Shown one piece after another: positions 1-63,496 of a stretch of DNA of 63,496 bases; position 1 is the first letter of the stretch; every line of letters begins with the position of its first letter. Below the pieces are notes generated by a model. That model searched no databases. It saw only the letters and a list, made by a program, of their open reading frames with translations, and had not been told where the DNA came from. This DNA comes from a virus (taxonomy: Duplodnaviria > Caudoviricetes). The translations under genes and the position numbers were made by a program. The stretch lies in IMG/VR virus record IMGVR_UViG_3300012920_000036, positions 1 through 63,496 of that record; one strand, written 5' to 3'.

Positions 1-186
1 GGTAGCGGGTGTCAGAACATAAAGAGTTTTGAGGCAGACTTCGGAGGGGTGGACATAGAATACTACCCAACACATCCGAGTCAGGAGGAGAAAAGCATTT
101 TTGATTTTGGCAGCAGAACAGAGGACTTAGTAGTGCCAGCGAACTGGGACGGCCCTTTGCTGATGCCAATGAAAACGATAAAATAA
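1..186 (+). CDS. 5'-truncated hypothetical protein (C-terminal 61 aa)
   Basis: Frame 1 is open from base 1 to TAA 184-186, directly before the next ATG. Confidence 0.55.
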   Translation, partial: GSGCQNIKSFEADFGGVDIEYYPTHPSQEEKSIFDFGSRTEDLVVPANWDGPLLMPMKTIK

Positions 187-187
187 T

Positions 188-634
188 ATGGCTAACATAT
201 ATTCTATATGCCGGTACGAACCTATGTGTTCGTGTGACGATACGAGTCGGGTCTGTTCAATTATCATTGGCATGACTGGAAAAGACGAATCAAATGATAG
301 GCACAATGGCTACGATGATGGGGTGCTGAATCTGGAGGACAACAAGCCTTTGCTAACTGATGTTGCTACTCCAGAGAAAGCGTCAGAATTGGTTTCTCAA
401 TTCGTGGCAGATCAAGGTTTCAAGGCAAGCATCGACGCGCAGATCGAAGCATCGAAATTGCGTGATGTTCCTCCCGAAAATTTTGAAGTGCCAGAAATCA
501 CTTTAGATTTAAGCGTGGAACCAGCAGTAGGTAGTCCGGCAAATCCAGCGGTGGAGCCTCCAGCGGAGGAATCTAGCGAGGAAAAAGCGGAGGAATCCAG
601 CGAGGAGGAAAGTACAACTGATGGCGAAGGGTAA
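188..634 (+). CDS. Hypothetical protein with acidic, repetitive C-terminus
   Basis: ORF track; PAEESSEE-type repeats. Confidence 0.7.
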   Translation: MANIYSICRYEPMCSCDDTSRVCSIIIGMTGKDESNDRHNGYDDGVLNLEDNKPLLTDVATPEKASELVSQFVADQGFKASIDAQIEASKLRDVPPENFEVPEITLDLSVEPAVGSPANPAVEPPAEESSEEKAEESSEEESTTDGEG

Positions 635-779
635 ACTTACTCAACGGCAGATGTCCGCACTAGAGCGACACTCTGAACATCATACCAAAAAACACATGAG
701 CAGCATGAAAAAGATGATGCTTGATGGAAAAACATTTGGCGAAGCTCACAAAGCTGCCATGAGAAAGGTTGGGCAATAA
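621..779 (+). CDS. Small basic phage protein (52 aa, MAKGKLTQRQ...HTKKHM...AHKAAMRKVGQ)
   Basis: Translated by hand, below the track cutoff; TAATG-coupled to the next ORF. Confidence 0.75.
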   Translation: MAKGKLTQRQMSALERHSEHHTKKHMSSMKKMMLDGKTFGEAHKAAMRKVGQ

Positions 780-937
780 TGCCAAAATCAAAATCAGATA
801 AACCAAAACCAACAAGCCCAGCCAAGTGGAATAAAGCTCTGGCTGAAGCTAAAAGTAAATACAAGGTGCATCCAAGTGCGTATAGCAACTCCTATGCAGC
901 CAAGCGTTACAAAGAAATGGGAGGAGGGTGGAGGTAA
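779..937 (+). CDS. Small basic phage protein (52 aa, ...HPSAYSNSYAAKRYKEMGGGWR), DUF5872-like
   Basis: Translated by hand; TAATG coupling on both sides; PSAY...YK..GG.W motif. Confidence 0.75.
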   Translation: MPKSKSDKPKPTSPAKWNKALAEAKSKYKVHPSAYSNSYAAKRYKEMGGGWR

Positions 938-1188
938 TGGCGTATCAAGGTGGGCTTAGACAATGGCACAAGGAAAAGTGGATAGACACTAAAACTAACA
1001 AGCCATGCGGCAGAAGTAAGGGCGAAAAGCGTGGGGTTCCTGCGTGTAGGCCGACAAAAAGAGTTAACTCGAAAACCCCGACAACTGCTGGGGAAATGAC
1101 TGCGGCTCAAAAACGAAAGTTCAAAGCTCGAAAGACTGCTTTAGGTCAGCCACCTGGAAAACCTCGGCGCGTAAAAAGGGCTGCATAA
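937..1188 (+). CDS. Small basic phage protein (GLRQWHKEKW...CGR...CRP), DUF5872-like
   Basis: ORF track 928..1188, start moved to the coupled ATG at 937. Confidence 0.75.
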   Translation: MAYQGGLRQWHKEKWIDTKTNKPCGRSKGEKRGVPACRPTKRVNSKTPTTAGEMTAAQKRKFKARKTALGQPPGKPRRVKRAA

Positions 1189-1256
1189 ATCACTTGTGAG
1201 TTCTGAGTTGTAACCTTAAAATACTGATGCTTACACAATAAGCGAGCAAAATCGAT

Positions 1257-1466
1257 ATGGCAGAGATAACAGAACAGGTAAAACAAGCTGTGCAGATTCT
1301 TGCACAGATTGCAGATAGAGCATTGGTTGATGGTCCTTCGGGCAGACAGCGTGATCAAGCAGTACAAGTACTCGCGGAACACGCCGGATTGTCTACAGAT
1401 CAATCAAACAATCCTACGATACAAATGCCCACCGATGGTGAGGCTGAAGACGTTGAATCTAATTGA
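1257..1466 (+). CDS. Hypothetical protein
   Basis: ORF track, co-oriented with neighbours. Confidence 0.65.
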   Translation: MAEITEQVKQAVQILAQIADRALVDGPSGRQRDQAVQVLAEHAGLSTDQSNNPTIQMPTDGEAEDVESN

Positions 1467-1620
1467 CGATATAAAAGTTTGCTTGGCTACAGGGCTTGCG
1501 TTCGGGGGGTGGTATTTAGAACCCCTCGATCTTGTTTTTAAAATCCTTGTTAGCCTTGCATCCTTTATTTACGTCATTCTTAGAATCAAGTACCTAATCA
1601 AACAGAATAAAGAGAAATGA
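1435..1620 (+). CDS. Small membrane protein, holin-like
   Basis: Two hydrophobic segments and a basic C-terminus; start uncertain. Confidence 0.5.
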   Translation: MVRLKTLNLIDDIKVCLATGLAFGGWYLEPLDLVFKILVSLASFIYVILRIKYLIKQNKEK

Positions 1621-1937
1621 AAAAAATTATTCTATTAACGGCCCTGCTCGCAACTGCGAGTACGGTGAACGCAGGCGGACTTTTCGGAGCCGGTCTGAAA
1701 CCAAAACCAAACGTAACTTTGTTTGGTCAAAAACTGTCATGGGCAATCCCGTCTCTTTGCATTGGAGCAAAGGCAGGAGTTCTGCCGGATGCAGGATTAT
1801 CGTCAGACGGAATCAATTTTAAAATTCCGTACTTCGCACTCGATCTACCATTCCCCAGCATCACCATCAAAGGGACAAACTCTGTCACCGAGGTGAAGAT
1901 TGGGGCAATCGAGAAAACCAAACAGGAGTCTAAATAA
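1617..1937 (+). CDS. Secreted hypothetical protein with signal peptide
   Basis: MKKIILLTALLATASTVNA signal-like N-terminus. Confidence 0.65.
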   Translation: MKKIILLTALLATASTVNAGGLFGAGLKPKPNVTLFGQKLSWAIPSLCIGAKAGVLPDAGLSSDGINFKIPYFALDLPFPSITIKGTNSVTEVKIGAIEKTKQESK

Positions 1938-2191
1938 TGTTTAAAAGTAAAACTGTACTAACCGCTTTAGGAGCCGCGCTTGCATCTACCGGCGCAGCCC
2001 TTGAGGGAAGTATGGCATGGCCTGACGCGATAAACGTCATCGTGATGTCTGTTCTCAGCATTTTCCTTCGCCACGGCATCTCCAAAACAGATGCCAAGGT
2101 CAGCGAGGCGACTGAAGCAGCGTCTGCTGCCGAGGCAGCAATTAAGGTTAGTGCCTCAACGGTTAAGGCTAAGGCAAAGAAAAAAGCCTAA
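1937..2191 (+). CDS. Holin-like membrane protein
   Basis: MFKSKT start, two TM segments, 'IFLRHGI' and basic tail; lies in lysis cluster. Confidence 0.6.
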   Translation: MFKSKTVLTALGAALASTGAALEGSMAWPDAINVIVMSVLSIFLRHGISKTDAKVSEATEAASAAEAAIKVSASTVKAKAKKKA

Positions 2192-2385
2192 TGGCTTGGC
2201 TCTTGGCATTGCTGAAATTAATACCAGGACTGGCTAAGATTTTGGCCAAGCTGGAGGAGACAATGCGATATGCTCAAGCTGAACAAAGACGTGAAGCCAA
2301 GCACTCTCGCGTGGACGATGCCATTGCTGACGCTCTGGCTAGTCCTCACGATAGGGACGGGCTGCACGACGACGAAACTAAATAA
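2191..2385 (+). CDS. Putative i-spanin
   Basis: N-terminal hydrophobic anchor and helical body; overlaps a downstream lipoprotein. Confidence 0.45.
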   Translation: MAWLLALLKLIPGLAKILAKLEETMRYAQAEQRREAKHSRVDDAIADALASPHDRDGLHDDETK

Positions 2386-2521
2386 TGTTGACCGGCTCAT
2401 AGAGCGTCACCCGAAAGGGTTTAAGGACGCTGTCAGGGCCAGCGAGGAGGCTACTGAGTTTGTCCGTGATGCATTGAAAACCTTGGCTGACGTGGAGGCA
2501 ATGGTCGAGAGAGGAAATTGA
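2318..2521 (+). CDS. Lipoprotein, putative o-spanin
   Basis: MPLLTLWLVLTIGTG-C lipobox-like sequence; starts inside the preceding gene. Confidence 0.5.
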   Translation: MPLLTLWLVLTIGTGCTTTKLNNVDRLIERHPKGFKDAVRASEEATEFVRDALKTLADVEAMVERGN

Positions 2522-2528
2522 ATGCGGG

Positions 2529-2918
2529 ATGCTCGCCACGGGGAAACGAGGGGAACTGCTGGCGGCTGAGAAGCTCATTGAGAACGGCTGGGACATTGCA
2601 CTTCCTATCGATTCCTCGGTGTTTGATCTGATCGCTGTCAAAGGTGATCGACGGTGGCGCATCCAAGTTAAATCAACCCTTCAAAAACATTCCTACGAGA
2701 ACACGACTCCCCACTACCAGTTCCAGATAGCCAAGGGCAAAAGTTTCAAACACAAATACGAGTCAGGTGAATTAGACTTCTTCATTTGCGTTGCCCTCGA
2801 CAGCCACCGATTCTGGATATTCCCCTTTGGTAATCTGGATAAATTCACCGTCAAGGTTTACGATAATTCAGCAAGGTACAGAGAGTACGAGAACGCATGG
2901 GAACTGCTCGAAAAGTAG
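2529..2918 (+). CDS. PD-(D/E)XK endonuclease (PDDEXK_5-like)
   Basis: GxxGE...DLI...IQVKS motif; 'DFFICV' strand. Confidence 0.8.
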   Translation: MLATGKRGELLAAEKLIENGWDIALPIDSSVFDLIAVKGDRRWRIQVKSTLQKHSYENTTPHYQFQIAKGKSFKHKYESGELDFFICVALDSHRFWIFPFGNLDKFTVKVYDNSARYREYENAWELLEK

Positions 2919-2926
2919 AAAATGAA

Positions 2927-3200
2927 TGTGGGAATAGTGTGGGAATAATAATAAGTACCCAAAAATTAAAGACGTAAATAACTGGACTACAATTAGATAA
3001 GCCAAGAAGCACCGTTAGCCTTTTAAGCCGTTGGTTGTGAGTTCGAGTCTCACCCGACCCACCATTCTTTTTCCTTTGTTTTCCCACTTTTCCTAACGAT
3101 TTTGCACGTTTTGAAGCTGAATCGTGTTTTACTGATATTCCCATTCTCTCTCAAATTTTCCTGTTTTCTGCCAAAATTTATGTGGGAATAATGTGGGAAT
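2927..3200. mobile_element. attP region: tRNA-derived core flanked by tandem TGTGGGAAT arm-type repeats
   Basis: TGTGGGAAT at 2927, 2938, 3181 and 3192 (11-bp spacing within each pair); adjoins the integrase 3' end. Confidence 0.85.
3018..3064 (+). tRNA. 3' half of tRNA-Lys(UUU) forming the attP core; not a complete tRNA
   Basis: CTTTTAA anticodon loop, GTGAG-TTCGAGT-CTCAC T-arm, CCGACCC-A-CCA end; no 5' acceptor strand or D-arm upstream. Confidence 0.85.
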
Positions 3201-3201
3201 T

Positions 3202-4611
3202 TTAGGCCGCGATTGAAACAGAGAAGTATCGGTTCACCTGTTTGCCGTTCACTTTTGCGCCAAGGTAATTCTTATCCAGACAAGCCACCCCTGTTCCCAT
3301 CTCGTATTTCAGAAATTCTTTTGGGTCTTGGTCGTTGTCCTTGGCTCGTAGCTCGCTGTACCTGTAAGTTCCAAAGCTGTGGCGTGGGCCATCTTGAATC
3401 CAATCAATGCCGATATGTTTGGCAATGTTATTGACCGCTTGGCCAGCAGAGTCTCTGACGCTTTTAAACAATTTCTCAAAGGCAGCTTTTGTCTCCGGTG
3501 TGACTTCGCCACGCTTTTTAAATTCCTTTTGGCATTCGTGGTACAAGGGGTAGAGGCGAGCGGCACACTCATTAGGAAGAAGCCCCCCTTTAGCGACCTT
3601 GCCCCTTCCTCTAGCCTTATCGAAATATGGCCAAAGTATCTCTTTTAAGTTCGGCTTAATTTCAACATGGCGAGTGCCACCACCAAGTTTACGTTTCCCA
3701 ATGGTAATGTAATTAGAATCCCAATCGATCTGACTCCATTGAATCAGCATTGCCTCAGAAGGGCGACACGCTCCGAAAAACTGCATAGACAGTATCGGGA
3801 GCCAATCGAAGCTGCGGCCCTGTTTGTCCCAGCCGGTACTGGTTTCCAGAATTGAGTAAGTTTCATCCGGTGAAAAATATTTAACGTGATCTAAACCAAA
3901 TGATTGAGAGGTGTTGTCTTTCCCAGATTTCATTTTCAGTTTTCGGATTTCAAACTTACTATCCACTAAGCTCGGCTCTTGGTCTTGCCCCCATTTTAAA
4001 AACGCCTTAACTGACTTTGCATATTTGTCATAAGTCTCTTTCCCCCATTCCTTCCTGCGCTTCTTCCGCCAGAGATCATCCATCCGTGCCAGTAGTTCCG
4101 CGCACCCAACACCATACAGCGGGTTCTGTAACCACGGACTAAACACTAGCTCAAGATGCCGCTTGATCGAACCCACTTGGTCAATACCAACCTCGTCTGA
4201 TTTGTATTCCAAAAACCTTTCTATGCAGTCCTCCACGGGACGTAATGCAAACTGGCTCAAATACTTCTGATGTTTTTTCCAATCCCTAATAATCTCTAAC
4301 GGGGTCTTGTCTGTATCAACATCAGCCATTTCGTTTTTAATATCCTGCCATTGGCGGTTGTCGGATTCCGTCATTCCAACAGACTTGCCACCGTTCCAAT
4401 TCTGGCAGAGATCGTGGGCGAATTTATCAACAGCCTCTTCAGTTTTCCTGTTGGTGAATTTGCGATTATTTGGACTATGTACGGTTGAAGTGAAATACAA
4501 TATTTTAAAACCTTTTCGGTCACTCTCCCATTTGTATTGCAACCCCATTTCCCTAGCGGCTCTATTTTGCTTGGCCTTGCCGTTCTGCCATAATGTCCAA
4601 CTCATTTGCAT
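3202..4611 (-). CDS. int: Tyrosine integrase
   Basis: GACRPSE (catalytic R), DGPRHSFGTY, C-terminal NY; adjacent to attP. Confidence 0.9.
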   Translation of the reverse strand: MQMSWTLWQNGKAKQNRAAREMGLQYKWESDRKGFKILYFTSTVHSPNNRKFTNRKTEEAVDKFAHDLCQNWNGGKSVGMTESDNRQWQDIKNEMADVDTDKTPLEIIRDWKKHQKYLSQFALRPVEDCIERFLEYKSDEVGIDQVGSIKRHLELVFSPWLQNPLYGVGCAELLARMDDLWRKKRRKEWGKETYDKYAKSVKAFLKWGQDQEPSLVDSKFEIRKLKMKSGKDNTSQSFGLDHVKYFSPDETYSILETSTGWDKQGRSFDWLPILSMQFFGACRPSEAMLIQWSQIDWDSNYITIGKRKLGGGTRHVEIKPNLKEILWPYFDKARGRGKVAKGGLLPNECAARLYPLYHECQKEFKKRGEVTPETKAAFEKLFKSVRDSAGQAVNNIAKHIGIDWIQDGPRHSFGTYRYSELRAKDNDQDPKEFLKYEMGTGVACLDKNYLGAKVNGKQVNRYFSVSIAA

Positions 4612-4632
4612 TGCGTTTAAAGAGAAATTTTT

Positions 4633-5685
4633 TTACCAATCAACTCCGCAAGCGTTAACTCCGCAAGCGTTCTTCGGCCCACGCGATCCTGCTGTGTCCT
4701 CGACTTCCTTGGAATTTTTTATCTCCTCCTTAAAATAATTAATGAAATTTTCTTCATTATGTTTCTTCATCTGCTTAACAAATTGATTCCATGAATTCTT
4801 TTGGGCAAACGGGAGATTTTCGATTATTTCCGCAAACGATAGTTCATCCTCAAGTTTTTGATATTCAGCTATTGGGACAGTTTTAGGATTACTAACTCGC
4901 GCCGCCATTTCAACTGTTATCGTTTTGTCCCAGCCATCAAGGGTTTGAATCCATTCCAACACGTTAAACGATTGTAGGCCAATTGCCATGTTAACCGCCA
5001 ATTTGTAATAAATCATTCGGGTAAAATCATCATTCCCTAGTATCTCTTCCATTCGTACTGGGTTGTCGTAAGCTATCGAACGGGCTAACGCCATAAACTG
5101 GTTTTTTGTGTCACGCTGGGTTCGCCAACGGTTCGCCAATTTAATTTGGTGGTCAATGACTTTATCTTTCGCCTCCAGTTGAGCATCTTTTTCGTCGAGT
5201 TGCTCGTTAAGAGACATTATGTGGTCGGTCAATCCCTCGGCACGTTCGCCCATGTGTTTATAGTATTGGTAGTGAATCTGTTTTTCCGTTTCAGCAGCTT
5301 CATGTAACGATAGAATTGTCCTATTGTGAGCTTCGATATGTTCATCGCGTCGAGCAATTCCTTTTCGCAGCCCATTAATTTTGCTGTTTAGCTCGGCGTT
5401 TTTTACAGCCGTTTCCTTTGCCTCATTCACCGCCATTTGAACGCGATATTCCTCGTAACAGGCAAATAATATAGCAATGGATACAACCACAGCTATGGTC
5501 TTCCAGCCCCCACGGCTAACATGGCGCATAATGCTATTGCACCTGGTATCCGCTGTAGCTTCAGCTAATTCGGCTCGATGGTCAGCGTTTTCGTTTGCTA
5601 CTTCCGCACGAACATCTGCTGCATCTTCCGCAACTGATTGATTATCTATTATTTTTTTTTGATTATTTGTTATTTTGTCCAACAT
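4633..5685 (-). CDS. Single-pass membrane protein with coiled coil (lysogeny-side gene)
   Basis: TM segment TIAVVVSIAILFACY followed by heptad-rich region. Confidence 0.7.
   Translation of the reverse strand: MLDKITNNQKKIIDNQSVAEDAADVRAEVANENADHRAELAEATADTRCNSIMRHVSRGGWKTIAVVVSIAILFACYEEYRVQMAVNEAKETAVKNAELNSKINGLRKGIARRDEHIEAHNRTILSLHEAAETEKQIHYQYYKHMGERAEGLTDHIMSLNEQLDEKDAQLEAKDKVIDHQIKLANRWRTQRDTKNQFMALARSIAYDNPVRMEEILGNDDFTRMIYYKLAVNMAIGLQSFNVLEWIQTLDGWDKTITVEMAARVSNPKTVPIAEYQKLEDELSFAEIIENLPFAQKNSWNQFVKQMKKHNEENFINYFKEEIKNSKEVEDTAGSRGPKNACGVNACGVDW
4642..4671. repeat. 15-bp tandem duplication AACTCCGCAAGCGTT x2
   Basis: Exact duplication about 30 bp upstream of int; encodes NACGV twice. 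Confidence 0.8.
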
Positions 5686-5698
5686 GTTCTTAATTTGT

Positions 5699-6010
5699 TT
5701 ATTTGGTTATTGCCTTTCGTTTTGCTTTTACAGCAGCAAGCTCACGATTGAGCCGCTTTAGGTTTTCGCTCATTTTCTTTTGGGTGATTTCGATGGTTGA
5801 AGCTATAGACGTTAGTGCGTCGGCAGTTGCGATTTGAGCCGCTTCGCTAACATCTAAGGCATCGGCTTGCACCCCCTCCTTTAATTGACTTCGGATAGCA
5901 TACTCTATCCATTGGTTAATCGACATTTCTTCAGAAGCAGCAGCTTGCTCAATCATTGAGTACAGAGTGTCTGTGCATCTAAAGGCTCGATTTGTTTTTT
6001 TAGGTTTCAA
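5699..6010 (-). CDS. Ribbon-helix-helix repressor-like protein with coiled-coil tail
   Basis: beta-strand AFRC, helix, 'MSINQWIEYAI' (Arc/HicB-like RHH pattern); TTG start. Confidence 0.7.
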   Translation of the reverse strand: MKPKKTNRAFRCTDTLYSMIEQAAASEEMSINQWIEYAIRSQLKEGVQADALDVSEAAQIATADALTSIASTIEITQKKMSENLKRLNRELAAVKAKRKAITK

Positions 6011-6193
6011 AATAATGCTTATTGATCTCGGTTCTTGAAAAAATTTTCTTTAAAAGAAATATGCGAACCGGCTTCAAAATAGTTCAGTTTCATGCATTGT
6101 CAAATTTTTTTTTAAAAAAATGAAACCCAAACAAAAAAAGTTATTGCGATATCATTAAAAAAAGTTTTCACTTTCCGAGTGCCAACAAAGCGG
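6011..6193. promoter_or_regulatory. AT-rich divergent control region (lysis/lysogeny switch)
   Basis: Intergenic between divergent regulator genes; long A/T tracts. Confidence 0.6.
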
Positions 6194-6349
6194 ATGAAAG
6201 AAAAAAAAGAGAAAACCACGGGCTTTGCGTATGACAAGGAAACAGGGAAGTTAATAAACGCTGGGGCAAAGTTGCACTTAAACGGTAAGGGAAAGCCCAG
6301 CATTAGCAACTTCCTTCGCGCAGCCGTTCACCAGTATTTTGAGAAATAA
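6194..6349 (+). CDS. Small RHH-like regulator in the Cro position (51 aa)
   Basis: Translated by hand: MKEKKEKTTGFAYD...PSISNFLRAAVHQYFEK; TAATG-coupled to the next gene. Confidence 0.65.
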   Translation: MKEKKEKTTGFAYDKETGKLINAGAKLHLNGKGKPSISNFLRAAVHQYFEK

Positions 6350-6600
6350 TGGGTTGGAACGATTTGCAGATAAAAGTTAAGCCAGAAACTCCCAAGGCAA
6401 TCAGAGGCATCGAGGAGATGTTCACCATTAAGGAGTTAACTTCCCTGACAAAAAAAGGAGCATCTACTTTATACCGACTTATGGAACCTTGGGATGTGAG
6501 AAAGACGAGCGACATAGGGCCGAATGGTGAAATCCCTTACAAAAAAGTCGGAGGCTCCACCAGATTTACAGCAGAAACAGTAAGACAACTTACAACATAA
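6349..6600 (+). CDS. Excisionase-like winged HTH protein
   Basis: FTIKEL...STLYRL...IPYKKVGGSTRF (HTH_17/Xis pattern). Confidence 0.7.
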   Translation: MGWNDLQIKVKPETPKAIRGIEEMFTIKELTSLTKKGASTLYRLMEPWDVRKTSDIGPNGEIPYKKVGGSTRFTAETVRQLTT

Positions 6601-6603
6601 ACT

Positions 6604-7476
6604 ATGTTCAAGAAAGCAACAAAAGAGCAGGCCAAATTACGAATGGCATTAGCAGGAGTCTCCGGCTCCGGTAAAACATACACCAGTCTTTTATTTGGAA
6701 CCACCATTGGAAAGACTGCATTCATCGACACCGAGAAAGGGTCAGCGTCAAAATATGCTGACCTTTTTGATTTCGATGTATTGGAACTGGATGACCACCA
6801 TCCAGACAAGTTTGTCGAAGCGATCAAGGCGGCAGAGTCGGATTACGATTGTGTTGTCATCGATTCGCTTACTCACGCTTGGAACGGGAAAAATGGCTGT
6901 CTTGAATTGGCAGACCAGGAATCAGCAAGGAGTAAGAGCAACAACAGTTACATTGCTTGGAAAAAGATCACTCCTATCCATGACCGGCTTATCGCCTCAA
7001 TCCTGTCGGCTGAATGTCACGTCATCGCGACGATGCGACAAAAGCAACAGTATGAGGCAGGCAAAAACGAACAGGGAAGATTTACCGTAGCTCGTCTGGG
7101 AATGGCTCCTGTTCAGCGGGATTCAGTCGAATACGAGTTCGACATAATGGGCGAGATGAACATCGACAACCAGTTGGTGATTACCAAAAGCCGAATGGCT
7201 TCATTGTCCGGCAAGGTATTCACAAAACCAGACGCTGAAATAGCAAAGCAAATCATGGCTTGGTGTGGTAGCGGAGACGCCCCGAAAGAGTATTCGCTAG
7301 ACATCGCACTACAAACTCAGCTTGAGCCAATTATCAGCGGCAAAGAGGTTAATCTCGATAACTGGTTGAAAAAGGAAAAGCACATCACGACTAAACAGAC
7401 GTGGAGGAACATGCCGCACAGCATTGCGGAGAGAGCCATCAAAAACTCTGAAAAGTTCCTAGCAGCAATATCGTAA
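6604..7476 (+). CDS. AAA_24 ATPase, Sak4-like ssDNA annealing protein
   Basis: GVSGSGKT Walker A, IDTE, VVIDSLTHAW, EYEFD. Confidence 0.85.
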   Translation: MFKKATKEQAKLRMALAGVSGSGKTYTSLLFGTTIGKTAFIDTEKGSASKYADLFDFDVLELDDHHPDKFVEAIKAAESDYDCVVIDSLTHAWNGKNGCLELADQESARSKSNNSYIAWKKITPIHDRLIASILSAECHVIATMRQKQQYEAGKNEQGRFTVARLGMAPVQRDSVEYEFDIMGEMNIDNQLVITKSRMASLSGKVFTKPDAEIAKQIMAWCGSGDAPKEYSLDIALQTQLEPIISGKEVNLDNWLKKEKHITTKQTWRNMPHSIAERAIKNSEKFLAAIS

Positions 7477-7482
7477 AAATTT

Positions 7483-7633
7483 GGGCAGGAATAGAGTCGA
7501 GAGGAGAACTCCGAACGAGGCTTGCATATGGCATATAAATACAACGACGAGACTCCGTTGTACCGCATAGATGGTTGGACATAAATGCATATGCCATCCC
7601 ACCTAAGTGCAGCCTTTTGATGAACACCTGTCC
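7483..7633 (+). ncRNA. Putative multibranch structured RNA element
   Basis: Nested stems GGGCAGG/CCTGTCC, AGGCT(T)GCA/TGCAGCCT, TGGCATAT/ATATGCCA, TACAACG/CGTTGTA. Confidence 0.45.
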
Positions 7634-7647
7634 TATTTAATTTAATA

Positions 7648-7881
7648 ATGGCTAACTCAAACCAAGAAACATTTCAGCAATCAGAGGCTGGGCATTACAG
7701 CTACCACTCTCTGGATAACCCCTTTGGCTATAATGAAATTAGTAAAAAAGTTTCACGCAAATTAAGGCTCAACATTTTAAAGGGGAGGTGGTCACCGGAC
7801 ACAAGCGACGACATGCAGATGTTGCGTAAATTCAAGGAAAGCAAACTCACCCCAGAGAAGTTTTTGGAAACGTGGAAGTAA
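7648..7881 (+). CDS. Hypothetical protein
   Basis: ORF track. Confidence 0.55.
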   Translation: MANSNQETFQQSEAGHYSYHSLDNPFGYNEISKKVSRKLRLNILKGRWSPDTSDDMQMLRKFKESKLTPEKFLETWK

Positions 7882-7887
7882 AAAAAT

Positions 7888-8115
7888 ATGGCAGCTTCAG
7901 ACTTATCAGAATCGGGCAACTCAGGGGAAAAAATGGAAGAAAGGGGTCACCACCCACACAGCCCCAGCACATGGGCGAAAATAAAAAAGTGCAGCTTGTA
8001 CAAGAGCGACCCAACGCCAAGTAAGTACGCTCTGATCGGAACTCAAAGCCATGAACTTTTGGAGGAAAAGTTAAAGTCATACAACAAGAGTGTCCGTAAA
8101 AATAACATTGAATGA
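7888..8115 (+). CDS. N-terminal fragment of Cas4-like/DUF2800 exonuclease
   Basis: HxxxSPS...C...A.IGT..HELLE motif typical of the family N-terminus. Confidence 0.7.
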   Translation: MAASDLSESGNSGEKMEERGHHPHSPSTWAKIKKCSLYKSDPTPSKYALIGTQSHELLEEKLKSYNKSVRKNNIE

Positions 8116-8566
8116 AGGCGAGACGGCTGTCGCATCAGTCTCCGCAATTCTGCGCTACACAGTCAACAGAGCCTCTGGAGTTGTTGACCGTAAGGGTGGG
8201 CCGCAATCGTGTTGGAAAACAGACCTAAACGGTGTCGGTGCTGAAATGGCATTCGCTAAATACAAGAACCTCTATCCAGATTTTTCCACCAACCCACGGC
8301 AGGGGGGAAGCGACTTTACGTTAATCAATGGTGATGAGGTTGACATTAAATGCACCCAGTACAAGACCGGCAAACTGATCGTCAACAAGGACAAGAACAC
8401 CTCCAAAACTAAATATTATATTTTAGTAATAGGAGAAGTTCCGACATTTGAAATTGTGGGATACGCCACAGCGGATGAGGTCTTCAAGAATGAAAACCTC
8501 AAGGAGATTTATGGCCGTGAATGTTACCAAATAGAACAATGCAATCTGCACCAAATACAGGGGTAG
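8090..8566 (+). CDS. Inserted PD-(D/E)XK-type endonuclease (putative homing endonuclease)
   Basis: GxxAE...DF...VDIK motif; overlaps both exonuclease fragments. Confidence 0.65.
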   Translation: MSVKITLNEGETAVASVSAILRYTVNRASGVVDRKGGPQSCWKTDLNGVGAEMAFAKYKNLYPDFSTNPRQGGSDFTLINGDEVDIKCTQYKTGKLIVNKDKNTSKTKYYILVIGEVPTFEIVGYATADEVFKNENLKEIYGRECYQIEQCNLHQIQG

Positions 8567-9372
8567 AGTGGGCATACGAGTACGTCCTCGATGTCGCTAA
8601 AGGCGAGGAGTGCCTGCTTGAGGAGAACGTCAGTTATGAACGTGACGGTGAAGTTCTTTACAGCGGATACGCCGACGTGATCGTTGGCAACCACATCCTA
8701 GATTACAAGGAATCATCTGAAGGCTACTACCGCCCACAGCTAAACGGATATGCGGCTGCGTGGATGCAGAAAACATTTAAAGAGGAACTGACGTGCCATG
8801 TCCTTTACGGACAAACCCAACGCGCCGATGTGTGGACAATCACCGCTGATGAAGCCGATGAATATGTCACATCAATTTTTGAGATAGTTAATTCAGAAAA
8901 CAAAACGCCGACAGCAAATGAGTACTGCAAGTGGTGTGCAAATTTATCCGGTTGCAGCGGTGTTAATGAACTCATGGTCAGCGCAATCCAAGAAGGTTTA
9001 ATAGTAAACTTCGATTGCCCAGAAAGATTATCCGCAGCCAAGAAGCTCGTTCCAATTTTCAAGGCGTGGATAGACGGCGTGGACAAGCTGACCAAATCCA
9101 CACTTGAAAGCGGAGGCGAGGTTCCTGGCTACAGGCTATCGGAACGCAACGGTAGACAATTTGTAAGTAACGATTTTTTTGCAGAGGTGGCAATGCAAAG
9201 CACCGTTAGGAATTACGACATCACAAAAGTTTTGGAACAATGCAGCATCACAGTTCCTAAAGCCAAGGCGTTGTTTAAGGACATAACTGGAAATGATTTA
9301 CCGCAGGAGTTTTTGCCAAGGAGCAATAAGACTTTTGCCGTATTAGCAGATAAGACTAAAAAAATAGATTAG
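8521..9372 (+). CDS. C-terminal part of Cas4-like/DUF2800 PD-(D/E)XK exonuclease
   Basis: E...GYAD...ILDYK, QLxxYA, CKWC-x5-C, G.EVPGY.L. Confidence 0.8.
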   Translation: MLPNRTMQSAPNTGVEWAYEYVLDVAKGEECLLEENVSYERDGEVLYSGYADVIVGNHILDYKESSEGYYRPQLNGYAAAWMQKTFKEELTCHVLYGQTQRADVWTITADEADEYVTSIFEIVNSENKTPTANEYCKWCANLSGCSGVNELMVSAIQEGLIVNFDCPERLSAAKKLVPIFKAWIDGVDKLTKSTLESGGEVPGYRLSERNGRQFVSNDFFAEVAMQSTVRNYDITKVLEQCSITVPKAKALFKDITGNDLPQEFLPRSNKTFAVLADKTKKID

Positions 9373-9373
9373 T

Positions 9374-9772
9374 ATGAGTAACTACAACAGAACGGTGTTA
9401 ACCGGACACCTCACAAGCAAACCGGAAACCAAGGAACTGCCAAGCGGAACTACGGTTACAGAATGTGACATAGCTGTTAACAAGTCATGGAAGGACAAGA
9501 GTGGCGAGTGGCAGGAGAAGGTAAGTTTTGTTCCGTGCAAAATATGGGGTGAGCGTGGGCCAGCTATTGCTGAACGATTCGACAAGGGACAACACGTTCT
9601 GATCGAAGGCGAGATCGAGATGGATAGCTGGGATGACAAGGAGACGGGCAAGAAAAGAACAAAGCTATCCATCATCATTACAAAGATGCTGAAGCTGGGA
9701 AGGCTTGGAGGAGGCGAACCAAACGAGGCTCCTAAAGCTGCACCGAAAAAAGACGACGACGTACCTTTCTAA
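9374..9772 (+). CDS. ssb: Single-stranded DNA-binding protein
   Basis: OB-fold motifs; acidic DDDVPF tail. Confidence 0.95.
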   Translation: MSNYNRTVLTGHLTSKPETKELPSGTTVTECDIAVNKSWKDKSGEWQEKVSFVPCKIWGERGPAIAERFDKGQHVLIEGEIEMDSWDDKETGKKRTKLSIIITKMLKLGRLGGGEPNEAPKAAPKKDDDVPF

Positions 9773-9789
9773 TTTGCCTGTAAATAAAA

Positions 9790-10113
9790 ATGATTCATCT
9801 GGTGATACAGGGGCATGGTCACATCATAAATTTCAAGAACTGCAAAGCTTGTTGGAGGAATATGTTGGTCACAGTCCCAAAGGCAAAAAACCAGATGAAG
9901 GCGATAGTGCAAGATTTCGTGTCACAATTGATCTCCTTGTATCAGACAACCGACGCCGCGACCCAGACGGGGCAATCAATACAATCATGGATTGCCTCGT
10001 CTCTGCCGTCCGACGATTCGGTGAGGGAGATCGACCAAATACTCGTTCGCGTAAAGCGAGTTCCAAAAGGAAAAGAGGGAGCAATCATAACGCTAAATAA
10101 AATCAACCAATGA
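9790..10113 (+). CDS. RusA-related protein (central catalytic motif lies in the -1 frame)
   Basis: N-terminal FKN and C-terminal DDS..I...EGAIITL resemble RusA; RRRDPDG...DCL appears in the overlapping frame. Confidence 0.6.
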   Translation: MIHLVIQGHGHIINFKNCKACWRNMLVTVPKAKNQMKAIVQDFVSQLISLYQTTDAATQTGQSIQSWIASSLPSDDSVREIDQILVRVKRVPKGKEGAIITLNKINQ

Positions 10114-10117
10114 ATTT

Positions 10118-10312
10118 AGCCCCACCCGTTCATAGTACAGATCAAATCAGACGAGCTTGGTTCCGCACGTCTGCCATTTGTTTTTTGGTGTTTTCCAAAT
10201 GGTTAAGGGTGGTCTGTGGGTGGGGCTATCAATTTAGTGGAACAACCCAGCGCCGTTGCTGGACGCCACTAAACCCCATGCAGGGGGCGGCTAATCCATC
10301 CTGCATGGGGAT
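10118..10312 (+). ncRNA. Putative structured RNA: one multibranch domain plus two hairpins
   Basis: AGCCCCACCC/GGGTGGGGCT enclosing ACAGATCA/TGGTCTGT, CAGACG/CGTCTG, CCATTTG/CAAATGG; then TTAGTGG/CCACTAA and CCCCATGCAGG/CCTGCATGGGG. Confidence 0.5.
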
Positions 10313-10328
10313 ATAATTTTTTTTAATC

Positions 10329-10691
10329 ATGGACGACAAAAACAAAACTACAACAGATAGTGGCCAAGATTTAATCGAATTGAACGGCCAAATGGTAAAC
10401 GAAACCCTTGCAAAAAAAGAAGTTAGGGAGTCGTTTAATTTAATGGCTCATCTTGCTAATGGCGCTTCAGTTCGCGACTTGCCCAGAATCGTTGACAAGA
10501 CGGATTTGAATGAAGATGACAAGTTCATCATTGCGGCTCTTGTCGTGACCTGTAATGCGTTCTGCTACGACATAGCAGGCGAACCTAAAGCAGATGAGAT
10601 TCTCGGCGGCACAGAGGGGTGGCAACTCCTGCGCGAGGCTCTAAACGCTGTTCAGCCACAGGAGGAGGCAGAGGGGGATGTCGGCAACTAA
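10329..10691 (+). CDS. Hypothetical protein
   Basis: ORF track. Confidence 0.65.
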   Translation: MDDKNKTTTDSGQDLIELNGQMVNETLAKKEVRESFNLMAHLANGASVRDLPRIVDKTDLNEDDKFIIAALVVTCNAFCYDIAGEPKADEILGGTEGWQLLREALNAVQPQEEAEGDVGN

Positions 10692-11529
10692 TTGCCTATT
10701 TCAATTCTGGACGTGGCGAAGGAACGGCATCGAATTCAAACCGACTGACTGCGACCTGTACTACTGCCTTTTAGACAGTAGCGTCAGGTTTGGTGGAGGG
10801 GAATTTACCCTCTCAAATAAGTGGCTGATGAACTTGCTGGGCGTATCACTTCGCCAGCTTCAGCTATCGCGTGAACGACTACACGATCAAGGTCTGATCT
10901 CGTACAAAAACGGGTCACAGACCAGTACTCCGAGATACGAAATCAACGACATCTCAGAGGTCAAACATCCCGACCAATTACGGGCTAGTAGTACTATCCA
11001 AAGTGCTGATCAAAGTACTGTCCAAAGTAGTACCCAAAGTACTGATGGAAGTACTGATCAAAGTAGTGAAACGTCAACAAAGTTGGTTAAAAAGAAAAGT
11101 AAAAGTAAAAATAAAAAATATATAGATATCTTTGTAGACCGAACACTACTCCCAGAAAGCCTCAGAGGAGATGAAACGGTCAAAGCGTTGAAAGGTTATC
11201 TGGAACATCGCAGGGCTAAAGGCGCTAAGAATTACACCGATCAAGGACTGGACAAGTTGCTGAAGCTTTTAACCGGCTGGGAATCTGAATCAGCCGGTAA
11301 AGCGGCGGCTAGTCTCGATCACTCGGTTTTAAACAACTGGGTGGGTTGTTTTGAGAAAAAGGATTTCGGGGTAGCTCTTCCGGCAAAAACTAAAAACAAA
11401 ATACCCTCATGGAAACTCGATGAAGTCATAGGCGGCTTACAGGACGAGCTTCTTCGTACACACAGCAAGGAAGAGAGGGAAAGAATCTCCCTTCAGATCA
11501 AGGAATTAAAAGCTCAACGAGATGACTAA
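10678..11529 (+). CDS. Replication initiator (lambda O/DnaD-like)
   Basis: N-terminal wHTH, internal repeat linker, 'NNWVGCF' C-domain; immediately upstream of DnaB. Confidence 0.8.
   Translation: MSATNCLFQFWTWRRNGIEFKPTDCDLYYCLLDSSVRFGGGEFTLSNKWLMNLLGVSLRQLQLSRERLHDQGLISYKNGSQTSTPRYEINDISEVKHPDQLRASSTIQSADQSTVQSSTQSTDGSTDQSSETSTKLVKKKSKSKNKKYIDIFVDRTLLPESLRGDETVKALKGYLEHRRAKGAKNYTDQGLDKLLKLLTGWESESAGKAAASLDHSVLNNWVGCFEKKDFGVALPAKTKNKIPSWKLDEVIGGLQDELLRTHSKEERERISLQIKELKAQRDD
10990..11130. repeat. Iteron-like 12-bp tandem repeats (AGTACTGATCAA consensus, 6-7 copies) plus A-rich tract; probable replication origin
   Basis: Units at 10990, 11002, 11014, 11026, 11038, 11050, 11062, followed by AAAAGAAAAGTAAAAGTAAAAATAAAAAATATATA. 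Confidence 0.75.
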
Positions 11530-12868
11530 TCGCCAGCCACCAAGAAGTGATGAAGCAGAAAAGGGTTTCCTTGGCTGCATTCTTCTCGGTGCTATGGACG
11601 AAGCTGTCGCGCTTGAGCCGAAGGTTTCAGAGGAATGGTTCGCTGATCACAAGCATCAGCTTCTATGGGAATCATTCATCTCCATGATGAATGCGAATAA
11701 GCCGGTGGATATCCAGACACTTGTTCACTATCTGGGAGAGAAAAAGACTTTAAGCAAGATAGGTGGGCCGTCCTACCTCACAGAGCTACAGGATTCCACT
11801 CCTAGCGCATTTAATCTCCAGTACTGGTACGACATCCTAAAGGAAAAGAAATTCGCTAGAAGGGCTATTAGCGGGGCAACACGGATACTTGACGCAGCGT
11901 ACATGGATACCACCGCACTTGACCTAGTTGTCAACGAGGTGGAAAACGAAATATTCTCTCTATCCAACGAAGCAGAATCCAAAGAGGAAACGCAGCAGGA
12001 TTCGCTCATCCGCATCGCCGGTAACATGGAGAAAGCCGCAGCCGGTGAGTCTGTCCAAACCGGCATCCGCACACACTTTCCAGACTTCGATCATTACACC
12101 GGAGGATTACACGCCGGCCAGCTAATCATTATCGCTGCCAGACCAGGAATTGGTAAGACATCGTTCGCCCTCAATATCGCCAGCAATCTACTTTTCCCAG
12201 CTTACGGCGACCCTACTCCTGTCGGCATATTCTCCCTTGAGATGACCCGCGATCAACTCAACACCCGCATGATAGGTGGCTTGTGCAAAGTCAACATGCG
12301 CCGAGTCATGCAAGCCAAAAGCAGGCTCACCCTTGAGCAGCAAAAGAAAATGGCGGAGATCATCCCCACGCTAATGAAGTCACCTCTCGTCATCGATGAC
12401 AGGGGAGGCATCAACATTAACCAAATCTTTTCCCGCGCCAGACGCATGGTTCGTAAGGAGAAAGTCAAAGTCATATTCATCGACTACCTCCAACTGGTTC
12501 GTGGGCCAAAAGGAATCGACAAAAAGAATTATGAAGTAGGTTACGTCTCTGAAACTCTCAAGGCTATGGCCAAGGAACTCAACGTCGTTGTCGTGGCACT
12601 CGCTCAGATGTCGCGCACCTTTGAATCACAAGATCGTCGCCCACGACTTTCAGACCTAAAGGACAGCGGCAACCTAGAGCAGGACGCTGATGTTGTCGGC
12701 TTCCTATACCCCCATAACCCAGAGGAATCTCACGACGCAAACATCGTACCGGCTCGACTGGATCTTGCCAAAGTTCGCGAAGGAGAATCCGGCTCAATCT
12801 GCGACTTAACTTTCTTCAAGGAATACACCCTCTTTGAATCTGCACCTAAATTTCCTGACTACGAATAA
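11522..12868 (+). CDS. dnaB: Replicative DNA helicase, DnaB family
   Basis: AARPGIGKT, FSLEM, IDYLQL, LAQMSR, DLKDSGNLEQDAD. Confidence 0.97.
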   Translation: MTNRQPPRSDEAEKGFLGCILLGAMDEAVALEPKVSEEWFADHKHQLLWESFISMMNANKPVDIQTLVHYLGEKKTLSKIGGPSYLTELQDSTPSAFNLQYWYDILKEKKFARRAISGATRILDAAYMDTTALDLVVNEVENEIFSLSNEAESKEETQQDSLIRIAGNMEKAAAGESVQTGIRTHFPDFDHYTGGLHAGQLIIIAARPGIGKTSFALNIASNLLFPAYGDPTPVGIFSLEMTRDQLNTRMIGGLCKVNMRRVMQAKSRLTLEQQKKMAEIIPTLMKSPLVIDDRGGININQIFSRARRMVRKEKVKVIFIDYLQLVRGPKGIDKKNYEVGYVSETLKAMAKELNVVVVALAQMSRTFESQDRRPRLSDLKDSGNLEQDADVVGFLYPHNPEESHDANIVPARLDLAKVREGESGSICDLTFFKEYTLFESAPKFPDYE

Positions 12869-12871
12869 TGT

Positions 12872-13282
12872 ATGCTGGCGGACGAATTTCCACTCATCGA
12901 AGATCAATGCAGGATGTTAGTTCTGATGGTGATTCTTCGGGCAGTAGAGGACTACCAACTGTGCGTGTCATCCGGTTATATCCGTGGAAACTCCGTCGAT
13001 ACCTCCAAGATATATCACAATTTCAAAACCAACACCGGCAGACTCGGACTAGGTCTAAGCGAACCCTGTGACATACAATCACTCATATCTTTTTTTCACG
13101 GGGAAGGTCTTGAAAACCTCCTTGAAGTCGCAAGCCTCAACGTCGATGCCGACTGCGTCAAACGCGCCTTACACCTCCCATACGGCTCAATCTCAGGCGC
13201 TTTCTTTGGAACAGTCGAAAGTAACTTCACCCAATGTGGAAACTACTCAACAACCTACCCAGACCCAGAAATCAATTTTTAG
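12872..13282 (+). CDS. Hypothetical phage protein
   Basis: ORF track; 'VILRAVEDY' motif. Confidence 0.6.
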   Translation: MLADEFPLIEDQCRMLVLMVILRAVEDYQLCVSSGYIRGNSVDTSKIYHNFKTNTGRLGLGLSEPCDIQSLISFFHGEGLENLLEVASLNVDADCVKRALHLPYGSISGAFFGTVESNFTQCGNYSTTYPDPEINF

Positions 13283-13286
13283 CACT

Positions 13287-13628
13287 ATGGAAATAGAACA
13301 ACTACAAAACCAAATCGTATCCGCCCTCGAAATCAAAACCGACATGGGAAAGGAAGCTGTCCATGTGTTCCTAGAATGCATGAGTCTCCTAGACAAAAAG
13401 CAACAGGACTACGGCTCCAGTAATATCGCCCCATCCAAGGACGTTGATTTCAATCTGCTAGGCGTGTCCTTCCGCACCAATGACAAAGTGCAAAGGGCAT
13501 TCAATCTCATCAAAACCAAAATGAGAGAAGGCGGTGAGCCAAACAATGAGTCTCTGGAAGACACATTCAAGGACACCGTAAACTACGGAGTCATCTCCAC
13601 TCTAGTTCACAGGGGGATTTGGAAATAA
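13287..13628 (+). CDS. Nucleotide-modification-associated domain protein (DUF1599/Nmad1-like)
   Basis: KQQDYG..NI...R..DK..R..NL...ESLEDT..D..NY; start moved to ATG 13287. Confidence 0.75.
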   Translation: MEIEQLQNQIVSALEIKTDMGKEAVHVFLECMSLLDKKQQDYGSSNIAPSKDVDFNLLGVSFRTNDKVQRAFNLIKTKMREGGEPNNESLEDTFKDTVNYGVISTLVHRGIWK

Positions 13629-13807
13629 GTTACTGGGTGGAAAAAGCACAAGCTGAAATTCGTTGGAGGAAATACGCAGAAGAATGCCTTGCAAATCCAA
13701 AAGCAACAGAGTCAGAAATCAAATGCGCCATTCTCGGAATACAATGCTTCGACAAGGAACTAGCCAAAAAATTGGAAGCCAAGAAACCTTACAAGCTAAA
13801 GATATAA
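13619..13807 (+). CDS. Hypothetical protein
   Basis: ORF track. Confidence 0.5.
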   Translation: MEISYWVEKAQAEIRWRKYAEECLANPKATESEIKCAILGIQCFDKELAKKLEAKKPYKLKI

Positions 13808-13864
13808 TCATCATGGATGAAGAGGATGCCATCGCTTACGAACTAGCCAAACAAAGGGAAAACA

Positions 13865-14005
13865 ATGTGGGATGAATATGACTGCATCGACCCTGAGTGG
13901 GATGATGAATGCAGAGACTGCGGACGTACTTTTACGAACCAAGGTCTGCACGGAATCGAATGCCCACATTGCGAAGAAGAAAACGACGAGGAGGAAGAGG
14001 AATGA
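13865..14005 (+). CDS. Small acidic zinc-ribbon protein (46 aa)
   Basis: Translated by hand: CRDC...CPHC; ATGA overlap with the next gene. Confidence 0.55.
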   Translation: MWDEYDCIDPEWDDECRDCGRTFTNQGLHGIECPHCEEENDEEEEE

Positions 14006-14316
14006 TGGATGTATGGGTTACCCGCATTGAATGGCTGAATGAGGATTCTAAACTACCAAACCCAAGCGCGGAGGAACCATTAAAAATAAGCGTGAAGAAT
14101 ACCGCTGCCCTTCGCGGCACACTACAGGATATATACCAATCAACAGTAGGAGAGTTCCTGTACAGAACCTACGAACCAGGAAGCACCGTTCCAGATTGGA
14201 TAGGTAAAGTGACCGGCTATGAGTGGAATGAACTAATAGCCGAAGCCAAAGAAAAAAACCTTAACAAGGAACAACAACAAGCCAACATTGATAAACTAAG
14301 AAAGAAATATGAGTAA
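14002..14316 (+). CDS. Hypothetical protein
   Basis: ORF track 13909..14316, start moved to ATG 14002. Confidence 0.55.
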   Translation: MMDVWVTRIEWLNEDSKLPNPSAEEPLKISVKNTAALRGTLQDIYQSTVGEFLYRTYEPGSTVPDWIGKVTGYEWNELIAEAKEKNLNKEQQQANIDKLRKKYE

Positions 14317-14536
14317 CGAAAACACGACGGACAAAATGTCTCTGGGTCATTCCAGAAATACATATGATGACAACTCTTTTGAGCAAGCCCACAAAGATGG
14401 AAACATCAGACAATCCATGCTTGGGAAATACACCAACTACATGAAAGGGGCTGTTCATTGCTGGCTTGATAAGCCAGCCGGTTCAAATAAAACCAAAGCC
14501 ACCAACCGGCAAAAACCAAGGAAGAGGAGGAAGTAA
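14309..14536 (+). CDS. Hypothetical protein with basic tail
   Basis: ORF track. Confidence 0.55.
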   Translation: MSNENTTDKMSLGHSRNTYDDNSFEQAHKDGNIRQSMLGKYTNYMKGAVHCWLDKPAGSNKTKATNRQKPRKRRK

Positions 14537-15066
14537 TGCCTAACTACACTAAAATACAAACGTATTTAAGTACACACGACGGGGAGAAGCTGGAAGAGGA
14601 AGCTACAAGAAAGGACACTTCCGTCGAAAAACTGGTCAACTCAATTATACAAAACCACTTAGATGGGGTTGAGAGAGGTGACATGTTCCACAAATTCTTG
14701 GGGGTAAGCCCAAACAAAGATGGCGGCTACACCACAAACAAGGCGTTCATCAAACACTCAATTAAACTTAACAGAGAAATAGCCAATGCTTGGGAAGGCG
14801 CACTAAACAACATGGAAGATGATAAAATAAAAACCAACTACAAGGTAAATTGGAGTAAAGAGATTTGGGAAACCGATATCGCTGAAATCCACAAGTCAGC
14901 AAAAAAAATCGGTGTTTCAACACAAGACTACATAAGCCACCTACTCGATCAACTTAACGAATTAAAAGTCAATTTCATTGCATCGGATGAGGATGAAAAC
15001 CGGAAACCTTCAGACACCTCATCAGACAGCAACTCAGACACTAATCAGACGCAGGATAGCCAATGA
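14536..15066 (+). CDS. Hypothetical protein with two possible RHH-like segments
   Basis: IQTYL...SVEKLVNSII and YKVNW...STQDYISHLL patterns. Confidence 0.55.
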   Translation: MPNYTKIQTYLSTHDGEKLEEEATRKDTSVEKLVNSIIQNHLDGVERGDMFHKFLGVSPNKDGGYTTNKAFIKHSIKLNREIANAWEGALNNMEDDKIKTNYKVNWSKEIWETDIAEIHKSAKKIGVSTQDYISHLLDQLNELKVNFIASDEDENRKPSDTSSDSNSDTNQTQDSQ

Positions 15067-15143
15067 ATACAGGGGTTAAGTGACTCCTTAAACAAAAGCC
15101 TCAGACACCTTTTCAGACAGCTATCCAGACACAAATCGGAAAC
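15010..15143. repeat. Two clusters of four TCAGACAC-like direct repeats around a TTAAG-N6-CTTAA inverted repeat
   Basis: Units at 15010/15022/15034/15045 and 15101/15113/15125/15136 (12,12,11-bp spacing in both clusters). Confidence 0.7.
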
Positions 15144-15147
15144 CTAA

Positions 15148-15411
15148 ATGAAACAAAACGACCAAGTGTTCAACGTCCCAGTCCGCTATGACGTTGAGGA
15201 ACAACGGGAAATAGTAGCCAAGGTCACCCTCGATTGGAGGCAGATGAGAGAGATCGTCGAGAACTTTTTCAATTACATGTGCTACGAAGAACGAATGATG
15301 TGGATACATCAAAACGTAAAAAAAAAACCACGACAGTTAAGCCCACAAGAACAAAGAAAAATTGATCTATGGGAAAAGACGAGAAAGCTACGTCGTGCTA
15401 AAGAAATCTAA
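15148..15411 (+). CDS. Hypothetical protein
   Basis: ORF track. Confidence 0.55.
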   Translation: MKQNDQVFNVPVRYDVEEQREIVAKVTLDWRQMREIVENFFNYMCYEERMMWIHQNVKKKPRQLSPQEQRKIDLWEKTRKLRRAKEI

Positions 15412-15616
15412 CATCTCTCGCAGAGCGAAACCCACCAAAGCATCCTGCTTCGTCTGCGATCACCCCAAAGAATGCCACCATTACGACAAATCCGTGGACG
15501 CTCACCTCTGTAAAGACTGCTGGCAAATCGCCCTCGCCATAGACTCCTACCTAGCACTACCAAAATTTGAACTCAGACACCCCGACCCCAACGAATTCCC
15601 GCCGAATTACAGGTAA
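15362..15616 (+). CDS. Hypothetical zinc-finger protein
   Basis: CFVC...LCKDC; start uncertain. Confidence 0.5.
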   Translation: MIYGKRRESYVVLKKSNISRRAKPTKASCFVCDHPKECHHYDKSVDAHLCKDCWQIALAIDSYLALPKFELRHPDPNEFPPNYR

Positions 15617-15893
15617 ACGAATCAGATCGTCCACCTATTGCAAACATATCGCCAAAAAACTTGGCGTTCCCCTCGATGTCGTCCGATCTGTCATCCAATA
15701 TCACAACCACCTAGTAGCTCAGTCCCTCATCGACGGTAAATCTGTCACCATATCCAACATAGGTACACTTCACACACTACCTTACCCCAAACGTGTACTC
15801 AAAAACGGCGTTGTTCGCGAGAAATCCACAAGAGTTAAGCTACGAACCAACCAGCGCCTTCAGAATCTCCTGAGAGAACAAGCCAGACGGTGA
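15567..15893 (+). CDS. HU/IHF-like DNA-binding protein
   Basis: IAKKLGV...V...L.DGKSVTISNIGTL...RVKLR. Confidence 0.7.
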   Translation: MNSDTPTPTNSRRITGKRIRSSTYCKHIAKKLGVPLDVVRSVIQYHNHLVAQSLIDGKSVTISNIGTLHTLPYPKRVLKNGVVREKSTRVKLRTNQRLQNLLREQARR

Positions 15894-15905
15894 TATACTA
15901 CCGTA

Positions 15906-16166
15906 GTGGCCCACATTAATGTCCATATTTTCGGACTAGAAGCAGAATGTTTGGCTTCCGAATGGGAAGACAGCTATTGCACCAACAGGGACTATATTGA
16001 TGTTGTGGCCACAGCTACTTTTTACATCGATGAAGATGAACCCAGAGATATTCACGCCGATCTAGCCGCCAATGCCAACAGCAAATTAGCTGAACCTCTG
16101 GTTTATAAGTGGGTTGATGACTGTCGTGACCAATATATCGAGATGATGAACCGACCAAGACGCTAA
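15906..16166 (+). CDS. Hypothetical acidic protein
   Basis: ORF track, GTG start. Confidence 0.5.
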   Translation: MAHINVHIFGLEAECLASEWEDSYCTNRDYIDVVATATFYIDEDEPRDIHADLAANANSKLAEPLVYKWVDDCRDQYIEMMNRPRR

Positions 16167-16537
16167 TCTCCCCACCCAACGTCCTCATCACTCAAGCCAT
16201 TCTCGTCTGCCCAGCATTTTCCACCGAAAATTACCTTGTAAGGCATGTAACACCCACACCCAGCACCATGTCCCGTGTACGGACGACACCGCTTCATAGC
16301 TTTATCGTACACAATACACCCTCCACACCCCCGCATCTTACGGAAAAACTCTCTACGGCTAATCCTACGGCCTGTAATGAGCGTTTTTAGGATGTCCTTC
16401 GCCAGATACATGCGCTGTTTCCACGTCAACTGACCAAACTCCACGCGCATAACATCAGTCCATCCCTCAAATCTACGGAATATAAACCGGACAAATCCCA
16501 TATGGGGGTATTTTAGCCACCCCTGTATATGAGACAC
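16163..16537 (-). CDS. Cys-rich hypothetical protein (CxxC...C...CGC...C)
   Basis: ORF track; lone reverse-strand gene with a metal-binding pattern. Confidence 0.6.
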   Translation of the reverse strand: MSHIQGWLKYPHMGFVRFIFRRFEGWTDVMRVEFGQLTWKQRMYLAKDILKTLITGRRISRREFFRKMRGCGGCIVYDKAMKRCRPYTGHGAGCGCYMPYKVIFGGKCWADENGLSDEDVGWGD

Positions 16538-16650
16538 GGGGTTTTTTTAGGGGGAGGGGGTTGGAAATCGAAAAATGACCGAAAGTTGAGAAGAGAGGTA
16601 TATATATATTCCAGGCGCTAAAGCAAAACCCCCCTCGCCCCCCTGCCTGG
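16537..16650. other. Candidate genome terminus or packaging region
   Basis: G-runs, (TA)n and C-runs; divergent gene boundary; C-rich to G-rich shift on the + strand seen by eye. Confidence 0.4.
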
Positions 16651-16663
16651 TCTTGGTCCTGCC

Positions 16664-16692
16664 TGTCACCTTAAACAATGAAAGGTGACAAT
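16664..16692. promoter_or_regulatory. Inverted pair of TGTCACCTT operator-like motifs just upstream of TTGACA (16699)
   Basis: TGTCACCTTA-AACAATG-AAAGGTGACAAT. Confidence 0.65.
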
Positions 16693-16771
16693 CGCCTTTT
16701 GACACATAGTAACGGGGCGGCATCGAACCAAAAAAACCGCCTCAATATCGAAATAAATAGATAAAAATAAC

Positions 16772-17347
16772 ATGGCTAATACTAATAAAACCAATAACGA
16801 AACAACAGCCCCGCAACTTAACGGCGCGGCAAACGAAAACACAATCGCTGTCGATAATAATTCCGGCAGGAGCAACCGCAACGGAACAACCGCAAAACCA
16901 AAGGCAAAAAACGAAGCCAAGGCCAAAGCACGGGCAACCCGTCGCAAAGCCAAAAAACTGACAAAAAACGGCGGGGAATTAATTCCGATTAAATTCGGTA
17001 ATAAAAAGACAAACTTTTATTTCATCGAAGGAATCAACTTGGCGGATTTTATAACCAAAAATAAAAACGTAAAGGAACTGGCGTTGTTATCTAAAGACCA
17101 CCAAAAAGACGTATTGAACCGAGTACACAATCAATTTGCGTTAACCACCGGCCGTTTTGAATCAATAAAGGTGGGCAAGGCAACCGGCAAATGGAGCCGC
17201 GAAGACGGGCAATATCGTGCTTTCGTTTCGATGCAAGGCAAGTTGCGTCGCGAAGCTTTCGACGACGAAAAACTAGCCGCCTTGGCAAAAGACAAGGCGA
17301 AAATGCTGGCAGCATATGCGGAAAGGGAAGCTTCCCTCAAAAAGTAA
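16772..17347 (+). CDS. Basic Lys/Asn-rich hypothetical protein, first early gene
   Basis: ORF track 191 aa. Confidence 0.7.
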   Translation: MANTNKTNNETTAPQLNGAANENTIAVDNNSGRSNRNGTTAKPKAKNEAKAKARATRRKAKKLTKNGGELIPIKFGNKKTNFYFIEGINLADFITKNKNVKELALLSKDHQKDVLNRVHNQFALTTGRFESIKVGKATGKWSREDGQYRAFVSMQGKLRREAFDDEKLAALAKDKAKMLAAYAEREASLKK

Positions 17348-17353
17348 AATAGT

Positions 17354-17420
17354 TTTGTTCTCCGGTTCGCCGGAGAGCAAACCAAAGCCAAGGCTATTCG
17401 CTTTGGTTTTGTTTTGTTCT
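17354..17420 (+). terminator. Double hairpin with U-rich tail after the first early gene
   Basis: TTTGTTCTCCGG-TTCG-CCGGAGAGCAAA, then AAACCAAAGC...GCTTTGGTTT followed by T-rich tail. Confidence 0.55.
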
Positions 17421-17439
17421 CTGTTCTCTGAAAAATAAA

Positions 17440-18550
17440 GCGAAAAGCATTGAAAACTGGCACGGTTGCACAAACCGCCCAAAGTAAATGGAAAAACTTT
17501 TCCCTTTTATTGTGTACATTAATTCGCCCGTGATTATTTAAGGGCGTTGACTAATGCCGACCCGCCAAGGGTTGGGGCGGTTCAACGTCGCGGAAAAATA
17601 ATTGCGTTGCGATTGTCGCAAAAAATTTGGTTGCGTTTAATAGAAAACCACCGGCAAACCGTATCGCGGGAATCAATCCTAGTCGCTTGGCAAGCGTAGG
17701 TACAAAGGGCGAAATGCCTTGTCGAACCGCAACCAAAAAAACTGACAATCAACAAACCGGCAAGGGGCGTCCGCAATTTGAAGCAATAAAAACAAAAGTT
17801 TTGCTTGGCTGAAAAGCCTATCAATAAAGCTTTCGATTTTGGTGCATGGCCAGAAAAGGCCAAGGCGAATCTATTCGCCAAGCGTACCATTTGCCCAAAG
17901 CGTTTTACAAAAAATAAAGTAAAAACGTGGCGGGGGAATTGTGTCTTGAATCAATTCAATTGATTTTTCAAGTGTTCCCCGTCAAAACCGTTTCCCTTTT
18001 TTTTTGATTAGACAAAACGTCAGGGGTGGATTGTGTCCGCTTCACTCTTTTAGGGTGTTTGGTTCAAAACCTATCGCGATTAATACCGCCGATAAATAGG
18101 GTTGGCCATGCGGTTCGGGTAAAGTGAACCGATAAGCTGACGTATTAAGGGAATTGTTCCGCATAAATCGTGCAGCATCTAGGTGTAGGATGGGAGAAGT
18201 GTTCCCTGCCGTCGCCTGGAAAATCTATTAGCCTGAGTAAATGGCAAACGCACAAGGTTTGCGTTGTGTTACTGATTGGATGCGACCGCATCGCTCATGG
18301 CTAGGATTCGCAATTGGATGGATCACGGTGGTACGAGACGTGACAAAACGCCAGAGGGGTTTCAATTAGAAACGAGTGCGTCCATTGTTAAATAATACAC
18401 TATACAGCAGACGTGACAGGTCTTGACTGGGTAGATTAATTAAATGTTAGTGGCCAATAGGAAGGGCGGCACTAGGCAACTGGTGTCGCCCTTTCCCTTT
18501 GGTGCATTGCCTTCGTTGCACTCTTGGGGTGTGACGACGGCAGCGCACCG
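17440..18550 (+). ncRNA. Candidate large structured ncRNA (several multibranch domains)
   Basis: No credible ORF over ~1.2 kb; many nested and long-range stems with G-U pairs and GNRA loops on the + strand. Confidence 0.6.
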
Positions 18551-18570
18551 CTGCTAATAGGAGTAATGTA

Positions 18571-18864
18571 ATGAGTAAAGAAGTAATGAATGAGTACGCT
18601 CGCCCTATTTGTGAGCGTTTAGAGTGCAACGTAGTCCCTGTCGTGGACTATGAATACACCAAAGATGGTGTCGTGAAGAAGGAAAGCCGTGAGTTGTATG
18701 CTAACGGCTCGTACTTGGGTCAGGTTCCGAAGAGGGCTGGTCAAAAGGATGTTGTGAACCATTGCATGGCAATGGGGATGTGTGCGGAAGCGGATGAAGT
18801 TGTTGTTTCATTCGATAAGACACCGCGCATCGAGAACGAATACCTCAATCAATTAGGCTTATGA
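18571..18864 (+). CDS. Hypothetical protein
   Basis: ORF track; AGGAG RBS upstream. Confidence 0.7.
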   Translation: MSKEVMNEYARPICERLECNVVPVVDYEYTKDGVVKKESRELYANGSYLGQVPKRAGQKDVVNHCMAMGMCAEADEVVVSFDKTPRIENEYLNQLGL

Positions 18865-18941
18865 AACCTACCAAATTGATCTTGCTGGGTGTGGCGTCGT
18901 GGTTCATTGGGCTGGGCGTTGGACACGTCCTGTTTTTTTGA
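18861..18941 (+). CDS. Small hydrophobic peptide (26 aa)
   Basis: Translated by hand: MKPTKLILLGVASWFIGLGVGHVLFF; ATGA overlap. Confidence 0.4.
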   Translation: MKPTKLILLGVASWFIGLGVGHVLFF

Positions 18942-18950
18942 TGGATCAAT

Positions 18951-18974
18951 TGTCACCTTACAATTAAGGTTAAC
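18951..18974. promoter_or_regulatory. TGTCACCTTA motif with partial inverted copy
   Basis: TGTCACCTTA-CAAT-TAAGGTTAAC, intergenic. Confidence 0.6.
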
Positions 18975-19097
18975 GCATGACGCAGCAGAACCTTTTTGAA
19001 TCAACCAAGACAACCAATCGGCGGGGTAAAGTAATTACAAAATGCCCACGACCATTGGCTGACTGGTGGTTCAACAGAATCTATAAGGAAATAAATA

Positions 19098-19448
19098 ATG
19101 ATAACGACGGAAAAACTATTCGAGATGAGCGGGTTAAGCGGCACGTTTGACACGGCCATCCCGCAGGAAAGATTCGACGAAATAGCTGATGCCCTTGGGG
19201 AGAATCCCTGGGGCATGTTTGTTTGGTGGTATCCCGCAAGAACCGACAGGGAATATGACACATGCGGGATGGGCGGCAAGTTGATGGCTGTCTCTACCTT
19301 GTTTCGCTTGGCGATGGATCGGCGGAAGCTGATTGAGAACGAAGAGAAGTATCGTTTGGTCACCCGTCTGATGGGTGGCGTGGACAAGGACATTGTCCTA
19401 GCGGATGAGAAGGAGTGCATGGAACAGGAGAAGGCATATTATGGATGA
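19098..19448 (+). CDS. Hypothetical protein
   Basis: ORF track. Confidence 0.65.
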   Translation: MITTEKLFEMSGLSGTFDTAIPQERFDEIADALGENPWGMFVWWYPARTDREYDTCGMGGKLMAVSTLFRLAMDRRKLIENEEKYRLVTRLMGGVDKDIVLADEKECMEQEKAYYG

Positions 19449-19911
19449 AATACAGAGGATACATCGTGCGGCTCAAGAACTTAAAAGAATGATGCCCACT
19501 ATCCTGCCAGCCAAGAAAAACTCACAGAGTGTGCTGGATAAAATGTTTGAGGAATTGTTCAACGCAATAGAAGAAGTAAGAACAAAACAAATGAAAACTA
19601 ATGAACCGAGGAGTGTGGTCAAACACACACGAACCATCACGACATTCTACTTTAGTGATGAGTTAAACGAGGAACAACTGAAGAGTAAGATTGAATTGTT
19701 CCTGGAAGAGTTACAGTTGCCCGACTCTTACGAAGAGTTTGATGTGCAGCCGGTAACGAATGAGTGTCCAAGTGAGGAGATTGATGAGGTGAAAACATTA
19801 TCAAAGGAGGACGAACTGGAAAGTGAACTAACCAAACACAACATACCATACGACTTGGCTATGGAAGGGTGGTATCACCACAAACAAGAAATGCAATGGC
19901 TACCAAAATAA
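19441..19911 (+). CDS. Hypothetical acidic protein
   Basis: ORF track 19405..19911, start adjusted. Confidence 0.55.
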   Translation: MDEIQRIHRAAQELKRMMPTILPAKKNSQSVLDKMFEELFNAIEEVRTKQMKTNEPRSVVKHTRTITTFYFSDELNEEQLKSKIELFLEELQLPDSYEEFDVQPVTNECPSEEIDEVKTLSKEDELESELTKHNIPYDLAMEGWYHHKQEMQWLPK

Positions 19912-20600
19912 AATACGAAGGCAACGAAGACATTGAACTGATGGCCACCGCCGATGGCGGCAACCACCGGAGGTTTGACAGCTTCGCATGGCACAGCCCA
20001 CCTTGGGATGATGAAGGTATGGGTGGGCCGAATGACTGGGCAATGTTCTACACCAGGAACAGAGACAGTACGTTGATAGATCAAAGCAATCATGCGTACA
20101 TCAAGAAGGCAATGGAACCATACGAAGAGGATGGTACTGCCAGAGATGAAAGGCATGGAAGCTGGGCCTGTGGCTGGGTTGAAGGCTTTGCTATTCGGGT
20201 GTTAAAGGATGGTAAAGCGACTGATGCATACAAGGTGTACAGCAACATACAAGATGCATTGAGTGCATACCCGCTACTCGATGAGGAAGACCACTCAAAC
20301 CGTGAGTACGAAGCGACAATCGAGAACATCAAAGACATAGCCACCGATGTTAGGGATGATGCTCCAGATCATTGGGCCGAGAAGGTTTATGGATACCTAT
20401 CTTACAATTACCCAAACTCTTTGGAATCAACAGATGACCAAGGTGGCTGGCCAAAGGATGAGCTAGTGCAGGAAGCGTTAAGGAATCTCTGTTACTTGGA
20501 CATTGATGACGATGACATGACTGAGGAGGAGAGAGAACAGTACGAAAGAGAGAGAAGAATAAAACTGAATGATCATTTGCAAATTAAATTAGCGATATGA
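19896..20600 (+). CDS. Hypothetical acidic phage early protein
   Basis: RDS....SN...HxxWACGW.E...L..YPLLDEED.S..E motif; start adjusted. Confidence 0.7.
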   Translation: MATKIKYEGNEDIELMATADGGNHRRFDSFAWHSPPWDDEGMGGPNDWAMFYTRNRDSTLIDQSNHAYIKKAMEPYEEDGTARDERHGSWACGWVEGFAIRVLKDGKATDAYKVYSNIQDALSAYPLLDEEDHSNREYEATIENIKDIATDVRDDAPDHWAEKVYGYLSYNYPNSLESTDDQGGWPKDELVQEALRNLCYLDIDDDDMTEEEREQYERERRIKLNDHLQIKLAI

Positions 20601-20866
20601 GAGGAGTAGCAATTAACCAAATAATGAAGATCGATAGCATATGCTACGAGGTGGCAAGTGCTTTGTTAAATAGGTATCGCCATGCCAACACCACAAATCC
20701 TGCTGAAATTAGGATGTGTCTTAATTCATGCGTAGATTATTGGCGTGAGGAAGGCATGACAGTTAGAGAATATAGTCAGGCTAATGCCGTGAAAAAAGTG
20801 CAGTCAATCTGCAATGTAGTATTTAGGTTGAGAGATTACGATTACCCTTCAAATGAAAGAGATTAA
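20597..20866 (+). CDS. Hypothetical protein
   Basis: ORF track, overlap-coupled. Confidence 0.55.
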   Translation: MRGVAINQIMKIDSICYEVASALLNRYRHANTTNPAEIRMCLNSCVDYWREEGMTVREYSQANAVKKVQSICNVVFRLRDYDYPSNERD

Positions 20867-21119
20867 GCAAACACCAAGTATCGATAACGATAAAATAAAA
20901 GAGATAGCGTTAGAGATAAACGCATTAAAGTTTCAGTTGAAAATGGCAGCGCATAATAAAGATGGAATAAGCATGGGCAATGCAGCGCAAATACTTAGAT
21001 GTAAATATGGATTCACTTACAGCATGACAGTAAACGCCTGCGGTATGATGCCAGCAGAATATGATTCCTTGGTAAGCCTTTGGGACGAAGAGGATTTCAG
21101 CGGACGGAAAAGATATTAA
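20853..21119 (+). CDS. Hypothetical protein
   Basis: ORF track. Confidence 0.55.
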   Translation: MKEIKQTPSIDNDKIKEIALEINALKFQLKMAAHNKDGISMGNAAQILRCKYGFTYSMTVNACGMMPAEYDSLVSLWDEEDFSGRKRY

Positions 21120-21145
21120 CCCACAACAGACAGATAAAACACAAC

Positions 21146-21547
21146 ATGTATAGCAAAGTAGATGTAGCTGAAAAGATATTGGATATCTATAACAGCGAAT
21201 TAGCACAGGAAACCATTAACGCAACCGTTCAAGGATTGTGTAAAGGTTTGATCGAGAAGGAAAAGTTATCACGGATAACGTCTGACCTTGATGGAATCAT
21301 CCCTCGTATAAGAGAACTGAGCGATGAAGCAGAGGGCATAGCTTGCTCCTGCGATTCTTTCAATGAGTCGTTTGGCACATGGAGAGACAATGACCTGACG
21401 GAGGAGATTGTTGATAAGGTTCAAAGAGCATGGAGCCAGATAGATGAAGGCAGTTCAGAGCTAGAGAAAATAGCTGACGACTATGAGGAGAAGGTGCAGG
21501 CCGAACTGCACAGGTTAGACCCTGAGAACTACGAGTTAGAAGAATGA
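21146..21547 (+). CDS. Hypothetical acidic helical protein
   Basis: ORF track 21080..21547, start adjusted. Confidence 0.6.
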   Translation: MYSKVDVAEKILDIYNSELAQETINATVQGLCKGLIEKEKLSRITSDLDGIIPRIRELSDEAEGIACSCDSFNESFGTWRDNDLTEEIVDKVQRAWSQIDEGSSELEKIADDYEEKVQAELHRLDPENYELEE

Positions 21548-22245
21548 ACTACCTAAAGAAAATACAGAACACAGTTAAGGGTGTGATTGCGAAGTCACAC
21601 AAGAGCGATTCAAGTGGCGAGTTGTATCTGGACACAGCAGATGTCTCAAAGATTCTAAAGATGAGACTTAAATATCTGTATCCCGATACAAAATTCTCTG
21701 TCACCTCAGAGAAATACTCGATGGGATCGAGCATCTACATCCGATGGCAGGATGGCCCTGTTGCTGACGAGATAAACGACTTGGCGCGGGGTTATCAACT
21801 CAAACGGTTCGACGGCATGATTGATATGGAAACGAACTGTAAGGCGTGGCTGTGTCCCGATGGGTCAATGGAGACAGCACACATCGATGGCACAACAGAC
21901 AGCAGAGGATACATTGAGGATTACATTGCTGATCCGCCTAGTCCTGGTGCTGTGCTGTGTTATGGCGGGGCTGGTTACATAAACACAAGCCGTGACTTGT
22001 CCTACCCCAAACTAAAGTGGGCAATTGACAAGGCGTTTACATACTTTTCTGACCTAAAAGAAGTAAGTAAGCCAACTGTCGAAGAGCGGACAGATTACAA
22101 AGGTAAGACGTATGGATTGCTCAAGGATGTTGCGACTGTACAGATAGGCAACAGGTGGCTTGAGCAGATGCTGTATGGATTTGCCGAGTGCTTTGACTAC
22201 ACCAAAGATCCATACGAAAAGAAGTGTGAAGTTAATGGCTGGTAA
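21544..22245 (+). CDS. LPD29 domain protein (large-polyvalent-protein-associated)
   Basis: LK..YP..KFSV.S..YSMG.SI.I.W.DGP...FDGM.D motif. Confidence 0.75.
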   Translation: MNYLKKIQNTVKGVIAKSHKSDSSGELYLDTADVSKILKMRLKYLYPDTKFSVTSEKYSMGSSIYIRWQDGPVADEINDLARGYQLKRFDGMIDMETNCKAWLCPDGSMETAHIDGTTDSRGYIEDYIADPPSPGAVLCYGGAGYINTSRDLSYPKLKWAIDKAFTYFSDLKEVSKPTVEERTDYKGKTYGLLKDVATVQIGNRWLEQMLYGFAECFDYTKDPYEKKCEVNGW

Positions 22246-22247
22246 AT

Positions 22248-22257
22248 TGTCACCTTA
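22248..22257 (+). promoter_or_regulatory. TGTCACCTTA motif
   Basis: Exact copy between a stop and a start codon. Confidence 0.6.
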
Positions 22258-22262
22258 ATATT

Positions 22263-22490
22263 ATGGAAAACTTAGATAAAAAAACACAGGGAAGATGGGC
22301 GTTGTGCAACACAGCAATGGCGCTGGCTGAAGAGAACTTATTTGGAACAAGCAATGATGGACTATGTATCCAATGCGGTTCGATACAGGGCGGCTGTGAA
22401 CCAGACGCACGGAAACACAAGTGTGAAGACTGTGGGGAACACGCAGTCTACGGAGCAGAGGAAGCGGTGATGGTACTGGGTTTATGTTGA
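22263..22490 (+). CDS. Zinc-ribbon hypothetical protein
   Basis: G.CIQCG...CEPDAR...CEDCG...VYGAEE. Confidence 0.7.
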   Translation: MENLDKKTQGRWALCNTAMALAEENLFGTSNDGLCIQCGSIQGGCEPDARKHKCEDCGEHAVYGAEEAVMVLGLC

Positions 22491-22536
22491 CACCCTTCGG
22501 CTCCTGGTATCATCACCGAAGGTTCATAAATTAACT

Positions 22537-22839
22537 ATGGAAAAAATAAACACCTGCCTTGGCAAGTTCAAGGGGGAAGAGCGGACGAGAGTCTGGATAG
22601 AAGGCAAGCGGTTAACTGAGGCAGGCTTCAAGGTCGGCGCACGATACACCAAGAAATTCAACAGGGTGACTATCGTTCTAACCTTGGACAGCGAAGGGCC
22701 GTTGAAGGTTTCAAGTCGTGGCTTAGTACCTATCATCGATCTATCGGGAAAAAAAATCAGAGAGTTCTTTGAGGATAGTGATGAGGTACAGGTCACATTC
22801 AAACAGGGCGTAATAACTTACAAAGGAATCAATGTATGA
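22537..22839 (+). CDS. Hypothetical phage protein (AbrB/SymE-like pattern)
   Basis: RVWIEGKRL..AGF..G. Confidence 0.6.
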   Translation: MEKINTCLGKFKGEERTRVWIEGKRLTEAGFKVGARYTKKFNRVTIVLTLDSEGPLKVSSRGLVPIIDLSGKKIREFFEDSDEVQVTFKQGVITYKGINV

Positions 22840-23321
22840 TAGCAGAAGCTAAAGAAATAATGAGAATAAGCGTATTGTACGAGAGTAATGGAAGCTCTTA
22901 CAGGTGTGGGGCAAAGGAGAAGAGTGACAACACAAACACAACAGACTTCTTATCTAGTCAGACTCATCAATGGAAAAGAGAAAAAGTGAAAGGTCTATGT
23001 TGTTTTCGTTTAAACAACTGGATGGAAGACCCCCGGAAGTGGGCTGTTGAAAGCCGTAGAAGTGCAATAGACATCACAGTATCTGGCAAACTACAGCATT
23101 GGTATCAACACTCTTTCACATTGGCATGGGGGGATAACGAGTTTACCGCAAGGTATACTGATGTGGAAAAAATCTATGCCACTTACTTGGACGATGAAAG
23201 CTGTTGGGATGATGACAAAATCTTCAATCACAATCATATGCAACTGGAGTGTTTTCGGATTGAGTTGACTCCCATTACTATAAGGGCAAATGGAAAAGTA
23301 ATAATGAATCTAAACGACTAA
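22836..23321 (+). CDS. Hypothetical protein
   Basis: ORF track. Confidence 0.55.
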   Translation: MIAEAKEIMRISVLYESNGSSYRCGAKEKSDNTNTTDFLSSQTHQWKREKVKGLCCFRLNNWMEDPRKWAVESRRSAIDITVSGKLQHWYQHSFTLAWGDNEFTARYTDVEKIYATYLDDESCWDDDKIFNHNHMQLECFRIELTPITIRANGKVIMNLND

Positions 23322-23797
23322 TGAGTAATACTATAGAAAACTACAAGAGAAAGATGGAAGAGAGATTGAACGAACACATGATGCGAACTGCATTGTGGGT
23401 GCGAGGTATACTGGAAACAAACTACTGGAGATTGAAAGTATACTACAAGGATGCACTCAACACGACGGAGGCAGCGATGGCTTACACCGCCGATGGGTTT
23501 GAGAATATGCAACGCAACTCACACTACGAGTTTCGTAAGATGGGTTTCATTAGGGCTGATGGGCCGTGGAACAGCGGCGGCGGATGCATGATCTTGAGGA
23601 TATACTTCCAATCATTCGCACTCTCCATTGGTGATGAGGACATCCTCATAATCAAGAGAGAGTCGGAGGGTGAATATGGAAAGGCATGTGAGACTGATGA
23701 GGGTTGGATTGAATACGTCGATGAATACTGTTGCGGTGGAATTGAAGATGCGAAATTGAAATCAATTCAATGGGCGGAGGACTGGCCGGTTGGGTAG
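23321..23797 (+). CDS. Hypothetical protein
   Basis: ORF track; NSGGGCM motif. Confidence 0.55.
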   Translation: MSNTIENYKRKMEERLNEHMMRTALWVRGILETNYWRLKVYYKDALNTTEAAMAYTADGFENMQRNSHYEFRKMGFIRADGPWNSGGGCMILRIYFQSFALSIGDEDILIIKRESEGEYGKACETDEGWIEYVDEYCCGGIEDAKLKSIQWAEDWPVG

Positions 23798-23829
23798 CAA
23801 TAGGTAAGGAATAAAAATAAAAGTAAGGA

Positions 23830-24096
23830 ATGAAAGTAAAAGAACTGTTACAAAAAATAATAAAGTCGGGCTGCTCATTGGATGATGAGTTGTGTTTGGT
23901 TACCAAGTTTGATTACCAACAGGTACACCACTTGTTGCACAATGAGGAGGAAGAGGCAAAACAGACTGGGCCACGAGCGGAACACTTAATGCAAGCAATG
24001 TGCGAACCAGATTTTGCCACCACCACCAGAGAAAGTGATCGTGTTTTAATATTAGAGTTTCATTACAACGAACCAAAAAGAAAACTAGGCTTATGA
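23830..24096 (+). CDS. Hypothetical protein
   Basis: ORF track. Confidence 0.55.
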   Translation: MKVKELLQKIIKSGCSLDDELCLVTKFDYQQVHHLLHNEEEEAKQTGPRAEHLMQAMCEPDFATTTRESDRVLILEFHYNEPKRKLGL

Positions 24097-24386
24097 GATT
24101 CTACTTAAATCTAAAACAAACCATAACGAGATCAACAAATGCTGTCTTTGTTGAGATAACCAAGAAGCGACTGATCGAGGAAGGGTACATTGACGCAAGC
24201 TGCGGTACTGAATGGAAGGAACACGCCTCTAACTACATACATGAATCATTGGATGACCTGTGTTGTGAAGGTGAACTTAAAACACACGATGATTTAGAAA
24301 GAGTAGTGTGCTTTCAAATGTACGACAGCAATTCATGGAACGATGAATATTCAGATACAGAAATTGATGAGGTAGAATATGATTAG
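24093..24386 (+). CDS. Hypothetical acidic protein
   Basis: ORF track. Confidence 0.55.
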   Translation: MRFYLNLKQTITRSTNAVFVEITKKRLIEEGYIDASCGTEWKEHASNYIHESLDDLCCEGELKTHDDLERVVCFQMYDSNSWNDEYSDTEIDEVEYD

Positions 24387-24969
24387 AAAAATATGCGAAC
24401 GATGCGGTGCTAACGGAGACACGCTGCACATCATGGGCCATGTCTACTGGGTTGAAGAAGAACAAGTACATGGGCTGTACGATTTCGTAGGTGATTACGA
24501 TTGGTTCTGTGACACCTGTGGTGCTGAGACAGGCGTCGAAGAGGTAGACCTTGAGTGGGATGTGGAGATTGTTAAGGCAATAGATGGCAACACCTTTGAT
24601 ACTGAACCGTTTGAGGAGAACCCTGACAAGATAAAGAAGCTAATCGATGAGCTTGATGACACCGTGGATAAGACAAAGCCAATACTCTACAACGTGTTCG
24701 TCAAGGTATCACCATCAAGTGAGCCTTACATCGAGGATGGCTTAGACGAGGACGGCTTAATCAAGTACAAGAAGGAAGGAAGGTCTGACTTCGACATCAA
24801 ACATTCCATGTACTTCTATGACTACGACAAAGCCAAGGAATACGAGGAAGCTATTGGCGAGACACCATTGCAAAAGACATACGATGTGTACGATAACAAC
24901 ATCAACAGTCAGGGTGTGGACATTGTAAAATATTATGAAGAACAACGTAAAGCTGAAGAAGCTAATTGA
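24379..24969 (+). CDS. Acidic protein with N-terminal zinc ribbon
   Basis: CERCG...WFCDTCG. Confidence 0.6.
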   Translation: MIRKICERCGANGDTLHIMGHVYWVEEEQVHGLYDFVGDYDWFCDTCGAETGVEEVDLEWDVEIVKAIDGNTFDTEPFEENPDKIKKLIDELDDTVDKTKPILYNVFVKVSPSSEPYIEDGLDEDGLIKYKKEGRSDFDIKHSMYFYDYDKAKEYEEAIGETPLQKTYDVYDNNINSQGVDIVKYYEEQRKAEEAN

Positions 24970-25210
24970 ATACAAGGAAGCATTAGAAAGGATGCTCTGG
25001 CATCGTGATGTAGCGAGAGAGTTGCAGGCAACGCTGACTAACACGACGCATGAGTGGTTCAGAGATGCGGAGGATAAGGAGTTCTTTAACAGATTCCTTA
25101 ACGAGATGAGGGTGGTCGAAAGCCATGCTCAATCTACCACGACACACATGGATGATTTGTGTGGGGTGTTCGATGCGGAACTAGAAGAGAAGATCAAAGA
25201 GTATGAGTGA
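24935..25210 (+). CDS. Hypothetical protein
   Basis: ORF track. Confidence 0.55.
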   Translation: MKNNVKLKKLIEYKEALERMLWHRDVARELQATLTNTTHEWFRDAEDKEFFNRFLNEMRVVESHAQSTTTHMDDLCGVFDAELEEKIKEYE

Positions 25211-25366
25211 GATAATAGTCAAAGACAACTATGCATACATGGTTGCACCAAATCCTAACGAGAACAATGAACCTTGGGTCTATTACCAACCAATCCATGA
25301 ACACTTATGGATGGAATGTGACGCCAGGATGTTGGACATAGATAAGATAAAGAAAGAGTTAACCAA

Positions 25367-25549
25367 ATGAAACCATACGCATTACAGCTACAGTACATTA
25401 ACTTCTACACCGGAGAGGAGTCATTGAAAACAATCAGCTATCACAAGTCGGAGCGAGCAGCAAAGGTTGCACGGAGAAAAGCGGGTCAGAGTAACGTCTG
25501 GAATAACATCTGCCTACCAGCCGATGCCTATGTGATAACTAAACTATGA
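25367..25549 (+). CDS. Hypothetical protein
   Basis: ORF track. Confidence 0.5.
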   Translation: MKPYALQLQYINFYTGEESLKTISYHKSERAAKVARRKAGQSNVWNNICLPADAYVITKL

Positions 25550-25830
25550 AGGCATACATCATAACAGGCAGAGTGCCTGACCACGACAACGAAACGCTTT
25601 GGTTCCAAGCTGAATCATATGCAGATGCTGTGTCTAAATTCATAAAGGCTATGCATATTGATGAACCGGAAGGTAAGAAGGAGACAATAGAACTTCACGG
25701 CGTGGCGGTTTACTTGGACAACGTGACCGAAGTAACAGGTGAGTTCGATGTTCACCTGTCTGCTGGTTGGCAGGAGATGAGTGATGAAGCCAAGAAGTAC
25801 ACTAAAAGAAAAACAGCATATCAAAGATGA
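25546..25830 (+). CDS. Hypothetical protein
   Basis: ORF track. Confidence 0.55.
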   Translation: MKAYIITGRVPDHDNETLWFQAESYADAVSKFIKAMHIDEPEGKKETIELHGVAVYLDNVTEVTGEFDVHLSAGWQEMSDEAKKYTKRKTAYQR

Positions 25831-26030
25831 GTGAGATACAACATCCGTTTGTTCTAACAGAACAAGGAAGCACAGTCATTGATCGCAACGAGGTGATCAG
25901 AACGATAGCCCTTGAGGTGTGTGACACATCGAAGGGAGATACAGATGCCGACTATCATGCGGCAAGGGATACAGTTTTGTATTCATACTTCAGAGACGTA
26001 GACAATTACGTCGAAAGCATTAGGTCGTAA
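25827..26030 (+). CDS. Hypothetical protein
   Basis: ORF track. Confidence 0.5.
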   Translation: MSEIQHPFVLTEQGSTVIDRNEVIRTIALEVCDTSKGDTDADYHAARDTVLYSYFRDVDNYVESIRS

Positions 26031-26058
26031 GACCATAACCCCTAACAGAAAGGTAGAT

Positions 26059-26760
26059 ATGTCCAACGGAGTTATCCTTTGGGAGAGTAGTGCTATTGTG
26101 TGTATTGCTACTGGATTGAAGCGACCCAGTAGCAACAAGAAGACAGGCCCGATGATACAAACATACATCATACGGAGAGACATGCATCCAGTTGAGGCAA
26201 TCAAGACTGGCAACGACGATGCAATCTGCGGTGACTGCGTACATCGAGGAGTGAACGGCAAGAAGAGAACGTGTTACGTTGAGGTAGGCAAGTCAGTCAG
26301 TCAGGTGTACCGGAGTTACATGAATGGCGGGTACGAAAACGAATGGACCTATGACTTGTTTAGAGATAGAAAGGTAAGGGCCGGTGCTTACGGTGACCCT
26401 GCATATGTCCCACATTCAATATGGAAAGGCATCTATGAGGTTGCGGCTGGCATGACAGGCTACACTCACAGGTGGAAGAATGACTTTGCCCAAGGCTACA
26501 AGGATTACTTGATGGCGAGCGTCGATTCAACCGCTGAACTTGAGCAGGCATGGGACATGGGTTGGAATACATTCAGAGTCAGACCGCAGGGAACCAAGAA
26601 GATCAAAGGCGAGGCGCAATGTCCGGCAGCTACAGAGTCACCGGCTGAGACTGAGTGTGCCAAGTGCCTGTTGTGTTGCGGCAACCAAAGTAAAGTGAGA
26701 GGTGTGTCCCTGGATGTACACGGTATCGGCAGTAAACATTTTAATGTAACCTTAAATTAA
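26059..26760 (+). CDS. Cys-rich phage protein (gp88-like, possible Fe-S/radical-SAM-related)
   Basis: NKKTG...CGDC..R...CYV; R.G.YGDPA; GYTH.W; MASVD; CPA...CAKCLLC. Confidence 0.65.
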   Translation: MSNGVILWESSAIVCIATGLKRPSSNKKTGPMIQTYIIRRDMHPVEAIKTGNDDAICGDCVHRGVNGKKRTCYVEVGKSVSQVYRSYMNGGYENEWTYDLFRDRKVRAGAYGDPAYVPHSIWKGIYEVAAGMTGYTHRWKNDFAQGYKDYLMASVDSTAELEQAWDMGWNTFRVRPQGTKKIKGEAQCPAATESPAETECAKCLLCCGNQSKVRGVSLDVHGIGSKHFNVTLN

Positions 26761-27323
26761 TGGAATACAATTCAGAAAAAGAAAAAGAAGAATTATATAA
26801 GACAATAGCAGAAAGCTACTTAAAGAAGCATGGGCTAGATCATTGGACAGTTAAGATAACGAACACGAAGAGAGTATTGGGTTCATGTAACAGCAGTAAG
26901 AAAATCTTATCCCTGTCTAAGCATCACATCAAACACAGCACAGACACAGAGATCGAAGACACCATCAAGCATGAGATAGCCCATGCGTTAGCCAACAACC
27001 TTTACGCTGAGAACGTAGGGCATGATAAGCGATGGAAGGCTGTCGCCAAGATAGTTGGAGCCATCCCCAAGCGAGCATCAAAGCAAGGCCCACCTCACAA
27101 GTACGAGCTTGTCGATAAACGCTCCGGCAAAGTGATACTCAAGTATCACAGGAAGCCAAGAGGGTGGCGTAACATTCCTACTAGTTGGAGCCTAGTAGGA
27201 GATGAATCAAGTAAGGGACATCTTGGGCTGTATGAAGTCGAGGTGTCGGAGATTACAAACCCATTTCTAAAAACAGATAAGAATAAACCAGCATACATGG
27301 TTAAAAGGAAACTAGTAGAATAA
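26760..27323 (+). CDS. SprT-like zinc metalloprotease
   Basis: LGSC...LS...HEIAH...GHD..WK. Confidence 0.85.
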   Translation: MEYNSEKEKEELYKTIAESYLKKHGLDHWTVKITNTKRVLGSCNSSKKILSLSKHHIKHSTDTEIEDTIKHEIAHALANNLYAENVGHDKRWKAVAKIVGAIPKRASKQGPPHKYELVDKRSGKVILKYHRKPRGWRNIPTSWSLVGDESSKGHLGLYEVEVSEITNPFLKTDKNKPAYMVKRKLVE

Positions 27324-27598
27324 TGAAAATAAGAGAGATAAAAGAACTGCGGAAAGGGGCGAAGCTTCCTCTTCCGCCTAAAGGAATTGCTCACGCAGAT
27401 GCTTTGACTAAGCAGTATTGCGCTGATGAATCGTTCACTCAGTTATGCAAGAGAGTACCCACGCTTGACCTAGAATATTGCGAGCCGGGATCGAAACGCT
27501 ATGAAGATTTAAAATTATTAAGGCATTATTACAGATGCCAAACAGGGCGTAATGCGTACCCAGAACATCACACAGATATTAAAGAAACTAATAAATGA
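27323..27598 (+). CDS. Hypothetical protein
   Basis: ORF track. Confidence 0.55.
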   Translation: MKIREIKELRKGAKLPLPPKGIAHADALTKQYCADESFTQLCKRVPTLDLEYCEPGSKRYEDLKLLRHYYRCQTGRNAYPEHHTDIKETNK

Positions 27599-27957
27599 TG
27601 ATAAATAATTTTGAAGAGTTCATTAAGGCGAGAGGGTTCGGAGAGAAGAGTGAAGCTGATGTGGGAAGAAACACATACAAGTACACATCATGCGGAGCTT
27701 TCTTTGCCAAGGAAGATTGGGGTGTTGTGGTTGGCTCCATCGTGGAGGGAGTTGACTACGGCACAGAGACACACGCTTTGAAATATGCATTCGACATTAA
27801 AGAATTTTGGGATGCATTAGAGCAAGTGGAGAAGGAAGCAGATCAAATATGGAAGGCGACTCATGGTTGTGATGATTGCGGAGAAGAGAATGAGTTTGGA
27901 TATATCCCTATCAACCCTGAGTGCAAAGCATGTGAAGGAGAAGGTGCGATAATATGA
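27595..27957 (+). CDS. Hypothetical phage protein with C-terminal Cys cluster
   Basis: YKYTSCGA...GSIVEG.D; CDDC...CKACEG. Confidence 0.65.
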   Translation: MMINNFEEFIKARGFGEKSEADVGRNTYKYTSCGAFFAKEDWGVVVGSIVEGVDYGTETHALKYAFDIKEFWDALEQVEKEADQIWKATHGCDDCGEENEFGYIPINPECKACEGEGAII

Positions 27958-28307
27958 AATACATAATACCACTAATAATAATGGCTGCCGCCTACATGAC
28001 AGGCGGATCAACAGAGACTGAAGCCTCCTGGTATGGAGAGAAGTACCGAGGTAAATTGTGTGCCAATGGGACACCGTTTAATCCTGACAAGATGACGTGT
28101 GCATCTTGGGACTATCCATTCGGTACGATGCTTGAGGTGAGTTATCAAGGCAGAAAGATCCATGTAAAAGTGACAGATCGTGGGCCTGCCAAGAGATACT
28201 ACAACAAGGGAAGGAAGTTAGACTTGAGCAAGGCAGCATTTGCCAAGTTGACACAGGGGAATACTGATATAGGAATAATAAGAGTACGCATTACTGTTGT
28301 GAAATGA
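27954..28307 (+). CDS. RlpA-like double-psi beta-barrel lytic transglycosylase
   Basis: ASWYG...ANG..F...TCA...PFGT...VTDRGP...LDLS..AF; N-terminal signal. Confidence 0.9.
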   Translation: MKYIIPLIIMAAAYMTGGSTETEASWYGEKYRGKLCANGTPFNPDKMTCASWDYPFGTMLEVSYQGRKIHVKVTDRGPAKRYYNKGRKLDLSKAAFAKLTQGNTDIGIIRVRITVVK

Positions 28308-28498
28308 AACTAGAGAAACCAAGGGGGGCGACACACGCTAGGATAGTGACGCCGGAGAAAAAGAAATCCATTGCATCAATCAAGGACATCGATGTGTTTG
28401 TTGGCACAACTGGTGTGATTACTTGGTTGAAGGAGACAAGGGGAAACACCTTCAAGGAACTGGGGTCGATAGCCTTTGATGGTGAATTAGAAACTTGA
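28304..28498 (+). CDS. Hypothetical protein
   Basis: ORF track. Confidence 0.55.
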   Translation: MKLEKPRGATHARIVTPEKKKSIASIKDIDVFVGTTGVITWLKETRGNTFKELGSIAFDGELET

Positions 28499-28499
28499 T

Positions 28500-28509
28500 T
28501 GTCACCTTA
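28500..28509 (+). promoter_or_regulatory. TGTCACCTTA motif directly before the MTase start
   Basis: Exact intergenic copy. Confidence 0.6.
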
Positions 28510-28514
28510 AAAAA

Positions 28515-29561
28515 ATGGTAAACAAAACGGGTGTGGATTGTCCCACCACGACTCACATCTCTTTATGCACCGGCTGTGCAGGGCTTGACCTCGGACTACG
28601 AGCAGTTATCCCATCTCTTCGCACAGTACTTTATGTGGAGATCGAAGCCTTCAATTGCTCCAACTTGGCGCAGAAGATGCAACACAACTCCTTGGATGAA
28701 GCACCTATTTGGACTGATCTTACATCCGTCCCTGTGGAAAACTTTCGAGACAAGGTATTCGCAATCTCTGGAGGCTATCCATGTCAGCCCTTCTCATTTT
28801 GTGGAAGCAGACAAGGCGAAGAAGACGAAGGAGGCAGACACCTCTGGCCGTTTTGTCGCAGAACAATTCGAGCTATTCGACCTGTCTTCTGTATGTGGGA
28901 GAATGTCGAAGGACACATCACGCTTGGACTGTCAACAGTCATTAGCGATATGGAACACGATGGTTACCGCGCAACGTGGGGATTATTCTCAGCGCAAGTC
29001 GATGCAGATGCTCCGCACCAGAGAAAGAGAGTGTTCATCCTTGGCTTGCGGGAAGATGTCGATGCCGAAATCTTCAAGGACATCTGTCCAGAACTGGCCG
29101 ACGCCGACAACTCAAGACTGGAGAGATGGCTCGTCGAGGCGGAACGAGGACAACCTAGCGAGGGGTGGCAACCATGCAGTCAGCCTACAGCACAAGGTGC
29201 AGGCGGAGAACTGGCCGACACCAACGGTCAGCGACTACAAGGGCAGCGGCCCGATGACTATGAGGGACGACGGGGTAACAAGGATGTGCCGTCTGGACTA
29301 CGCAGTCGAACAGTCTGGCCAGCCAGACCAGGTGAGCCGCAAGAATCCTGGGAACCACCAAGAACAATTGAAGTCGGTGAGACTGAATCCGAGATGGGTG
29401 GAGACTTTGATGGGCTTGCCGGTGGGCTGGGTGATGCCGAGTTGTACGTCTCCTGTGACAATCGAGTAGACGAGTTACGAACATTGGGCAACTCAGTTGT
29501 CCCGCAGTCTGCTAGTGCTGCGTTTCTTCATCTAGCAAAAAGACTAATCCAGAATAAATAA
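28515..29561 (+). CDS. DNA (cytosine-5) methyltransferase, alpha-type chain
   Basis: Motifs I (SLCTGCAG), IV (GYPCQPFS), VI (ENV), VIII (QRKRVF), X (LGNSVVP); motif IX absent. Confidence 0.9.
   Translation: MVNKTGVDCPTTTHISLCTGCAGLDLGLRAVIPSLRTVLYVEIEAFNCSNLAQKMQHNSLDEAPIWTDLTSVPVENFRDKVFAISGGYPCQPFSFCGSRQGEEDEGGRHLWPFCRRTIRAIRPVFCMWENVEGHITLGLSTVISDMEHDGYRATWGLFSAQVDADAPHQRKRVFILGLREDVDAEIFKDICPELADADNSRLERWLVEAERGQPSEGWQPCSQPTAQGAGGELADTNGQRLQGQRPDDYEGRRGNKDVPSGLRSRTVWPARPGEPQESWEPPRTIEVGETESEMGGDFDGLAGGLGDAELYVSCDNRVDELRTLGNSVVPQSASAAFLHLAKRLIQNK
28531..29469 (+). CDS. Overlapping +1-frame ORF, putative MTase beta chain (TRD and motif IX)
   Basis: 312 codons open inside the MTase gene; two WPTP repeats and RLNPRWVETLMGLPVGW. 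Confidence 0.7.
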   Translation: MWIVPPRLTSLYAPAVQGLTSDYEQLSHLFAQYFMWRSKPSIAPTWRRRCNTTPWMKHLFGLILHPSLWKTFETRYSQSLEAIHVSPSHFVEADKAKKTKEADTSGRFVAEQFELFDLSSVCGRMSKDTSRLDCQQSLAIWNTMVTAQRGDYSQRKSMQMLRTRERECSSLACGKMSMPKSSRTSVQNWPTPTTQDWRDGSSRRNEDNLARGGNHAVSLQHKVQAENWPTPTVSDYKGSGPMTMRDDGVTRMCRLDYAVEQSGQPDQVSRKNPGNHQEQLKSVRLNPRWVETLMGLPVGWVMPSCTSPVTIE

Positions 29562-29562
29562 C

Positions 29563-29895
29563 ATGACAGTATACCGTTGTGGTGGGGTTAAGCCTCATCA
29601 GATAAGGGAGACTGTTGAACGTGTGCTGCATGACCATCCTCATTCGATGGTTATCGATGGGCATTTGCCTGCCGTCAGCGCATATCAACAGCCAGTAGTA
29701 TTTGTGTACTTCTTGGGCTTCGACATACTTGGTTACTTCCAAAAGCCAAGTCTTGTTGAAGGAGTGACCGGCGTGGTCACCAAGCTTGAGTATCTTGGGC
29801 CACTCAAGAGTGCATATTCGGCCAAATACCTAGAGTATTTGGAGAACCATTGCCGAATCTATTCGGCGTTTACAAACTGGGTTGAGGTGGACTAG
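29563..29895 (+). CDS. Hypothetical protein
   Basis: ORF track. Confidence 0.55.
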   Translation: MTVYRCGGVKPHQIRETVERVLHDHPHSMVIDGHLPAVSAYQQPVVFVYFLGFDILGYFQKPSLVEGVTGVVTKLEYLGPLKSAYSAKYLEYLENHCRIYSAFTNWVEVD

Positions 29896-29924
29896 CCTCG
29901 GCCCTTCAAGAAAGGAACTAAGTA

Positions 29925-30524
29925 ATGAAAACAGTATACCCAACACACATTGGAGTAACCGTGCATGACTATGAAATTGAACAAGCAGCCAACCATGCAA
30001 GTGAGTTTGCCTCGACTGAAGAACACACGCATCGATTGCCGTACGAAGTTGAAGAACCCAAGTTGCATTGGAGAGTAAGTGCAGATAACCACGGAGAGAC
30101 TCAACATGTTTATGAATCGTTTGATCTTGATGTACATGGTGGGCTTATTAGGCGGGGAGATGATGGCAAGCCAGCGGAGTTTGATACTGAGGATGAAGCG
30201 TGGAAGTTTGCGGAGAAAGAGCAAGCCAAGGTAATTCAAAAGCTAACCGATGAAATCAAATCCTATGCTGTTGAGCTACCGACTTGGGTTTGGATCGATC
30301 TTCACGCCCATTATGAAAATGTTAGAGGCACAACTAATCACACCATAATTGAAATAGAAATAGGTGATGATGTTATCAAGGCACACGCTGAGTATGGTGG
30401 GCCACAAAGAAATAGTGAAACAGGAGATGATATATGGGCATTCGGCAGGGCGTTGAAAGAGTTTAAACAGAAACTAGAAGCACACTTCGGCGGGTCGATA
30501 CCAGAAGAGAAAGCAAAAGCATGA
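29925..30524 (+). CDS. Hypothetical acidic protein
   Basis: ORF track. Confidence 0.6.
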   Translation: MKTVYPTHIGVTVHDYEIEQAANHASEFASTEEHTHRLPYEVEEPKLHWRVSADNHGETQHVYESFDLDVHGGLIRRGDDGKPAEFDTEDEAWKFAEKEQAKVIQKLTDEIKSYAVELPTWVWIDLHAHYENVRGTTNHTIIEIEIGDDVIKAHAEYGGPQRNSETGDDIWAFGRALKEFKQKLEAHFGGSIPEEKAKA

Positions 30525-30703
30525 AAATAGTTAACAAAAATGAGTTACACCTAGAAGATGACAAGTTGGTGTACGTTCACGTTGGAGGGCGGGTCATCTA
30601 CATCGACAATAGTACAGGCGAGATGCTTGTAGAGATGTGGAGAGATGACGGGGGCTTACCACCTGTAAAAAGTAAGATTTTGCATAGAGAGGAATCAGAT
30701 TAA
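30521..30703 (+). CDS. Hypothetical protein
   Basis: ORF track; VIYIDNSTGE motif. Confidence 0.55.
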   Translation: MKIVNKNELHLEDDKLVYVHVGGRVIYIDNSTGEMLVEMWRDDGGLPPVKSKILHREESD

Positions 30704-30704
30704 G

Positions 30705-31145
30705 ATGAAACTTCACAAACACTTACTGAATGCAGACACCTATGAATGGCTCTTGGACATTGATAGATATTATTTTACATTCAGCGACGATCTGGAAACT
30801 CTCTACGTTGAGTTCAGCAAATCTCCGATAACGCAAACGTATCATGCATACAAGAACGATAGTACCGATGAGATGTATTATGATTGGAGCCAAACATCAG
30901 CCAAGGCATCTGCCAATGCAGACACAAATGTTCAAGAAGATGCCTTGAGCGATGAAATGTGGACAGTTGTAAACCAAGTCGCCAAACTTCACTTCATAGC
31001 TAAAGAGCGTTATCTCTGGGATGAGTATGTAGACCCAGACGGACACACAACTGATGAGGAATGGGAGAGTGGCACAGTAGCTGACCGGATAATGCTAATG
31101 GACAAGTGCAGCATGTTAGAGGTTGTTGATCTTGTCCCTCAGTAA
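30705..31145 (+). CDS. Hypothetical acidic protein
   Basis: ORF track. Confidence 0.6.
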   Translation: MKLHKHLLNADTYEWLLDIDRYYFTFSDDLETLYVEFSKSPITQTYHAYKNDSTDEMYYDWSQTSAKASANADTNVQEDALSDEMWTVVNQVAKLHFIAKERYLWDEYVDPDGHTTDEEWESGTVADRIMLMDKCSMLEVVDLVPQ

Positions 31146-31172
31146 CTAATCCGCCATGCTGCGGAATTTCCC

Positions 31173-31201
31173 TTGACCCAATCAAGTATTGTGTCACCTT
31201 A
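31173..31201 (+). promoter_or_regulatory. TTGACC -35-like element with TGTCACCTTA over the -10 position
   Basis: TTGACCCA at 31173; motif at 31192-31201. Confidence 0.5.
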
Positions 31202-31662
31202 AATTCTGTTTGAACAAAATCGTATACAGATTTTGGGATCAGATTGATAGGTATCCCCCCTGTCTTGTTAGGTTGCTGGCTAGAATCCCAAGGGGTAGGC
31301 CACTAACCAATTCGGAGATAGCAGAGAAATCCGGCTTGTCTGAGGGGCAAGTCGTGTCGTTAAGCCATTGCACCAACTGGGCGGGGGTGGATATCTATCA
31401 GCTAAAGGCATTCAGTCAGGCGTGTGGAGTTGACCTGTTTAATTCCAAGGACATGCGGAGAGTGACTGACTACATAAGAAAGCGTCCGTCATTCAGATAT
31501 CTCAAAGCGTCAGGTGAATGGGATGTTTTCTACAAGCCTTTGGTTGTGAAGTGGGTAAGTCATTATGAATCTACCAAAGGAAGACCTAGACAAGGCGGTG
31601 CTGAACAGCCGGAAGATAAGGAATGCGAACAAGAGTATACAGGGCTGGCAGAAACGGATTGA
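31189..31662 (+). CDS. HTH-containing regulator-like protein
   Basis: LTNSEIAEKSGLSEGQV HTH pattern; start uncertain (possibly TTG 31210). Confidence 0.65.
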   Translation: MCHLKFCLNKIVYRFWDQIDRYPPCLVRLLARIPRGRPLTNSEIAEKSGLSEGQVVSLSHCTNWAGVDIYQLKAFSQACGVDLFNSKDMRRVTDYIRKRPSFRYLKASGEWDVFYKPLVVKWVSHYESTKGRPRQGGAEQPEDKECEQEYTGLAETD

Positions 31663-31933
31663 TGATTCATTAAAAGAAAAGGAAGAACACACAGAGAATT
31701 TACTTAAATGTAATGCTGACATTAAAAGATTACAGGGCGAGATAAGAAGGCTGGGTGTGCTGTGCCAAGGTATCAACAAAAGAGTGGGAGGATACCAAGC
31801 GAAGGTACAAAAGCTGAAGCTTTCCATTAAGGATGAGGAGAAAAGATTGGAACAAAAGTTGGAAGATAAATGGGTAGAGAAAAAGAGACAGGAATTTAGA
31901 AGGAACTGTTACGTCAAAAACTTAAACATATGA
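31565..31933 (+). CDS. Coiled-coil hypothetical protein
   Basis: ORF track. Confidence 0.6.
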   Translation: MNLPKEDLDKAVLNSRKIRNANKSIQGWQKRIDDSLKEKEEHTENLLKCNADIKRLQGEIRRLGVLCQGINKRVGGYQAKVQKLKLSIKDEEKRLEQKLEDKWVEKKRQEFRRNCYVKNLNI

Positions 31934-33000
31934 AATTAAAGAAGAAGAAAGGAGTTTACTATGTCTCCTTTAAAACTGCTGAAGGAACAAAAGAAGTCAG
32001 CACTAGATGCACCAACAAGGATGCAGCGTTAAGAGTCTGCGAGCAGGCAGACATAGAGAAGATGGAAGCACTACTCAAGGCGAACTCCTTGAGGGAGGAT
32101 GTGTTTCAGAAGATGAAGGGTGGCGACAAGATAACCAATGAGCAGGCAATCGAGCAGTACACAGAGTGGTCTGCATCAATTGGTAAGTCTGAAAGAACTG
32201 TGCAGGAAACCGTCATCCACATTGAGAAGTTTCTCAAAGCCAAGAAGCTGATGAAGCAAAGGCCAAGCGCCATCAACGAGAAGCTGTTGTCCAGCCATAT
32301 CAACAGCAAGGCCAGCGACAATAAGGCCAGCACCAGACGTGTGATGTTGTCTGCCGTTGCAAATTACATTGAGTACTGCAATGCCAAGGGTTGGGTGGCT
32401 GGCAACCCAGCCAAGCTGGTTAAGATTAACAAGAAGAACCTGTCCCATTATCAGAAGGAAACAGAAGAGAAGAAGGTGTTTACTGATGATGAGGTTAAAT
32501 GGATTGAGGCAATGACCGATGGGTTCTGGAACGTGGCAGTACACCTATCTTACGAGACTGGCCTGCGTATCGGTGACATCTGCCGACTGGAGTGTGCATC
32601 CCACAACGTAGAGGAATCAACGCTGGCTGTGTGGACAGAGAAGAGGGACAAGCGTGTTGAACTACCGTTGAGTAAGAAGCTGAACCTCAAGCTGCACAAC
32701 TGGAAGGGCGACAAGAACAACACAAGGACGAAAGAGTTGTTCTTCCCTACTGAAAAGGAGAGGCACGAAGACCCAAAGAAACGTAGCTACCACTCAGTAA
32801 CATTCAGAAGAATTATGGAGGCTCTGGGTATCGAGGGTAAATCATTCCATAGTTTACGAGCTACCTATGCGACCAATGCCAGCATCAATGGCAGACCTTG
32901 GTGGGAGATTGCCAAGGACATGGGGCATACAGATGTGGCTACGACTCAGGTCTACATCAAGGACAAGAACAGGTACAAGCCTGTTGCTAAAGTGGTGTGA
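31930..33000 (+). CDS. Second tyrosine recombinase (integrase/Xer-like)
   Basis: TGLRIGD, FHSLRATYAT, MGH..., TQVY. Confidence 0.92.
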   Translation: MKLKKKKGVYYVSFKTAEGTKEVSTRCTNKDAALRVCEQADIEKMEALLKANSLREDVFQKMKGGDKITNEQAIEQYTEWSASIGKSERTVQETVIHIEKFLKAKKLMKQRPSAINEKLLSSHINSKASDNKASTRRVMLSAVANYIEYCNAKGWVAGNPAKLVKINKKNLSHYQKETEEKKVFTDDEVKWIEAMTDGFWNVAVHLSYETGLRIGDICRLECASHNVEESTLAVWTEKRDKRVELPLSKKLNLKLHNWKGDKNNTRTKELFFPTEKERHEDPKKRSYHSVTFRRIMEALGIEGKSFHSLRATYATNASINGRPWWEIAKDMGHTDVATTQVYIKDKNRYKPVAKVV

Positions 33001-33716
33001 GCGTTAAGGAACAGGTACTTTTAAACATCCACAAAGCCCTTGATGAAACCGAGGGCGACATAAAGCTGGCGGCAAAGTTGATCGACATGCCGCTCGCCAA
33101 GCTCAAGCGGTTAGTGAAGGAGACGCCTGACCTTCGCAGTAAGTGGGGCGATGACAGCGCAGGCCCACCTTCTGACTCGGAAACGGTGAACAGGACACCC
33201 ACAGTTAAACAAGATCCTGATGAAAAATTTGCCATTGAGTTAAAGAAACAGGACAGACTGCTCAAGTCTGGGCTTGCTGCTGTGGGCATACATGGGGCGG
33301 CAGCAGACGAGGCGGTAGCCTACTCTGTGTTCGCCAGACAATCCTTTGACAGCGTCCGTAACATGGTTGACGGTGGAGCAGCCAAGTTATTTGCCGATCT
33401 GATGTGCGATGTCCGTGAGGTAAGGGAAGAGATATCTCAGGGAACAGATGACATCGAGCGGGAGAAGGTGCTGCGAGAGGATAGGTCTAGGTTGGTGAAG
33501 CATCTGTTGGAATTAAACGACAGAGTTCAGAAAGCATCCTTCACTCAGGCTCAGATACTGGCAAAGAAAGAGGAGATGAAATCGGGTCGTAAGTCTGGTA
33601 AGCCAGGATTTACTCCGGTTCAAGCGATACAGATTAAGACAGATGCCAAGACGGTCACCATCAACGAAGGCACTTCCGAAAAGAATTCGGATACTAAACC
33701 TGACCTTCAAGATTAA
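32997..33716 (+). CDS. Hypothetical protein, possible terminase small subunit
   Basis: N-terminal Fis-like HTH pattern (GDIKLAAKLIDM), helical; upstream of TerL. Confidence 0.45.
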   Translation: MSVKEQVLLNIHKALDETEGDIKLAAKLIDMPLAKLKRLVKETPDLRSKWGDDSAGPPSDSETVNRTPTVKQDPDEKFAIELKKQDRLLKSGLAAVGIHGAAADEAVAYSVFARQSFDSVRNMVDGGAAKLFADLMCDVREVREEISQGTDDIEREKVLREDRSRLVKHLLELNDRVQKASFTQAQILAKKEEMKSGRKSGKPGFTPVQAIQIKTDAKTVTINEGTSEKNSDTKPDLQD

Positions 33717-33981
33717 GTGGCTGGACAGAGCCATGCACAATGCCGCTGATGCATATGGTTTTTGTTGTTACGACACACAAACCATCGCCATCACCGCCGG
33801 TCTTGAAAAAGATCAGATGGCTGACGTGGTGTTGCATGAGATAATTCATGGTGTGTATTACGCTATGGGTTTAAAGGAAAGCAGCGACGAAGAAAAGGTA
33901 GCACATCGATTAGCCACAGGGTTGTGTACCGTTTTCAAATCTAACCCAAAGTTTTTTAAGTGGTGGAGTGAGTTACTTTAA
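33643..33981 (+). CDS. Small HExxH zincin-like phage protein
   Basis: YGFC...I.I...VVLHEIIH...EE. Confidence 0.75.
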   Translation: MPRRSPSTKALPKRIRILNLTFKIKWLDRAMHNAADAYGFCCYDTQTIAITAGLEKDQMADVVLHEIIHGVYYAMGLKESSDEEKVAHRLATGLCTVFKSNPKFFKWWSELL

Positions 33982-35473
33982 TGAGGATGACATCGAGGCG
34001 TTGGCAACAACAACCCTCAGTAAGACTGGGCCAAAGCCTAAAGGCACATGGTCACCAGACCTCAACCCCACTCAGCAAAAAATATTCGATACCCCTGCAA
34101 GATTCGTACTTGGCTACGGGGAAAAAGGTTCCGGCAAAACAATAGCCTTTGGTCACAAGGTTATCCGCCACGCATTTGAGAACAACAATGCGCTGGTTCT
34201 AATCATTGCACCATCCATACGAACAGGTTCCGAAGGTATCTGGCACGATCTTGATACTTTAATAATCCCTGCTTGGGAGGATGGTATTGGCTTGGAGACT
34301 ACGGCTGCAAAGCTAGACCCAAATACAAAGGACAGGCATCGGTGGGTTAAGAATCGTTTCGATGGTTGGTCAAAGCTATTACTTGTTTCCATTCCATATG
34401 CTGCCGCCGTTGAGCAACGGGTCAAAGGCCCAGCGCCATCGATGGTTTATGTGGATGAGATTACCAACTGCGAGGGGCGGGAGTATATGACATACCCAGC
34501 CGCGCAGCTTGGCAGGCGGCGTGGTATTGATGGGCCACAGCAATTCTGTGCCTCATGTAACCCAGAAGGGCCATCGAACTGGGTGTACAAAGTATTCTTT
34601 GAGGAGTGTTACGACGAGGATACCGGCGAGAAAGACCCAGACATGGAGACTTACCATGTCCCGATCACGGAAAACCTAGACAGGTTGCCGGACGGATACG
34701 TCGAGAACCTCCATCGAATACTCAGAACTGACCCAATTGAAAAGCGCAGGCTGATAGATGGTGAATGGGTTGACCGTCCCACCGGAGAAGCCCTGTTCCG
34801 AGACTACTTCCAGCCAAACATGCACATCAAGGGAGACGCAATGAGTGGGGATGGGCTGGTTCCAATTAAAGGATACCCAATCATTATCGGGTATGACCTT
34901 GGTCAGGTGTTCAGTTCGGTGACCTTTCTCCAGTTGGTTCCGACCAAGGAAAAACTGGTGTGGATGGTGATCGATGAAGCAGATCACCTTGGAGAACGCA
35001 TACTTTATAAGCGATTAGTGCAGGAGATTCTCCAGAAAATGGCTAAGTGGGACAGGAGAATGAGCCATTCTTTTAAATACCAGCACATATCTGACTCCAG
35101 CAGTATCAATCAATGGCATCCTGGTGGCGAAGGTAGCTATGATTCATGGGACATAGAGCGGTTTAGTGACGGTAAGATTAAGCTACAGGGATGCCCGAAG
35201 GGTAGTGGCAGCGTGGAGGCAAGGGTCAGAATCCTGCAAAGCAAGCTGTTCCAAGATGAATTTTATGTGTCAGCCGTCTGCCAGAACACAATTGATACCC
35301 TCAACAACCTAGAGGGTGACGATAAAACCGGCATAAAACCAAAGCGTTCCAAGTATATTCACAAGTTTGACAGCATATCCTATCCGTTATTAAAGATGGA
35401 GCTAACGGGAGCCAGAAACTACTTGCCACAGGAAAATGTCCGGCCACACTTAATACATTGCGGAGTTGATTGA
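33968..35473 (+). CDS. Terminase large subunit
   Basis: GEKGSGKT, VYVDE, SCNP, LIDGEW, GYDLG nuclease motif. Confidence 0.92.
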   Translation: MSYFNEDDIEALATTTLSKTGPKPKGTWSPDLNPTQQKIFDTPARFVLGYGEKGSGKTIAFGHKVIRHAFENNNALVLIIAPSIRTGSEGIWHDLDTLIIPAWEDGIGLETTAAKLDPNTKDRHRWVKNRFDGWSKLLLVSIPYAAAVEQRVKGPAPSMVYVDEITNCEGREYMTYPAAQLGRRRGIDGPQQFCASCNPEGPSNWVYKVFFEECYDEDTGEKDPDMETYHVPITENLDRLPDGYVENLHRILRTDPIEKRRLIDGEWVDRPTGEALFRDYFQPNMHIKGDAMSGDGLVPIKGYPIIIGYDLGQVFSSVTFLQLVPTKEKLVWMVIDEADHLGERILYKRLVQEILQKMAKWDRRMSHSFKYQHISDSSSINQWHPGGEGSYDSWDIERFSDGKIKLQGCPKGSGSVEARVRILQSKLFQDEFYVSAVCQNTIDTLNNLEGDDKTGIKPKRSKYIHKFDSISYPLLKMELTGARNYLPQENVRPHLIHCGVD

Positions 35474-35478
35474 TACTT

Positions 35479-35802
35479 ATGGCTAAGTCAAACGACTATA
35501 GAAAGGCAGCTACCGGCTCATCACCTAAGTCTAAGATGAGGTGTGGCGAGGTACGTCGAAGCACTAGAGCCGGTAAAAAGATAATGAAGAAGTACTGCGT
35601 GGGCGGAAAAGAAAAGCTAGTTCACGCAGGGGCAAAGGGATATGGCCATAACTACAGCGCCGCTGCTCGTAAGTCTTTCAATGCTAGGCACAATTGCTCT
35701 TCCGCTAAAGCAGGCACAGCAAGGCACTTGGCCTGTACTGAACTTTGGAAATCTGGTGGCAGAAAAAAATCAAATCCTAAATCTCGTAAAGGTAAATACT
35801 AA
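35479..35802 (+). CDS. Small basic protein (SFNARHNC...ARHLACTELW)
   Basis: ORF track, start adjusted; motif resembles small basic proteins of aquatic phages. Confidence 0.7.
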   Translation: MAKSNDYRKAATGSSPKSKMRCGEVRRSTRAGKKIMKKYCVGGKEKLVHAGAKGYGHNYSAAARKSFNARHNCSSAKAGTARHLACTELWKSGGRKKSNPKSRKGKY

Positions 35803-36074
35803 TGGCAATTAATAACATTAACGACAAGGTCGTCTTAAATCTGGACGACAATGATGGCTTGGCGGATTACTTCTCCATGAAAGAACCAGGAGAAGAATGC
35901 ACCATGACCATTACGGGCAACCTCGATGAGCAGACAGCAGACCAAGCAGTCCTGTCGATAAACAAAGTCAGCGTTGAGGGCTACGATTCTGGTAAAAAAA
36001 AGGACGACGACGAGCTTCCCGTGATGATGATCATGGCAGGAAAGGCAAAGAAAAAGGCAGGAGATTCGTACTAG
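35802..36074 (+). CDS. Hypothetical protein
   Basis: ORF track, TAATG-coupled. Confidence 0.65.
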   Translation: MAINNINDKVVLNLDDNDGLADYFSMKEPGEECTMTITGNLDEQTADQAVLSINKVSVEGYDSGKKKDDDELPVMMIMAGKAKKKAGDSY

Positions 36075-36427
36075 ATGGCATTGAAAATCCAAGAGCGTAC
36101 AGGGCTTACAGGTTCTGGCGTGGCAAAGGAATCCTTGATGGGTGGACAACACGCAGAGTTGTTAAGTGCTGTCGTTATTTAAATTTCACTCTGGAGGAGT
36201 TGGCTGCGTCATGCTGCATACCGTTTTCACAACTGAAGAGATGGATGCACTCAGGAAAAGTTCCCAGCCATGTCGCTCTTTTATTCCACTTCCAAGAGGA
36301 GGCACTACTAGAAACACAGTATCCAAGTTATGATAGATTTCGAGATTCTCAAAGAGGCAGGCACAACCAACGAGAGGTTGAGGGAAATGTTTACAGCGAA
36401 GCTTCCGCCGAAGCCGATGCTGGATGA
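35996..36427 (+). CDS. HTH-like ORF lacking a start codon (possible -1 frameshift extension)
   Basis: Frame open from 35996; first TTG only at 36200, inside the HTH-like segment TLEELAASCCIPFSQLKRW. Confidence 0.45.
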   Translation, partial: KKGRRRASRDDDHGRKGKEKGRRFVLDGIENPRAYRAYRFWRGKGILDGWTTRRVVKCCRYLNFTLEELAASCCIPFSQLKRWMHSGKVPSHVALLFHFQEEALLETQYPSYDRFRDSQRGRHNQREVEGNVYSEASAEADAG

Positions 36428-38624
36428 GCTTCCCAAAGAGGAACGCAAAAGGATTGAGAAGGACATCGACAACAGGAAAAAGATTGAAGATGTAATTAGC
36501 AGTCGTGTCTCTGAACATATCCTGTGGTCATTAAAGAACCACCACCTGTATTCATCAGTTGATCTGGCATGGGATTCAACTCCGATCACCAGACAAATAG
36601 TTCCGCTAGTGTTGTATGCTCAGAAGAGAATCAACATGGAAGCCTGTGTTAAGGAACTTGGTAAACTAAAGAACACCAGTCAGTACGTTAAGAAGGATGC
36701 CAAGGGCAGCGTTGTCGGCATCAACTTGCCTAAATTTTTCGAGGTAAACATCAACCTCATTAGATCGTTTGTTACCCGACGACTAGCCGCACAAAGCAAC
36801 AGGTTCAACAACCTGTATCCATTCTTTAAGTACGAGGCTAGAACCACAGAGCCAGCCGGTAAATTAAGGGCTGATGTACTGAGCCAGCGCATCGATGTGA
36901 TGGCAGATCAGTACAACTACCGGCACTTCCAGACCCAGCTTATAAGGGACATGTTCCTCTACGGACACTCAGTAGCATTCCCAAGAGCAGCATGGGAAAG
37001 AGACGTGCATTGGGAACAGACTCCTATTGCAGAGCAGTACGCTACCGAGGGTACGATGACCAAGAAGCGTACTAAGATAGTCAGGGAAGGCGTAAGCTGG
37101 GTCGCTCCTCACCCAACAAGAACCTTCTATGATTTCAACTATCCCCTAGCCAGCCTCAACACAGATACTGGCTGTGAGTATGTGGGGTTCTGGGACATAT
37201 GCCGATTCGGTGACATCTTAGAGAATCCTAACTACTTTAATAGGGACGAGGTTGGGTTTAGCTCTGGGCAAATAGGATTGTTCAGTCGGTATGCTAATTA
37301 CTTTAACCAGTACTACACAACAATCACTCCCCCCACGCAAAAGGATGACCTGACCAGCTTCAATGACAGGAAGAATCAAGTCGGCCACTATGGTGGGGAA
37401 GAGAAAGACACGTCGGTATTCATCACAGAATACTTTGTTAAGATCATACCCAAGGATTACGGGATAGGTACTTACCCGTTCCCTGTGTGGGTACACCTCA
37501 AGGTTGCTGGAGAATACACGGTTGTTTACGCAGAGATACTGCCAAGCGCACCGGCTTCGGTGTTCTCATTTAACGAGAACGACTCACGTTTGCTGAACAT
37601 ATCCGTGGCACACGAACTGATGCCATTCCAAGATCAATTGACCAACCTGTTCAGCCAGCTACTTGAAACCGCAAAGGCAGACCTGTTCTCTGTCGCCATA
37701 ATTAACTCAGACTTATGGCCGGACAATGACGAGGGTCATAAGGCTTTAGAGGATTTCCGCAATACCATGAAGGGCGAGAACTTCTACGCCTCTACTCATG
37801 CGTTGGATGCCAGCTTCAGCAAGCTGCAAGACTTGGGCATAGACCCAACAGCAGACAACATATTTAAGGTTGTCAGGAGTCAGCCCAATGGGAACCTGAC
37901 AAACATATTCAACTCAATCACACAGCTACTCGCTATGGCTGAGAGGCTGATGGCTTTGTCTCCGCAAGAGCAAGGTCAGCCAGCGCCAAGGGAAATCTCT
38001 GCAACCGAGGTGCTATCCATTAGCAACACAACCGACAGCGTTTACACATTCATATCCGATGCCATCGATGAAGGGCGAGCCAGCATGAAGCGTGTCCTTT
38101 ACGAGTCGCTAATATCATGTGGCAGCAATTCAATTCACCTTCCAGTTCTTGGGCGGTACACAAGAAATATAATTGAAAGAGCAGGATTTGAGGTGGAGAT
38201 GGGCGACGGAGATTTGATGGACCCTGACATGGAGCGTAGGTACACCGTCATAGGAAGCAAGCGAGCCTTGTGCCATGACTACATATTTACGAGCCGCGAC
38301 GGCAGCGAAAGAGCAAGCAACTCACAGGCTGCTAATGTTCTGGTGCAACTTATACAGGTACTCAATCAGCCACAGGTTCTTGGAGCTATCGGCAAGGAGA
38401 AATACTTTGAGATTATCAATGAGATATTCCGCCTGAGTGGCGCGGGAGTAGACTTAAAGCTAGAGCTAACTCCTGGTGACAATGACAGTATGACAGCACC
38501 AGATGATCAGACGCAGGCTGCACTTCAACAGTTCGGCCAAGCGATTCAGAAAAACAGCGCAGACATACAGGCAATAGTGCAAGCCATACAAGGGCCGGAG
38601 CAACCCGTGCAGGCTATGCAGTAA
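36330..38624 (+). CDS. Portal protein
   Basis: 764 aa, between TerL and scaffold; 'SATEV' motif and Gln-rich C-terminal barrel as in P22/T7-type portals. Confidence 0.8.
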   Translation: MIDFEILKEAGTTNERLREMFTAKLPPKPMLDELPKEERKRIEKDIDNRKKIEDVISSRVSEHILWSLKNHHLYSSVDLAWDSTPITRQIVPLVLYAQKRINMEACVKELGKLKNTSQYVKKDAKGSVVGINLPKFFEVNINLIRSFVTRRLAAQSNRFNNLYPFFKYEARTTEPAGKLRADVLSQRIDVMADQYNYRHFQTQLIRDMFLYGHSVAFPRAAWERDVHWEQTPIAEQYATEGTMTKKRTKIVREGVSWVAPHPTRTFYDFNYPLASLNTDTGCEYVGFWDICRFGDILENPNYFNRDEVGFSSGQIGLFSRYANYFNQYYTTITPPTQKDDLTSFNDRKNQVGHYGGEEKDTSVFITEYFVKIIPKDYGIGTYPFPVWVHLKVAGEYTVVYAEILPSAPASVFSFNENDSRLLNISVAHELMPFQDQLTNLFSQLLETAKADLFSVAIINSDLWPDNDEGHKALEDFRNTMKGENFYASTHALDASFSKLQDLGIDPTADNIFKVVRSQPNGNLTNIFNSITQLLAMAERLMALSPQEQGQPAPREISATEVLSISNTTDSVYTFISDAIDEGRASMKRVLYESLISCGSNSIHLPVLGRYTRNIIERAGFEVEMGDGDLMDPDMERRYTVIGSKRALCHDYIFTSRDGSERASNSQAANVLVQLIQVLNQPQVLGAIGKEKYFEIINEIFRLSGAGVDLKLELTPGDNDSMTAPDDQTQAALQQFGQAIQKNSADIQAIVQAIQGPEQPVQAMQ

Positions 38625-38627
38625 TTT

Positions 38628-40124
38628 ATGGCAACAGTAGCAGAACAAACAGAGACAAATGAACTACAGCAAACCGAAGAGCAAGAAGGGCAGCATGTAC
38701 AAGAGCAGCAGCCCGAAGCCGAAGAGCAGCAAACCCAAGCCGAAGAGCCGGAAGAAATAGGGTCAATTCACGACGACCCTTTACTGAGTTCTTTGTATGA
38801 AGACCTTGGCTTAATATCTAAACCCGAAGAGGTAGAGATAGAACAAGTCGAGGAACCTCAACCCGAAGAACCAGAGCCGGAGCCGGAGCCGGAGCCGGAA
38901 CAGGCCAGTCAGGACGACGAGCCTGACCAACCGGAGCCGGAGCCAGAGCAAGAACCCAAACGAAACAAGACGTTTGAGGTTAAACCTCCTGTTACCCAAA
39001 CGGATGTTAGGGATGCGGTGCGTGAAGAGTTTGAGAAGTTCAAGCTACCTCAACAAACTCCAGAGCCAGAACCACAACCAGAGCAGCCTGTAGACTCTTA
39101 CGAGGACACTCTTCTCGACGAGCAGCGTGATGAACTTGCCTTAGCTAGATACGCCGAAAGCAAGATGCCCGACAAGTATAACAAGATGGGCAAAAAGCTG
39201 TTAGACTTCTATAAAAAGCTCGATGCTTATGCAGAGAATGCACAGCAAGATCCTGACAGAACTCTAGATCATAACGATGAAGAGTTAATGCAGTTCATCG
39301 AGGATAATAAGCCCACCATTTCTGCATCTGAAACCAAGAAGCTGGAGAAAATGATGTGGAAAGAGGAAGCCCTTGAGGAAGCCCGTAAGGAAACTCAGAA
39401 AGACCGGCAGGATTTTGAGCGTAAGCTCCATGAGCTAGAAGCAAGGCCGAAGATTAATGAAACGATAAAAGAGTTTGAGTCTAGCCTGCCTGCAATGGTT
39501 CCCGATGAGATAGGAGATTTGATTCGTGATGCCGGATTAGACAAGGCCGAGAAGGAAAGCCCTTATGAGGTGTCCATCATTAAGGAGAAGATGGCTAGTG
39601 CCACCAACCTTGCCAAAGAATACTTAAACATAAGTAACGGCATCAAAGATTTTGATGGGAACAATAACAACCACTCTTGGTTGTTAAGTTTCATCAACAA
39701 TCAAGCTGAGTACTTTGCGAAAAATGGTGGCAACGATCTGGTCAGGCAGGATTCGTATGGCAACAAGGCAAACTTTGTTACACCTACTGAATACGCAGGG
39801 CTTGCAGGAAAAGGACAAACGTCTGGCAAATGGACATTCACTAGCGACGACGTTCTTAAAATGCTTGGGGCTAATGCCATTAAAGAAGCGCAAGACACCA
39901 TAAAAACTGAGGAAGAACGGTTAACTAGGATGGGTTTTGTTCGTCAAAAGAAATCACCCGCCGCAGAACCGAAGAAAAAAACCAAGCAAGCAGCCGAAGC
40001 AAAGCCAATTACTCCACCCAAATCAAAGTCTAGTGCAGGCCCAGGTGCTGCTGATAGTGCAGCAATAGAGGAGCCTCCTCCTGTTGGTGGCGACATTATT
40101 GACATACTGAATATGAAAGAGTGA
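38628..40124 (+). CDS. Scaffolding-like protein
   Basis: Acidic, PE-repeat, helical; between portal and capsid. Confidence 0.7.
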   Translation: MATVAEQTETNELQQTEEQEGQHVQEQQPEAEEQQTQAEEPEEIGSIHDDPLLSSLYEDLGLISKPEEVEIEQVEEPQPEEPEPEPEPEPEQASQDDEPDQPEPEPEQEPKRNKTFEVKPPVTQTDVRDAVREEFEKFKLPQQTPEPEPQPEQPVDSYEDTLLDEQRDELALARYAESKMPDKYNKMGKKLLDFYKKLDAYAENAQQDPDRTLDHNDEELMQFIEDNKPTISASETKKLEKMMWKEEALEEARKETQKDRQDFERKLHELEARPKINETIKEFESSLPAMVPDEIGDLIRDAGLDKAEKESPYEVSIIKEKMASATNLAKEYLNISNGIKDFDGNNNNHSWLLSFINNQAEYFAKNGGNDLVRQDSYGNKANFVTPTEYAGLAGKGQTSGKWTFTSDDVLKMLGANAIKEAQDTIKTEEERLTRMGFVRQKKSPAAEPKKKTKQAAEAKPITPPKSKSSAGPGAADSAAIEEPPPVGGDIIDILNMKE

Positions 40125-40273
40125 TTCCGCACAACAGCGGATAAATAATTTATAGGCTAAAATAAATTCATTTAGCCTACATTTTATAAACTTTTTTGGC
40201 GGGTCATATACCGTCCTGTAAATTGATTTCAACCTTCTAGTAAGGGAAACCATTAAAAGTATAGGACTAAATT

Positions 40274-42193
40274 ATGGCACTCAGTAATATTGTAAGCAAC
40301 GTATCCTCGGATGGAAGTGGCACAAGGACACTCCCCACGGATAATTGCACCCCACGCGCCTTAATTGTCGATGATAGCTGCGGCTGCACCCTTACCAAGG
40401 CCAGCTTCAAAGCTATGACTAAAGACATGTTTGAGGCTCAAGGTATGGACGAAGTCGGCATGGCCCGAATCATCGCCCAGACTAAAGAGGCTCGACTAGC
40501 AGGCGCACAAGAGCGGACATTAACTGATCTTCTCTTGAGTCGGCACGTCTCATTGCCCACGGCAAAGGGAGGTGGAAGCGAATCGATCATTGCACCATTC
40601 AGCTTGGTTCCACGTCGCAACACAGTTAACCCGAATTACTTCCAAGTATATGCTGGGTCTGTTCCTGCGACAGGTGATGCAGCTATTGCATCTGGCGGAA
40701 CTGCAATTGATGCAACTGCAACAACAGGGGCTGGCGCTGCTCTTCCAATGGAAGGGAGTTCTAATGCTGGCATCGCAAACACGTTTGCTTGGACAATCAA
40801 GGTTTACCTTGGGCCAGACCCAGGAAGTGGTATCACCAAGCAGAACTTTAACAAGAGTTCCGTTGATAATCTTGGCCGTTTCTTCCTTCCTGGTATGTTC
40901 ATCATGGTTGAAACAAATGGTAACGGAATTTACCAAGGGCCGGGTGCTGACTCTGATAGTTACAGCGTTCAGATGGAGGTTATCGGTGCTAAGTCGCTAA
41001 CAAACCAGACTGTGAACGGTGTTGCTGGATACGAAGCAGCCGAGGTTATTGTTAAGCCCAGCGTAGATAAAGATACATGGGCTGGCTATAACGGTACTGG
41101 CCCGTTGAACTCTGGTACTGCCGCTGAGAAATTACTCAAGCAAAAGCATCAGCCAATCGCTGGCACTTTGTCTATCTTGGCTAACTCTGTCAGCGACTAC
41201 GAGAAGTGGTGCGAACAAGGCCCAGCCATCAACGACTTAAACCTTGTTGAATATTGGCAACAAACGATGCGGTGGACGCATTGTTACAACGACGAGTACT
41301 TGAAGGCTCTTGAAGCTCCTTATGCTTCGGACTGGTTCAAGAACTTCCGCAGCCTTCCACTTGCACAGCAACGCAAGCAGCAGGAGATGCTACACGAACG
41401 CTCGTTTTATAACACCGTCTTCTACGGACAGGCTATAAACGATAAGCAAACCGTTAATGGTTATACCGATCTGCCAAAGGTCTATGACTCAGCAGATGCC
41501 ACCTGTCACCTAGAGTACAAGGCCAACACGCTTGGTATTCGCACACAGCTTAATGAGTGCGGACGTGTACATCCTGGTGCAAATGCTGCCTTAAATATCG
41601 ACACGATTCTTGAAGCTGCTTACGCAGTCAAGAGAGAGCGTGAGAATACAGCAGGCACGGTTGACACCATCGATGCCATGACCGACAGGTTCACGGCTGC
41701 TAAGATTCACGACATAATGATCAAGTACTACAAGGCTAAATATAGTGCTGACATTACGTTGTTTATCCAAGCTGGTCAGAAACTGACGGATAGTGTGACC
41801 GGCAAGGTTGCCTACACCTACAACAAGTACGACATTCCAGATCATGGCCTGAGTTTAGCGGTGTTCACCGATCCGTACTTTGATGATCGTTTGACTGCCA
41901 CTACAGGTGCGCCAACGTCTCTTGCCGCCGGTATAAAAACCCGCGCACGGACGTTCTGGATGATCGACTGGTCTGATATTGCTATTAATATCATCAAGAC
42001 CAACAGCGTTCGTCGTCAGACTGATGTGGACAATGACATCTACAACTGTGTCATTCAGCCAAACGTCAATCACTACATCTTGAACTCCAAGACTTTTGAA
42101 GTTCGGGTTGGCAATCCAAATCGCCACGTTGTGATTGAGAACTTCACGGACGGGTGTCCGACCCTGACTGTTGCAGGGTGCGACCTGTCTTAA
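40274..42193 (+). CDS. Major capsid protein (large)
   Basis: Position after scaffold, followed by a terminator; contains a Gly/Ala/Thr-rich insertion. Confidence 0.75.
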   Translation: MALSNIVSNVSSDGSGTRTLPTDNCTPRALIVDDSCGCTLTKASFKAMTKDMFEAQGMDEVGMARIIAQTKEARLAGAQERTLTDLLLSRHVSLPTAKGGGSESIIAPFSLVPRRNTVNPNYFQVYAGSVPATGDAAIASGGTAIDATATTGAGAALPMEGSSNAGIANTFAWTIKVYLGPDPGSGITKQNFNKSSVDNLGRFFLPGMFIMVETNGNGIYQGPGADSDSYSVQMEVIGAKSLTNQTVNGVAGYEAAEVIVKPSVDKDTWAGYNGTGPLNSGTAAEKLLKQKHQPIAGTLSILANSVSDYEKWCEQGPAINDLNLVEYWQQTMRWTHCYNDEYLKALEAPYASDWFKNFRSLPLAQQRKQQEMLHERSFYNTVFYGQAINDKQTVNGYTDLPKVYDSADATCHLEYKANTLGIRTQLNECGRVHPGANAALNIDTILEAAYAVKRERENTAGTVDTIDAMTDRFTAAKIHDIMIKYYKAKYSADITLFIQAGQKLTDSVTGKVAYTYNKYDIPDHGLSLAVFTDPYFDDRLTATTGAPTSLAAGIKTRARTFWMIDWSDIAINIIKTNSVRRQTDVDNDIYNCVIQPNVNHYILNSKTFEVRVGNPNRHVVIENFTDGCPTLTVAGCDLS

Positions 42194-42204
42194 AGTAATC
42201 ACCA

Positions 42205-42240
42205 AGGGCGGGGGGGCTAGTCTCCCTCGCCCTATATTTG
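42205..42240 (+). terminator. Hairpin terminator after the capsid gene
   Basis: AGGGCGGGGGGG-CTAGT-CTCCCTCGCCCT followed by ATATTT. Confidence 0.65.
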
Positions 42241-42247
42241 TAATATT

Positions 42248-42625
42248 ATGGCACAGATAAAATCAACTGACACGTTCACGGACGTTAAAGATCACATTCA
42301 AAAAGGTAGAATCCTTTCCAAAGGAGCAAACCTTACTATTGCGAGTGGAGCTATTACTGTTACGGATTCATACCACATTGTTGACGGCGAAGGGGCAACC
42401 GATGATGCATTAACTGACATCAACGGAGGCAAACAAGCTGGCCAGATACTTGTGTTGCAGTCGGCTGATAATAACAACAACATTACAGTCACCCACAATA
42501 CAGCAAAGCTATGCCTAAACGGTGCAGCTAACTTTGTTTTGAATACGAACATCGATACGCTTACTTTAATGTACGATGGAGCAAAATGGGTTCAGATAGC
42601 CTCGTCCAATAACTACGACGACTAA
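42248..42625 (+). CDS. Virion decoration-like beta protein
   Basis: TIASGAITVT...DDLTDINGG..GQIL.L...W motif; after capsid. Confidence 0.6.
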   Translation: MAQIKSTDTFTDVKDHIQKGRILSKGANLTIASGAITVTDSYHIVDGEGATDDALTDINGGKQAGQILVLQSADNNNNITVTHNTAKLCLNGAANFVLNTNIDTLTLMYDGAKWVQIASSNNYDD

Positions 42626-42649
42626 TTTCTCTGCTAACTGCTCGCCATT

Positions 42650-42682
42650 TGGGGTAGGGAGGAAACTCCCTGCCCCATTTTT
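42650..42682 (+). terminator. Rho-independent terminator
   Basis: TGGGGTAGGGAG-GAAA-CTCCCTGCCCCA-TTTTT. Confidence 0.85.
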
Positions 42683-42720
42683 CCTTTGACCCACCCTTAT
42701 GCAGGAGTACTTTAGGAGTT

Positions 42721-43104
42721 ATGGCAGAAAAGCATTATGGCATTGCCAACGCGAACAGGCTAATTGAGGTCAATGGAGTCGCCTTGAGGTTCACTCCATA
42801 TGAACACAGCGCGGGTGCTTATACCGGATTCTATTCCACATCTAACACACAGGAACAAAAGTCTTTGGATGATCTTGTTAAGACCAAAGAGATTTTTGTT
42901 ATGACTGGAGAGGAAATAGAAAACATTAAAAAAAAAGCACCAAGCTTGCGAAGCTCAACAGTTTCTCCGGCCCAACCCCCACCAGTAGAGGATGCGGTAG
43001 CTGTGGCAGAAAATAAAGAGCTACCCGATGTTGAAGATATTCTTGCGGTAGAGAAAGTGGCGAAGCCGGTAGTTAAAAAAAGAGGGCGTAACAAAAGCAC
43101 ATGA
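42721..43104 (+). CDS. Hypothetical protein
   Basis: ORF track; AGGAG RBS. Confidence 0.65.
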   Translation: MAEKHYGIANANRLIEVNGVALRFTPYEHSAGAYTGFYSTSNTQEQKSLDDLVKTKEIFVMTGEEIENIKKKAPSLRSSTVSPAQPPPVEDAVAVAENKELPDVEDILAVEKVAKPVVKKRGRNKST

Positions 43105-43847
43105 CTTGGAGCGAGTTTAAAACTGACGTTAAAACATTACTAACCGTCGATGCCAACCGTCTTGGTGCTACAGATTTTACTAATCGTTTTATCTTAGCCG
43201 GAACAGAGTCTGTCTTATCACACGTTCCTTTTTACAGGGCGGTCAACACAACTCGTTACAACAATACCGCCCCAACTGGAATCAAACCGTTAACCACAGA
43301 GGGCAACGCATCTGCTGGTGTCCTGCCAGAGCAGGCAAACGTCATACAGGCGTGGGTAATTACTGACGCAGATGGTGATCCATCAGTAACCGATAGCTCA
43401 GATTCTGAATGCGTCAGGTATCCCTTGATTTCATACAGCTATTCAAATCGACAGGATTTAATATGCGACACCCCCGTCATGGAAAGATCACAAGGGTATA
43501 TGGCTATCGGAAAAGCCGGTGACTTCTTTGTCTATCCAAGACTAATTGACTCAGAGATTCTTGAGCTAACATGGGAGGGTGAAAGAGCTAATCACCAGGA
43601 TTCAGACAAGGTTCCATATGACTCTCCTGTTGCAGAGTGCGTGGCTGAATATGTAAAGGCGCACGTCAAGAGAGAGGTCGATCACGACTTAAAACTTTAT
43701 GAGAGTTACTTAGCTTCGTTTCGTCGCAAGCGACGTGACCTTTATTTGAACACACGTTCAAGAACCCACATCCGCAAACAGGATGGCACGGGTAGAATTT
43801 TTACAACTCTATGTACAGAAACAGAGGTAGAAACCAGCAATTGCTAA
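43101..43847 (+). CDS. Putative head-tail adaptor (tail tubular A-like)
   Basis: MTWSEFK..V start, 'FVYP', synteny. Confidence 0.55.
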   Translation: MTWSEFKTDVKTLLTVDANRLGATDFTNRFILAGTESVLSHVPFYRAVNTTRYNNTAPTGIKPLTTEGNASAGVLPEQANVIQAWVITDADGDPSVTDSSDSECVRYPLISYSYSNRQDLICDTPVMERSQGYMAIGKAGDFFVYPRLIDSEILELTWEGERANHQDSDKVPYDSPVAECVAEYVKAHVKREVDHDLKLYESYLASFRRKRRDLYLNTRSRTHIRKQDGTGRIFTTLCTETEVETSNC

Positions 43848-43848
43848 A

Positions 43849-45720
43849 ATGAGTGCTTTAATCACAACGACAGATGTAGGCGGTAGTCCAGATGTACCAG
43901 ACGCAACCGTAACAACTAAATGGAAACAATACCTATGGGTAAGGCAAGTTGGTTCGTCAGCAGTTCCAAAGGTTTATGTTTGGAATGACTTCGCAACAAG
44001 TGATGCCACCTATTTAAAGTGGCAGGAGAAAGCTGACGTAAGTGCTGGGTCAATAGTCAACTCGCAGATCAGTAATAGTGCTGCGATTGCTGGTAGTAAG
44101 CTCGACCTGACAAACACAATTGTTAACGCTGACATCAACTCATCAGCGGCTATTGATTCATCCAAGCTGGCTACGGTTCCTTACGCAAAGCTGAACCTGT
44201 CTGGCGCTGTGACTAATGCGGACTTAGCTGGCAGCATCAGTCAGGATAAACTTGCTGGAAGCATTGGCATTGGAAAGTTGAGCCTGACAAGTAGTATCAC
44301 CAATAGCCACATCAATGGCTCTGCGGCAATAGACTCATCGAAGCTTGCCACTATTCCTTACTCGAAACTTACTCTTTCAAACTCAATTACAAACAATGAC
44401 GTAGCAACAACTGCTGCTATTAGTTACAACAAGTTATCTGTATCAGATGGCGACATCCCGTTTGCAAAGCTGTCGATTAGTAATGGTGACATCAGTAACT
44501 TAAAAATCGACAAGCTTTACGAAAAGAGACTGGCGATTCAGACATCACACTCGTCAAGTGGTTCAACCCTGCAAGTGCCGGATGCTGCCAAACAGTTGGA
44601 CGGTATTTACAGGGGAGTGTTATCAAGCTCTGGTGACCAATCAATTGTCCTGCCTGACTTAAAGAAGTTTAACGTAAAGATTAATAACGCCAACGGTTAT
44701 TCCAATGGAGCGACAAGTCTTACTGTTGATGCGTTACCTCAAGCATTGTACGCCGGTCAGGTTGTGACATTTACAAATGACGCCACCTTTACTTTATCTG
44801 CTAACGCTAGTGCGGATGCCACTACAATTACAGGAAAGCTCGTTGCATCATCGACGGTAGTCAATGACAGCTTGGGATATGTTTACGACGGAACAAGCTT
44901 CAGACTTTCTATCTTTAAAGGCGGCACAGGAGGCAAGGTTGACATACGGATAGCCGGACATATTCCATCTGCTGGCACATATTCTGGGTCGAACCTGACG
45001 CTAACTCTTCCGGCTGGTCACGGTATACTGACAAGCGACAAGGTCACCGTGACTGGAATGACACCTGACTACTACAACGTGGTTAAGGCACAGGTCACCA
45101 ACGCTACTGACACCCAGATAACCTATGTGAATCAGTCCAGCACCACACCGGCTGCTAATGCTACCGGCTTTGGATTAGTACGAAGATCAGAGAAGTTGGT
45201 CAACAACTCCACCGGAGTTCTTGCTGACTCAATAACTGTTATTCCTACGACTGCTGCTAATGAAAATAAAAAGATTGTTATTCATTGTATCGCTGACTCA
45301 AACAAAGGCGATGGGCAATGGTTGATTGGTGGCATTCCGTCATACTCATCCACTACGTTGCAGGCTGAATCTGGCGAAACCTTTTCTAAATCTGTTAAGA
45401 AGGATTTACCTACCTCAACCAAGGTGTTTAAGACGGGTAGTTCTGAAGCTGAAAGTGTAGGGTCAGGCAAAACTGTTACTGTTGCCTCTAATCATGGAGA
45501 CACCGCAGCAATTGGAGACAAAATCCTTTTTGAAGGGGGAGGCATCCTTACATTAACTGGCGCGGTATCCGCATCACAGACTAGCCTTCTAGGAACTATC
45601 TCTGGCTTTGGGATTGGGCCAAATGAATTTGGTCACCGCATTCCTCGCATAGACGGAGCTTTGCTTGAGTCGGGGCGTGAATTCAAGACAGCTACCAACA
45701 TCGTAATGATCGTACCGTAA
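43849..45720 (+). CDS. Tail fibre-like structural protein with AAIxxSKL repeats
   Basis: Repeated I.N.DI...AAI..SKL units; Ser/Thr/Gly-rich. Confidence 0.7.
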   Translation: MSALITTTDVGGSPDVPDATVTTKWKQYLWVRQVGSSAVPKVYVWNDFATSDATYLKWQEKADVSAGSIVNSQISNSAAIAGSKLDLTNTIVNADINSSAAIDSSKLATVPYAKLNLSGAVTNADLAGSISQDKLAGSIGIGKLSLTSSITNSHINGSAAIDSSKLATIPYSKLTLSNSITNNDVATTAAISYNKLSVSDGDIPFAKLSISNGDISNLKIDKLYEKRLAIQTSHSSSGSTLQVPDAAKQLDGIYRGVLSSSGDQSIVLPDLKKFNVKINNANGYSNGATSLTVDALPQALYAGQVVTFTNDATFTLSANASADATTITGKLVASSTVVNDSLGYVYDGTSFRLSIFKGGTGGKVDIRIAGHIPSAGTYSGSNLTLTLPAGHGILTSDKVTVTGMTPDYYNVVKAQVTNATDTQITYVNQSSTTPAANATGFGLVRRSEKLVNNSTGVLADSITVIPTTAANENKKIVIHCIADSNKGDGQWLIGGIPSYSSTTLQAESGETFSKSVKKDLPTSTKVFKTGSSEAESVGSGKTVTVASNHGDTAAIGDKILFEGGGILTLTGAVSASQTSLLGTISGFGIGPNEFGHRIPRIDGALLESGREFKTATNIVMIVP

Positions 45721-48098
45721 TGCCTCGCTACCGGAGTGTAACAATCAAGCCAAGCCAAGGTGGACGACTCTTATCCAGAGTTTCCGAAGCCGAGGCTGGC
45801 ATTGAGAATTATACTGTAAAGCGAGACTGGCGGCGTGACTTAGATCGAGAAAAAAAACGAGAGGGTTACGATTGGTTCTGGGGTAACCAAAGCAGAAGCC
45901 TTGACGGTCAGCAATATCCTGGGGGCGAAGGCGTCTCTGAGGAGATCACATTCATTCACTCTGCGAGACGACCTAACGGAAAGACCGCGCTACTTGCTGG
46001 CAGCGCAACAAAGCTGTACAGGTTCCTGTCATCCAATGAGGGGTATGCGACAGATTACGCCGAGGATTATACTGAAACAATCAGCGGCAACTGGACAGAG
46101 ATAGGCAGCGGGTTTAGTTCAACGGGAAACAGGTGGGAGGCTGTAAATATAAACGGCTACACCGTGTTTAATAACGGCGTTGATCTACCCCACTTGTACC
46201 GACTTGAGTGGGACAAGGCAGAGCCTATACATGAGATGCGTGAACAAGGCATCAGTAGTGTTGGGACAATCGCAGCATACAATGGAATATTAATGTGTGC
46301 TGACGTGTCTGAGATTTCTCAAACCAATCTCGACACTTTGATGTCACCGAATACAGCAACTGGTGTGACGGCAGCGCAGGAGGGTTCAGTCTTCAGCCAG
46401 CCAACAGTTGCCAGCATGGCAGCTAATGCTACCGATGTTGTTGCATCAACATCGATGTTCACGCCCAGCGATGTAGGTAAATCCATCCGCTTCACTAATG
46501 GCTTTAAGACCACAATCGTTGGTGGTTCCGGCACAACGGTACAGGTAGATACGGCTCCGACATCTGCAATAGAAAACCTCGCCTTCTTCCTTATAGATAA
46601 CAGGGAAAATTATGGATCTTATACAGTTCGTTGTTTTCCTGGTTATTTCACGGAAAGCATGGTTGGGTTGAAAATGCTGTTCGACTCTGGGGAAGTCAGG
46701 ACGATAACAAAGTTCATCGATGGTCAGACAGCTATGGTCGATCTTGACTCTCCAATTGCTGATGGAACTTTTAAATTAGAAAACCCAGATTCGTACAAAG
46801 CTTACACCGGCAACACAACTAGGCGGCAGTACCGATTAGCGTGGAGTTTGCCTGACTATCCCGATGAGTGGGGAGTTGTGCTGTCAGGTTCGATCACCAA
46901 GGGTGACGATAAGCTCACGTTGAAGTGGCCTGCGAAGTCCATAAAAACCGGCGACAGCTTGACGATTACTGGGGCTGGAGTAAATGGCGGGAACTTGGTG
47001 GCTACTGTACAGTTTATTTCAGTTGCTGGCGCACAGTTAACTCTTGATAAGACAGCCGACACCTCGGTAACAAGCGCGACAGTTCAGCCAACGACAGCTA
47101 TCGGCAGCATCATTGGATTTGATGACATCCAAGATGACGGAAGCGGCATTCTTAAAATGGCAGAGTTGCAGGGCAACTTGGTGGTCTACAGGGACACATC
47201 GATTTTCTTATTCCAATTTACAGGCAACACCGCCAGTCCCTTTAATGTAACCAAACTGGCAATCCCTTCCGGTAAATCTCTCTACTACCGGCACACGCTT
47301 GTTAACATCAATGGGCGTGAACATGTGTATGCTGGTCGATCTGGCTTCTACGAGTTCGATCTTTCATCTCGCATACCAAGAGCAATCCCAGCGGCGGATG
47401 CTGTGTCTGATAAGTTTTTTAATACAGCGAAAATTGAGGACACCGAGAAAATCTTTTCAGTTCACAATACGCCTACTCAGGAGGTTTGGGTTATCGGAAC
47501 AGGAACAGATGACAGGTGTCTGTGCTACGACTACAAATACGACACATTCTCTACCACAAATATTCCAGCCACAGCCGCAGCAAGCGTGAAGAAACCGGAG
47601 ACTGAGTTGGTTAATGAGGAATCAGAAGACTGGTTTGTTTTTGGTGACACCAACGGAGTGGTGTTTACTTATGGCAAGGTAGACAAAGAGTTAAAATGGG
47701 GTGACGACTCGACAGTAGGTAAATCAATTTACTATCGGCGGATTAACTCTGCCAAAGAAAAGTACGATAGCATTTTAAAGTTTGGGTTGTACAACTTTGG
47801 GAACGCATTAGACGAAAAGGATTTGCGAGGTTATGTGCTGCATCTAAGCAGCAAGACACCAGGAAATCCAGAGGTCACAGTAAAAATTTATGGAACGAGA
47901 AACGAAGCTGAAGACACCACGCTGCTGGGAAGCCAGACGCTTACAGAGGCTGAAACAAAGAGCCTTATCGCGTGTTATTTTAGACAACATTTGTTTCAAG
48001 ACGAAATACAAGCAAGCGGCATGATCGATGTTCAATTTAGTGGAAGAACTTTTGATGCTGCAAGCATAGATACTGAATCATTAATAAGGAAATCATAA
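45720..48098 (+). CDS. Putative tail nozzle or stabilisation protein (tubular B/gp10-like)
   Basis: 792-aa beta-rich protein; synteny. Confidence 0.55.
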   Translation: MPRYRSVTIKPSQGGRLLSRVSEAEAGIENYTVKRDWRRDLDREKKREGYDWFWGNQSRSLDGQQYPGGEGVSEEITFIHSARRPNGKTALLAGSATKLYRFLSSNEGYATDYAEDYTETISGNWTEIGSGFSSTGNRWEAVNINGYTVFNNGVDLPHLYRLEWDKAEPIHEMREQGISSVGTIAAYNGILMCADVSEISQTNLDTLMSPNTATGVTAAQEGSVFSQPTVASMAANATDVVASTSMFTPSDVGKSIRFTNGFKTTIVGGSGTTVQVDTAPTSAIENLAFFLIDNRENYGSYTVRCFPGYFTESMVGLKMLFDSGEVRTITKFIDGQTAMVDLDSPIADGTFKLENPDSYKAYTGNTTRRQYRLAWSLPDYPDEWGVVLSGSITKGDDKLTLKWPAKSIKTGDSLTITGAGVNGGNLVATVQFISVAGAQLTLDKTADTSVTSATVQPTTAIGSIIGFDDIQDDGSGILKMAELQGNLVVYRDTSIFLFQFTGNTASPFNVTKLAIPSGKSLYYRHTLVNINGREHVYAGRSGFYEFDLSSRIPRAIPAADAVSDKFFNTAKIEDTEKIFSVHNTPTQEVWVIGTGTDDRCLCYDYKYDTFSTTNIPATAAASVKKPETELVNEESEDWFVFGDTNGVVFTYGKVDKELKWGDDSTVGKSIYYRRINSAKEKYDSILKFGLYNFGNALDEKDLRGYVLHLSSKTPGNPEVTVKIYGTRNEAEDTTLLGSQTLTEAETKSLIACYFRQHLFQDEIQASGMIDVQFSGRTFDAASIDTESLIRKS

Positions 48099-49192
48099 TG
48101 CCAATTGTAGATTTAAATTACAGGAAAGACCAAACTACTGCATTAACCTCTACTCAGGTTGATCGGAACTTTGAGTTGGTGCAGGACTTTACCAACGGGC
48201 TTGAGACTCTGTACAACACAGCGTTCAACCAAGACGGTTCATTTAAGGTTCCAGTTACCGCAACCAACATACAATCCGATTCGCATTTCTACGCAGAAGA
48301 CACGTCAAGTAACGATGATTATGCAATCACTTTGTCGCCTGCTATCACAGCGTACAAAGACGGAATGGTTGTTGCCTTTAAGGCCAAGACTACGAATACG
48401 GGTGCTGCTTCACTCAACGTAAATTCAGTAGGTGCAAAAAGTATATTTAAACGAAAAGATATTCCGCTTGAGGATGGTGATATTGTTGCCGGTCAGATTG
48501 TAGAAGCTCGGTACAACTCAACAACGGATGGATTTGAAGTCACTACACCATTATCCAATCAGCTTGGTTTAAAGACCGGAACCAAGGGGCAAAAAATTAG
48601 AGTAGATGATGAGGGTAAAATAGAATTTTACACACCGACCTTGGCGTCTGCTGAGTTCTCTTCACATGCTACTCCATACTGGGCAGGCATTAAGGGGCAA
48701 GTTTTATTTGGGACTGACAAGGAAGCCGATACCTCTCTGTCCGCAACGGCAGGGACAGCCACTCAATTTAGTGGGAATTCAGATGCTACGAATCCAATTA
48801 CAGGTGTGGAATTGTTATTCCCAGACGTGGGTTATCCTCAAAATAGCGCAGCTAATAGATATTATGAGGCTACTTTTGATGATGATAAAAGCGCAACTGC
48901 CGGTGGGGTTCCAATTGCTGAGACATCTGGGTTGATGCTTTTAATTCAGCATTATGGGTATGATGGAATTTTCGGGTCTGTGAATATATTCAGTCCAACG
49001 ATTGCTGCCGGAGGAAAATACATTCCAATATACGCTCACGAAACTGGGGATTGGACAACCACCGGAAAAGGAGTTCATTCCGCTATTGTTGTTTGCCCTA
49101 GATTTGACGCTCATACATATAAGTTTAAAATAATTACCTCTAATAATGCCGGTTCACACTACACCGCATTTAAAATACTGGGTCATTATTAA
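48098..49192 (+). CDS. Tail fibre-related protein
   Basis: LT..QVD.NF start; FKA..TNTGA.SLNVN..GAK.I motif. Confidence 0.7.
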   Translation: MPIVDLNYRKDQTTALTSTQVDRNFELVQDFTNGLETLYNTAFNQDGSFKVPVTATNIQSDSHFYAEDTSSNDDYAITLSPAITAYKDGMVVAFKAKTTNTGAASLNVNSVGAKSIFKRKDIPLEDGDIVAGQIVEARYNSTTDGFEVTTPLSNQLGLKTGTKGQKIRVDDEGKIEFYTPTLASAEFSSHATPYWAGIKGQVLFGTDKEADTSLSATAGTATQFSGNSDATNPITGVELLFPDVGYPQNSAANRYYEATFDDDKSATAGGVPIAETSGLMLLIQHYGYDGIFGSVNIFSPTIAAGGKYIPIYAHETGDWTTTGKGVHSAIVVCPRFDAHTYKFKIITSNNAGSHYTAFKILGHY

Positions 49193-49194
49193 TT

Positions 49195-49797
49195 TTGGAT
49201 ATTACTCTGCGAATTGCTGACGGTTTCGCCCCTAACGCAGATCAGATTAGGGAGGAAATATTGTCCGCAAATTTCACGGACGAAGTTGGCCCAGACGGTT
49301 ACAACTACACAGGTATCTGCCTAGAAAACCAACCTGACCTAACCAAAGAGATTGCTGCGCTTGTTGGGTTTGATGTTGAAATAAAACTCTCATGCTTTCG
49401 GGTAAGTTATGAAAAAGAAATGCCGCATAACCATGTGCATTCTGATGGGATATGCGCCAAATACGCAGGCATACTTTACCTAAACCCAAACCATCAACGC
49501 AGAGGAGGTACTGCCTTTTGGAGGCATAAGGTAGGCGGATGGGATTCATTGCCAACCGATGACGAGCTAATAAAAGACGGCAGAGATCCAGTTGAATTTA
49601 ATTTGGATATGGTCGAGGAGTGGCAGCGCAGAGATCAATGGGCCATGTGTGGATTTGCCGAGATGAAATTCAACAGGTTCATAACCTATCCCACAAAAAT
49701 GTTTCACAGTCGTTACCCGCACGAAGCCTTCGGCACTACACTCTCGGATGGCAGACTAATATGGACAGTATTTTATGATCGTAAGGGAAGCGAATGA
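49195..49797 (+). CDS. 2OG-Fe(II) oxygenase-like protein (DUF6445-like)
   Basis: HSD...ILYL...GGTAFW...FNR...FHS...GRL. Confidence 0.8.
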   Translation: MDITLRIADGFAPNADQIREEILSANFTDEVGPDGYNYTGICLENQPDLTKEIAALVGFDVEIKLSCFRVSYEKEMPHNHVHSDGICAKYAGILYLNPNHQRRGGTAFWRHKVGGWDSLPTDDELIKDGRDPVEFNLDMVEEWQRRDQWAMCGFAEMKFNRFITYPTKMFHSRYPHEAFGTTLSDGRLIWTVFYDRKGSE

Positions 49798-50212
49798 TGA
49801 CGACTACAAACAGTTAGACAGCCTTTGCCAAAAATTCTTCAAAGAGGGCGGTCTAAAAGGAGTACCAAATAACTTTTCCGCAGGACTGAGGAAACATGTG
49901 GATGCAGGCTTCGCCCTGTGCCTTGTCCTTGTTCGCGATGGTGTAGTGCTGGGTACAATTGGCAGCATGATTAGTGAAGACTTTATAACAGGCGATCTGA
50001 TCTGCACCGAAATGTTCTGGTACGTCGAACCTCAATACAGGCGTCATGGCATTCGATTACACAAGGCGCTGGAAGCGGAGGCAAAAAATCGCGGGTGTGA
50101 ACGAATTTACATGGTACATTTAGCAAAGCTAAAGGCTGATAAACTAGAACGATATTATAAGAGATGTGGCTACGAACCTTTAGAAATTTTTTACAGCAAA
50201 GAGTTAACATGA
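49775..50212 (+). CDS. GNAT acetyltransferase
   Basis: FWYVEPQYRRHG..L...A...G; YKRCGY. Confidence 0.85.
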   Translation: MIVREANDDDYKQLDSLCQKFFKEGGLKGVPNNFSAGLRKHVDAGFALCLVLVRDGVVLGTIGSMISEDFITGDLICTEMFWYVEPQYRRHGIRLHKALEAEAKNRGCERIYMVHLAKLKADKLERYYKRCGYEPLEIFYSKELT

Positions 50213-50225
50213 GAAAGGCATTAAC

Positions 50226-51272
50226 ATGGCAGCGGTAACAGCAGGGGTAATAGGCGCTGGGGCAGCGGTAGCTGGTTCAGTTAGAGCAGGCAAGGAGGCT
50301 AAGAAGGGGCGACGTGCCGCCAGAGATTCCGCCGCCGCTGATAGAGAGTTTAATTACAGAATGTTTCAAGAGGGCCGAGGCTCTAAGGGTAGTGCCAAAC
50401 TTCCTCTTTACATGAAGGATTCCAGCGGACGACTAATCGAGCCAATAGCAGGAACGCAAGCCGCCGATATCTTTTCTATACCCCTCGACAAAACTCCCAG
50501 AGAAAGACTCAAGGAGTTTGAAGATATTTATGCTGCCGAAGAACCATTGCGTCAGCAGGGCATGGACACTTTGCGAGGCATCTATGAAGGCGAAGGTGGG
50601 GTTAGTGATTATGAAAGGAGACGGTTGCAGAATGTTGCCCCAGTATCTGAAGCTGAAAGGCAGCAGGCGCAAACCATAGGTCAATCTGCTGAGTTGGCAT
50701 TAGCCCAGCAACTTAACGCACAACGTGCAAGAGATGCTATGGCTGGAATATCCGGCAGAGCTAACCTTGGTTCACAATTGGCAAGTGCTACGATTAGGCA
50801 AAACGCAGCGCAGCAGCAGGCTGGTGCATTGGCAGATGCTAACCTAGCAGATGCTCGTCGTAATGCTGCGATTTCAGAGGATGCATATCGGATGCAGTTG
50901 GACAATCCGCAGTTGGCAGATTCGATTGCAGCCATGCGAATAGCCTCACAGCAGCAACCTTACAATCAGTTAGTGGAACAAGCAGGGCGACAATACTCCG
51001 TGTTACAGCCATTTGAGATAGCACCAGGAACATTTAAGGCTTCGCCGTTGCCGTCTCCTGCGGTTGACACGTCAGGTTCAGCAATACTCGGAGGCATATC
51101 TGGTGCAGCAAATGCGTTCGGCCAGTACGCTCGCAACAAGCAGATGATGGACATGCTGAATCAGCAGCAATTTATGAGACAGCCAACATACTACGGCACA
51201 AACCCAGATGGTACTAACGTCACCTCTGGTCAAGCCGAAGTTGGCACAGGTTTTGACTTTGGTTCAATATAA
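50226..51272 (+). CDS. Putative ejection (internal virion) protein
   Basis: Gly/Ala hydrophobic N-terminus, Gln/Ala-rich helices; follows GNAT as in podovirus layouts. Confidence 0.6.
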   Translation: MAAVTAGVIGAGAAVAGSVRAGKEAKKGRRAARDSAAADREFNYRMFQEGRGSKGSAKLPLYMKDSSGRLIEPIAGTQAADIFSIPLDKTPRERLKEFEDIYAAEEPLRQQGMDTLRGIYEGEGGVSDYERRRLQNVAPVSEAERQQAQTIGQSAELALAQQLNAQRARDAMAGISGRANLGSQLASATIRQNAAQQQAGALADANLADARRNAAISEDAYRMQLDNPQLADSIAAMRIASQQQPYNQLVEQAGRQYSVLQPFEIAPGTFKASPLPSPAVDTSGSAILGGISGAANAFGQYARNKQMMDMLNQQQFMRQPTYYGTNPDGTNVTSGQAEVGTGFDFGSI

Positions 51273-51296
51273 CAACGCCAACCAGTAACAAGCATT

Positions 51297-52889
51297 ATGG
51301 CTACTGAAAAAGAAGTTTTTGAAATGGCAAGACAGGGTGTGCAGCAGGCTGCTGCCCCCTTGGTGGGAATGATGTCGGACAGGGTTGCCATGAAGGCTCA
51401 AGAAATAGACCGGCAACGCAAATTAGCTGACGACCAACGACGTAGGGACGAGGCACGGCAGGATTGGATTGAAAAATTCAACATGCAAACCGCCGCTGCG
51501 AAAGAAGCAGCCAAGGTTTCAAGGGACTTTGCGAAGTCAGAACGTATTGCTAAAACCGAGGCTGCGAAAGAAGCAGCCGAGGCTACAAGGAATTTTCAGC
51601 GAACGGAATCGGATTGGAACTTCTACCGGAACCGCATGGTTGAGCTTCAAGACAGGGGTTTTGCTATTCAGCAGGATGAAAAGGAGATGCGACTCAAGGC
51701 TGCTCAGTACGGGATGGTAAATGCTAATGAAGCTTCTATCGAAGATGTTTATAAGCACATCTATGATAATGCCCCAGAGGAGTTGGAGAAATTTAAGAAA
51801 CGTCAGCGAGATGCTTTCACCGCATTGAATCCTGAAATCCATCAAAACTATGAAAACTTATCTGAGCAACGAAATGCAATCTATGGGCAAATCGGTGAGT
51901 TAATTAGAAATAGTTCCGGCCCAACTGAGGACGAAATACTGAAGAGCCTTTTACCTAGATTAATTGCCGACCCAATTTTCAAATTAAACGAAACGGATAT
52001 TGAGACAATTAGGACTGAGGGACTGGCGGGTTTGGCTAGACTTATTCAGAATGATGACGCAGCGCAACAACAACTAGGAACTTTGATGAAACAAGTTTCA
52101 GAAGAGGTTGGTGACGCAAAATCAAAACAAGTTTCAAATGATATTTCATTACTGATGGAGCAAGTGCGAGTAATTGATTCCAATATGAAAAGGATAGAAA
52201 CGGTGAATCCATCTATCGGCCTTGAATCTACAACTGTAATTAATGCAAGAACTTCGCGAAATTTCTTAAATAATCGAAACCAAGATACTGTTCAGACAGG
52301 GAGGTTCAATTTACCTCCGCAAGGTGGGGCTACTCCGGCAGTAACTCCACCTCCTGCTCCGGTGACTCCGGCAACCCCGACAAATCAAAGCACAACTCCT
52401 CCTCCCGCCTTTACTCCTGCCGCAGCACCTTCCGATGCGGACAGCCCTGCCGCTGGAGGCTTTGGCCCTGCTATCCCTTCTACTCCCACGTTGGACATGA
52501 GCCGCTTTGGGCCGTTATCTGATGACACGGATGCTCTGGAAAAAGAACGAACTGATCTTGAAGATAGAGTGCGAGTTCAAAATACCCAGATAAATAAAGC
52601 GATTAAAGGAGGTCGGCAACCTTATGGCCCTACAGTAAGAATGAAAGCTGAAAACGAACAGCGAATCAGCGACATCGATAATATGATTTTCCGGTTGAAC
52701 CAAGACAACATTAGCCCCGTTCCGCTTGAAGGTGGCGACCCAGGATTTAGAGGTGTTGTTTCTGGTAACCCAAAACCACAAGAGACTTCTGATGAAAGGT
52801 CGATGCGTATCCGCCGACTCCTAGATGAATCAAACAGGAGAACTCGCGAGGAACTACGCAGATCACCCTTCTACGGCGGCGGTCAATAA
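51297..52889 (+). CDS. Putative ejection (internal virion) protein
   Basis: Coiled coil plus Pro/Thr linker; synteny. Confidence 0.55.
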   Translation: MATEKEVFEMARQGVQQAAAPLVGMMSDRVAMKAQEIDRQRKLADDQRRRDEARQDWIEKFNMQTAAAKEAAKVSRDFAKSERIAKTEAAKEAAEATRNFQRTESDWNFYRNRMVELQDRGFAIQQDEKEMRLKAAQYGMVNANEASIEDVYKHIYDNAPEELEKFKKRQRDAFTALNPEIHQNYENLSEQRNAIYGQIGELIRNSSGPTEDEILKSLLPRLIADPIFKLNETDIETIRTEGLAGLARLIQNDDAAQQQLGTLMKQVSEEVGDAKSKQVSNDISLLMEQVRVIDSNMKRIETVNPSIGLESTTVINARTSRNFLNNRNQDTVQTGRFNLPPQGGATPAVTPPPAPVTPATPTNQSTTPPPAFTPAAAPSDADSPAAGGFGPAIPSTPTLDMSRFGPLSDDTDALEKERTDLEDRVRVQNTQINKAIKGGRQPYGPTVRMKAENEQRISDIDNMIFRLNQDNISPVPLEGGDPGFRGVVSGNPKPQETSDERSMRIRRLLDESNRRTREELRRSPFYGGGQ

Positions 52890-52898
52890 TGCACGACG

Positions 52899-55800
52899 AT
52901 GCCCAACACTTTAGTAGATCATTACCGTTCTCGGTTTCCTGACGATAGCATTAGCGATCAAGGGATTATTGGCGGATTCATTCGCCAGCATGGCGAGTCT
53001 GCAATCAAGACACAATACCCTGACGCTTACTCTCAGTTTATAAAACAAAGACGGAAGGATGATGTAGACAGGTATAACCGTGTCAATCCGTCTGGGCTTG
53101 GTGGTGAGTGGTGGAAAGCGGCTAAACGCACCACAATAGGGTTAGGTGAAATTTCGTTAGCGGGATTTGGTTTAGGGGCAGAGGCTGTTGGGTGGGAGTC
53201 TGCTCGCGACTACCTAATGATGAAGGCAATGGAGCTTGGTCAGGATGCCTCTGATGTATCAATAGCTGCCGCTGAACCAGAATGGGAGGACGTTGATGGT
53301 CTTTATGAATCACTACAATATGGAGCCGCAGTCTTTGGTGAAGCAGCGCCATCCTTGGTGGAGTCACTTGCTGTTGCCGGTGCTGGTGCTTTGGTGGGTA
53401 GCGGCGCCGCTCCTGGCCCTGGTACTGTTGCTGGCGGGGTGGGCGGATTCTTCGCTAAGAACGCTGTTAAAAATCTTCTCAAGAAAGAGGTTCGCGAACG
53501 GGTAAGAGAGAACCTGGAAAAACAGGTGGGGCGAACGCTTACTGATGACGCACTAAAATACACCCTACTTAAAACTGCTTTGTCTGGAAAAGGTGCAGGC
53601 AAGGACATGATCAAGGCACAAATGAAAGCCGCTGGCGCGAAGCTGGGCGGCACAGTTGCCACCACCCTAAACAGCTACGGTTTATCCTCCGGTGAAATTT
53701 ACAACTCGTTAGCAAGCAACCCTAACGTAGACCCAGATGACGCTATGGACATTGCGCTTGTCGGAGGTCTTGTTGCTGCTGTCCCTGACACATTCCTGCC
53801 TTCATACATTATGAAGCAGTCAGGGATTGTTGATGCTCTTGCCGGTACTGTTAAAGGGAAGATGGCAAAGGAGCATGTGAAGAGGAGATTTAATGGCTAT
53901 GTTGGGAGACTAGCCAAGCAGGCTGCTATCACGATTCCGACTGAAGGTGCAACTGAAGGTTTCCAAGAGTTAGTTAACATTGCTGCTGAAAAATACGGAG
54001 ACAAGACAAGCGAACACTTCAAGGACACGGGGCGACTGTTCGCTCCTATGGATATTTATGATGACCTAACCGATGAGGAAAAAGGTCGAATCGATAGGGC
54101 AATAGTAGTTGGCGCTGCCGCCGGAAGCATGGGTGCTGTTGGTGCAGCCACAAGAAGAACGGCAGAGGATACTGATGACACAGACGTAACACCAACAGAG
54201 CCAGCAGAGGATGTAGTCGATGAAATTTACGCTCCAACAGATGAGGAGAAAGCAATTATCACAGCCTTGGTTGCTAAGGAGGTAGCTGGAGGTGACGTTA
54301 AAAAGGAGCTTACTGATGCCAATGTTTTCAGTAACAGGATTCTGACAAGATTTTATGTTTCTGAGAAAAAAAGGGCTTTAGAAGAACAGGGTTTTCGTTT
54401 GGATGCTAAAAAGGATTCAGATGAAAAAGCAGAGGTAGACGAAGACTACATTAACTTCATTAATGAACAAATTATCGTAGTCAAAAACTCAGACCTGTCT
54501 CCAAAGATTCGTAAGTACCTACTTGCACAACTCAATGAGAAATTGAGAGCAGCAAAGAAAGGTGCGAAACCTGACGCCACGACATCGATGTCTATGGCTG
54601 GCGAGGCAGTCGAAGTTAAGTCGTTACTCGATGAGCAGTTGGGCTTACTGGAACCACAGCCGGAAGCTGAACCTGTAGCTGAAACCCGTGAGCCGATAGC
54701 AATGCTGCCGGAGTCAGTCGGGGCGGAAGAAATTCGGAATAGAGAACGAGATCAGAAGTGGCAGAAAGAGGACAACGCCAAGGAAGCTGAGAAATTACAG
54801 GCACAGAAAACTGAGGGTGAAAAGAAACTCGCACTTCTTAACGAGCGATTAGCCCAAGCAAAAAAAACCGCTGTGCAAACAGAAGGTGATCGGCGTACCC
54901 GTGAAACAAATTTAGCTGCGATTTGGGCAGCCGCTTCTAAATTAGATAGACAAGAGGATAACGCAGCACAAAAAGCTTTTGAAGAGAAGCAGAAGTTTGC
55001 AAAAGCTGCTGAGAATTTAAGGCAGAAAAAAGCTAAAGCTGCTGAGAAAATTAAAGCAACAGCAGAAGCACAACAGGAAACCACAGAGGAAGAAACATCT
55101 ACACAAACCACTCAAGAAACAAAGGAGGCTTTTAACGCCGGTCACGTTGCAGATGAACCAAAGTCTAGCGCACCTGATAAAAGGCTAACGTCAACGGGAG
55201 GCATTAAGGTTCCGCCCATCTTTGAAATCACTTCTCAGATACGGGAGAGATTCAAGGGCAAACTTGATTTGTTAGGAAACATTTTAACACAGGGGGCGGG
55301 GAAAAAAGAGAAAGGCAAAGGGAAGTCTAAGAGGGATTCAAGACGCATAACTGCATTACTTGAACCAAACAGCGGAGAAGTGTATGCCGTTAAAACATGG
55401 AAGGAAGGTGGCAATGTTTGGATGGCATCTGAAGATGGAACCAGAATCAAACTTGAAACAGTAATAGAACAGGGTCTGATTCCTATATTCAGCATACTTA
55501 CAAAGCCAGATGCGAGTGTTAAAGACTATTCGGTATACCCTAACAGAAATGATTTTGATTCCACAATCGCTCAACAAGTCGCAAACGAAAAAATAGATGC
55601 AGAAATTGATACAGAAATTAAACAGCGTCCACCTCAACCTAATTCGGTTAGTGAGAAAGAGGCACAAAGTTTACCTTCAAACAAAAAGGTAAAAGCCTTA
55701 TTCGACGCAATCGTTCGTGCCGCAGTAGCCAGAGGCTTGAACATTGAAATCTTTCAGAATGAACAGGCGGCAATGGAGGGTGAGTATGGTGCGTATGCTA

Positions 55801-58800
55801 ATGCCTTTAAATTAATTAGGCTGGCACTAGCAGACTCAGCTAATCCGACAAGCGAAACGATACGACTTCTATTGCATGAGGTGGCTCATGCTGTGTTTGC
55901 CAATGAGCCGGTTCACATTCGTGAGTCGATTCACTCTGCCATTAACAACATGAGCGACAAGGCACTCCAGCTTGAGGGCTTTACGATGGCTGTACCGGAG
56001 GGAGTGAATGAAGCAGAGGTTATCCAAGAGGAACGCTTGGTGGAGACAACCTCGATCAATTTACAACAGGAAGGGTTTGACCCAACCAACGCTCAATCGA
56101 CAGCGCAGAAACTCTTTAGGTTTCTAAAGGACATTTACTACAGGGCGTCGATGGCAATCCAGCGAGCTACAGGGCTTAACATTGCCAACGATCAGTTACC
56201 TCTTCTTTATTTCCAGAACCGCATGAGGATGTTCCTTGCTGGAGACAAGGATGTTTTCAGCTACCTCAGTTTCTTGGGTGGGCCTAAACCAAACCACACA
56301 GAAACTGTGGGAATGTCACGCAAGGTGCATGACTCTTCCATAGAAATAGACATCAGCTTTCGAGACAAGTTCGTGGACTATCCAGAGGTCGTCCCTGACA
56401 ACCAACTTGCTGCAAGGCTTGGCGTCAGACAACGGCCTAGTCCCAGCAGGAGAACCACAGCGCCAGAACCTATCGTCCAGTATGGAGAGGAATACGATAG
56501 CGTACAGATGAAGACGGGAGAGGTGTACACTCTCAAGCTCATCGATGACGCTTATCGTAAAATGTACGAGGCATGGCGGGTTAGCGGAGCCACGCCAATG
56601 ACATACGAGGAGTGGCTGGCTAGTGACATGATGGGCAAGGATGACCCTGCTGTTTTGATTGCTGAGATAAACAGCGAACTGGCAGCTAACGGGCATGAGC
56701 AGATAAACCCAGACGATGTAACGAGTGTTAGCCTTGAGCAAAACAAGCAGCTACCGAAAGCCAAGGAGGCTGCTTATGTTCATATCAGAAGCGTCAGGGC
56801 CAAGCTGCAAGACAACTACATAAACGGTCAGCAAAACCTAGACCCGTCCAAACCAAAGTCGCTTTCTGAAAAGGTTAAGAAAGCAAAAGAGGCTGTCGTC
56901 AAATGGTTGCAGCGATATACCGATGCCGATGTTTCACTCAACCAGATTTACACCATGCTAGATGAGGCTGTCTCTGAACTTCGCGATGACATGCGGCAGA
57001 TCGGCAACGCATCGAGGCGCAAAGGTGAACTTTATCAGATCATCAAGCAGCTTGAAGGCAAGACGCCAGAGGCGAAGGCTGTTCAGCAAGTTGAAAAGAA
57101 ATTACTTAAACTTGTCAGGGAAACCAGAGACGGCAAAGGCAACTTCTTCGACATGGTCGAGGCAGCGGCAAGAGTTTTGCAGGACAGAGGAGACACCGAA
57201 TCACGCTGGAACACTTTAACTGTTACTCAAATAGCTGAGTTACTTGATGCATCTGGTGTTGATATTTTACAGCCTTTAATCAAAGACCGCCAAATGCTGG
57301 CGGCTGTAATTGCTATTGCCAAAAAGGATTCACTCGTAATGGATTTACTCTCTCTTCGACGCGATAAAGAGAGAGCCGGAGTTGACGAAATACTCAAAGA
57401 GTTTCTGGCGAAAGGGCGAGCAGACGAGAACACGATCAAACATGCTACCAGGAGAATCCCCAGACTTGAGAAAGTTGCGAATCGCATTTTGCTGCAACTG
57501 AACACCAAGCAGAAGGCGCTTGAATCTGATCAAAGAGAATTACAAAAACAGACTGAGCGAGTTTTGTTTTGGGATTCGGTAGCTGAAACTATCGATGACA
57601 CAATGGGTATGCTGGAGGAAGACCTTGGCATAGAGGACGCTGATAAAAACGTACAGGCATTTGCTTTGTACGACGGCGCGAAGATTCCTGTTCCAGCCAG
57701 CCCCAACACTTCCATCGAAGACCTTAAAGATCCATCGAAACAAAAGGAAGTATCACTCAAGGCCAGCAAGTTTTCTCAAGATCAAATCCGCAGATACTAT
57801 CAGCAGATTAAGACGTGGCTAGTAGCCAACGCTGACAAGCCTAAGTCCGCCACCTACCGGCAAATGGAACGTATCGCAGATGAGTTGGCGATTGCCGGTG
57901 CTGACCTAATGGACAAGAGCATTAGGCGGGTCGTGGGACAAAAACTTGCTGACTCATTTAGCAAATCATTATTCAGCATAGGCTCTGGAATCTCTCGCTT
58001 GATGGGCAGGAGAATTGAGCGTTTCCAAAACGAATGGCAACGCATGGAGAAAGAAGCTGATCTTATTGGCTCACAATGGACGCTCGCAGAAAAAGCGTTG
58101 ATGAACGAATTGCTAAAAGGGCGGTTCTATAAAATTGATAGGAGACAGGAATTTAGAGAAGACTGGTATCAAAAAGCGTTACAGTTTTTTGAGAAACGCC
58201 CAGACCTCCTTAACTTCAGTAAGGATAGTAGGGAGATGCGGCGGAATGCATATAACCAATACCTTAATAGATTATCAGAATCCAATGAGTTTGCTCAGAT
58301 CATAAAGAATAATGATAAAGTCAGGGATTTGTTTTACAAATACATGGACGCAACTGCGAAGAGTTCTGGTTGGTTTGACCAACAGCGCAGTCGTCTTCGT
58401 ATCAAGCTCGCGTCTGATCCGAAATATGGATACCTCCGTGAATCAATTGGTGAACCCATATTTACGGTAATGCGGAGACTGTCTGGTCACGCCTCTCTCA
58501 TCTACGAGATAATGAGAGAAAGCGGGTGGCTGGAAATTAAATCTGACCAACCATTCGATGACACAAGGCCGCTGTTTTCAAAAACAGTCTGGCGGGATTT
58601 TGTGAAACCAATCGTGCAGAGAGAAGGACGGTCGATGATCGGCTCTGTACACAGGCCAGATGGGGTTCAAAGATTAGCCAGACGCAGCAGTCTAATCGAA
58701 GCATATGAGAACACGGCAGTTAATGAAGCTGGCTTTTATTCGATAAAAGACTTTGCCGAGAAGCTTTACTCTCTTGAAGAAGGCGACCCTACGGACATGG

Positions 58801-61313
58801 AAGCAAGACAGCAATTCATTGAGCAAACCTTCTCAACATTTAACGACATCTTTCAGACGCTTCACGATCAGAAAAAAGAATTCAATCAAGCCAATAACGA
58901 CGGAAACATGGGAGTACCAATGCGTGTTCTCATGGATGCCCGAAAGTCTGAGGAACTACCCGCTGAGTTCTTGGAGCATGTGACATTCGATTCACGCACC
59001 ATGAAGCAGATGGCCAAAGTGATGGCAATGGAATCTCAGTATGGACGTAACATGTCCACAATGATTACTGGGTTTGCCCAGCTAATACAGGAACTATCAG
59101 ACAAGGCCAAACTCTATGAATCTATTGTTAAGGAAGTAGGTCTTGCTAACCCAAGGGTAGGCAGGGGAGGGAAAACAAAACTAATAAAGGACGAATTTAA
59201 GGCGCGTGGTCTGAACTACGATGTTTACAGTCAAGCTACAAAGAATTTGGACTACGCTACTAGCTTGAGAGATCAATGGGTAGCGTTCACTTCAGCAGAA
59301 GGTCACGTCTCAACAGAAAACCGCATGGCCCAAGAAGTTGTTGGGACTATGGCAGGAGCCACCGTCCAAGGCTTTGGTACGCTCCTGCTTGATTTGACTG
59401 CTCCTATCATTCAAGGCCAAACAAAGATGACAGGAGTAGGCGGTACTAAATTTGCAGCATCGATTTACAAGAAAGCATTTGGCGAGGTGCTAGGTAGCCT
59501 GTGGCAGTTGTTCGGAAAGACTCTTGGCTTGAAAGCGGACAACGCAAGGCGTCGTGCAAGGAACGGTTATATTTTTGCAGACGCTCATATGAGGATGCAG
59601 GACCAATTTACCAGCGCCTTAAATGAGGTAAACGAAAACGACAGACTCCTGGTCGAAGAGGGAGACACTCCTGTTCAAGCCTTTGGAAAACGAACCAAGC
59701 GTGGGTTGCTTAACTTCACTAGAATTATACGAACATTGATAGGTTCTGGAGTTGGCAAATCCAAGCTGGCTGAAAACGATGCAGCTTTCTCAACAGTCAA
59801 ACCACAAGCTCCGTACACATGGGGGAGTGAGATTGTACACGCTGCTGCGGTGGATGCGTATGTGGAAAAGTTTGAGGCAATACTCTCACGGGCTGTGGAA
59901 TATTTTCAAAATGCAGAGAACGAGAGTGACTTAACGAATCCTACTTTTGCATTCACTATTAAAAAACACGCTGAAGATTTAGGCTTCGGTAAACGCCTTG
60001 GCTTATTCGATAGCTCGCTTGATCTGGAGTATTTTTTAAATGCACTAAACGAACAGGGATTGTCCTTAGAACAACTGGCGAGAGAGTACATTGAAAGATC
60101 AAGTGCAGATTCAGAAGCCGCACTTATCACAGACAACAATTTCCACCACCTAGCCGCACTTGCCAACAGGGACATAATGTTGGCAAACAATGTGACTACT
60201 CAGTCTAAATTTTTAATCACAGGCAAGGTTGCCCCAGTTCTTCAAAACCTAGTCGGGTGGTCGATCAGAAGAAGCGGCGACTTGATAAGGATGATGAGAA
60301 AACCAGGTGGTGAGGGTGAGATGTTTGATAAAAATTGGAGAGACGCAATGATGCGACTCACTTTTGTGATGGTTCCTACAGCGTTAGGCGCTGCTGTAAT
60401 CAAGGACTGGTGGGATGAAGAGGTGTATGGGAAAAGCCCAAATGTTCTACGCTTCAGAGATGCCCAAACAGCAAGAGATTATTTGTTCACAGCACTTGAT
60501 AGAACAGCAAGAGTTGGTGTCTTGGGAATTGCCGGAGACGCAGCCAATAGTACTCTAAATGTTCAAACAGGAAGGGGTTTTAGTTTGGATTCGCGGATAT
60601 ACGCTGTGTCTTCCATGTTCCAGTTGGCTGGAGCAGTAAACAATGCTTACACACAGAACTTTGCCAACTATGAGACGGTTTACAGGCCAATGCTTCAAGC
60701 ATTAGGCGGCTCTGGTTTCCTCCAGAACATGACCACCTACAAGAATTTCTTTGAGACAATTAGCGGTGCTGACCTTGAGATTCAAGAGGATAGAATTGTA
60801 GGCCGAATTAATCTTGAGAACATAATTCGATCAGCAGGACGAGGGTCAAAGAACCTCGATGTAAGAATGATGGGGGGAAGCGGGATGCGCTATTTGTCCA
60901 ACCCAATACGCCCTCACATTAAGGACATGATCACGGCTGCGTACAGCAATGACGCGAGAGACTTCTACAATTCCTACAGACAAGCCTTAGAGGCAGCTAG
61001 GTTGGCAGGCAAGGCTGACCCACAGGATTCTGTAGCTCGCAGCTACGGGGCATACAATCCTCTAAGAAAGGTTTTCAAGACTGACCCAACTGAGGGTGAG
61101 TACGCTCAGTTACTGTCCAACATGGACAACACCACGGCTCGCACCGTCCGGCAGGGGCTGGATTTGTTTAACAAATATGGCGAGCAGATTGGGTCACGCG
61201 CATTCTACGGCAAAGCGGAAAGAAAAAAGAAATCAAGAGGAGTGAAGATGACCGGCAAACTGCCAACCCTTTCTGACTACAGACTGGCAGCTACCCTGCC
61301 TAATTTCCGTTGA
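52899..61313 (+). CDS. Giant 2804-aa internal virion or polyvalent-type protein with HExxH motif
   Basis: Gly/Ala membrane-like N-terminal segments, 'EGATEGFQE', LLHEVAH...EE. Confidence 0.75.
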   Translation: MPNTLVDHYRSRFPDDSISDQGIIGGFIRQHGESAIKTQYPDAYSQFIKQRRKDDVDRYNRVNPSGLGGEWWKAAKRTTIGLGEISLAGFGLGAEAVGWESARDYLMMKAMELGQDASDVSIAAAEPEWEDVDGLYESLQYGAAVFGEAAPSLVESLAVAGAGALVGSGAAPGPGTVAGGVGGFFAKNAVKNLLKKEVRERVRENLEKQVGRTLTDDALKYTLLKTALSGKGAGKDMIKAQMKAAGAKLGGTVATTLNSYGLSSGEIYNSLASNPNVDPDDAMDIALVGGLVAAVPDTFLPSYIMKQSGIVDALAGTVKGKMAKEHVKRRFNGYVGRLAKQAAITIPTEGATEGFQELVNIAAEKYGDKTSEHFKDTGRLFAPMDIYDDLTDEEKGRIDRAIVVGAAAGSMGAVGAATRRTAEDTDDTDVTPTEPAEDVVDEIYAPTDEEKAIITALVAKEVAGGDVKKELTDANVFSNRILTRFYVSEKKRALEEQGFRLDAKKDSDEKAEVDEDYINFINEQIIVVKNSDLSPKIRKYLLAQLNEKLRAAKKGAKPDATTSMSMAGEAVEVKSLLDEQLGLLEPQPEAEPVAETREPIAMLPESVGAEEIRNRERDQKWQKEDNAKEAEKLQAQKTEGEKKLALLNERLAQAKKTAVQTEGDRRTRETNLAAIWAAASKLDRQEDNAAQKAFEEKQKFAKAAENLRQKKAKAAEKIKATAEAQQETTEEETSTQTTQETKEAFNAGHVADEPKSSAPDKRLTSTGGIKVPPIFEITSQIRERFKGKLDLLGNILTQGAGKKEKGKGKSKRDSRRITALLEPNSGEVYAVKTWKEGGNVWMASEDGTRIKLETVIEQGLIPIFSILTKPDASVKDYSVYPNRNDFDSTIAQQVANEKIDAEIDTEIKQRPPQPNSVSEKEAQSLPSNKKVKALFDAIVRAAVARGLNIEIFQNEQAAMEGEYGAYANAFKLIRLALADSANPTSETIRLLLHEVAHAVFANEPVHIRESIHSAINNMSDKALQLEGFTMAVPEGVNEAEVIQEERLVETTSINLQQEGFDPTNAQSTAQKLFRFLKDIYYRASMAIQRATGLNIANDQLPLLYFQNRMRMFLAGDKDVFSYLSFLGGPKPNHTETVGMSRKVHDSSIEIDISFRDKFVDYPEVVPDNQLAARLGVRQRPSPSRRTTAPEPIVQYGEEYDSVQMKTGEVYTLKLIDDAYRKMYEAWRVSGATPMTYEEWLASDMMGKDDPAVLIAEINSELAANGHEQINPDDVTSVSLEQNKQLPKAKEAAYVHIRSVRAKLQDNYINGQQNLDPSKPKSLSEKVKKAKEAVVKWLQRYTDADVSLNQIYTMLDEAVSELRDDMRQIGNASRRKGELYQIIKQLEGKTPEAKAVQQVEKKLLKLVRETRDGKGNFFDMVEAAARVLQDRGDTESRWNTLTVTQIAELLDASGVDILQPLIKDRQMLAAVIAIAKKDSLVMDLLSLRRDKERAGVDEILKEFLAKGRADENTIKHATRRIPRLEKVANRILLQLNTKQKALESDQRELQKQTERVLFWDSVAETIDDTMGMLEEDLGIEDADKNVQAFALYDGAKIPVPASPNTSIEDLKDPSKQKEVSLKASKFSQDQIRRYYQQIKTWLVANADKPKSATYRQMERIADELAIAGADLMDKSIRRVVGQKLADSFSKSLFSIGSGISRLMGRRIERFQNEWQRMEKEADLIGSQWTLAEKALMNELLKGRFYKIDRRQEFREDWYQKALQFFEKRPDLLNFSKDSREMRRNAYNQYLNRLSESNEFAQIIKNNDKVRDLFYKYMDATAKSSGWFDQQRSRLRIKLASDPKYGYLRESIGEPIFTVMRRLSGHASLIYEIMRESGWLEIKSDQPFDDTRPLFSKTVWRDFVKPIVQREGRSMIGSVHRPDGVQRLARRSSLIEAYENTAVNEAGFYSIKDFAEKLYSLEEGDPTDMEARQQFIEQTFSTFNDIFQTLHDQKKEFNQANNDGNMGVPMRVLMDARKSEELPAEFLEHVTFDSRTMKQMAKVMAMESQYGRNMSTMITGFAQLIQELSDKAKLYESIVKEVGLANPRVGRGGKTKLIKDEFKARGLNYDVYSQATKNLDYATSLRDQWVAFTSAEGHVSTENRMAQEVVGTMAGATVQGFGTLLLDLTAPIIQGQTKMTGVGGTKFAASIYKKAFGEVLGSLWQLFGKTLGLKADNARRRARNGYIFADAHMRMQDQFTSALNEVNENDRLLVEEGDTPVQAFGKRTKRGLLNFTRIIRTLIGSGVGKSKLAENDAAFSTVKPQAPYTWGSEIVHAAAVDAYVEKFEAILSRAVEYFQNAENESDLTNPTFAFTIKKHAEDLGFGKRLGLFDSSLDLEYFLNALNEQGLSLEQLAREYIERSSADSEAALITDNNFHHLAALANRDIMLANNVTTQSKFLITGKVAPVLQNLVGWSIRRSGDLIRMMRKPGGEGEMFDKNWRDAMMRLTFVMVPTALGAAVIKDWWDEEVYGKSPNVLRFRDAQTARDYLFTALDRTARVGVLGIAGDAANSTLNVQTGRGFSLDSRIYAVSSMFQLAGAVNNAYTQNFANYETVYRPMLQALGGSGFLQNMTTYKNFFETISGADLEIQEDRIVGRINLENIIRSAGRGSKNLDVRMMGGSGMRYLSNPIRPHIKDMITAAYSNDARDFYNSYRQALEAARLAGKADPQDSVARSYGAYNPLRKVFKTDPTEGEYAQLLSNMDNTTARTVRQGLDLFNKYGEQIGSRAFYGKAERKKKSRGVKMTGKLPTLSDYRLAATLPNFR

Positions 61314-61346
61314 CCCAGAACATACAGAATTTAACCTAATTACATT

Positions 61347-61640
61347 ATGAGTGATTCATTAATTAAAAAACTACCGGCGGTTCACGTTAGTGAGTTTTTA
61401 GCTACAGCCACCGCAGTAAGCACAACCGTTGGGGCAACCCAAGTCGTCTCTATAACTGATGTTGTAAACTCAGGAGCAAGTGTATTGGACATTAAAGAGT
61501 CTGTTACAGGAGGAGATGTTGCGATGAAAGTTCCGGCAGCTACCGCAGTTTCCCTGCAAGTTCCATTGCGTATGGCTGCGGGTAAAAAGCCATTTGCAAG
61601 TGTGGCCGGTGCAACAATCGGATTTATCGTAGAAGGCTGA
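61347..61640 (+). CDS. Hypothetical structural protein
   Basis: ORF track. Confidence 0.6.
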   Translation: MSDSLIKKLPAVHVSEFLATATAVSTTVGATQVVSITDVVNSGASVLDIKESVTGGDVAMKVPAATAVSLQVPLRMAAGKKPFASVAGATIGFIVEG

Positions 61641-61897
61641 TGCTGAGAAAGCAGTCTAGTCCCGTCATACGCGATACTGGCGACTTGCCCAGTATACCCG
61701 TGGATATTGCGAAGGATTATCCGTCGCTGAACAACTGGTGGGACGATTCTGTTTCTGTGATAGATAGGTTGCGTACCGTTAGTGTGGAAATAACAAAACA
61801 GGAACTGTTAACAAAGTTAGAGGTTACAGGTGAAGTAGTTGGTACAACTGACGAACAGGAAATAGACAGCAAAGTTATAGGAGGAGGATCATTTTAA
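61640..61897 (+). CDS. Hypothetical protein
   Basis: ORF track. Confidence 0.55.
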   Translation: MLRKQSSPVIRDTGDLPSIPVDIAKDYPSLNNWWDDSVSVIDRLRTVSVEITKQELLTKLEVTGEVVGTTDEQEIDSKVIGGGSF

Positions 61898-63238
61898 ATG
61901 AGTAACGTACTAAAAATTAAATCACGGCAGTCTGGGGCGGCTGGCGCACCCGCATCTTTAGCCAGGGCTGAGTTAGCTTACAACGAGCAAGACGATACTA
62001 TTTATATCGGACACGGAAGCGGAACCGACTCGTCTCGCACCAAGAAAGCTATTGGCGGCGTAGGCGCATTTGTCGATAAAGCGTCATCGCAAGTCCTCAC
62101 TAACAAAGACTTAACGGCAACCAGTAACCAATTCACCGTAGCTACAGCCACTCAGTCAGGCGTTGTTGAGCTTGCAACCGATGCTGAAACTAACACAGGT
62201 ACAGATCAGTTTCGAGCAGTCACTCCTGCTGGCATAGGAGCATTTACAGGTACAAACAACATTACCACGGTAGGTACTATCAGCACGGGAGTCTGGAGCG
62301 GAACTAAACTCGTCGCTGGAAAAGTTCCTAACATCGAAGACCTTACAGTTGGTGGTGATCTTGCGATGGGTGGCAACAAAATCACAGGGTTAGCTGATCC
62401 GACCATCGCCAGCGGGGCAGCAACAAAATCCTATGTCGATGCTGCAAGGTCTGGGCTGGATGTTAAGGCATCTGTACGAGTCGCCTCTACAGCAGCTATT
62501 TCCGGTTTCCCTGACCTATCATCTGCGCCGACTATAGATGGGATTACGCTACAGGATGGAGACAGGGTTTTAATTAAGGATGAGAGTTCAGCAAGTAACA
62601 ATGGAATCTGGGTTTGGAATAACTTAGGCAGCGTATTCAGCAGAGCTACAGATTTTGACACCAATACCGAGGTAACTGCTGGAGCTTTTACATTTGTAGA
62701 GGAAGGCTCAACTCATGCTGACTCAGGCTGGGTGGTCACAACTAACGACGATATAACTGTTGGCACTACTGGAATTACATGGTCACAGTTTAGTGGGGCA
62801 GGACAAATTACAGCCGGTGATGGTGTGCAAAAAAGCGGGAACACATTATCCGTGATGCTGGTTCCTACCGGCGGGTTAGACTTTGCTACTCATGCTGGCA
62901 AACAAAAGATTACCGCTAATTATAGTGATGCTAACGCTTTGGGAACTCTTCCTATAGCAAAGGGGGGTACTGGGGCTACAACCGCATCTGCCGCTCTAGC
63001 TAATCTCGGTTACACGGGGGCAACTAACGCTAATAATTTCACAATGAATATCAGCAATGATGGTGGAAGCGCAGATGCATTTGCCTCTGGGTCTACATTA
63101 AATATAACTGGAGGAAGCGGGATAGGTGTTAACAGATCAAGCAACAGCTTTAGTATAGCAGTAGACACCACATCAGTAGCAACCCTAACGTCAACTCAGA
63201 CGCTTACGAACAAGACCATAGATTGTGGAACTTTCTAG
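61898..63238 (+). CDS. Tail fibre protein
   Basis: IK.R...P.SL..AELAYNE; AATKSYVD; GDRVLIKD...NGIW; QTLTNKT; IDCGTF end. Confidence 0.85.
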   Translation: MSNVLKIKSRQSGAAGAPASLARAELAYNEQDDTIYIGHGSGTDSSRTKKAIGGVGAFVDKASSQVLTNKDLTATSNQFTVATATQSGVVELATDAETNTGTDQFRAVTPAGIGAFTGTNNITTVGTISTGVWSGTKLVAGKVPNIEDLTVGGDLAMGGNKITGLADPTIASGAATKSYVDAARSGLDVKASVRVASTAAISGFPDLSSAPTIDGITLQDGDRVLIKDESSASNNGIWVWNNLGSVFSRATDFDTNTEVTAGAFTFVEEGSTHADSGWVVTTNDDITVGTTGITWSQFSGAGQITAGDGVQKSGNTLSVMLVPTGGLDFATHAGKQKITANYSDANALGTLPIAKGGTGATTASAALANLGYTGATNANNFTMNISNDGGSADAFASGSTLNITGGSGIGVNRSSNSFSIAVDTTSVATLTSTQTLTNKTIDCGTF

Positions 63239-63496
63239 ATGTCCAATACGATTCAGATTAAGCGCAATACCAGCGGCGCACCTAGTAGTTTAGACGCTGG
63301 CGAGTTAGCAGTTAATCTCACAGACAAGAAGCTCTGGGTCGGCAATAATGCTGGCGATGGCGTACTTCATCTAAACGACCACCTCCCACTTGCTGGCGGC
63401 ACACTCACGGGCAGTCTTACTGGAACTGACGCAAACTTTGAACGCAGTTTAGGTAACAGCCAACCAACAGATACCACATCCAGTATATACTTAAAA
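63239..63496 (+). CDS. 3'-truncated tail fibre protein
   Basis: MSNTIQIKR...GELAVN.TD.KLWVG...LPLAGGTLTG; open to the window end. Confidence 0.75.
   Translation, partial: MSNTIQIKRNTSGAPSSLDAGELAVNLTDKKLWVGNNAGDGVLHLNDHLPLAGGTLTGSLTGTDANFERSLGNSQPTDTTSSIYLK

Follow-up and report, generated by a model that had tools for sequence, protein, structure and literature searches.

Enzyme genes split around free-standing endonuclease genes are known from the T4-like phages, in which the genes of ribonucleotide reductase, topoisomerase and DNA polymerase are divided in this way. In Aeh1, nrdA-a/mobE/nrdA-b constitutes a ribonucleotide reductase of the 'genes-in-pieces' kind (PMC3045599, PMC2988022). 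A free-standing endonuclease gene lies there between collinear enzyme halves without intron or intein; the two parts are made as separate polypeptides and reassemble, and the element's ends encode short tails at the break point. Also described are an SbcD-like exonuclease that a Vsr-like ORF divides, with no inteins present, and 'fractured genes' that carry split inteins (PMC2677866). In AddB and Cas4, the iron staple is made of one N-terminal and three C-terminal Cys, and DUF3799, a related four-Cys nuclease, binds zinc instead of a 4Fe-4S cluster (PMC3466216). Among the papers listed by a literature search, no description of a split Cas4-like or DUF2800 nuclease was found.

The window analyzed here, a viral contig of 63.5 kb, carried three overlapping ORFs flanked by the genes of a Sak4-like annealing protein and of an SSB. 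The features were as follows:

6604..7476, forward strand: Sak4-like ssDNA annealing protein gene (phrog_1366, E 5e-78; phrog_124, Sak4-like, E 2.9e-12)
7888..8115, forward strand: exonuclease N chain (75 aa with ATG 7888 as the start, 60 aa with ATG 7933)
8090..8566, forward strand: inserted free-standing ORF of the DUF5843/phrog_18407 type, PD-(D/E)XK endonuclease-like (158 aa, GTG start, TAG stop)
8090..8115, forward strand: overlap of the N chain 3' end and the insert 5' end (26 nt)
8539..8566, forward strand: overlap of the insert 3' end with the ATG and first codons of the C chain (28 nt)
8539..9372, forward strand: C chain of the exonuclease (277 aa)
9374..9772, forward strand: SSB gene (phrog_44, E 2.7e-31)

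The Sak4-like gene is the first gene of the recombination module and the SSB gene is the last. The order of a Sak4-like gene followed by an exonuclease is likewise found in Akkermansia phage Chambord. The ORF at 7888-8115 with its TGA at 8113-8115, the insert at 8090-8566 and the motifs of the C chain were all present where the initial annotation had placed them. The insert is in the +1 frame relative to the N chain, and the C chain is in the frame of the N chain; this common frame contains 12 further stops from TGA 8113-8115 to ATG 8521. For the start of the C piece, 8521 and 8539 had both been offered. ATG 8539 is the most likely start because it is common to all relatives, and 8521 was not retained. 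For the N chain, relatives use either the 7888 or the 7933 position. A Shine-Dalgarno-like sequence at the C chain ATG was absent in every locus compared. A scan of 6300-10200 found promoter and terminator sites to be no commoner than in shuffled sequences, with none between the three ORFs, and the stretch 7600-9500 was not found in any RNA run searched.

The locus resembled Aeh1 nrdA/mobE in that a free-standing gene sits between collinear enzyme halves with neither intron nor intein, and the ends of the element encode short tails at the break; reassembly of the halves is predicted here. It differed in the host gene, which is a DUF2800 four-Cys exonuclease and not a ribonucleotide reductase, and in the inserted gene, which is of the PD-(D/E)XK/DUF5843 type and not an HNH endonuclease. 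Moreover, unlike in Aeh1, the insert overlaps each of the two halves, a close allele without the interruption is not known, and through the break a metal-cluster site would be shared out over two chains. For free-standing endonucleases of T4, PMC2988022 gives overlaps of 11-23 bp with the gene upstream. The loci of PMC2677866 likewise belong to marine or aquatic metagenomic phages, in which a DNA-repair nuclease gene is broken by a free-standing ORF of restriction-enzyme-like fold, and they too have short extra residues at the break. In contrast to the fractured genes described there, no split-intein halves occur at the present locus, and the active site of the insert is a canonical E/PD/DxK and not Vsr-like, Vsr being absent among the fold matches listed. 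AddB and Cas4 have the RecB-type core with 1+3 Cys in common with the present enzyme, but they are single chains, whereas in the present case a polypeptide of its own carries the first Cys and the family is DUF2800 and not Cas4. The kind of split gene is known, and the host gene is new: it encodes an iron-staple-type nuclease, whose metal ligands the break would divide between chains.

The two flanking ORFs had been read earlier as pieces of one nuclease, and phrog_69, an N-terminal profile and alignments supported their collinearity with the two parts of a four-Cys nuclease of the DUF2800/Cas4-AddB-like type. The N chain carries HHPHSPS, an invariant Cys and the GT.SH..LE helix (HSPS...C...GTQSHELLE). 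The C chain carries GYAD, DYK, QLNGY and CKWC-x5-C, plus a C-terminal helical domain. On phrog_69 (exonuclease), the N chain matched profile positions 80-140 (E 0.0019) and the C chain positions 173-426 (E 1.7e-15). The features exceed what chance would give: when a profile derived solely from the N termini of 18 uninterrupted homologues was used, frame 7882-8112 ranked first (E 1e-9) of the window's 1163 stop-to-stop frames, and the runner-up had an E of 0.028. The C chain matched Pfam PF10926 (DUF2800) with 27 bits (cut-off 21, E 3.3e-6, profile positions 84-340 of 368), and its close relatives carry precomputed PF10926. At E up to 1, the Pfam matches of the C chain comprised DUF2800 and a weak SesA match only, and the N chain had none. 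The label 'Cas4-like' therefore stood as a resemblance and fell as a membership, since Pfam gave DUF2800 and no Cas4 model was among these matches.

The uninterrupted homologues were ~320-390 aa in length, and the match of the C chain began at about their residue 43-115. Most library relatives of the exonuclease are single chains; unlike these one-polypeptide DUF2800 members, the present locus has the N-terminal motif and the nuclease core on two ORFs. Alignment with uninterrupted homologues, which do have the N-terminal segment, placed the break in the linker after the N chain helix. The linker is gappy and variable, and no segment is missing compared with the uninterrupted homologues. The isolate phages searched yielded no more than distant uninterrupted exonucleases, namely those of Akkermansia phages (24% identity) and three further ones. 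By hhalign, residues 10-45 of the N chain were placed on residues 52-87 of the Chambord exonuclease in the expected register with a weak E of 0.035; MAFFT with this exonuclease misplaced the short N chain, and the register was settled by the 18-sequence profile. Bacterial genome contigs, scanned with the C-chain alignment and with the insert alignment, contained no relative in either scan.

The catalytic core of the C chain (D46, D55-x-K57, Q67..Y71) was invariant in 30 aligned family members, and C130-x2-C133-x5-C139 was invariant in 30/30. In the N chain, Cys20 was invariant in 7/7 sequences, which had 34 invariant columns including Cys20, His40 and Glu44. The arrangement of the iron staple is thus matched by one Cys on the N chain and C-x2-C-x5-C on the C chain. 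Seven uninterrupted relatives in the alignment had Ser in place of the first Cys, so that the fourth ligand is not essential within the family.

The N/insert/C layout, with identical 26- and 28-nt overlaps, GTG/ATG starts and TGA/TAG stops, was found in 9/9 informative related loci. These were the loci with enough upstream DNA; two others were excluded, namely L022, which has only 40 nt upstream, and L023, in which the match begins at residue 53 of the C chain and is joined to unrelated AT-rich DNA with a coverage of 1.6. The latter was taken for a chimeric contig. With the window included, the overlap geometry, the C chain ATG and the insert TAG were kept in 10/10 loci. Identities to the related loci were 60-67% for the C chain, 62-69% for the insert and 67-81% for the N chain. 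Contigs that were ~94-95% identical, from 4 runs of 4 studies, bridged both junctions with no joint and no indel within 7888-9372. A word-indexed search of a 5.8-billion-protein library, which selects candidates by 5-residue words in common with the query, gave 592 candidates with lengths of 155-496 aa, and the six relatives found among them were all 277-283 aa long.

All three ORFs are under purifying selection. The pN/pS values were 0.18 for the N core, which was the lowest, 0.235 for the insert and 0.247 for the C chain, and they rest on near-saturated synonymous sites (pS 0.71-0.75). In the first overlap, pN/pS was 2.7 in the N frame against 0.23 in the insert frame. The last 8 codons of the N chain, which lie inside the insert ORF, are unconstrained at the protein level, and the constraint there follows the insert frame.

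It had been proposed that the two chains may be held together by an Fe-S cluster, and complex prediction spoke for binding of the two, with the N chain Cys beside the three Cys of the C chain. With a 4Fe-4S cluster riding along, the N-C complex scored 0.77 and the best control 0.16; the mark for this score is reached by 58/80 solved complexes and 2/110 mismatched pairs, and its passing here may reflect likeness to single-chain relatives that are already solved. The runs shared at least 90% of contacts, and the partner pLDDT was at least 72. Contacts were predicted between residues 14-27 of the N chain (including Cys20) and residues 122-139 of the C chain (including Cys130, Cys133 and Cys139). 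The model thus supports binding of the two chains, and the locus probably encodes a working two-chain nuclease.

The best explanation of the whole, to which we assigned a probability of about 0.65, is a recombination exonuclease made as two assembling chains, with a homing-type nuclease cassette settled at their junction. The phage would make the exonuclease (DUF2800, RecB-like PD-(D/E)XK, 1+3 Cys) as two polypeptides: an N chain of 60-75 aa would give the first Cys and the conserved GT..H..E helix, and the 277-aa C chain would give the C-x2-C-x5-C loop along with the Asp, Asp-x-Lys and Gln..Tyr motifs of catalysis. Assembly of the chains would involve no covalent joining. We infer that the metal site, probably a 4Fe-4S cluster, would be ligated by residues of both chains, and we propose that, being so ligated, it would clamp them together. 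In recombination, the enzyme would act jointly with the Sak4-like annealing protein and SSB encoded next to it and resect DNA ends. The DUF5843-type PD-(D/E)XK gene between the cistrons would be read from the same transcript in the +1 frame. It may be a free-standing mobile nuclease cassette of the homing type, which would have settled at the junction in an ancestor common to a clade of marine phages and would have passed on vertically since then, apparently still under selection for an active protein.

The assignment of the inserted ORF to the PD-(D/E)XK nucleases was upheld by its motif set and by its predicted fold. Its E52, D64, D85 and K87 were invariant in 10 sequences, and the AF2 model had a pLDDT of 85. 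The best fold matches were NhoI (Z 7.3), Hjc (6.8), DpnI (6.7), I-Ssp6803I (6.4) and Eco15I (6.3), and the top-ranked matches, including the top ten VIA-align rows, were all PD-(D/E)XK nucleases. These Z-scores of 6-7 are middling, and they place the model as near to Hjc resolvases and restriction enzymes as to a homing endonuclease. I-Ssp6803I (PDB 2ost) is similar in size (148 aa vs. 158 aa) and has the PD-(D/E)XK fold in common with the insert (rmsd 3.6 over 107 residues); however, its identity of 8% amounts to no sequence-level relation, and NhoI, Hjc and DpnI match as well or better. I-Ssp6803I is intron-encoded (PMC2677866), whereas the insert is free-standing.

At the sequence level, the insert matched phrog_18407 (function unknown) with an E of 2.6e-16. 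Its match to PF19161 (DUF5843) had 16.8 bits, below the cut-off of 25, and its relatives in L007 and L006 exceeded this cut-off with 36 and 31.6 bits; PF19161 was present in 19-32% of the members of its nearest Atlas clusters. The insert had no match among PDB chains by sequence at E below 0.02 and none among known homing endonuclease families, and NCBIfam gave no match for the insert or its relatives. No second copy was detected within this viral record. In the library of papers searched, DUF5843 does not occur. Elsewhere, relatives of the insert are free-standing genes at differing places in the replication modules of other phages. Two sister phages (L043 and L044) have a copy with 38-45% identity at a distance of 1.2-2.2 kb downstream of their exonuclease, and in L042 a T5orf172/MUG113 gene fills this slot. 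At the present locus, the insert has co-diverged with its flanks.

The earlier view that the insert is a homing endonuclease is kept as a putative one: no known homing endonuclease family matched it by sequence, and no empty allele, whether insert-free or uninterrupted, was seen in the 10 loci and 4 further runs, in which contigs show presence and not absence. The insert may instead be a working phage nuclease that is co-expressed with the recombination module and is not selfish; candidates are a junction resolvase akin to Hjc and a restriction-like enzyme directed at host or rival DNA. We regard this as a serious but minority possibility. It would agree with the purifying selection and the invariant catalytic residues, with the lack of empty alleles, and with a fold that fits Hjc and the methylation-dependent NhoI and Eco15I as well as I-Ssp6803I. 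The insert is also small, without a separate DNA-binding domain, and its relatives adjoin DNA methyltransferase genes in L013 and L043. However, the position of the insert varies among related phages, with the T5orf172/MUG113 gene in the slot of L042, and a separate small nuclease-like gene with an E-V-K motif, which we take to be of the Hjc type, is present in the same modules (L007-L010, L044). In addition, an ordinary gene is rarely found inside the coding line of another enzyme with overlaps to both halves.

As for the origin of the split, it may not have been caused by the insert: L028-L035 and L042 have this linker split with no insert in it, and L037 has it split with a different cargo. 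In the L028-L035 clade, N and C are overlapping cistrons with pN/pS of 0.27 and 0.30, respectively, and two-chain forms are, as judged from these sequences, viable elsewhere. In the tree, the nearest outgroups were C-only or split (P0017, P0018, P0032, L042), and one whole form (L043) was nested among them; this grouping had a support of 89, was not starred and came from a quick tree search. With outgroups mostly C-only or split, an ancestor that was already split needs fewer changes. A comparable case is known for an enzyme gene that is split both with and without a GIY-YIG endonuclease gene at the break, which suggested that the endonuclease may have invaded an already split gene. In contrast to that case, the insert-free split occurs here in more distant lineages and not in a close relative, and the enzyme and endonuclease family differ. 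Since the linker is split elsewhere without the insert or with other cargo, and the relatives of the insert are sited elsewhere, the insert may have entered a two-cistron gene. We lean slightly toward this order of events.

The opposite order, proposed by the initial annotation on the model of Aeh1 nrdA/mobE, is credible although we do not favour it; a contiguous exonuclease gene would here have been broken by the arrival of the endonuclease gene. The N tail and the first C codons would then be sequence brought by the element. This would agree with the insert ORF enclosing the final 8 codons of N and the initial codons of C, with the pN/pS of the N tail, which is as expected for read-through into foreign DNA, and with the presence of the insert in every member of the clade (the loci and the 4 runs). 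There is also a precedent, as the tails of Aeh1 NrdA arose on mobE insertion (PMC3045599). The insert-free and differently loaded splits of the same linker speak against it, as does the smaller number of changes required from a split ancestor, within the limits of the tree given above. A wider proposal is tentative, and we consider it rather doubtful as a whole: the linker after the first helix would be a permissive break point, the enzyme would repeatedly have become two-chain with a four-Cys cluster supplied by both chains, cluster insertion would double as assembly, the junction would serve as a landing pad for mobile nuclease cassettes, and DUF5843 would be a new family of free-standing phage PD-(D/E)XK homing endonucleases.

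It is very unlikely that the N piece is a relic, with the C piece working alone or the gene dead. By our own count, C-only gene calls numbered 13 among the 150 family members listed in the protein library, and the seven uninterrupted relatives without the first Cys also agree with a dispensable N piece. However, all C-only calls with context (L025, L028-L035, L037, L042) had an N ORF directly upstream; three others (P0017, P0018, P0026) had no match in the viral contigs searched for context. The N core is the most constrained part of the locus and keeps its invariant columns despite saturated synonymous sites, and the C chain itself is under purifying selection. The N piece is thus not decaying.

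A continuous exonuclease restored by splicing, whether of RNA or of protein, or by a pair of programmed frameshifts through the insert is the least probable reading: it has in its favour the common frame of N and C and an A5 run in the first overlap of the window's own lineage, whereas the insert ORF fills the whole interval and is constrained as a protein over its full length, the common frame is closed by further stops, the N tail and C head fall far below the length that split-intein halves would need, the A5 run is missing from 7/10 loci, and no X XXY YYZ heptamer was seen in the second overlap. The initial annotation had stated that there is essentially no room for an intron, and this agreed with an insert ORF spanning the N stop to the C start and with an Rfam scan of 7600-9600 at E up to 10, which returned three chance-level matches, none of an intron family. 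A split intein was likewise rejected: only 6-8 residues follow the last conserved residues of the N chain and ~7 precede the first motif of the C chain, and no intein family was among the Pfam matches.

The split is old and selected, and several lineages show it at one and the same linker, carrying different cargo or none. The family is therefore well suited to the question of whether genes are broken by mobile nuclease genes or whether these occupy breaks that are already there. The locus also offers a natural test of whether a metal cluster can hold a heterodimer together, and it gives a first functional lead for the DUF5843/phrog_18407 phage family. For annotation, it means that short N-terminal ORFs and 'truncated' DUF2800 genes in phages should not be called pseudogenes.

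Three overlapping ORFs, here called N, insert and C, lie in the recombination module of the window, and they were confirmed on the sequence at the positions and in the frames of the initial annotation, which had read them as a Cas4-like exonuclease split in two by an inserted endonuclease. The arrangement is real and conserved, and its most likely product is a functional exonuclease made of two chains (probability about 0.8).

Gene order of the recombination module in the window
6604–7476, Sak4-like annealing protein gene (phrog_1366, E 5e-78; phrog_124, E 2.9e-12)
between the Sak4-like gene and the N ORF, 77-aa ORF of no known family
7888–8115, N ORF, stop TGA at 8113–8115
8090–8566, insert ORF in the +1 frame, from GTG 8090 to TAG 8564–8566
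8521 or 8539 (ATG) to 9372, C ORF, in the same frame as N
9374–9772, SSB gene (phrog_44, E 2.7e-31)
after SSB, replication initiator and DnaB-like helicase genes

The 63,496-base IMG/VR record, estimated to be 89% complete, also encodes an integrase, a replication module and structural genes. The frame shared by N and C contained 12 additional stops from TGA 8113–8115 to ATG 8521. In the Akkermansia phage Chambord, the Sak4-like protein was followed by the exonuclease, as in the window, and the exonuclease was a single 387-aa gene.

The exonuclease profile phrog_69 matched N at profile positions 80–140 (E 0.0019) and C at positions 173–426 (E 1.7e-15), and C scored above the gathering score of Pfam DUF2800. 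Because N is short, it was also tested with its own profile, which was built from nothing but the N termini of 18 uninterrupted relatives and was searched against the 1163 frames of the window. Frame 7882–8112 ranked first (E 1e-9; runner-up 0.028), with HHPHSPS...C...GTQSHELLE aligned to hhPtrPSslPalskCPkyesge...GtrrHeaLe of the profile, which upheld the earlier assignment of SPS...C...GT..HELLE to an exonuclease N terminus. Among 1.84 billion representative proteins, the C-chain profile had 894 matches at E up to 0.001; the best 150 of them were mostly 320–390 aa long with the match starting at residues 43–115, and 13 of these 150, by our reading of the table, started 20 residues or fewer from the start of the C chain.

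In an alignment of 30 family members (A5), the uninterrupted homologs did carry the N-chain motif at their N termini, and the stretch from this motif to the first C-chain motif (V.WA..Y) showed gaps and differed in length among members. Counted from the conserved His up to the Gly of GVEW, the split protein has 27 residues (20 following the His on N and 7 on C), and P0019, an uninterrupted relative, has 23. Judged from this alignment with uninterrupted homologs, which the initial annotation had proposed for locating the insertion point, the split exonuclease is complete, with no residues lost, and the break sits in a loose, variable linker past the first helix.

No route to a single exonuclease chain was found in the sequence. 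The insert ORF spans the entire N–C interval with protein-level constraint throughout, and an Rfam scan with a cut-off of E 10 detected no intron family, in agreement with the earlier remark that essentially no non-coding room is left for intron RNA. With only a few residues each, the N tail and the C head are too short to hold split-intein halves. The first overlap carries an A5 run in the window's own lineage only (three of ten loci), and no slippery heptamer was seen by eye in the second. A search of RNA sequencing runs found none that contained these ORFs.

A word-indexed search of a 5.8-billion-protein library gave 592 candidates of 155–496 aa, among which only five other clusters were close relatives of the C chain; all were 277–278 aa long with the common start MQ/MP...GVEW. 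Eleven related loci were obtained from viral and metagenome contigs, and nine had enough upstream DNA; L022, with 40 nt upstream, and the apparently chimeric L023 were excluded from the count. All nine contained N, insert and C, with identical 26- and 28-nt overlaps, GTG and ATG starts, and TGA and TAG stops. Two close copies were about 97–99% identical to the window, and the diverged loci showed identities of 60–67% in C, 62–69% in the insert and 67–81% in N. Contigs of about 94–95% identity from four sequencing runs, each belonging to a different study, bridged both junctions, with no joint or indel inside 7888–9372. L023 (1–1437) is a low-coverage contig of 1800 bases whose C chain begins at residue 53, where it is joined to unrelated AT-rich sequence, and we take it as chimeric.

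Selection was assessed by Nei–Gojobori counts on six representative lineages for insert and C; L021, without upstream DNA, dropped out for the N core, leaving five. Synonymous differences were close to saturation (pS 0.71–0.75). The N core had the lowest pN/pS at 0.18, followed by the insert core at 0.235 and the C core at 0.247; the N value removed the concern, named in the initial annotation as a possible refutation, that this fragment is decaying. In the first overlap, pN/pS was 0.23 in the insert frame versus 2.7 in the N frame. The constraint tracks the insert frame, which leaves the final eight codons of N unconstrained at the protein level. At 8066–8092 of the window and the same place in L003 and L016–L021, the N-chain L-K-E-Y-N codons read TTAAAGGAGTA in six of ten loci. 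This places AAGGAG 10 nt ahead of the insert's GTG; it was lost in the window's own lineage (AAGTCA or AAATCA instead), and none of the ten loci had an AAGGAG-like sequence ahead of the C chain's ATG.

A multimer-type prediction of the two fragments, also proposed earlier, took both family alignments as input and included a 4Fe-4S cluster, in three runs and with three controls. The N–C complex scored 0.77 versus 0.16 for the best control, a mark that 58 of 80 solved complexes attained, as did 2 of 110 mismatched pairs; halves of a fold that has solved single-chain relatives (AddB, Cas4) can also attain it through resemblance to these. Contacts agreed to at least 90% among the runs, with partner pLDDT of at least 72. 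In the predicted complex, N residues 14–27 (including Cys20) would lie against C residues 122–139 (including Cys130, Cys133 and Cys139), and N residues around His40 and Glu44 would contact the C-chain core. The prediction shows what look like two parts of one fold; it does not imply binding in the cell.

For AddB and Cas4, a one-plus-three cysteine "iron staple" has been described, and Sso0001 became insoluble on each single Cys-to-Ala change, while a related four-Cys nuclease binds zinc rather than a cluster (PMC3466216). It is somewhat more likely than not that a cluster or metal bridges the two chains via Cys ligands on both. The first Cys was invariant in the window's clade. In seven uninterrupted relatives (P0019, P0020, P0024, P0029, P0038, P0043 and P0047; A5) it was Ser in the context ..SP[RK][FWY].., with C-x2-C-x5-C retained. 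The fourth metal ligand is therefore not universal in the family, and by alignment it is dispensable or replaced in these seven.

The insert kept E52, D64 (in YPD), D85 and K87 (in IDIK) in ten relatives of 43–69% identity, and the AlphaFold model from their alignment had a pLDDT of 85. Foldseek found no match that reached E 0.001; the restriction enzymes NhoI and Eco15I headed its list. VIA-align Z-scores were middling (NhoI 7.3, Hjc 6.8, DpnI 6.7, I-Ssp6803I 6.4, Eco15I 6.3, fusellovirus D212 6.1), and the list consisted uniformly of PD-(D/E)XK nucleases, the homing endonuclease I-Ssp6803I among them. The insert matched phrog_18407 (function unknown; E 2.6e-16) and scored under the DUF5843 cut-off, which more distant relatives exceeded; its nearest Atlas clusters were viral, with DUF5843 in part of their members, and a literature search for "DUF5843" found no paper.

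Relatives of 28–41% identity in other phages were free-standing genes at varied places within replication modules, and none was seen to split a gene in the loci examined. Sister phages L043 and L044 had a copy of 38–45% identity (E 1.6e-38 and 8e-24) 1.2–2.2 kb downstream of the exonuclease, past SSB and small ORFs; in L042 a T5orf172/MUG113 gene occupies this slot. In its differing sites among phages and its overlap with the upstream gene, the insert resembles T4 free-standing endonucleases, for which moves between sites and such overlaps are described, of 11–23 bp for segF, segC and mobA (PMC2988022). The earlier view of this ORF held for its fold and E/D/D/K residues; its homing nature is plausible, with chances at or slightly under even. 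The counter-reading, that the insert is not selfish, is favored by the lack of any empty site among those found, by its co-divergence with the flanks, its small size and its continued selection.

A DPPY-type DNA methyltransferase gene lies directly downstream of the insert relative in L013 (2884–4136), and a C5-type gene (GGYPCQPFS) upstream of that in L043 (4150–5915); none adjoins it in L011, L014 or L044. These neighbors hint at a restriction-like role for some members of the insert family. In the window, a motif search also found GGYPCQPFS in an ORF at 28515–29561, 20 kb from the insert. The relative in L006 is surrounded by many endonuclease-type genes; beside it, a 136-aa ORF (1394–1804) with a LAGLIDADG-like motif recognized by eye (YMAGYFDGDGCV) is followed by a 234-aa ORF.

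Some library matches seemed to be C-only, so the loci of two such lineages were fetched and their ORFs listed. In a more distant lineage (L028–L035, eight loci), an N ORF of 83–102 aa adjoined a C ORF of 278–281 aa in a different frame, with an 8–17 nt overlap and no insert; pN/pS was 0.27 for N and 0.30 for C (four representatives). N (68 aa) and C (293 aa) overlapped likewise without insert in L042. The L042 overlap (2221–3283) contains an A7 run (GGTAAAAAAAGTTGAGG), at which a one-base slip would fuse N and C in the register of the uninterrupted L043; L042 may have a genuine pair of cistrons here, an error in the homopolymer, or a site of frameshifting. In L037 (1279–2474), four ORFs (86, 174, 63 and 61 aa) lay between the exonuclease pieces; the 174-aa ORF had a nuclease-like D...EVK motif, matched nothing in Pfam or NCBIfam and was dissimilar to the window's insert. 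Both L037 and L036 have a C ORF that ends after 197 aa. At the linker of L025 (2364–2549), a stop codon lies in frame and about 100 bases are added, neither of which occurs in the uninterrupted, 74% identical L026; an overlapping 61-aa ORF with a hydrophobic, membrane-like stretch (LYLVIAGSAAWLYLLYYIAG) is also present there. The exonuclease was likewise uninterrupted in L027, L038–L041, L043 and L045. In L044 (2282–3389) it runs intact through the usual linker, but a later break leaves two ORFs, of 232 and 132 aa, that differ in frame; the exonuclease of the closely related L043 is whole (383 aa), and the L044 break is a frameshift or assembly error.

When 44 C domains were placed in a quickly built maximum-likelihood tree, the window's clade held together (support 100) and grouped with the C-only P0017 and a clade of P0018, L042, P0032 and L043 (support 89, not starred), in which L042 is split without insert and L043 is whole. 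The tree requires six or more transitions between the split and the whole state. The linker is split without the insert or with other cargo; splitting is therefore recurrent and not dependent on this insert. With modest tree support, an already split ancestor of the window's clade would be the more economical reading, and we lean slightly towards a cassette that entered an existing break. That the cassette itself made the break, as first annotated, is the less likely reading, given splits at this linker without it in other lineages.

Genes split around an endonuclease are already known, and T4 gene 39/60 with mobA is a case of the same kind. In Aeh1, mobE divides nrdA into halves with tails that assembly requires (PMC3045599); for phage 25 gene 43, a review says that a seg gene may have entered an already split gene (PMC2988022); and in marine metagenomes, a Vsr-like ORF was described that divides an SbcD-like exonuclease gene with no intein involved (PMC2677866). 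No description of a split Cas4-like or DUF2800 nuclease was found in the papers that the literature searches turned up. What is new here is the host gene, a DUF2800 iron-staple nuclease of the Sak4–SSB module; a metal site that would, as proposed, probably be divided between two chains; the insert family; and one break point that recurs with varying cargo.

Follow-up and report, generated by a model that had tools for sequence, protein, structure and literature searches.

Overlapping reading frames of a marine phage and its relatives carry the parts of a RusA-like Holliday-junction resolvase and may encode it as two chains

RusA is a dimer whose fold consists of a strand, a hairpin, a helix, a further strand and helix, and two final strands, and in the E. 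coli protein the D-x-D that follows an arginine run and a later D-D pair are the acidic catalytic residues. E. coli RusA stems from the DLP12 prophage (PDB 1Q8R, 2H8C and 2H8E) and belongs to Pfam PF05866 and PHROG 34. The Rz/Rz1 spanins of phage lambda are two proteins from overlapping frames that act as one complex, and dnaX and lambda G/GT are examples of programmed -1 frameshifts, with a conserved slip site and a single shift. According to two reports (PMC2836561; PMC3404938), the C5 methyltransferase M.EcoHK31I works only with two chains, alpha and beta, and the coding sequence of beta lies wholly within the alpha gene in a different frame. Beta carries motif IX, which alpha, with motifs I-VIII and X, lacks, and can dispense with its first 42 residues. 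A full-text literature search returned no paper describing RusA in two frames. The PRFect paper names "RusA/RuvC" as one of the genes with a known frameshift; the source that could be identified within its references [35-42] is a ruvC paper of 1991.

The window, i.e. the whole stretch of DNA analysed here, is an entire IMG/VR virus record of 63,496 bases from a marine phage. On its plus strand it encodes ORF A (9790-10113, 107 aa, ATG to TGA), which consists of an N-module, a linker and a C-module. The N-module (9790-9933, frame A residues 1-48) is predicted to form a strand, a hairpin and a long helix and ends with S-Q-L-x-S. The linker in the middle of ORF A (9934-10002) is variable across the family and stop-free throughout, and the C-module (10003-10110), again in frame A, is characterized by L-P-S-D-D ... 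K-G-K-E-G-A-I-I-T-L. ORF B lies on the same strand in the -1 frame of A and extends from 9774, or from 9705, to 10100; the frame is open from 9693 and its stop codon occupies 10098-10100. Its leader (9774-9911) overlaps the N-module of A, has no conservation of its own and is free of stops. Thereafter follows the RusA catalytic core in frame B (9912-10007), R-F-R-V-T-I-D-L-L-V-S-D-N-R-R-R-D-P-D-G-A-I-N-T-I-M-D-C-L-V-S-A. The two ORFs overlap by 311 nt, and the same arrangement was found in 60 of 60 complete loci. Re-translation of 9790-10113 reproduced ORF A and the -1 frame exactly as given in a preliminary description of this DNA. Upstream of ORF A are an exonuclease-like gene and a gene for a single-stranded DNA-binding protein (SSB; 9374-9772, plus strand; PF00436, E 2.2e-27), whose stop codon (9770-9772) ends one base before the TTG at 9774, and a replication initiator is encoded downstream.

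Relatives were collected with frame-A patterns, which yielded 7, 9 and 33 loci in viral and metagenome contigs, and with an independent pattern for the frame-B core, which yielded 43 viral loci. After removal of duplicates the census comprised 65 loci with the core motif, 60 of them complete. Relative to the core, the N-module (...G-H-V-P-S-F-K-N-x-K...) occupies the +1 frame in every one of the 60 complete unique loci, recognized by pattern in 59 and by eye in L082. The C-module pattern (D-D ... K-G-x-E-G-A) was in frame A in 58 of them (56 by pattern, L056 and L094 by eye), giving the order A-B-A, and in frame B in the two others (L089, L092), which represent an A-B-B form. None of the 60 loci encoded N-module, core and C-module in one ORF. 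The layout, present in all 60 loci and recovered by frame-A patterns and independently by a frame-B pattern, is more than chance. An assembly error, which is ruled out by the recurrence of the layout in 60 of 60 complete loci, is also at odds with independent assemblies: 9700-10200 is covered by contigs of four runs from four other studies that differ by substitutions only, one of these contigs runs through the entire stretch and differs from it by 9 substitutions, with no gap, and seven aligned close relatives show no indel inside the ORF. The possibility of an indel raised in the preliminary description can thus be set aside.

A search of 1.84 billion proteins with our ORF-A profile gave 442 representative proteins at E<=1e-3, and none of the 24 of these that were fetched carried the arginine-aspartate core in frame. 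Some relatives of ORF A are longer, namely P0184 (252 aa), P0049 (256 aa) and P0145 (225 aa). In P0184 the ORF A-like part continues into a long added C-terminal part with an acidic tail and a final P-F like that of the window's SSB; this extension could be a fusion with a neighbouring gene or the result of a lost stop. In a collection of 5.8 billion proteins 41 ORF A proteins and 8 ORF B proteins were found, with a Pfam domain on none among the matches listed. Cultured relatives did not emerge from 50,697 phage records, neither by blastn with 9374-10330 nor by tblastn with ORF A of the window, L043 and L014. A two-pattern scan of bacterial and archaeal species genomes returned a single locus, L094 in a Bdellovibrionota MAG, a number that is limited by the patterns and is no measure of rarity.

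The RusA core that the preliminary description had placed in the -1 frame was confirmed by profile searches. Frame B of the window hit PHROG 34, annotated as "RusA-like Holliday junction resolvase", with E 5.9e-4 over residues 44-101 of the ORF starting at 9705, and 19 of 22 ORF B sequences matched the same family weakly (best E 8.5e-4). The frame-B profile had RusA (1q8r_A) as its top match in the PDB, at E 0.075, and direct comparison with E. coli RusA by hhalign gave E 1.2e-4 and a probability of 54% over RusA residues 40-91. Pfam RusA (PF05866) matched none of the 22 ORF B sequences of the A-B-A form, nor ORF A of the window, nor anything else in the window's own record, and NCBIfam had no match for the window ORFs, so that no curated RusA threshold was reached by any single ORF of the window.

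RusA-like N- and C-termini had also been claimed for frame A, and here the support is indirect. The ORF-A profile did not retrieve RusA from PDB sequences, Pfam or PHROGs (0 of 10) and did not match E. coli RusA by hhalign. However, an AF2 model of ORF A alone (pLDDT 83.7, pTM 0.68, linker pLDDT ~62) had 1q8r_A as rank 1 of 48,161 chains in a structural comparison (Z 4.6, rmsd 3.3, 83 aligned residues; next Z 3.3), and the C-module proved homologous to the tail of the core-bearing ORF B of L092, as described below. Foldseek of the same model against the PDB returned nothing at E<=0.001; RusA (2h8e) was rank 7 with E 5.7. The model contains strands at residues 2-7, 19-22 and 25-28 and a helix at 30-54. 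No strand was called over residues 72-96, where one would be expected, which fits a sheet without the strand that ORF B would supply.

The A-B-B loci connect the two frames. In L089 and L092 the C-module follows the core without a change of frame, and the N-module once more occupies the other one. The L092 ORF B shares 99% identity with an NCBI RusA family crossover junction endodeoxyribonuclease from a Leptospira MAG. Against the Pfam RusA cut-off of 22.8 bits, a relative of L092 (P0199) passes with 24.0, L092 itself scoring 18.8. By hhalign our frame-B profile matched the L092 core (E 1.4e-9), and the frame-A profile matched both the tail of L092 ORF B directly after the core (E 7.5e-7) and the N-module of L092 ORF A (E 1.8e-11). 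In the AF2 model of L092 ORF B a leader (residues 1-49, pLDDT <50) precedes a strand-helix-strand-strand arrangement, of which residues 50-117 fit RusA 53-117 (Z 6.2, rmsd 2.0, 65 aligned residues); 1q8r_A was again rank 1 of 48,161 chains, with the next at Z 4.2. Neither structural Z value, 4.6 or 6.2, reaches 8, the level taken as clear by the tool; both agree with the sequence evidence and fall short of proof. Acidic residues are conserved in both frames: frame B holds the D of R-R-R-D, whose invariance is by construction since it belongs to the anchor motif, together with the D at +8 (identity 0.78), and frame A holds D75 and D76, at least 90% conserved and invariant, respectively, in 120 diverse sequences.

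Selection switches frame along the locus, from A to B and back to A. In a synonymous-fraction test on 18 distinct sequences of the window's clade, the synonymous share of codon differences in frame A was 0.43-0.78 over 9790-9897, dropped to 0.00-0.02 over 9946-9981, and rose to 0.45-0.87 from about 9982 to 10089, reaching into the C-module. Frame B showed the complement, with 0.02-0.27 over 9790-9909 (except 0.55 at 9838-9861), 0.40-1.00 over 9910-9981, and lower values again thereafter. Arginine codons of the core switch between CGA, CGC, AGG and AGA, and the overlapping frame-A residues change with them. Frame B is under purifying selection. Family-wide, across 34 lineages with less than 80% nucleotide identity, frame A is conserved up to S-Q-L (9922-9930) and frame B from about 9915, and the middle of frame A varies freely between lineages. 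Outside the anchor pattern, whose columns are invariant by construction, frame-B identity in these lineages was 0.78 at D+8, 0.83 at T+13 and 1.00 at D+16, and core residues of frame B are invariant among lineages that share 35-50% identity in frame A.

At the first junction the conserved segment of frame A and that of frame B run into each other for about 6-8 codons, and within this overlap a hexamer, CAATTG (9925-9930, plus strand), is constrained in both. It encodes Q-L in frame A and lies within T-I in frame B. All of 14 diverse loci have CARTTR at this place: the frame-A leucine is never encoded by CTN, and in frame B, where the hexamer is part of [S/T]-[V/I], the Ser/Thr codon always ends in A (14 of 14). 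Such an overlap of conserved segments is not needed by a single reading path.

Both frames have furthermore been kept open where the other one is conserved, as the preliminary description had suggested looking for in homologs. None of the 60 complete loci has a stop in frame A over the core, and only L087 has stops in frame B over the N-module, which leaves that frame open in the 59 others. Synonymous codons of the conserved frame were resampled 5,000 times per locus in 13 representatives. The chance that frame B stays open over the N-module was 0.002-0.28 per locus and the chance that frame A stays open over the core 0.018-0.76; these values cannot simply be multiplied because the lineages are related, although many of them differ at most synonymous sites. 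In reality both were open in 13 of 13. The third frame contained stops over the N-module in 13 of 13 (2-6 each) and over the core in 12 of 13 (0-3).

Every complete locus (60 of 60) offers frame B a start codon ahead of the core. In the window's clade (n=18) it is a GTG or ATG at -4 from the ATG of A in 13 sequences, an ATG at -10 in 3 and a TTG at -16 in 2, the window and L001. TTG 9774 and TTG 9705 are the candidate starts in the window, where ORF B has TTG starts only and no clear ribosome-binding site; on a 68-kb relative contig (P0190) the gene caller used the TTG equivalent to the window's B start. In L056 and L060 the first canonical B start comes about 20 codons ahead of the core. The stop after the core varies from 3 to more than 30 codons away: L041 has it after three codons, L015 and L044 after about ten, and the window at 10100. 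Other lineages have a conserved frame-B peptide ahead of the ATG of A, M-P-x-W-T-x-x-E-L-x-x-Y-E, which a strict pattern detected in 16 of 62 loci and inspection by eye in about 4 more, with third-base differences that are synonymous. Its carriers include L014, L015, L037, L043, L057, L059, L069, L075 and L078, altogether about a quarter to a third of the lineages, and it is absent from the window's clade.

We consider it fairly probable that two polypeptides made from the overlapping ORFs form one RusA-like Holliday-junction resolvase, one of the readings offered in the preliminary description (there called a two-chain overprinted resolvase) and the one we favour on account of selection in complementary segments, two open frames and a separate start for B. 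The sequences show selection acting on the two frames in complementary segments, stops avoided in each, and a start that belongs to B; translation of both chains, their binding to each other and junction cleavage by the complex are suppositions of the proposal. Among the sequencing runs listed as containing the stretch, none was an RNA run. Chain A (9790-10113) would provide the N-terminal strand-hairpin-helix and a C-terminal two-strand module with the D-D pair, the two being connected through a linker without a fixed sequence. Chain B, read one base earlier, would begin at its own start, possibly TTG 9774 in the window and, in most close relatives, a GTG or ATG that precedes the ATG of A by 4-10 nt, and would consist of a disordered leader followed by the missing strand and a helix with the acidic motif R-R-R-D-x-D-G. 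By filling the gap in A, B would restore the RusA fold with an active site built from both chains, and because RusA is a dimer the particle is probably (AB)2. Separately started chains would explain the gaps in heptamer occurrence and the heptamer positions discussed below, the lack of a shift-prone motif at the second junction and of RNA structure at the junctions, the open frame B, the B starts and the upstream peptide, and M.EcoHK31I sets a precedent for such a gene.

Complex prediction for A plus B gave a score of 0.45, compared to 0.00 for the best of 3 controls; the runs agreed in at least 72% of contacts and the partner pLDDT was at least 49. Of 80 solved complexes 58 reach the mark for a pass, as do 2 of 110 mismatched pairs, and scores of 0.60 or lower include only 7 of the 80 solved complexes and both of the passing mismatches. 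The support from the prediction is weak, and such weak passes are more often wrong than right unless the pairing is likely beforehand. This weakness leaves some room for two separate proteins, with ORF A as a non-catalytic, RusA-derived DNA-binding protein and ORF B as an independent remnant of the old core. Two open frames, each with its own start, and the fair confidence with which ORF A is modelled by itself would be in line with that. However, what stays invariant in B is the acidic and arginine motif together with the helix, the parts that correspond to the RusA catalytic core in alignments; A retains the D-D pair, and it is hard to see two halves of an active site being maintained for unrelated jobs; the ORF A model moreover lacks the strand over 72-96, as expected of a sheet that awaits the strand of B. 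Two unconnected proteins therefore seem unlikely to us.

A different explanation is that one polypeptide arises by recoding, beginning at the ATG of A, shifting -1 into B before the core and +1 back before the D-D; in the A-B-B form the first shift alone would be needed. The order A-B-A of the conserved segments is that of a RusA chain, a single -1 shift would suffice for the A-B-B form, and the heptamer A_AAA_AAC noticed in the preliminary description is indeed present (9885-9891, plus strand) and in phase with frame A. In-phase X_XXY_YYZ heptamers occurred in the junction region in 29 of 61 unique loci, i.e. the window and 28 others, compared to 8 and 1 loci in the control phases. However, 32 of the 61 loci, including both A-B-B loci, have none, so that the site is not conserved in the family. 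The heptamers sit at two different places because of conserved Pro-Lys and Lys-Lys codons, and in both cases upstream of frame-A residues that stay conserved; M36, Q46 and L47, downstream of the heptamer, are at least 90% conserved in frame A in 120 diverse sequences. The overlap of conserved segments at the first junction also speaks against a shift. At the second junction, where a further, +1 shift would be required, we found no shared shift-prone motif or conserved codon beyond codons that are there because of the D-D of frame A.

RNA folding at the junctions points in the same direction. Conserved structure was detected at neither junction when 34 lineages were compared with shuffles, the mean z being 0.01 at junction 1 and -0.29 and -0.10 after it, with z < -1.64 in 5 of 34 lineages, namely the window's clade and a few others. 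The window has a clade-specific hairpin (9966-10001, plus strand) with a 12-bp stem, in which 9966-9977 pairs with 9990-10001 (z -2.76); in its clade the values were -3.10, -2.79 and -1.65, compared to the family-wide mean of -0.10. A family-wide junction hairpin was rejected, as the strong fold is confined to the window's clade and a few other lineages. The 42-mer that contains the hairpin (9960-10001) is invariant in the window's clade, and the contigs of three other runs break there. Recoding would also leave the open frame B, its start codon and the peptide upstream of the ATG of A without explanation. A programmed -1 shift at A_AAA_AAC, as envisaged in the preliminary description, is not supported, given the missing heptamers and the lack of conserved RNA structure, and production of one polypeptide by recoding appears distinctly unlikely. 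In its strict form, a single chain made by -1 and then +1 shifts with neither a known slip site nor a stimulatory structure and conserved over hundreds of phage lineages, we regard it as quite improbable; a reading of this kind would be new to recoding, and the sequence evidence argues against it.

A dead gene, whether as a fossil of compensating frameshifts or as an assembly artefact, is extremely improbable given a layout that recurs in all 60 complete unique loci from many samples and in 442 representative protein clusters, indel-free contigs in four other studies, purifying selection in both frames, and relatives in which, apart from the stops of L087 over the N-module, neither the expected frame-B stops nor a loss of the core motif was seen. 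Compensating frameshifts fail as a description of the present state, since frame B is under purifying selection, but may still be how the layout originated.

Gene callers report only one of the two frames, with a product that has no family name, so that annotation misses a recombination enzyme carried by many uncultured phages. If the enzyme is indeed composed of two chains, a Holliday-junction resolvase whose active site is formed by two chains from overlapping frames would be new, and it would be a natural example of a small nuclease fold working in interleaved pieces. Possible gains would be a fixed stoichiometry from one ribosome-binding site or control over a toxic nuclease. The architecture of M.EcoHK31I would then be no one-off of methyltransferases but a general phage way of making enzymes from two frames, and the same phage would use it twice, for RusA at 9.8 kb and for a C5 methyltransferase at 28.5 kb.

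The latter is encoded by an ORF on the plus strand (28515-29561) with a Pfam DNA_methylase domain over residues 14-207, which is overlapped on the same strand by a +1 ORF (28531-29469, 312 aa) matching PHROG 1008, DNA methyltransferase, with E 9e-22. On the ORF 28515-29561, PHROG 1008 matches the last 30 residues only, and weakly (E 0.0046). The pair looks like the alpha/beta layout of M.EcoHK31I. The two-frame methyltransferase layout is common to phage C75C1 and the window, and in coliphage K1G both overlapping frames are annotated as methyltransferases. K1G (L096; 187-486, 705-1529) has its two-frame methyltransferase two genes downstream of an annotated Holliday junction resolvase, a neighbourhood theme like that of the window in a cultured phage in which bench tests would be easy.

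Compared with the described systems, the locus resembles E. coli RusA in the core motif and helix of frame B, which align with RusA residues 40-91, and has neighbours that serve phage replication and recombination (exonuclease, SSB, replication initiator); E. coli RusA, unlike the present locus, is one chain of 120 residues in one frame. With dnaX and lambda G/GT it shares two meaningful frames and, in the window, an in-phase A_AAA_AAC, but its slip site is unconserved and two shifts would be required. Rz and Rz1, in contrast to the two chains proposed here, are not pieces of one ancestral fold. The A-B-A architecture is that of M.EcoHK31I, in which likewise an internal motif carried by the small chain is absent from the large chain; there the arrangement is proven at the bench, and here it is proposed from the sequence. 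M.EcoHK31I is an unrelated enzyme with an unrelated fold, and its nested frame lies wholly inside the alpha gene, whereas the start of ORF B precedes that of ORF A by a few bases.

What the first reader, a model, noticed from the sequence alone, without database searches (positions are those of the whole stretch)
17350..18560. Candidate undescribed large (~1.1-1.2 kb) multi-domain ncRNA at the head of the early region
Seen in sequence: in a genome that is otherwise nearly all coding, this stretch has no credible ORF but is tiled with multibranch domains closed by long-range stems. Examples: AACCGCCC(17473)/GGGCGGTT(17575); TTGGTTGCG(17627)/CGCAACCAA(17728); GGCAAG(17759)/TTTGCC(~17890); a long hairpin at ~17928-17985; ACGTCAG(18017)/CTGACGT(18137); AATCTATT(18222)/GGTAGATT(~18431). 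These enclose small hairpins such as GGCT-GAAA-AGCC, GGCGAAT/ATTCGCC and CGGTTC/GAACCG. The region ends in a 16-bp stem with a GCAA loop (18460-18496) and a G-U-rich ~50-nt stem (18501-18549). The mismatches I examined are mostly G-U on the + strand, which favours RNA over DNA structure. Established: phages carry large structured RNAs (GOLLD, ROOL); I recognise none of them here. Inference: a new ncRNA class or an array of RNA modules, possibly bound by the upstream Lys-rich protein (16772-17347).
Basis: partly seen in the sequence, partly recalled or inferred. Interest (0 to 1): 0.85.

Follow-up and report, generated by a model that had tools for sequence, protein, structure and literature searches.

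The report
Conserved structured RNA in marine phage
A 1.2-kb gene-free stretch of an uncultured marine phage folds into RNA helices that related phages keep through matching changes on both sides of a pair, so it looks like a new structured RNA, perhaps one that controls read-through into the phage's long downstream gene block.

Summary
The stretch is non-coding. It is the only part of the window of 200 nt or more without an ORF of 60 aa or more on either strand. None of its 27 small ORFs stays open in both relatives. It matches no Rfam family.

Only two relatives with full sequence could be fetched, at about 89% and about 65% identity. A ~360-nt multi-helix core (18101-18458), a 16-bp hairpin (18460-18496) and a 49-nt hairpin (18501-18549) are well supported as + strand RNA structure:
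- Fold z = -5.8, beyond all 27 control windows.
- Separate folds of window and distant relative share 50% of pairs exactly, against 0-6% in coding controls.
- 22 of 135 pairs changed on both sides and stayed paired, against 7.3 in shuffles.

The 5' 700 nt is a looser chain of hairpins, terminator-like elements and a segment that other variants replace.

So this is a modular structured RNA region, not shown to be one 1.2-kb RNA. It follows a conserved basic protein gene and heads the ~45-kb rightward gene block. I favour a cis-acting read-through (antitermination) leader, with a stand-alone RNA as close rival. Expression is untested.

The parts
16772..17347 (+). Gene for a 191-aa Lys/Arg-rich protein. 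It is the first gene of the rightward unit and a possible partner of the RNA (inference only).
   Evidence: ORF. It is kept in L002 (85% aa identity) and L005 (71%). A basic helix AKAxxRxxRRKAKKLxKN is invariant in the 6 closest sequences. No Pfam family matches. Only 5 clusters appear among 1.84 billion representatives. The AlphaFold model is poor, pLDDT 46.
17354..17411 (+). Two hairpins after the stop codon. The second (17383-17411) is followed by a T-run and looks like an intrinsic terminator.
   Evidence: I11, I6. One search lists 17383-17411 with 12 pairs and tail TTTTGTTCTC. In relatives the first stem is wholly replaced but still pairs (columns 15-22/29-36). One metagenome variant replaces the segment with 66 other letters.
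17425..17516 (+). Conserved block with a local hairpin 17463-17477 (CGGUU-GCACA-AACCG) and a small hairpin 17489-17502 followed by CUUUUAUU.
   Evidence: Identity is 88% to L002 and 74% to L005, the highest of the 5' half. The hairpin stem covaries: L002 has CGGAU/AUCCG and L005 has GCCU/AGGC. The block is kept in contigs that replace both of its flanks (X2 record 14).
17517..17760 (+). Variable domain. It holds a long imperfect hairpin (about 17526-17610) and a sub-domain closed by 17626-17638/17725-17737.
   Evidence: Identity to L005 is 48%. Metagenome variants replace it with 103 or 239 unrelated letters of similar length. Separate folds give a similar nested layout, and the closing stem covaries (UUGGUUGCG/CGCAACCAA in the window, CCGUUUUGCG/CGCAAAACGG in L005). 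The automated pair-sharing test does not beat controls, at 0-7%.
17761..17905 (+). Cluster of small hairpins: 17807-17818 (GAAA loop), 17848-17861 and 17864-17879. The last two are enclosed by 17841-17845/17884-17888.
   Evidence: Compensatory changes: GGCU/AGCC becomes AUCU/AGAU in L005; GGCGAA/UUCGCC becomes GGCAAA/UUUGCC in L002; GGUGC/GUACC becomes GGUGA/UCACC in L005.
17906..18006 (+). Long hairpin 17928-17985 flanked by an A-rich run and a T9 run that can pair. It looks like a terminator in both directions.
   Evidence: I4. The 200-nt window 17800-17999 has z = -4.1. All three sequences fold the same way. Three pairs show compensatory change (columns 608/662, 611/659, 614/656). T9 is invariant.
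18007..18100 (+). Linker. It is identical between window and L002 apart from 2 bases, but unlike in L005. It could hold a promoter (not shown).
   Evidence: Identity is 97.9% to L002 and 38.8% to L005. No promoter-like site lies in it on the + strand; the only + site in 17350-18560 is a 9-of-12 match at 18367-18396.
18101..18458 (+). Core structured RNA domain of about 358 nt. Helices: P1 18102-18109/18450-18457; P2 18111-18117/18125-18131; P3 18136-18153/18157-18176 (inside the invariant block 18134-18177); P4 18178-18196/18202-18220; P5 18222-18238/18293-18308 with P5a 18244-18252/18260-18267 and P5b 18279-18283/18288-18292; P6 18315-18320/18379-18384 with P6a 18323-18327/18339-18343 and P6b 18359-18363/18369-18373; P8 18405-18412/18420-18429.
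   Evidence: Separate folds of window and L005 give the same layout. P6a has 4 of 5 pairs changed on both sides (UCACG/CGUGA becomes CUGUG/CACAG). P1, P2, P4, P5, P5a and P6b each have 1-3 such pairs. Identity is 99.4% to L002 and 65.7% to L005. The core is present at about 96-99% identity in 4 of 4 marine runs laid.
18460..18496 (+). 16-bp hairpin with a GCAA loop, followed by UUUCCCUUU (partly inside the stem). It looks like a terminator with a weak U-tract.
   Evidence: I9; helices 14-15: one compensatory pair in the main stem and one in its two-pair apical extension, plus two changes through G-U. The consensus terminator scan did not list it.
18501..18549 (+). G-U-rich hairpin of 20 pairs that ends about 10 nt before the Shine-Dalgarno sequence (AGGAG 18560-18564) of the next gene.
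   Evidence: helix 16: 100% of cells paired, 4 pairs changed on both sides, 4 changed on one side. The 200-nt window 18400-18599 has z = -7.4 on + and -3.0 on -.
18571..18864 (+). First downstream gene (97 aa, no known family). It is not tied to the RNA.
   Evidence: In one sponge-metagenome contig 18554-18823 is replaced by 228 other letters, while the RNA before it and the genes after it are kept (X16 record 11).

Best explanation
The stretch encodes structured RNA read from the + strand, built from modules rather than shown to be one 1.2-kb molecule. The well-supported part is a ~360-nt multi-helix core closed by a long-range helix (18101-18458). A strong terminator-like hairpin and a second long hairpin next to the ribosome-binding site of the next gene follow it directly. 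Upstream lie hairpins, two or three further terminator-like elements and a fast-changing hairpin domain.

The unit begins with a conserved basic protein gene and heads the ~45-kb rightward block that holds the terminase and virion genes. I infer that the RNA acts in cis on the transcript that carries it. It would fold as it is made and decide whether RNA polymerase stops at the local terminators or reads on into the long block. That is processive antitermination or attenuation, possibly helped by the basic protein encoded just upstream.

Shown: the stretch is non-coding, its + strand structure is conserved, and its position relative to neighbouring genes is fixed.

Inferred: that it is transcribed, that the hairpins terminate, that read-through is controlled, and that the protein takes part.
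For: Non-coding.

Structure:
- Fold excess is strongest on + for 18006-18500, at z = -5.8 against a control minimum of -4.8 in 27 windows.
- Three-sequence consensus folding energy per nt is 2-3 times that of coding controls. The covariation term is favourable (+5.9 and +8.1 in the script's sign) and unfavourable in controls (-3.8 to -0.2) (sign checked).
- Separate folds of window and L005 share 77 of 154 pairs exactly and 116 of 154 within one column, against 0-7 pairs in each of four coding controls of equal or higher identity.
- 22 of 135 pairs changed on both sides, against 7.3 +/- 2.3 in 500 shuffles (0 of 500 reach it) and 0-4 when partners are slid.

Strand: + beats - in energy and in changes through G-U.

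Place:
- The same order of basic protein gene, RNA and downstream genes is seen in both full relatives and in the contigs laid.
- A new rightward unit starts at 16772, after a conserved - strand gene pair.
- All long ORFs from 18.6 kb to the end are on +.
- Strong terminator-like hairpins lie inside that block at 42205 and 42650.
- Terminator-like elements are in and around the RNA.

Precedent: conAn on pLS20. A 172-codon protein gene plus a structured intergenic RNA of 260-600 bp sits at the head of a long operon. It acts only in cis, and a central 238 bp is flanked by 20-bp inverted repeats (PMC8191782, sections 18, 21, 22, 26 read).
Against: - No transcript data. No RNA run was on record among the runs found, so transcription, ends and strand are untested.
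- Only three full sequences, two of them nearly identical in the core. Every compensatory change there is a difference between L005 and the other two sequences. The structure tested was derived from the same sequences.
- The hairpin 18460-18496 has a weak U-tract, and the terminator scan did not call it.
- No boxA-like motif in any of the three sequences. The basic protein has no known family.
- A 360-nt ornate core is far larger than put or nut elements. It is bounded on both sides by terminator-like hairpins, which fits a separate RNA gene just as well.
- The first downstream gene can be swapped, so the RNA is not a leader specific to that gene.
- High identity to L002 (99.4%) may be a recently exchanged block. 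Nearby genes at 18865-19440 are 98% identical too.
Confidence: 0.42

Rival explanations
1. A stand-alone, trans-acting large RNA gene of about 400-500 nt (about 18007-18500). It would have its own promoter in the linker and its own terminator (18460-18496), in the manner of the large phage-associated RNAs GOLLD and ROOL. The upstream hairpins would be separate terminators or small RNAs.
For: - The core is closed by a long-range helix. Terminator-like elements bound it: A-run/hairpin/T9 ending at 18006, and the hairpin 18460-18496.
- Its size and many-helix layout resemble known large structured RNAs, some of which occur in phages. For PMC12286853 and PMC5737381 I saw only the search listing and the start of the abstract.
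- The neighbouring gene can be swapped while the RNA is kept.
- The core is carried at 96-99% identity in 4 of 4 marine runs laid.
Against: - No promoter-like site precedes the core on +. The host is unknown, so this is weak evidence.
- The linker that should hold the promoter is only 39% identical in L005.
- No match to GOLLD, ROOL, OLE, HEARO, raiA or any other Rfam family.
- No tRNA genes nearby. That GOLLD and ROOL often lie near tRNA genes is recalled, not from a call.
- The position is fixed in every variant seen.
Confidence: 0.33
2. Only a set of independent local hairpins (terminators, stabilisers, RNase sites) between two transcription units, with no higher-order RNA and no function beyond ending and protecting transcripts.
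For: - Several hairpins carry T-runs.
- The 5' 340 nt shows no shared pairs above controls.
- Its fold z-score is within the control range.
- Segments are replaced freely between variants.
Against: - The long-range helices P1 (348 nt apart), P5 and P6 are recovered independently in L005, and P1 and P5 carry compensatory changes.
- A 44-nt block (18134-18177) and several loops are invariant at about 65% overall identity. Terminators do not need that.
- No terminator needs 360 nt with about 10 nested helices.
Confidence: 0.12
3. A DNA-level element, such as a replication origin, a packaging or recombination site, or structured single-stranded DNA, rather than an RNA.
For: It is a long conserved non-coding stretch with A- and T-runs and inverted repeats. 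It lies downstream of the replication genes.
Against: - Many pairs are G-U on + only, and several are invariant in all three sequences. The - strand folds much worse: z = -2.0 against -5.8, and consensus energy -114 against -152.
- No iteron-like direct repeats. The repeat families are short and weak.
- The O-like initiator and DnaB genes are 5-7 kb away, and the terminase gene is 15 kb away.
- Stem sequences change while pairing is kept. That is selection on a folded single strand, not on a protein-binding duplex.
Confidence: 0.06
4. Decayed genes or unrecognised small protein genes.
For: Small ORFs exist on both strands, 27 of 25 aa or more. One of them (18276-18395) is open in all three sequences.
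Against: - 26 of 27 are broken or frameshifted in at least one relative. The remaining one is open in L005 only across three 1-nt gaps, with a different peptide.
- Substitutions are spread evenly over the three codon phases.
- The sequence is under constraint, with a 44-nt invariant block and compensatory pairs, unlike pseudogenes.
Confidence: 0.03

Closest known systems
conAn bipartite antitermination system of conjugative plasmids (pLS20 ConAn1 protein plus conAn2 RNA; PMC8191782: abstract and sections 18, 21, 22, 26 read; supplements closed)
   Same: - A small protein gene (172 codons there, 191 here) is followed directly by an unusually long structured intergenic region (260-600 bp there).
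- The pair sits at the head of a very long one-directional operon that has internal terminators.
- The central part is flanked by inverted repeats, as the core here is closed by P1.
- The elements are poorly conserved in sequence between systems.
   Different: - Phage, not conjugative plasmid. Marine host unknown, not Gram-positive.
- The non-coding stretch is 2-4 times longer here.
- No activity has been tested.
- I could not compare the proteins, because ConAn1 sequences were not on hand and the supplementary tables were closed. No Pfam or PHROG family links them.
- In pLS20 the flanking inverted repeats were not needed for activity (section 22).
Lambdoid read-through control: HK022 put RNA, lambda N/nut, and lambda Q with the pR' leader (6S RNA) and tR'. 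These facts are recalled. For PMC9378689 I saw only the search listing and the start of the abstract.
   Same: - A regulator gene sits just upstream of a leader that ends in a terminator, ahead of a long late operon.
- A nascent RNA structure acts in cis on RNA polymerase.
- The basic helix of the upstream protein resembles arginine-rich RNA-binding motifs.
- One small GAAA-loop hairpin (17807-17818) is kept with a covarying stem.
   Different: - put is about 70 nt and nut about 50 nt, while the core here is about 360 nt.
- No boxA-like motif.
- The GAAA loop is not kept in L002.
- The protein has no detectable relation to N or Q.
Large ornate bacterial and phage RNAs GOLLD, ROOL, OLE, HEARO, raiA (Rfam families; for PMC12286853 and PMC5737381 I saw only the search listing and abstract start)
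   Same: A long, many-helix, conserved non-coding RNA without a known function, carried by a phage.
   Different: - No match to any of these models at gathering score or at E <= 10.
- No tRNA genes nearby.
- Rare: only two IMG/VR contigs and one JGI metagenome contig were found.
Transcriptional riboswitches and other attenuators
   Same: A folded domain closed by a P1 helix is followed 2 nt later by a terminator-like hairpin, upstream of coding genes.
   Different: - No Rfam riboswitch match.
- No conserved alternative (antiterminator) pairing found. The one candidate (18201-18214/18535-18548) is not clearly kept in L005.
- At about 360 nt the domain is larger than the riboswitch aptamers I recall; that comparison comes from no call.

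Membership tests
Any Rfam 15 family (including GOLLD, ROOL, OLE, HEARO, raiA, group I/II introns, RNase P, tmRNA, 6S, riboswitches) | Score at or above the family's gathering threshold against its covariance model | tested here: not met
   No matches in the whole window at gathering score. At E <= 10 on 17200-18700 there were 10 weak matches. The best were 27.9 bits against a threshold of 55 (Phe_leader) and 27.0 against 45 (ar9), both on the terminator hairpins at 17268-17415. None covers the core.
tRNA / tmRNA | Cloverleaf or tRNA-like domain found by ARAGORN | tested here: not met
   0 genes in the window.
conAn-type bipartite antitermination | Protein gene followed by a long structured intergenic region at the start of a long operon | tested here: met
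   Gene 16772-17347, then 1.2 kb non-coding, then + strand genes to 63.5 kb. This shows likeness of layout only.
conAn-type bipartite antitermination | Protein homologous to ConAn1 | not tested
   No ConAn1 sequence was on hand and supplements were closed. Pfam, PHROGs and the Atlas gave no family for the protein. The paper reports only 13-33% identity even among true ConAn1 orthologues (section 26).
conAn-type bipartite antitermination | Cis-acting read-through of downstream terminators | not testable with these tools
   This needs a reporter assay.
Lambda N/nut-type antitermination | boxA motif plus a boxB hairpin with a GNRA-like loop in the leader | tested here: not met
   No boxA-like word in any of the three sequences. 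One GAAA hairpin (17807-17818) is kept in L005 with a GAAAAA loop, but not as GNRA in L002. The motif definitions are recalled, not from a call.
Intrinsic terminator (for 18460-18496) | G+C-rich stem directly followed by a U-tract | tested here: inconclusive
   The stem has 16 pairs. If the stem is taken to end at GCCC the tail is UUUCCCUUU. The consensus scan did not list it. Hairpin 17383-17411 was listed.
Protein-coding gene | Open frame kept in relatives, with substitutions biased to the third codon position | tested here: not met

The most novel reading that the evidence does not exclude
This is a new class of large ornate phage RNA: a ~360-460-nt core inside a ~1.1-kb modular leader. Together with an arginine/lysine-rich protein encoded just upstream, it would form a two-part switch that licenses RNA polymerase to read a 45-kb phage operon. 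That would be a phage counterpart of conAn with a much larger RNA. Alternatively, it could be a GOLLD/ROOL-like RNA particle made by a marine phage.
Probability: 0.3. Interest if true: 0.8.

Novelty: new variant of a known kind. Interest (0 to 1): 0.6.

Why it matters
Large structured RNAs without a protein product are rare, and several of the known ones (GOLLD, ROOL) are carried by phages with functions still unknown. This would be a further such RNA with no Rfam family. It comes from an uncultured marine phage lineage that turned up in 23 runs from 14 studies besides the possible source sample.

Its position suggests a testable job. It follows a conserved basic protein gene, is bracketed by terminator-like hairpins, and sits ahead of a 45-kb one-directional gene block. 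RNA-based control of read-through into phage late genes would extend the put and conAn type of mechanism to a much larger RNA and to marine phages.

The present evidence rests on three sequences and no expression data. It is a well-founded candidate, not a demonstrated RNA.

Tried and rejected
Search for more relatives. None found beyond one IMG/VR contig (L002, L003, L004 and L006 are the same record) and one JGI metagenome contig (L005).
- Protein-guided scans of viral contigs.
- Protein-guided scan of metagenome contigs.
- Protein-guided scan of genome contigs: no relative.
- DNA word or pattern scans: viral; genomes, 0 hits.
- One search used a pattern with a wrong spacer length (my error). 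It could not match even the known relative and is uninformative.
- GenBank phages, blastn distant mode on 17000-19000: no match. tblastn with the basic protein: no match.
- The protein searches show further relatives of the basic protein (P0004-P0006, P0008-P0010).

Expression. No RNA holder was listed among the 24 runs, so nothing can be said on expression.

Internal duplication. Several short repeats lie about 480-490 nt apart, but the two halves align only weakly: local score 53, against a shuffle mean of 33 and maximum of 50. I do not claim a duplication.

Second copy elsewhere in the window: none.

Promoter. No convincing sigma-70-like site lies ahead of the core. A TGGCAC...TTGC word at 17456-17468 has the wrong spacing for sigma-54 (consensus recalled) and is not kept in relatives. 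I rejected it.

Protein partner. The AlphaFold model of the basic protein was too poor to search with (pLDDT 46). The Atlas gave no usable hit. The Atlas gave only unnamed viral clusters for the - strand 124-aa protein. I did not use complex prediction, because it does not test protein-RNA binding.

Window-only fold carried over to L005. Among pairs with a change, 43% stayed paired on +, against 23-38% in six coding-control rows counting both strands (25-38% on + alone). That is a modest excess, which shows that much of a single 1.1-kb minimum-energy fold is not conserved.

Supplementary files of PMC8191782 (tables S4, S5; figures S2, S4) were not seen. They may hold ConAn1 and conAn2 sequences that would allow a direct comparison.
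Full report
**Context.** The window is one complete IMG/VR virus record: 63,496 nt, linear, estimated 89% complete. The gene content is that of a temperate-type tailed phage.
- An integrase and an Arc-like repressor lie on the - strand at 3.2-6.0 kb.
- Then, on the + strand, come a Sak4-like protein, an exonuclease, SSB, an O-like initiator and DnaB (6.6-12.9 kb), followed by an HU-like protein at 15567.
- From 18.6 kb to the end there is an unbroken + strand block. It holds many small genes, a DNA methyltransferase, a second integrase-like gene, the large terminase (33968) and virion genes.
- The terminase is only about 25% identical to any terminase in GenBank phages, so the lineage is uncultured.
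- A conserved - strand gene pair (16163-16537 and 16547-16723; 75% and 39% aa identity in the distant relative) interrupts the + strand genes.
- The Lys/Arg-rich protein gene (16772-17347) therefore opens a new rightward unit, and the finding lies directly behind it. This is not the 'head of the early region'. It is the head of the long rightward block.

- The stretch has no credible gene. Positions 17891-18446 are the only 200 nt or more in the window without an ORF of 60 aa or more on either strand.
- Of 27 ORFs of 25 aa or more, 26 are broken or frameshifted in a relative. The last (18276-18395) stays open in L005 only across three 1-nt gaps, with a different peptide.
- Substitutions show no three-base period.
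- The quoted stems exist.
- Folding exceeds dinucleotide shuffles. The whole stretch has z = -5.9 on + and -3.5 on -. For 18006-18500 it is -5.8 on + and -2.0 on -. For 17420-18005 it is -4.0 on +.
- Twenty-seven control 495-nt windows on the + strand have mean -1.3, sd 1.5 and minimum -4.8. The 3' part lies beyond all controls. The 5' part does not.
- Rfam gives nothing, and ARAGORN finds no tRNA or tmRNA.

**Relatives.** Only two could be fetched.
- An IMG/VR contig (L002 and its other handles) is about 89% identical over this neighbourhood.
- A 4.9-kb JGI metagenome contig (L005) is about 60-70% identical.
- Both have the same order: basic protein gene, about 1.2 kb non-coding, next gene.
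- Against L002 the core is 99.4% identical, while the basic protein gene is 78% and the 97-aa gene is 94%. Genes further right are also about 98%, so a recently exchanged block cannot be excluded.
- Against L005 the core is 65.7% identical, about the same as the genes. It contains a 44-nt block (18134-18177) and several loops that are invariant.
- Thirty-one-letter words from 17000-19000 occur in 24 marine, seawater, estuary and sponge metagenome runs of 15 studies, one of which may be the source sample. Most hold 19-30% of the words.
- In the 4 runs I laid (4 studies), contigs cover about 17760-18560 at about 96-99% identity. Meanwhile 17349-17425, 17516-17621 or 17518-17760, and the 97-aa gene are replaced by unrelated letters of similar length in some contigs.

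**Structure conservation.** I used three tests with controls.
1. *Consensus folding of the three sequences.*
   - Energy is -152 kcal/mol for 18006-18560 on + (-114 on -) and -99 for 17420-18005.
   - Two coding controls give -125 over 1033 columns and -50 over 585 columns.
   - The covariation term is favourable for both non-coding halves and unfavourable for both controls. The sign convention was checked.
2. *Independent single-sequence folds of window and L005, compared through a plain MAFFT alignment.*
   - For 18098-18560 they share 77 of 154 pairs exactly (50%) and 116 within one column (75%) on +. On - the figures are 49% and 59%.
   - Four coding controls of equal or higher identity share 0-6% exactly.
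   - 17740-18012 shares 20%.
   - 17420-17760 shares 0%, no better than controls.
3. *Pair counts on the consensus structure of 18098-18560.*
   - 96.3% of cells are paired.
   - 22 of 135 pairs changed on both sides, against 7.3 +/- 2.3 in 500 shuffles (none reaches 22) and 0-4 with slid partners.
   - The best helix is P6a: UCACG/CGUGA becomes CUGUG/CACAG, 4 of 5 pairs, around a conserved 11-nt loop.
   - The caveat is that this structure was derived from the same three sequences, and the window and L002 are almost identical here. In effect the signal is one pairwise comparison.

A weaker test carried the window's own minimum-energy fold over to L005. Among changed pairs, 43% stayed paired, against 23-38% in the six control rows of both strands. 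Much of any single 1.1-kb fold is therefore not conserved.

**Anatomy (details in 'parts').**
- Two hairpins follow the stop codon of the basic protein gene. The second is a scan-positive terminator.
- A conserved 92-nt block comes next, with a covarying local hairpin (17463-17477).
- A variable domain (17517-17760) keeps its nested-stem layout and the closing stem 17626-17638/17725-17737, by eye and by compensatory change, while its sequence is largely free.
- A cluster of small hairpins with compensatory changes follows.
- A 100-nt extended hairpin is flanked by an A-run and T9.
- A 94-nt linker differs between lineages.
- The core has about ten helices closed by P1 (18102-18109/18450-18457).
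- A 16-bp GCAA hairpin comes 2 nt later, with UUUCCCUUU.
- A 20-pair G-U-rich hairpin ends about 10 nt before the Shine-Dalgarno sequence of the next gene.
- Many pairs are G-U on + and would be A-C on -. This argues for RNA made from the + strand rather than for a DNA structure.

- Two are supported: 17627/17728 and the long hairpin.
- One cannot be judged: 17759/17890.
- Three lose to better-supported local pairings: 17473/17575, 18017/18137 and 18222/18431.

**What it does (inference).** The region is co-oriented with its neighbours and fixed in position. Terminator-like hairpins divide it and end it. It lies between a conserved basic protein gene and a 45-kb one-directional block that has strong internal terminator-like hairpins (42205, 42650).

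The closest functional precedent I could read is conAn of pLS20. There, a 172-codon protein gene plus a 260-600-bp structured intergenic RNA at the head of a long operon gives cis-acting processive antitermination (PMC8191782, sections 18, 21, 22, 26). Lambdoid put, N/nut and the Q/6S/tR' arrangement are the classical parallels; those facts are recalled. I therefore favour a cis-acting read-through leader (0.42).

A stand-alone RNA of about 400-500 nt, bounded by the T9 element and the GCAA hairpin, fits nearly as well (0.33). Its size and layout recall GOLLD and ROOL. Smaller weights go to independent hairpins only (0.12), a DNA element (0.06) and coding sequence (0.03).

The protein's invariant basic helix (AKAxxRxxRRKAKKLxKN) resembles arginine-rich RNA-binding motifs, but nothing here tests binding. 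The protein family is tiny, with 5 clusters in 1.84 billion representatives, and has no known domain.

**Novelty and verdict.** There is no Rfam family. I found no description in two full-text searches, neither aimed specifically at this element; one search was a search for antitermination precedents. The element is a credible new structured RNA of an uncultured marine phage lineage. It is best described as a ~460-nt well-supported 3' part inside a modular 1.2-kb non-coding region. The evidence is limited to three sequences, and there are no expression data. Interest 0.6.

Noticed in passing
window 16163-16723 (- strand): Two conserved - strand genes (124 aa and 58 aa; 75% and 39% aa identity in L005) sit inside the otherwise + strand block, convergent with the 86-aa gene that ends at 16166. 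They have no known family. They may be a small regulatory module that separates two rightward transcription units.
   Followed up: partly
window 3202-4611 (-) and 31930-33000 (+): The phage has two integrase-like genes. The second lies just before the terminase region.
   Followed up: no
window 52899-61313 (+): An ORF of 2804 aa has no PHROG match at E <= 0.001.
   Followed up: no
window 42205-42233 and 42650-42677 (+): Two strong terminator-like hairpins (12 pairs each, 8-9 of them G-C) lie right after the 639-aa gene 40274-42193, inside the long rightward block. This is consistent with a need for read-through control.
   Followed up: no
window 18201-18214 and 18535-18548: A 14-nt complementarity (86%) links the 3' side of core helix P4 to the 3' arm of the last hairpin. 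It is a possible alternative pairing, but by eye it is not clearly kept in L005.
   Followed up: partly
L002, between the two 3' hairpins (aligned to window about 18497-18500): The close relative carries a 6-nt insertion that repeats the neighbouring letters, in the short spacer between the GCAA hairpin and the last hairpin.
   Followed up: no
window 17516-17760; laid contigs of runs X2 and X15: In some marine variants this segment is replaced by unrelated sequence of nearly the same length (103 letters for 104, 239 for 241), while both flanks are kept. The length is conserved but the sequence is not.
   Followed up: partly
protein P0002: A protein identical to the window's basic protein is on record on a 70,447-nt contig. 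A longer version of this genome than the 63.5-kb window therefore exists.
   Followed up: no
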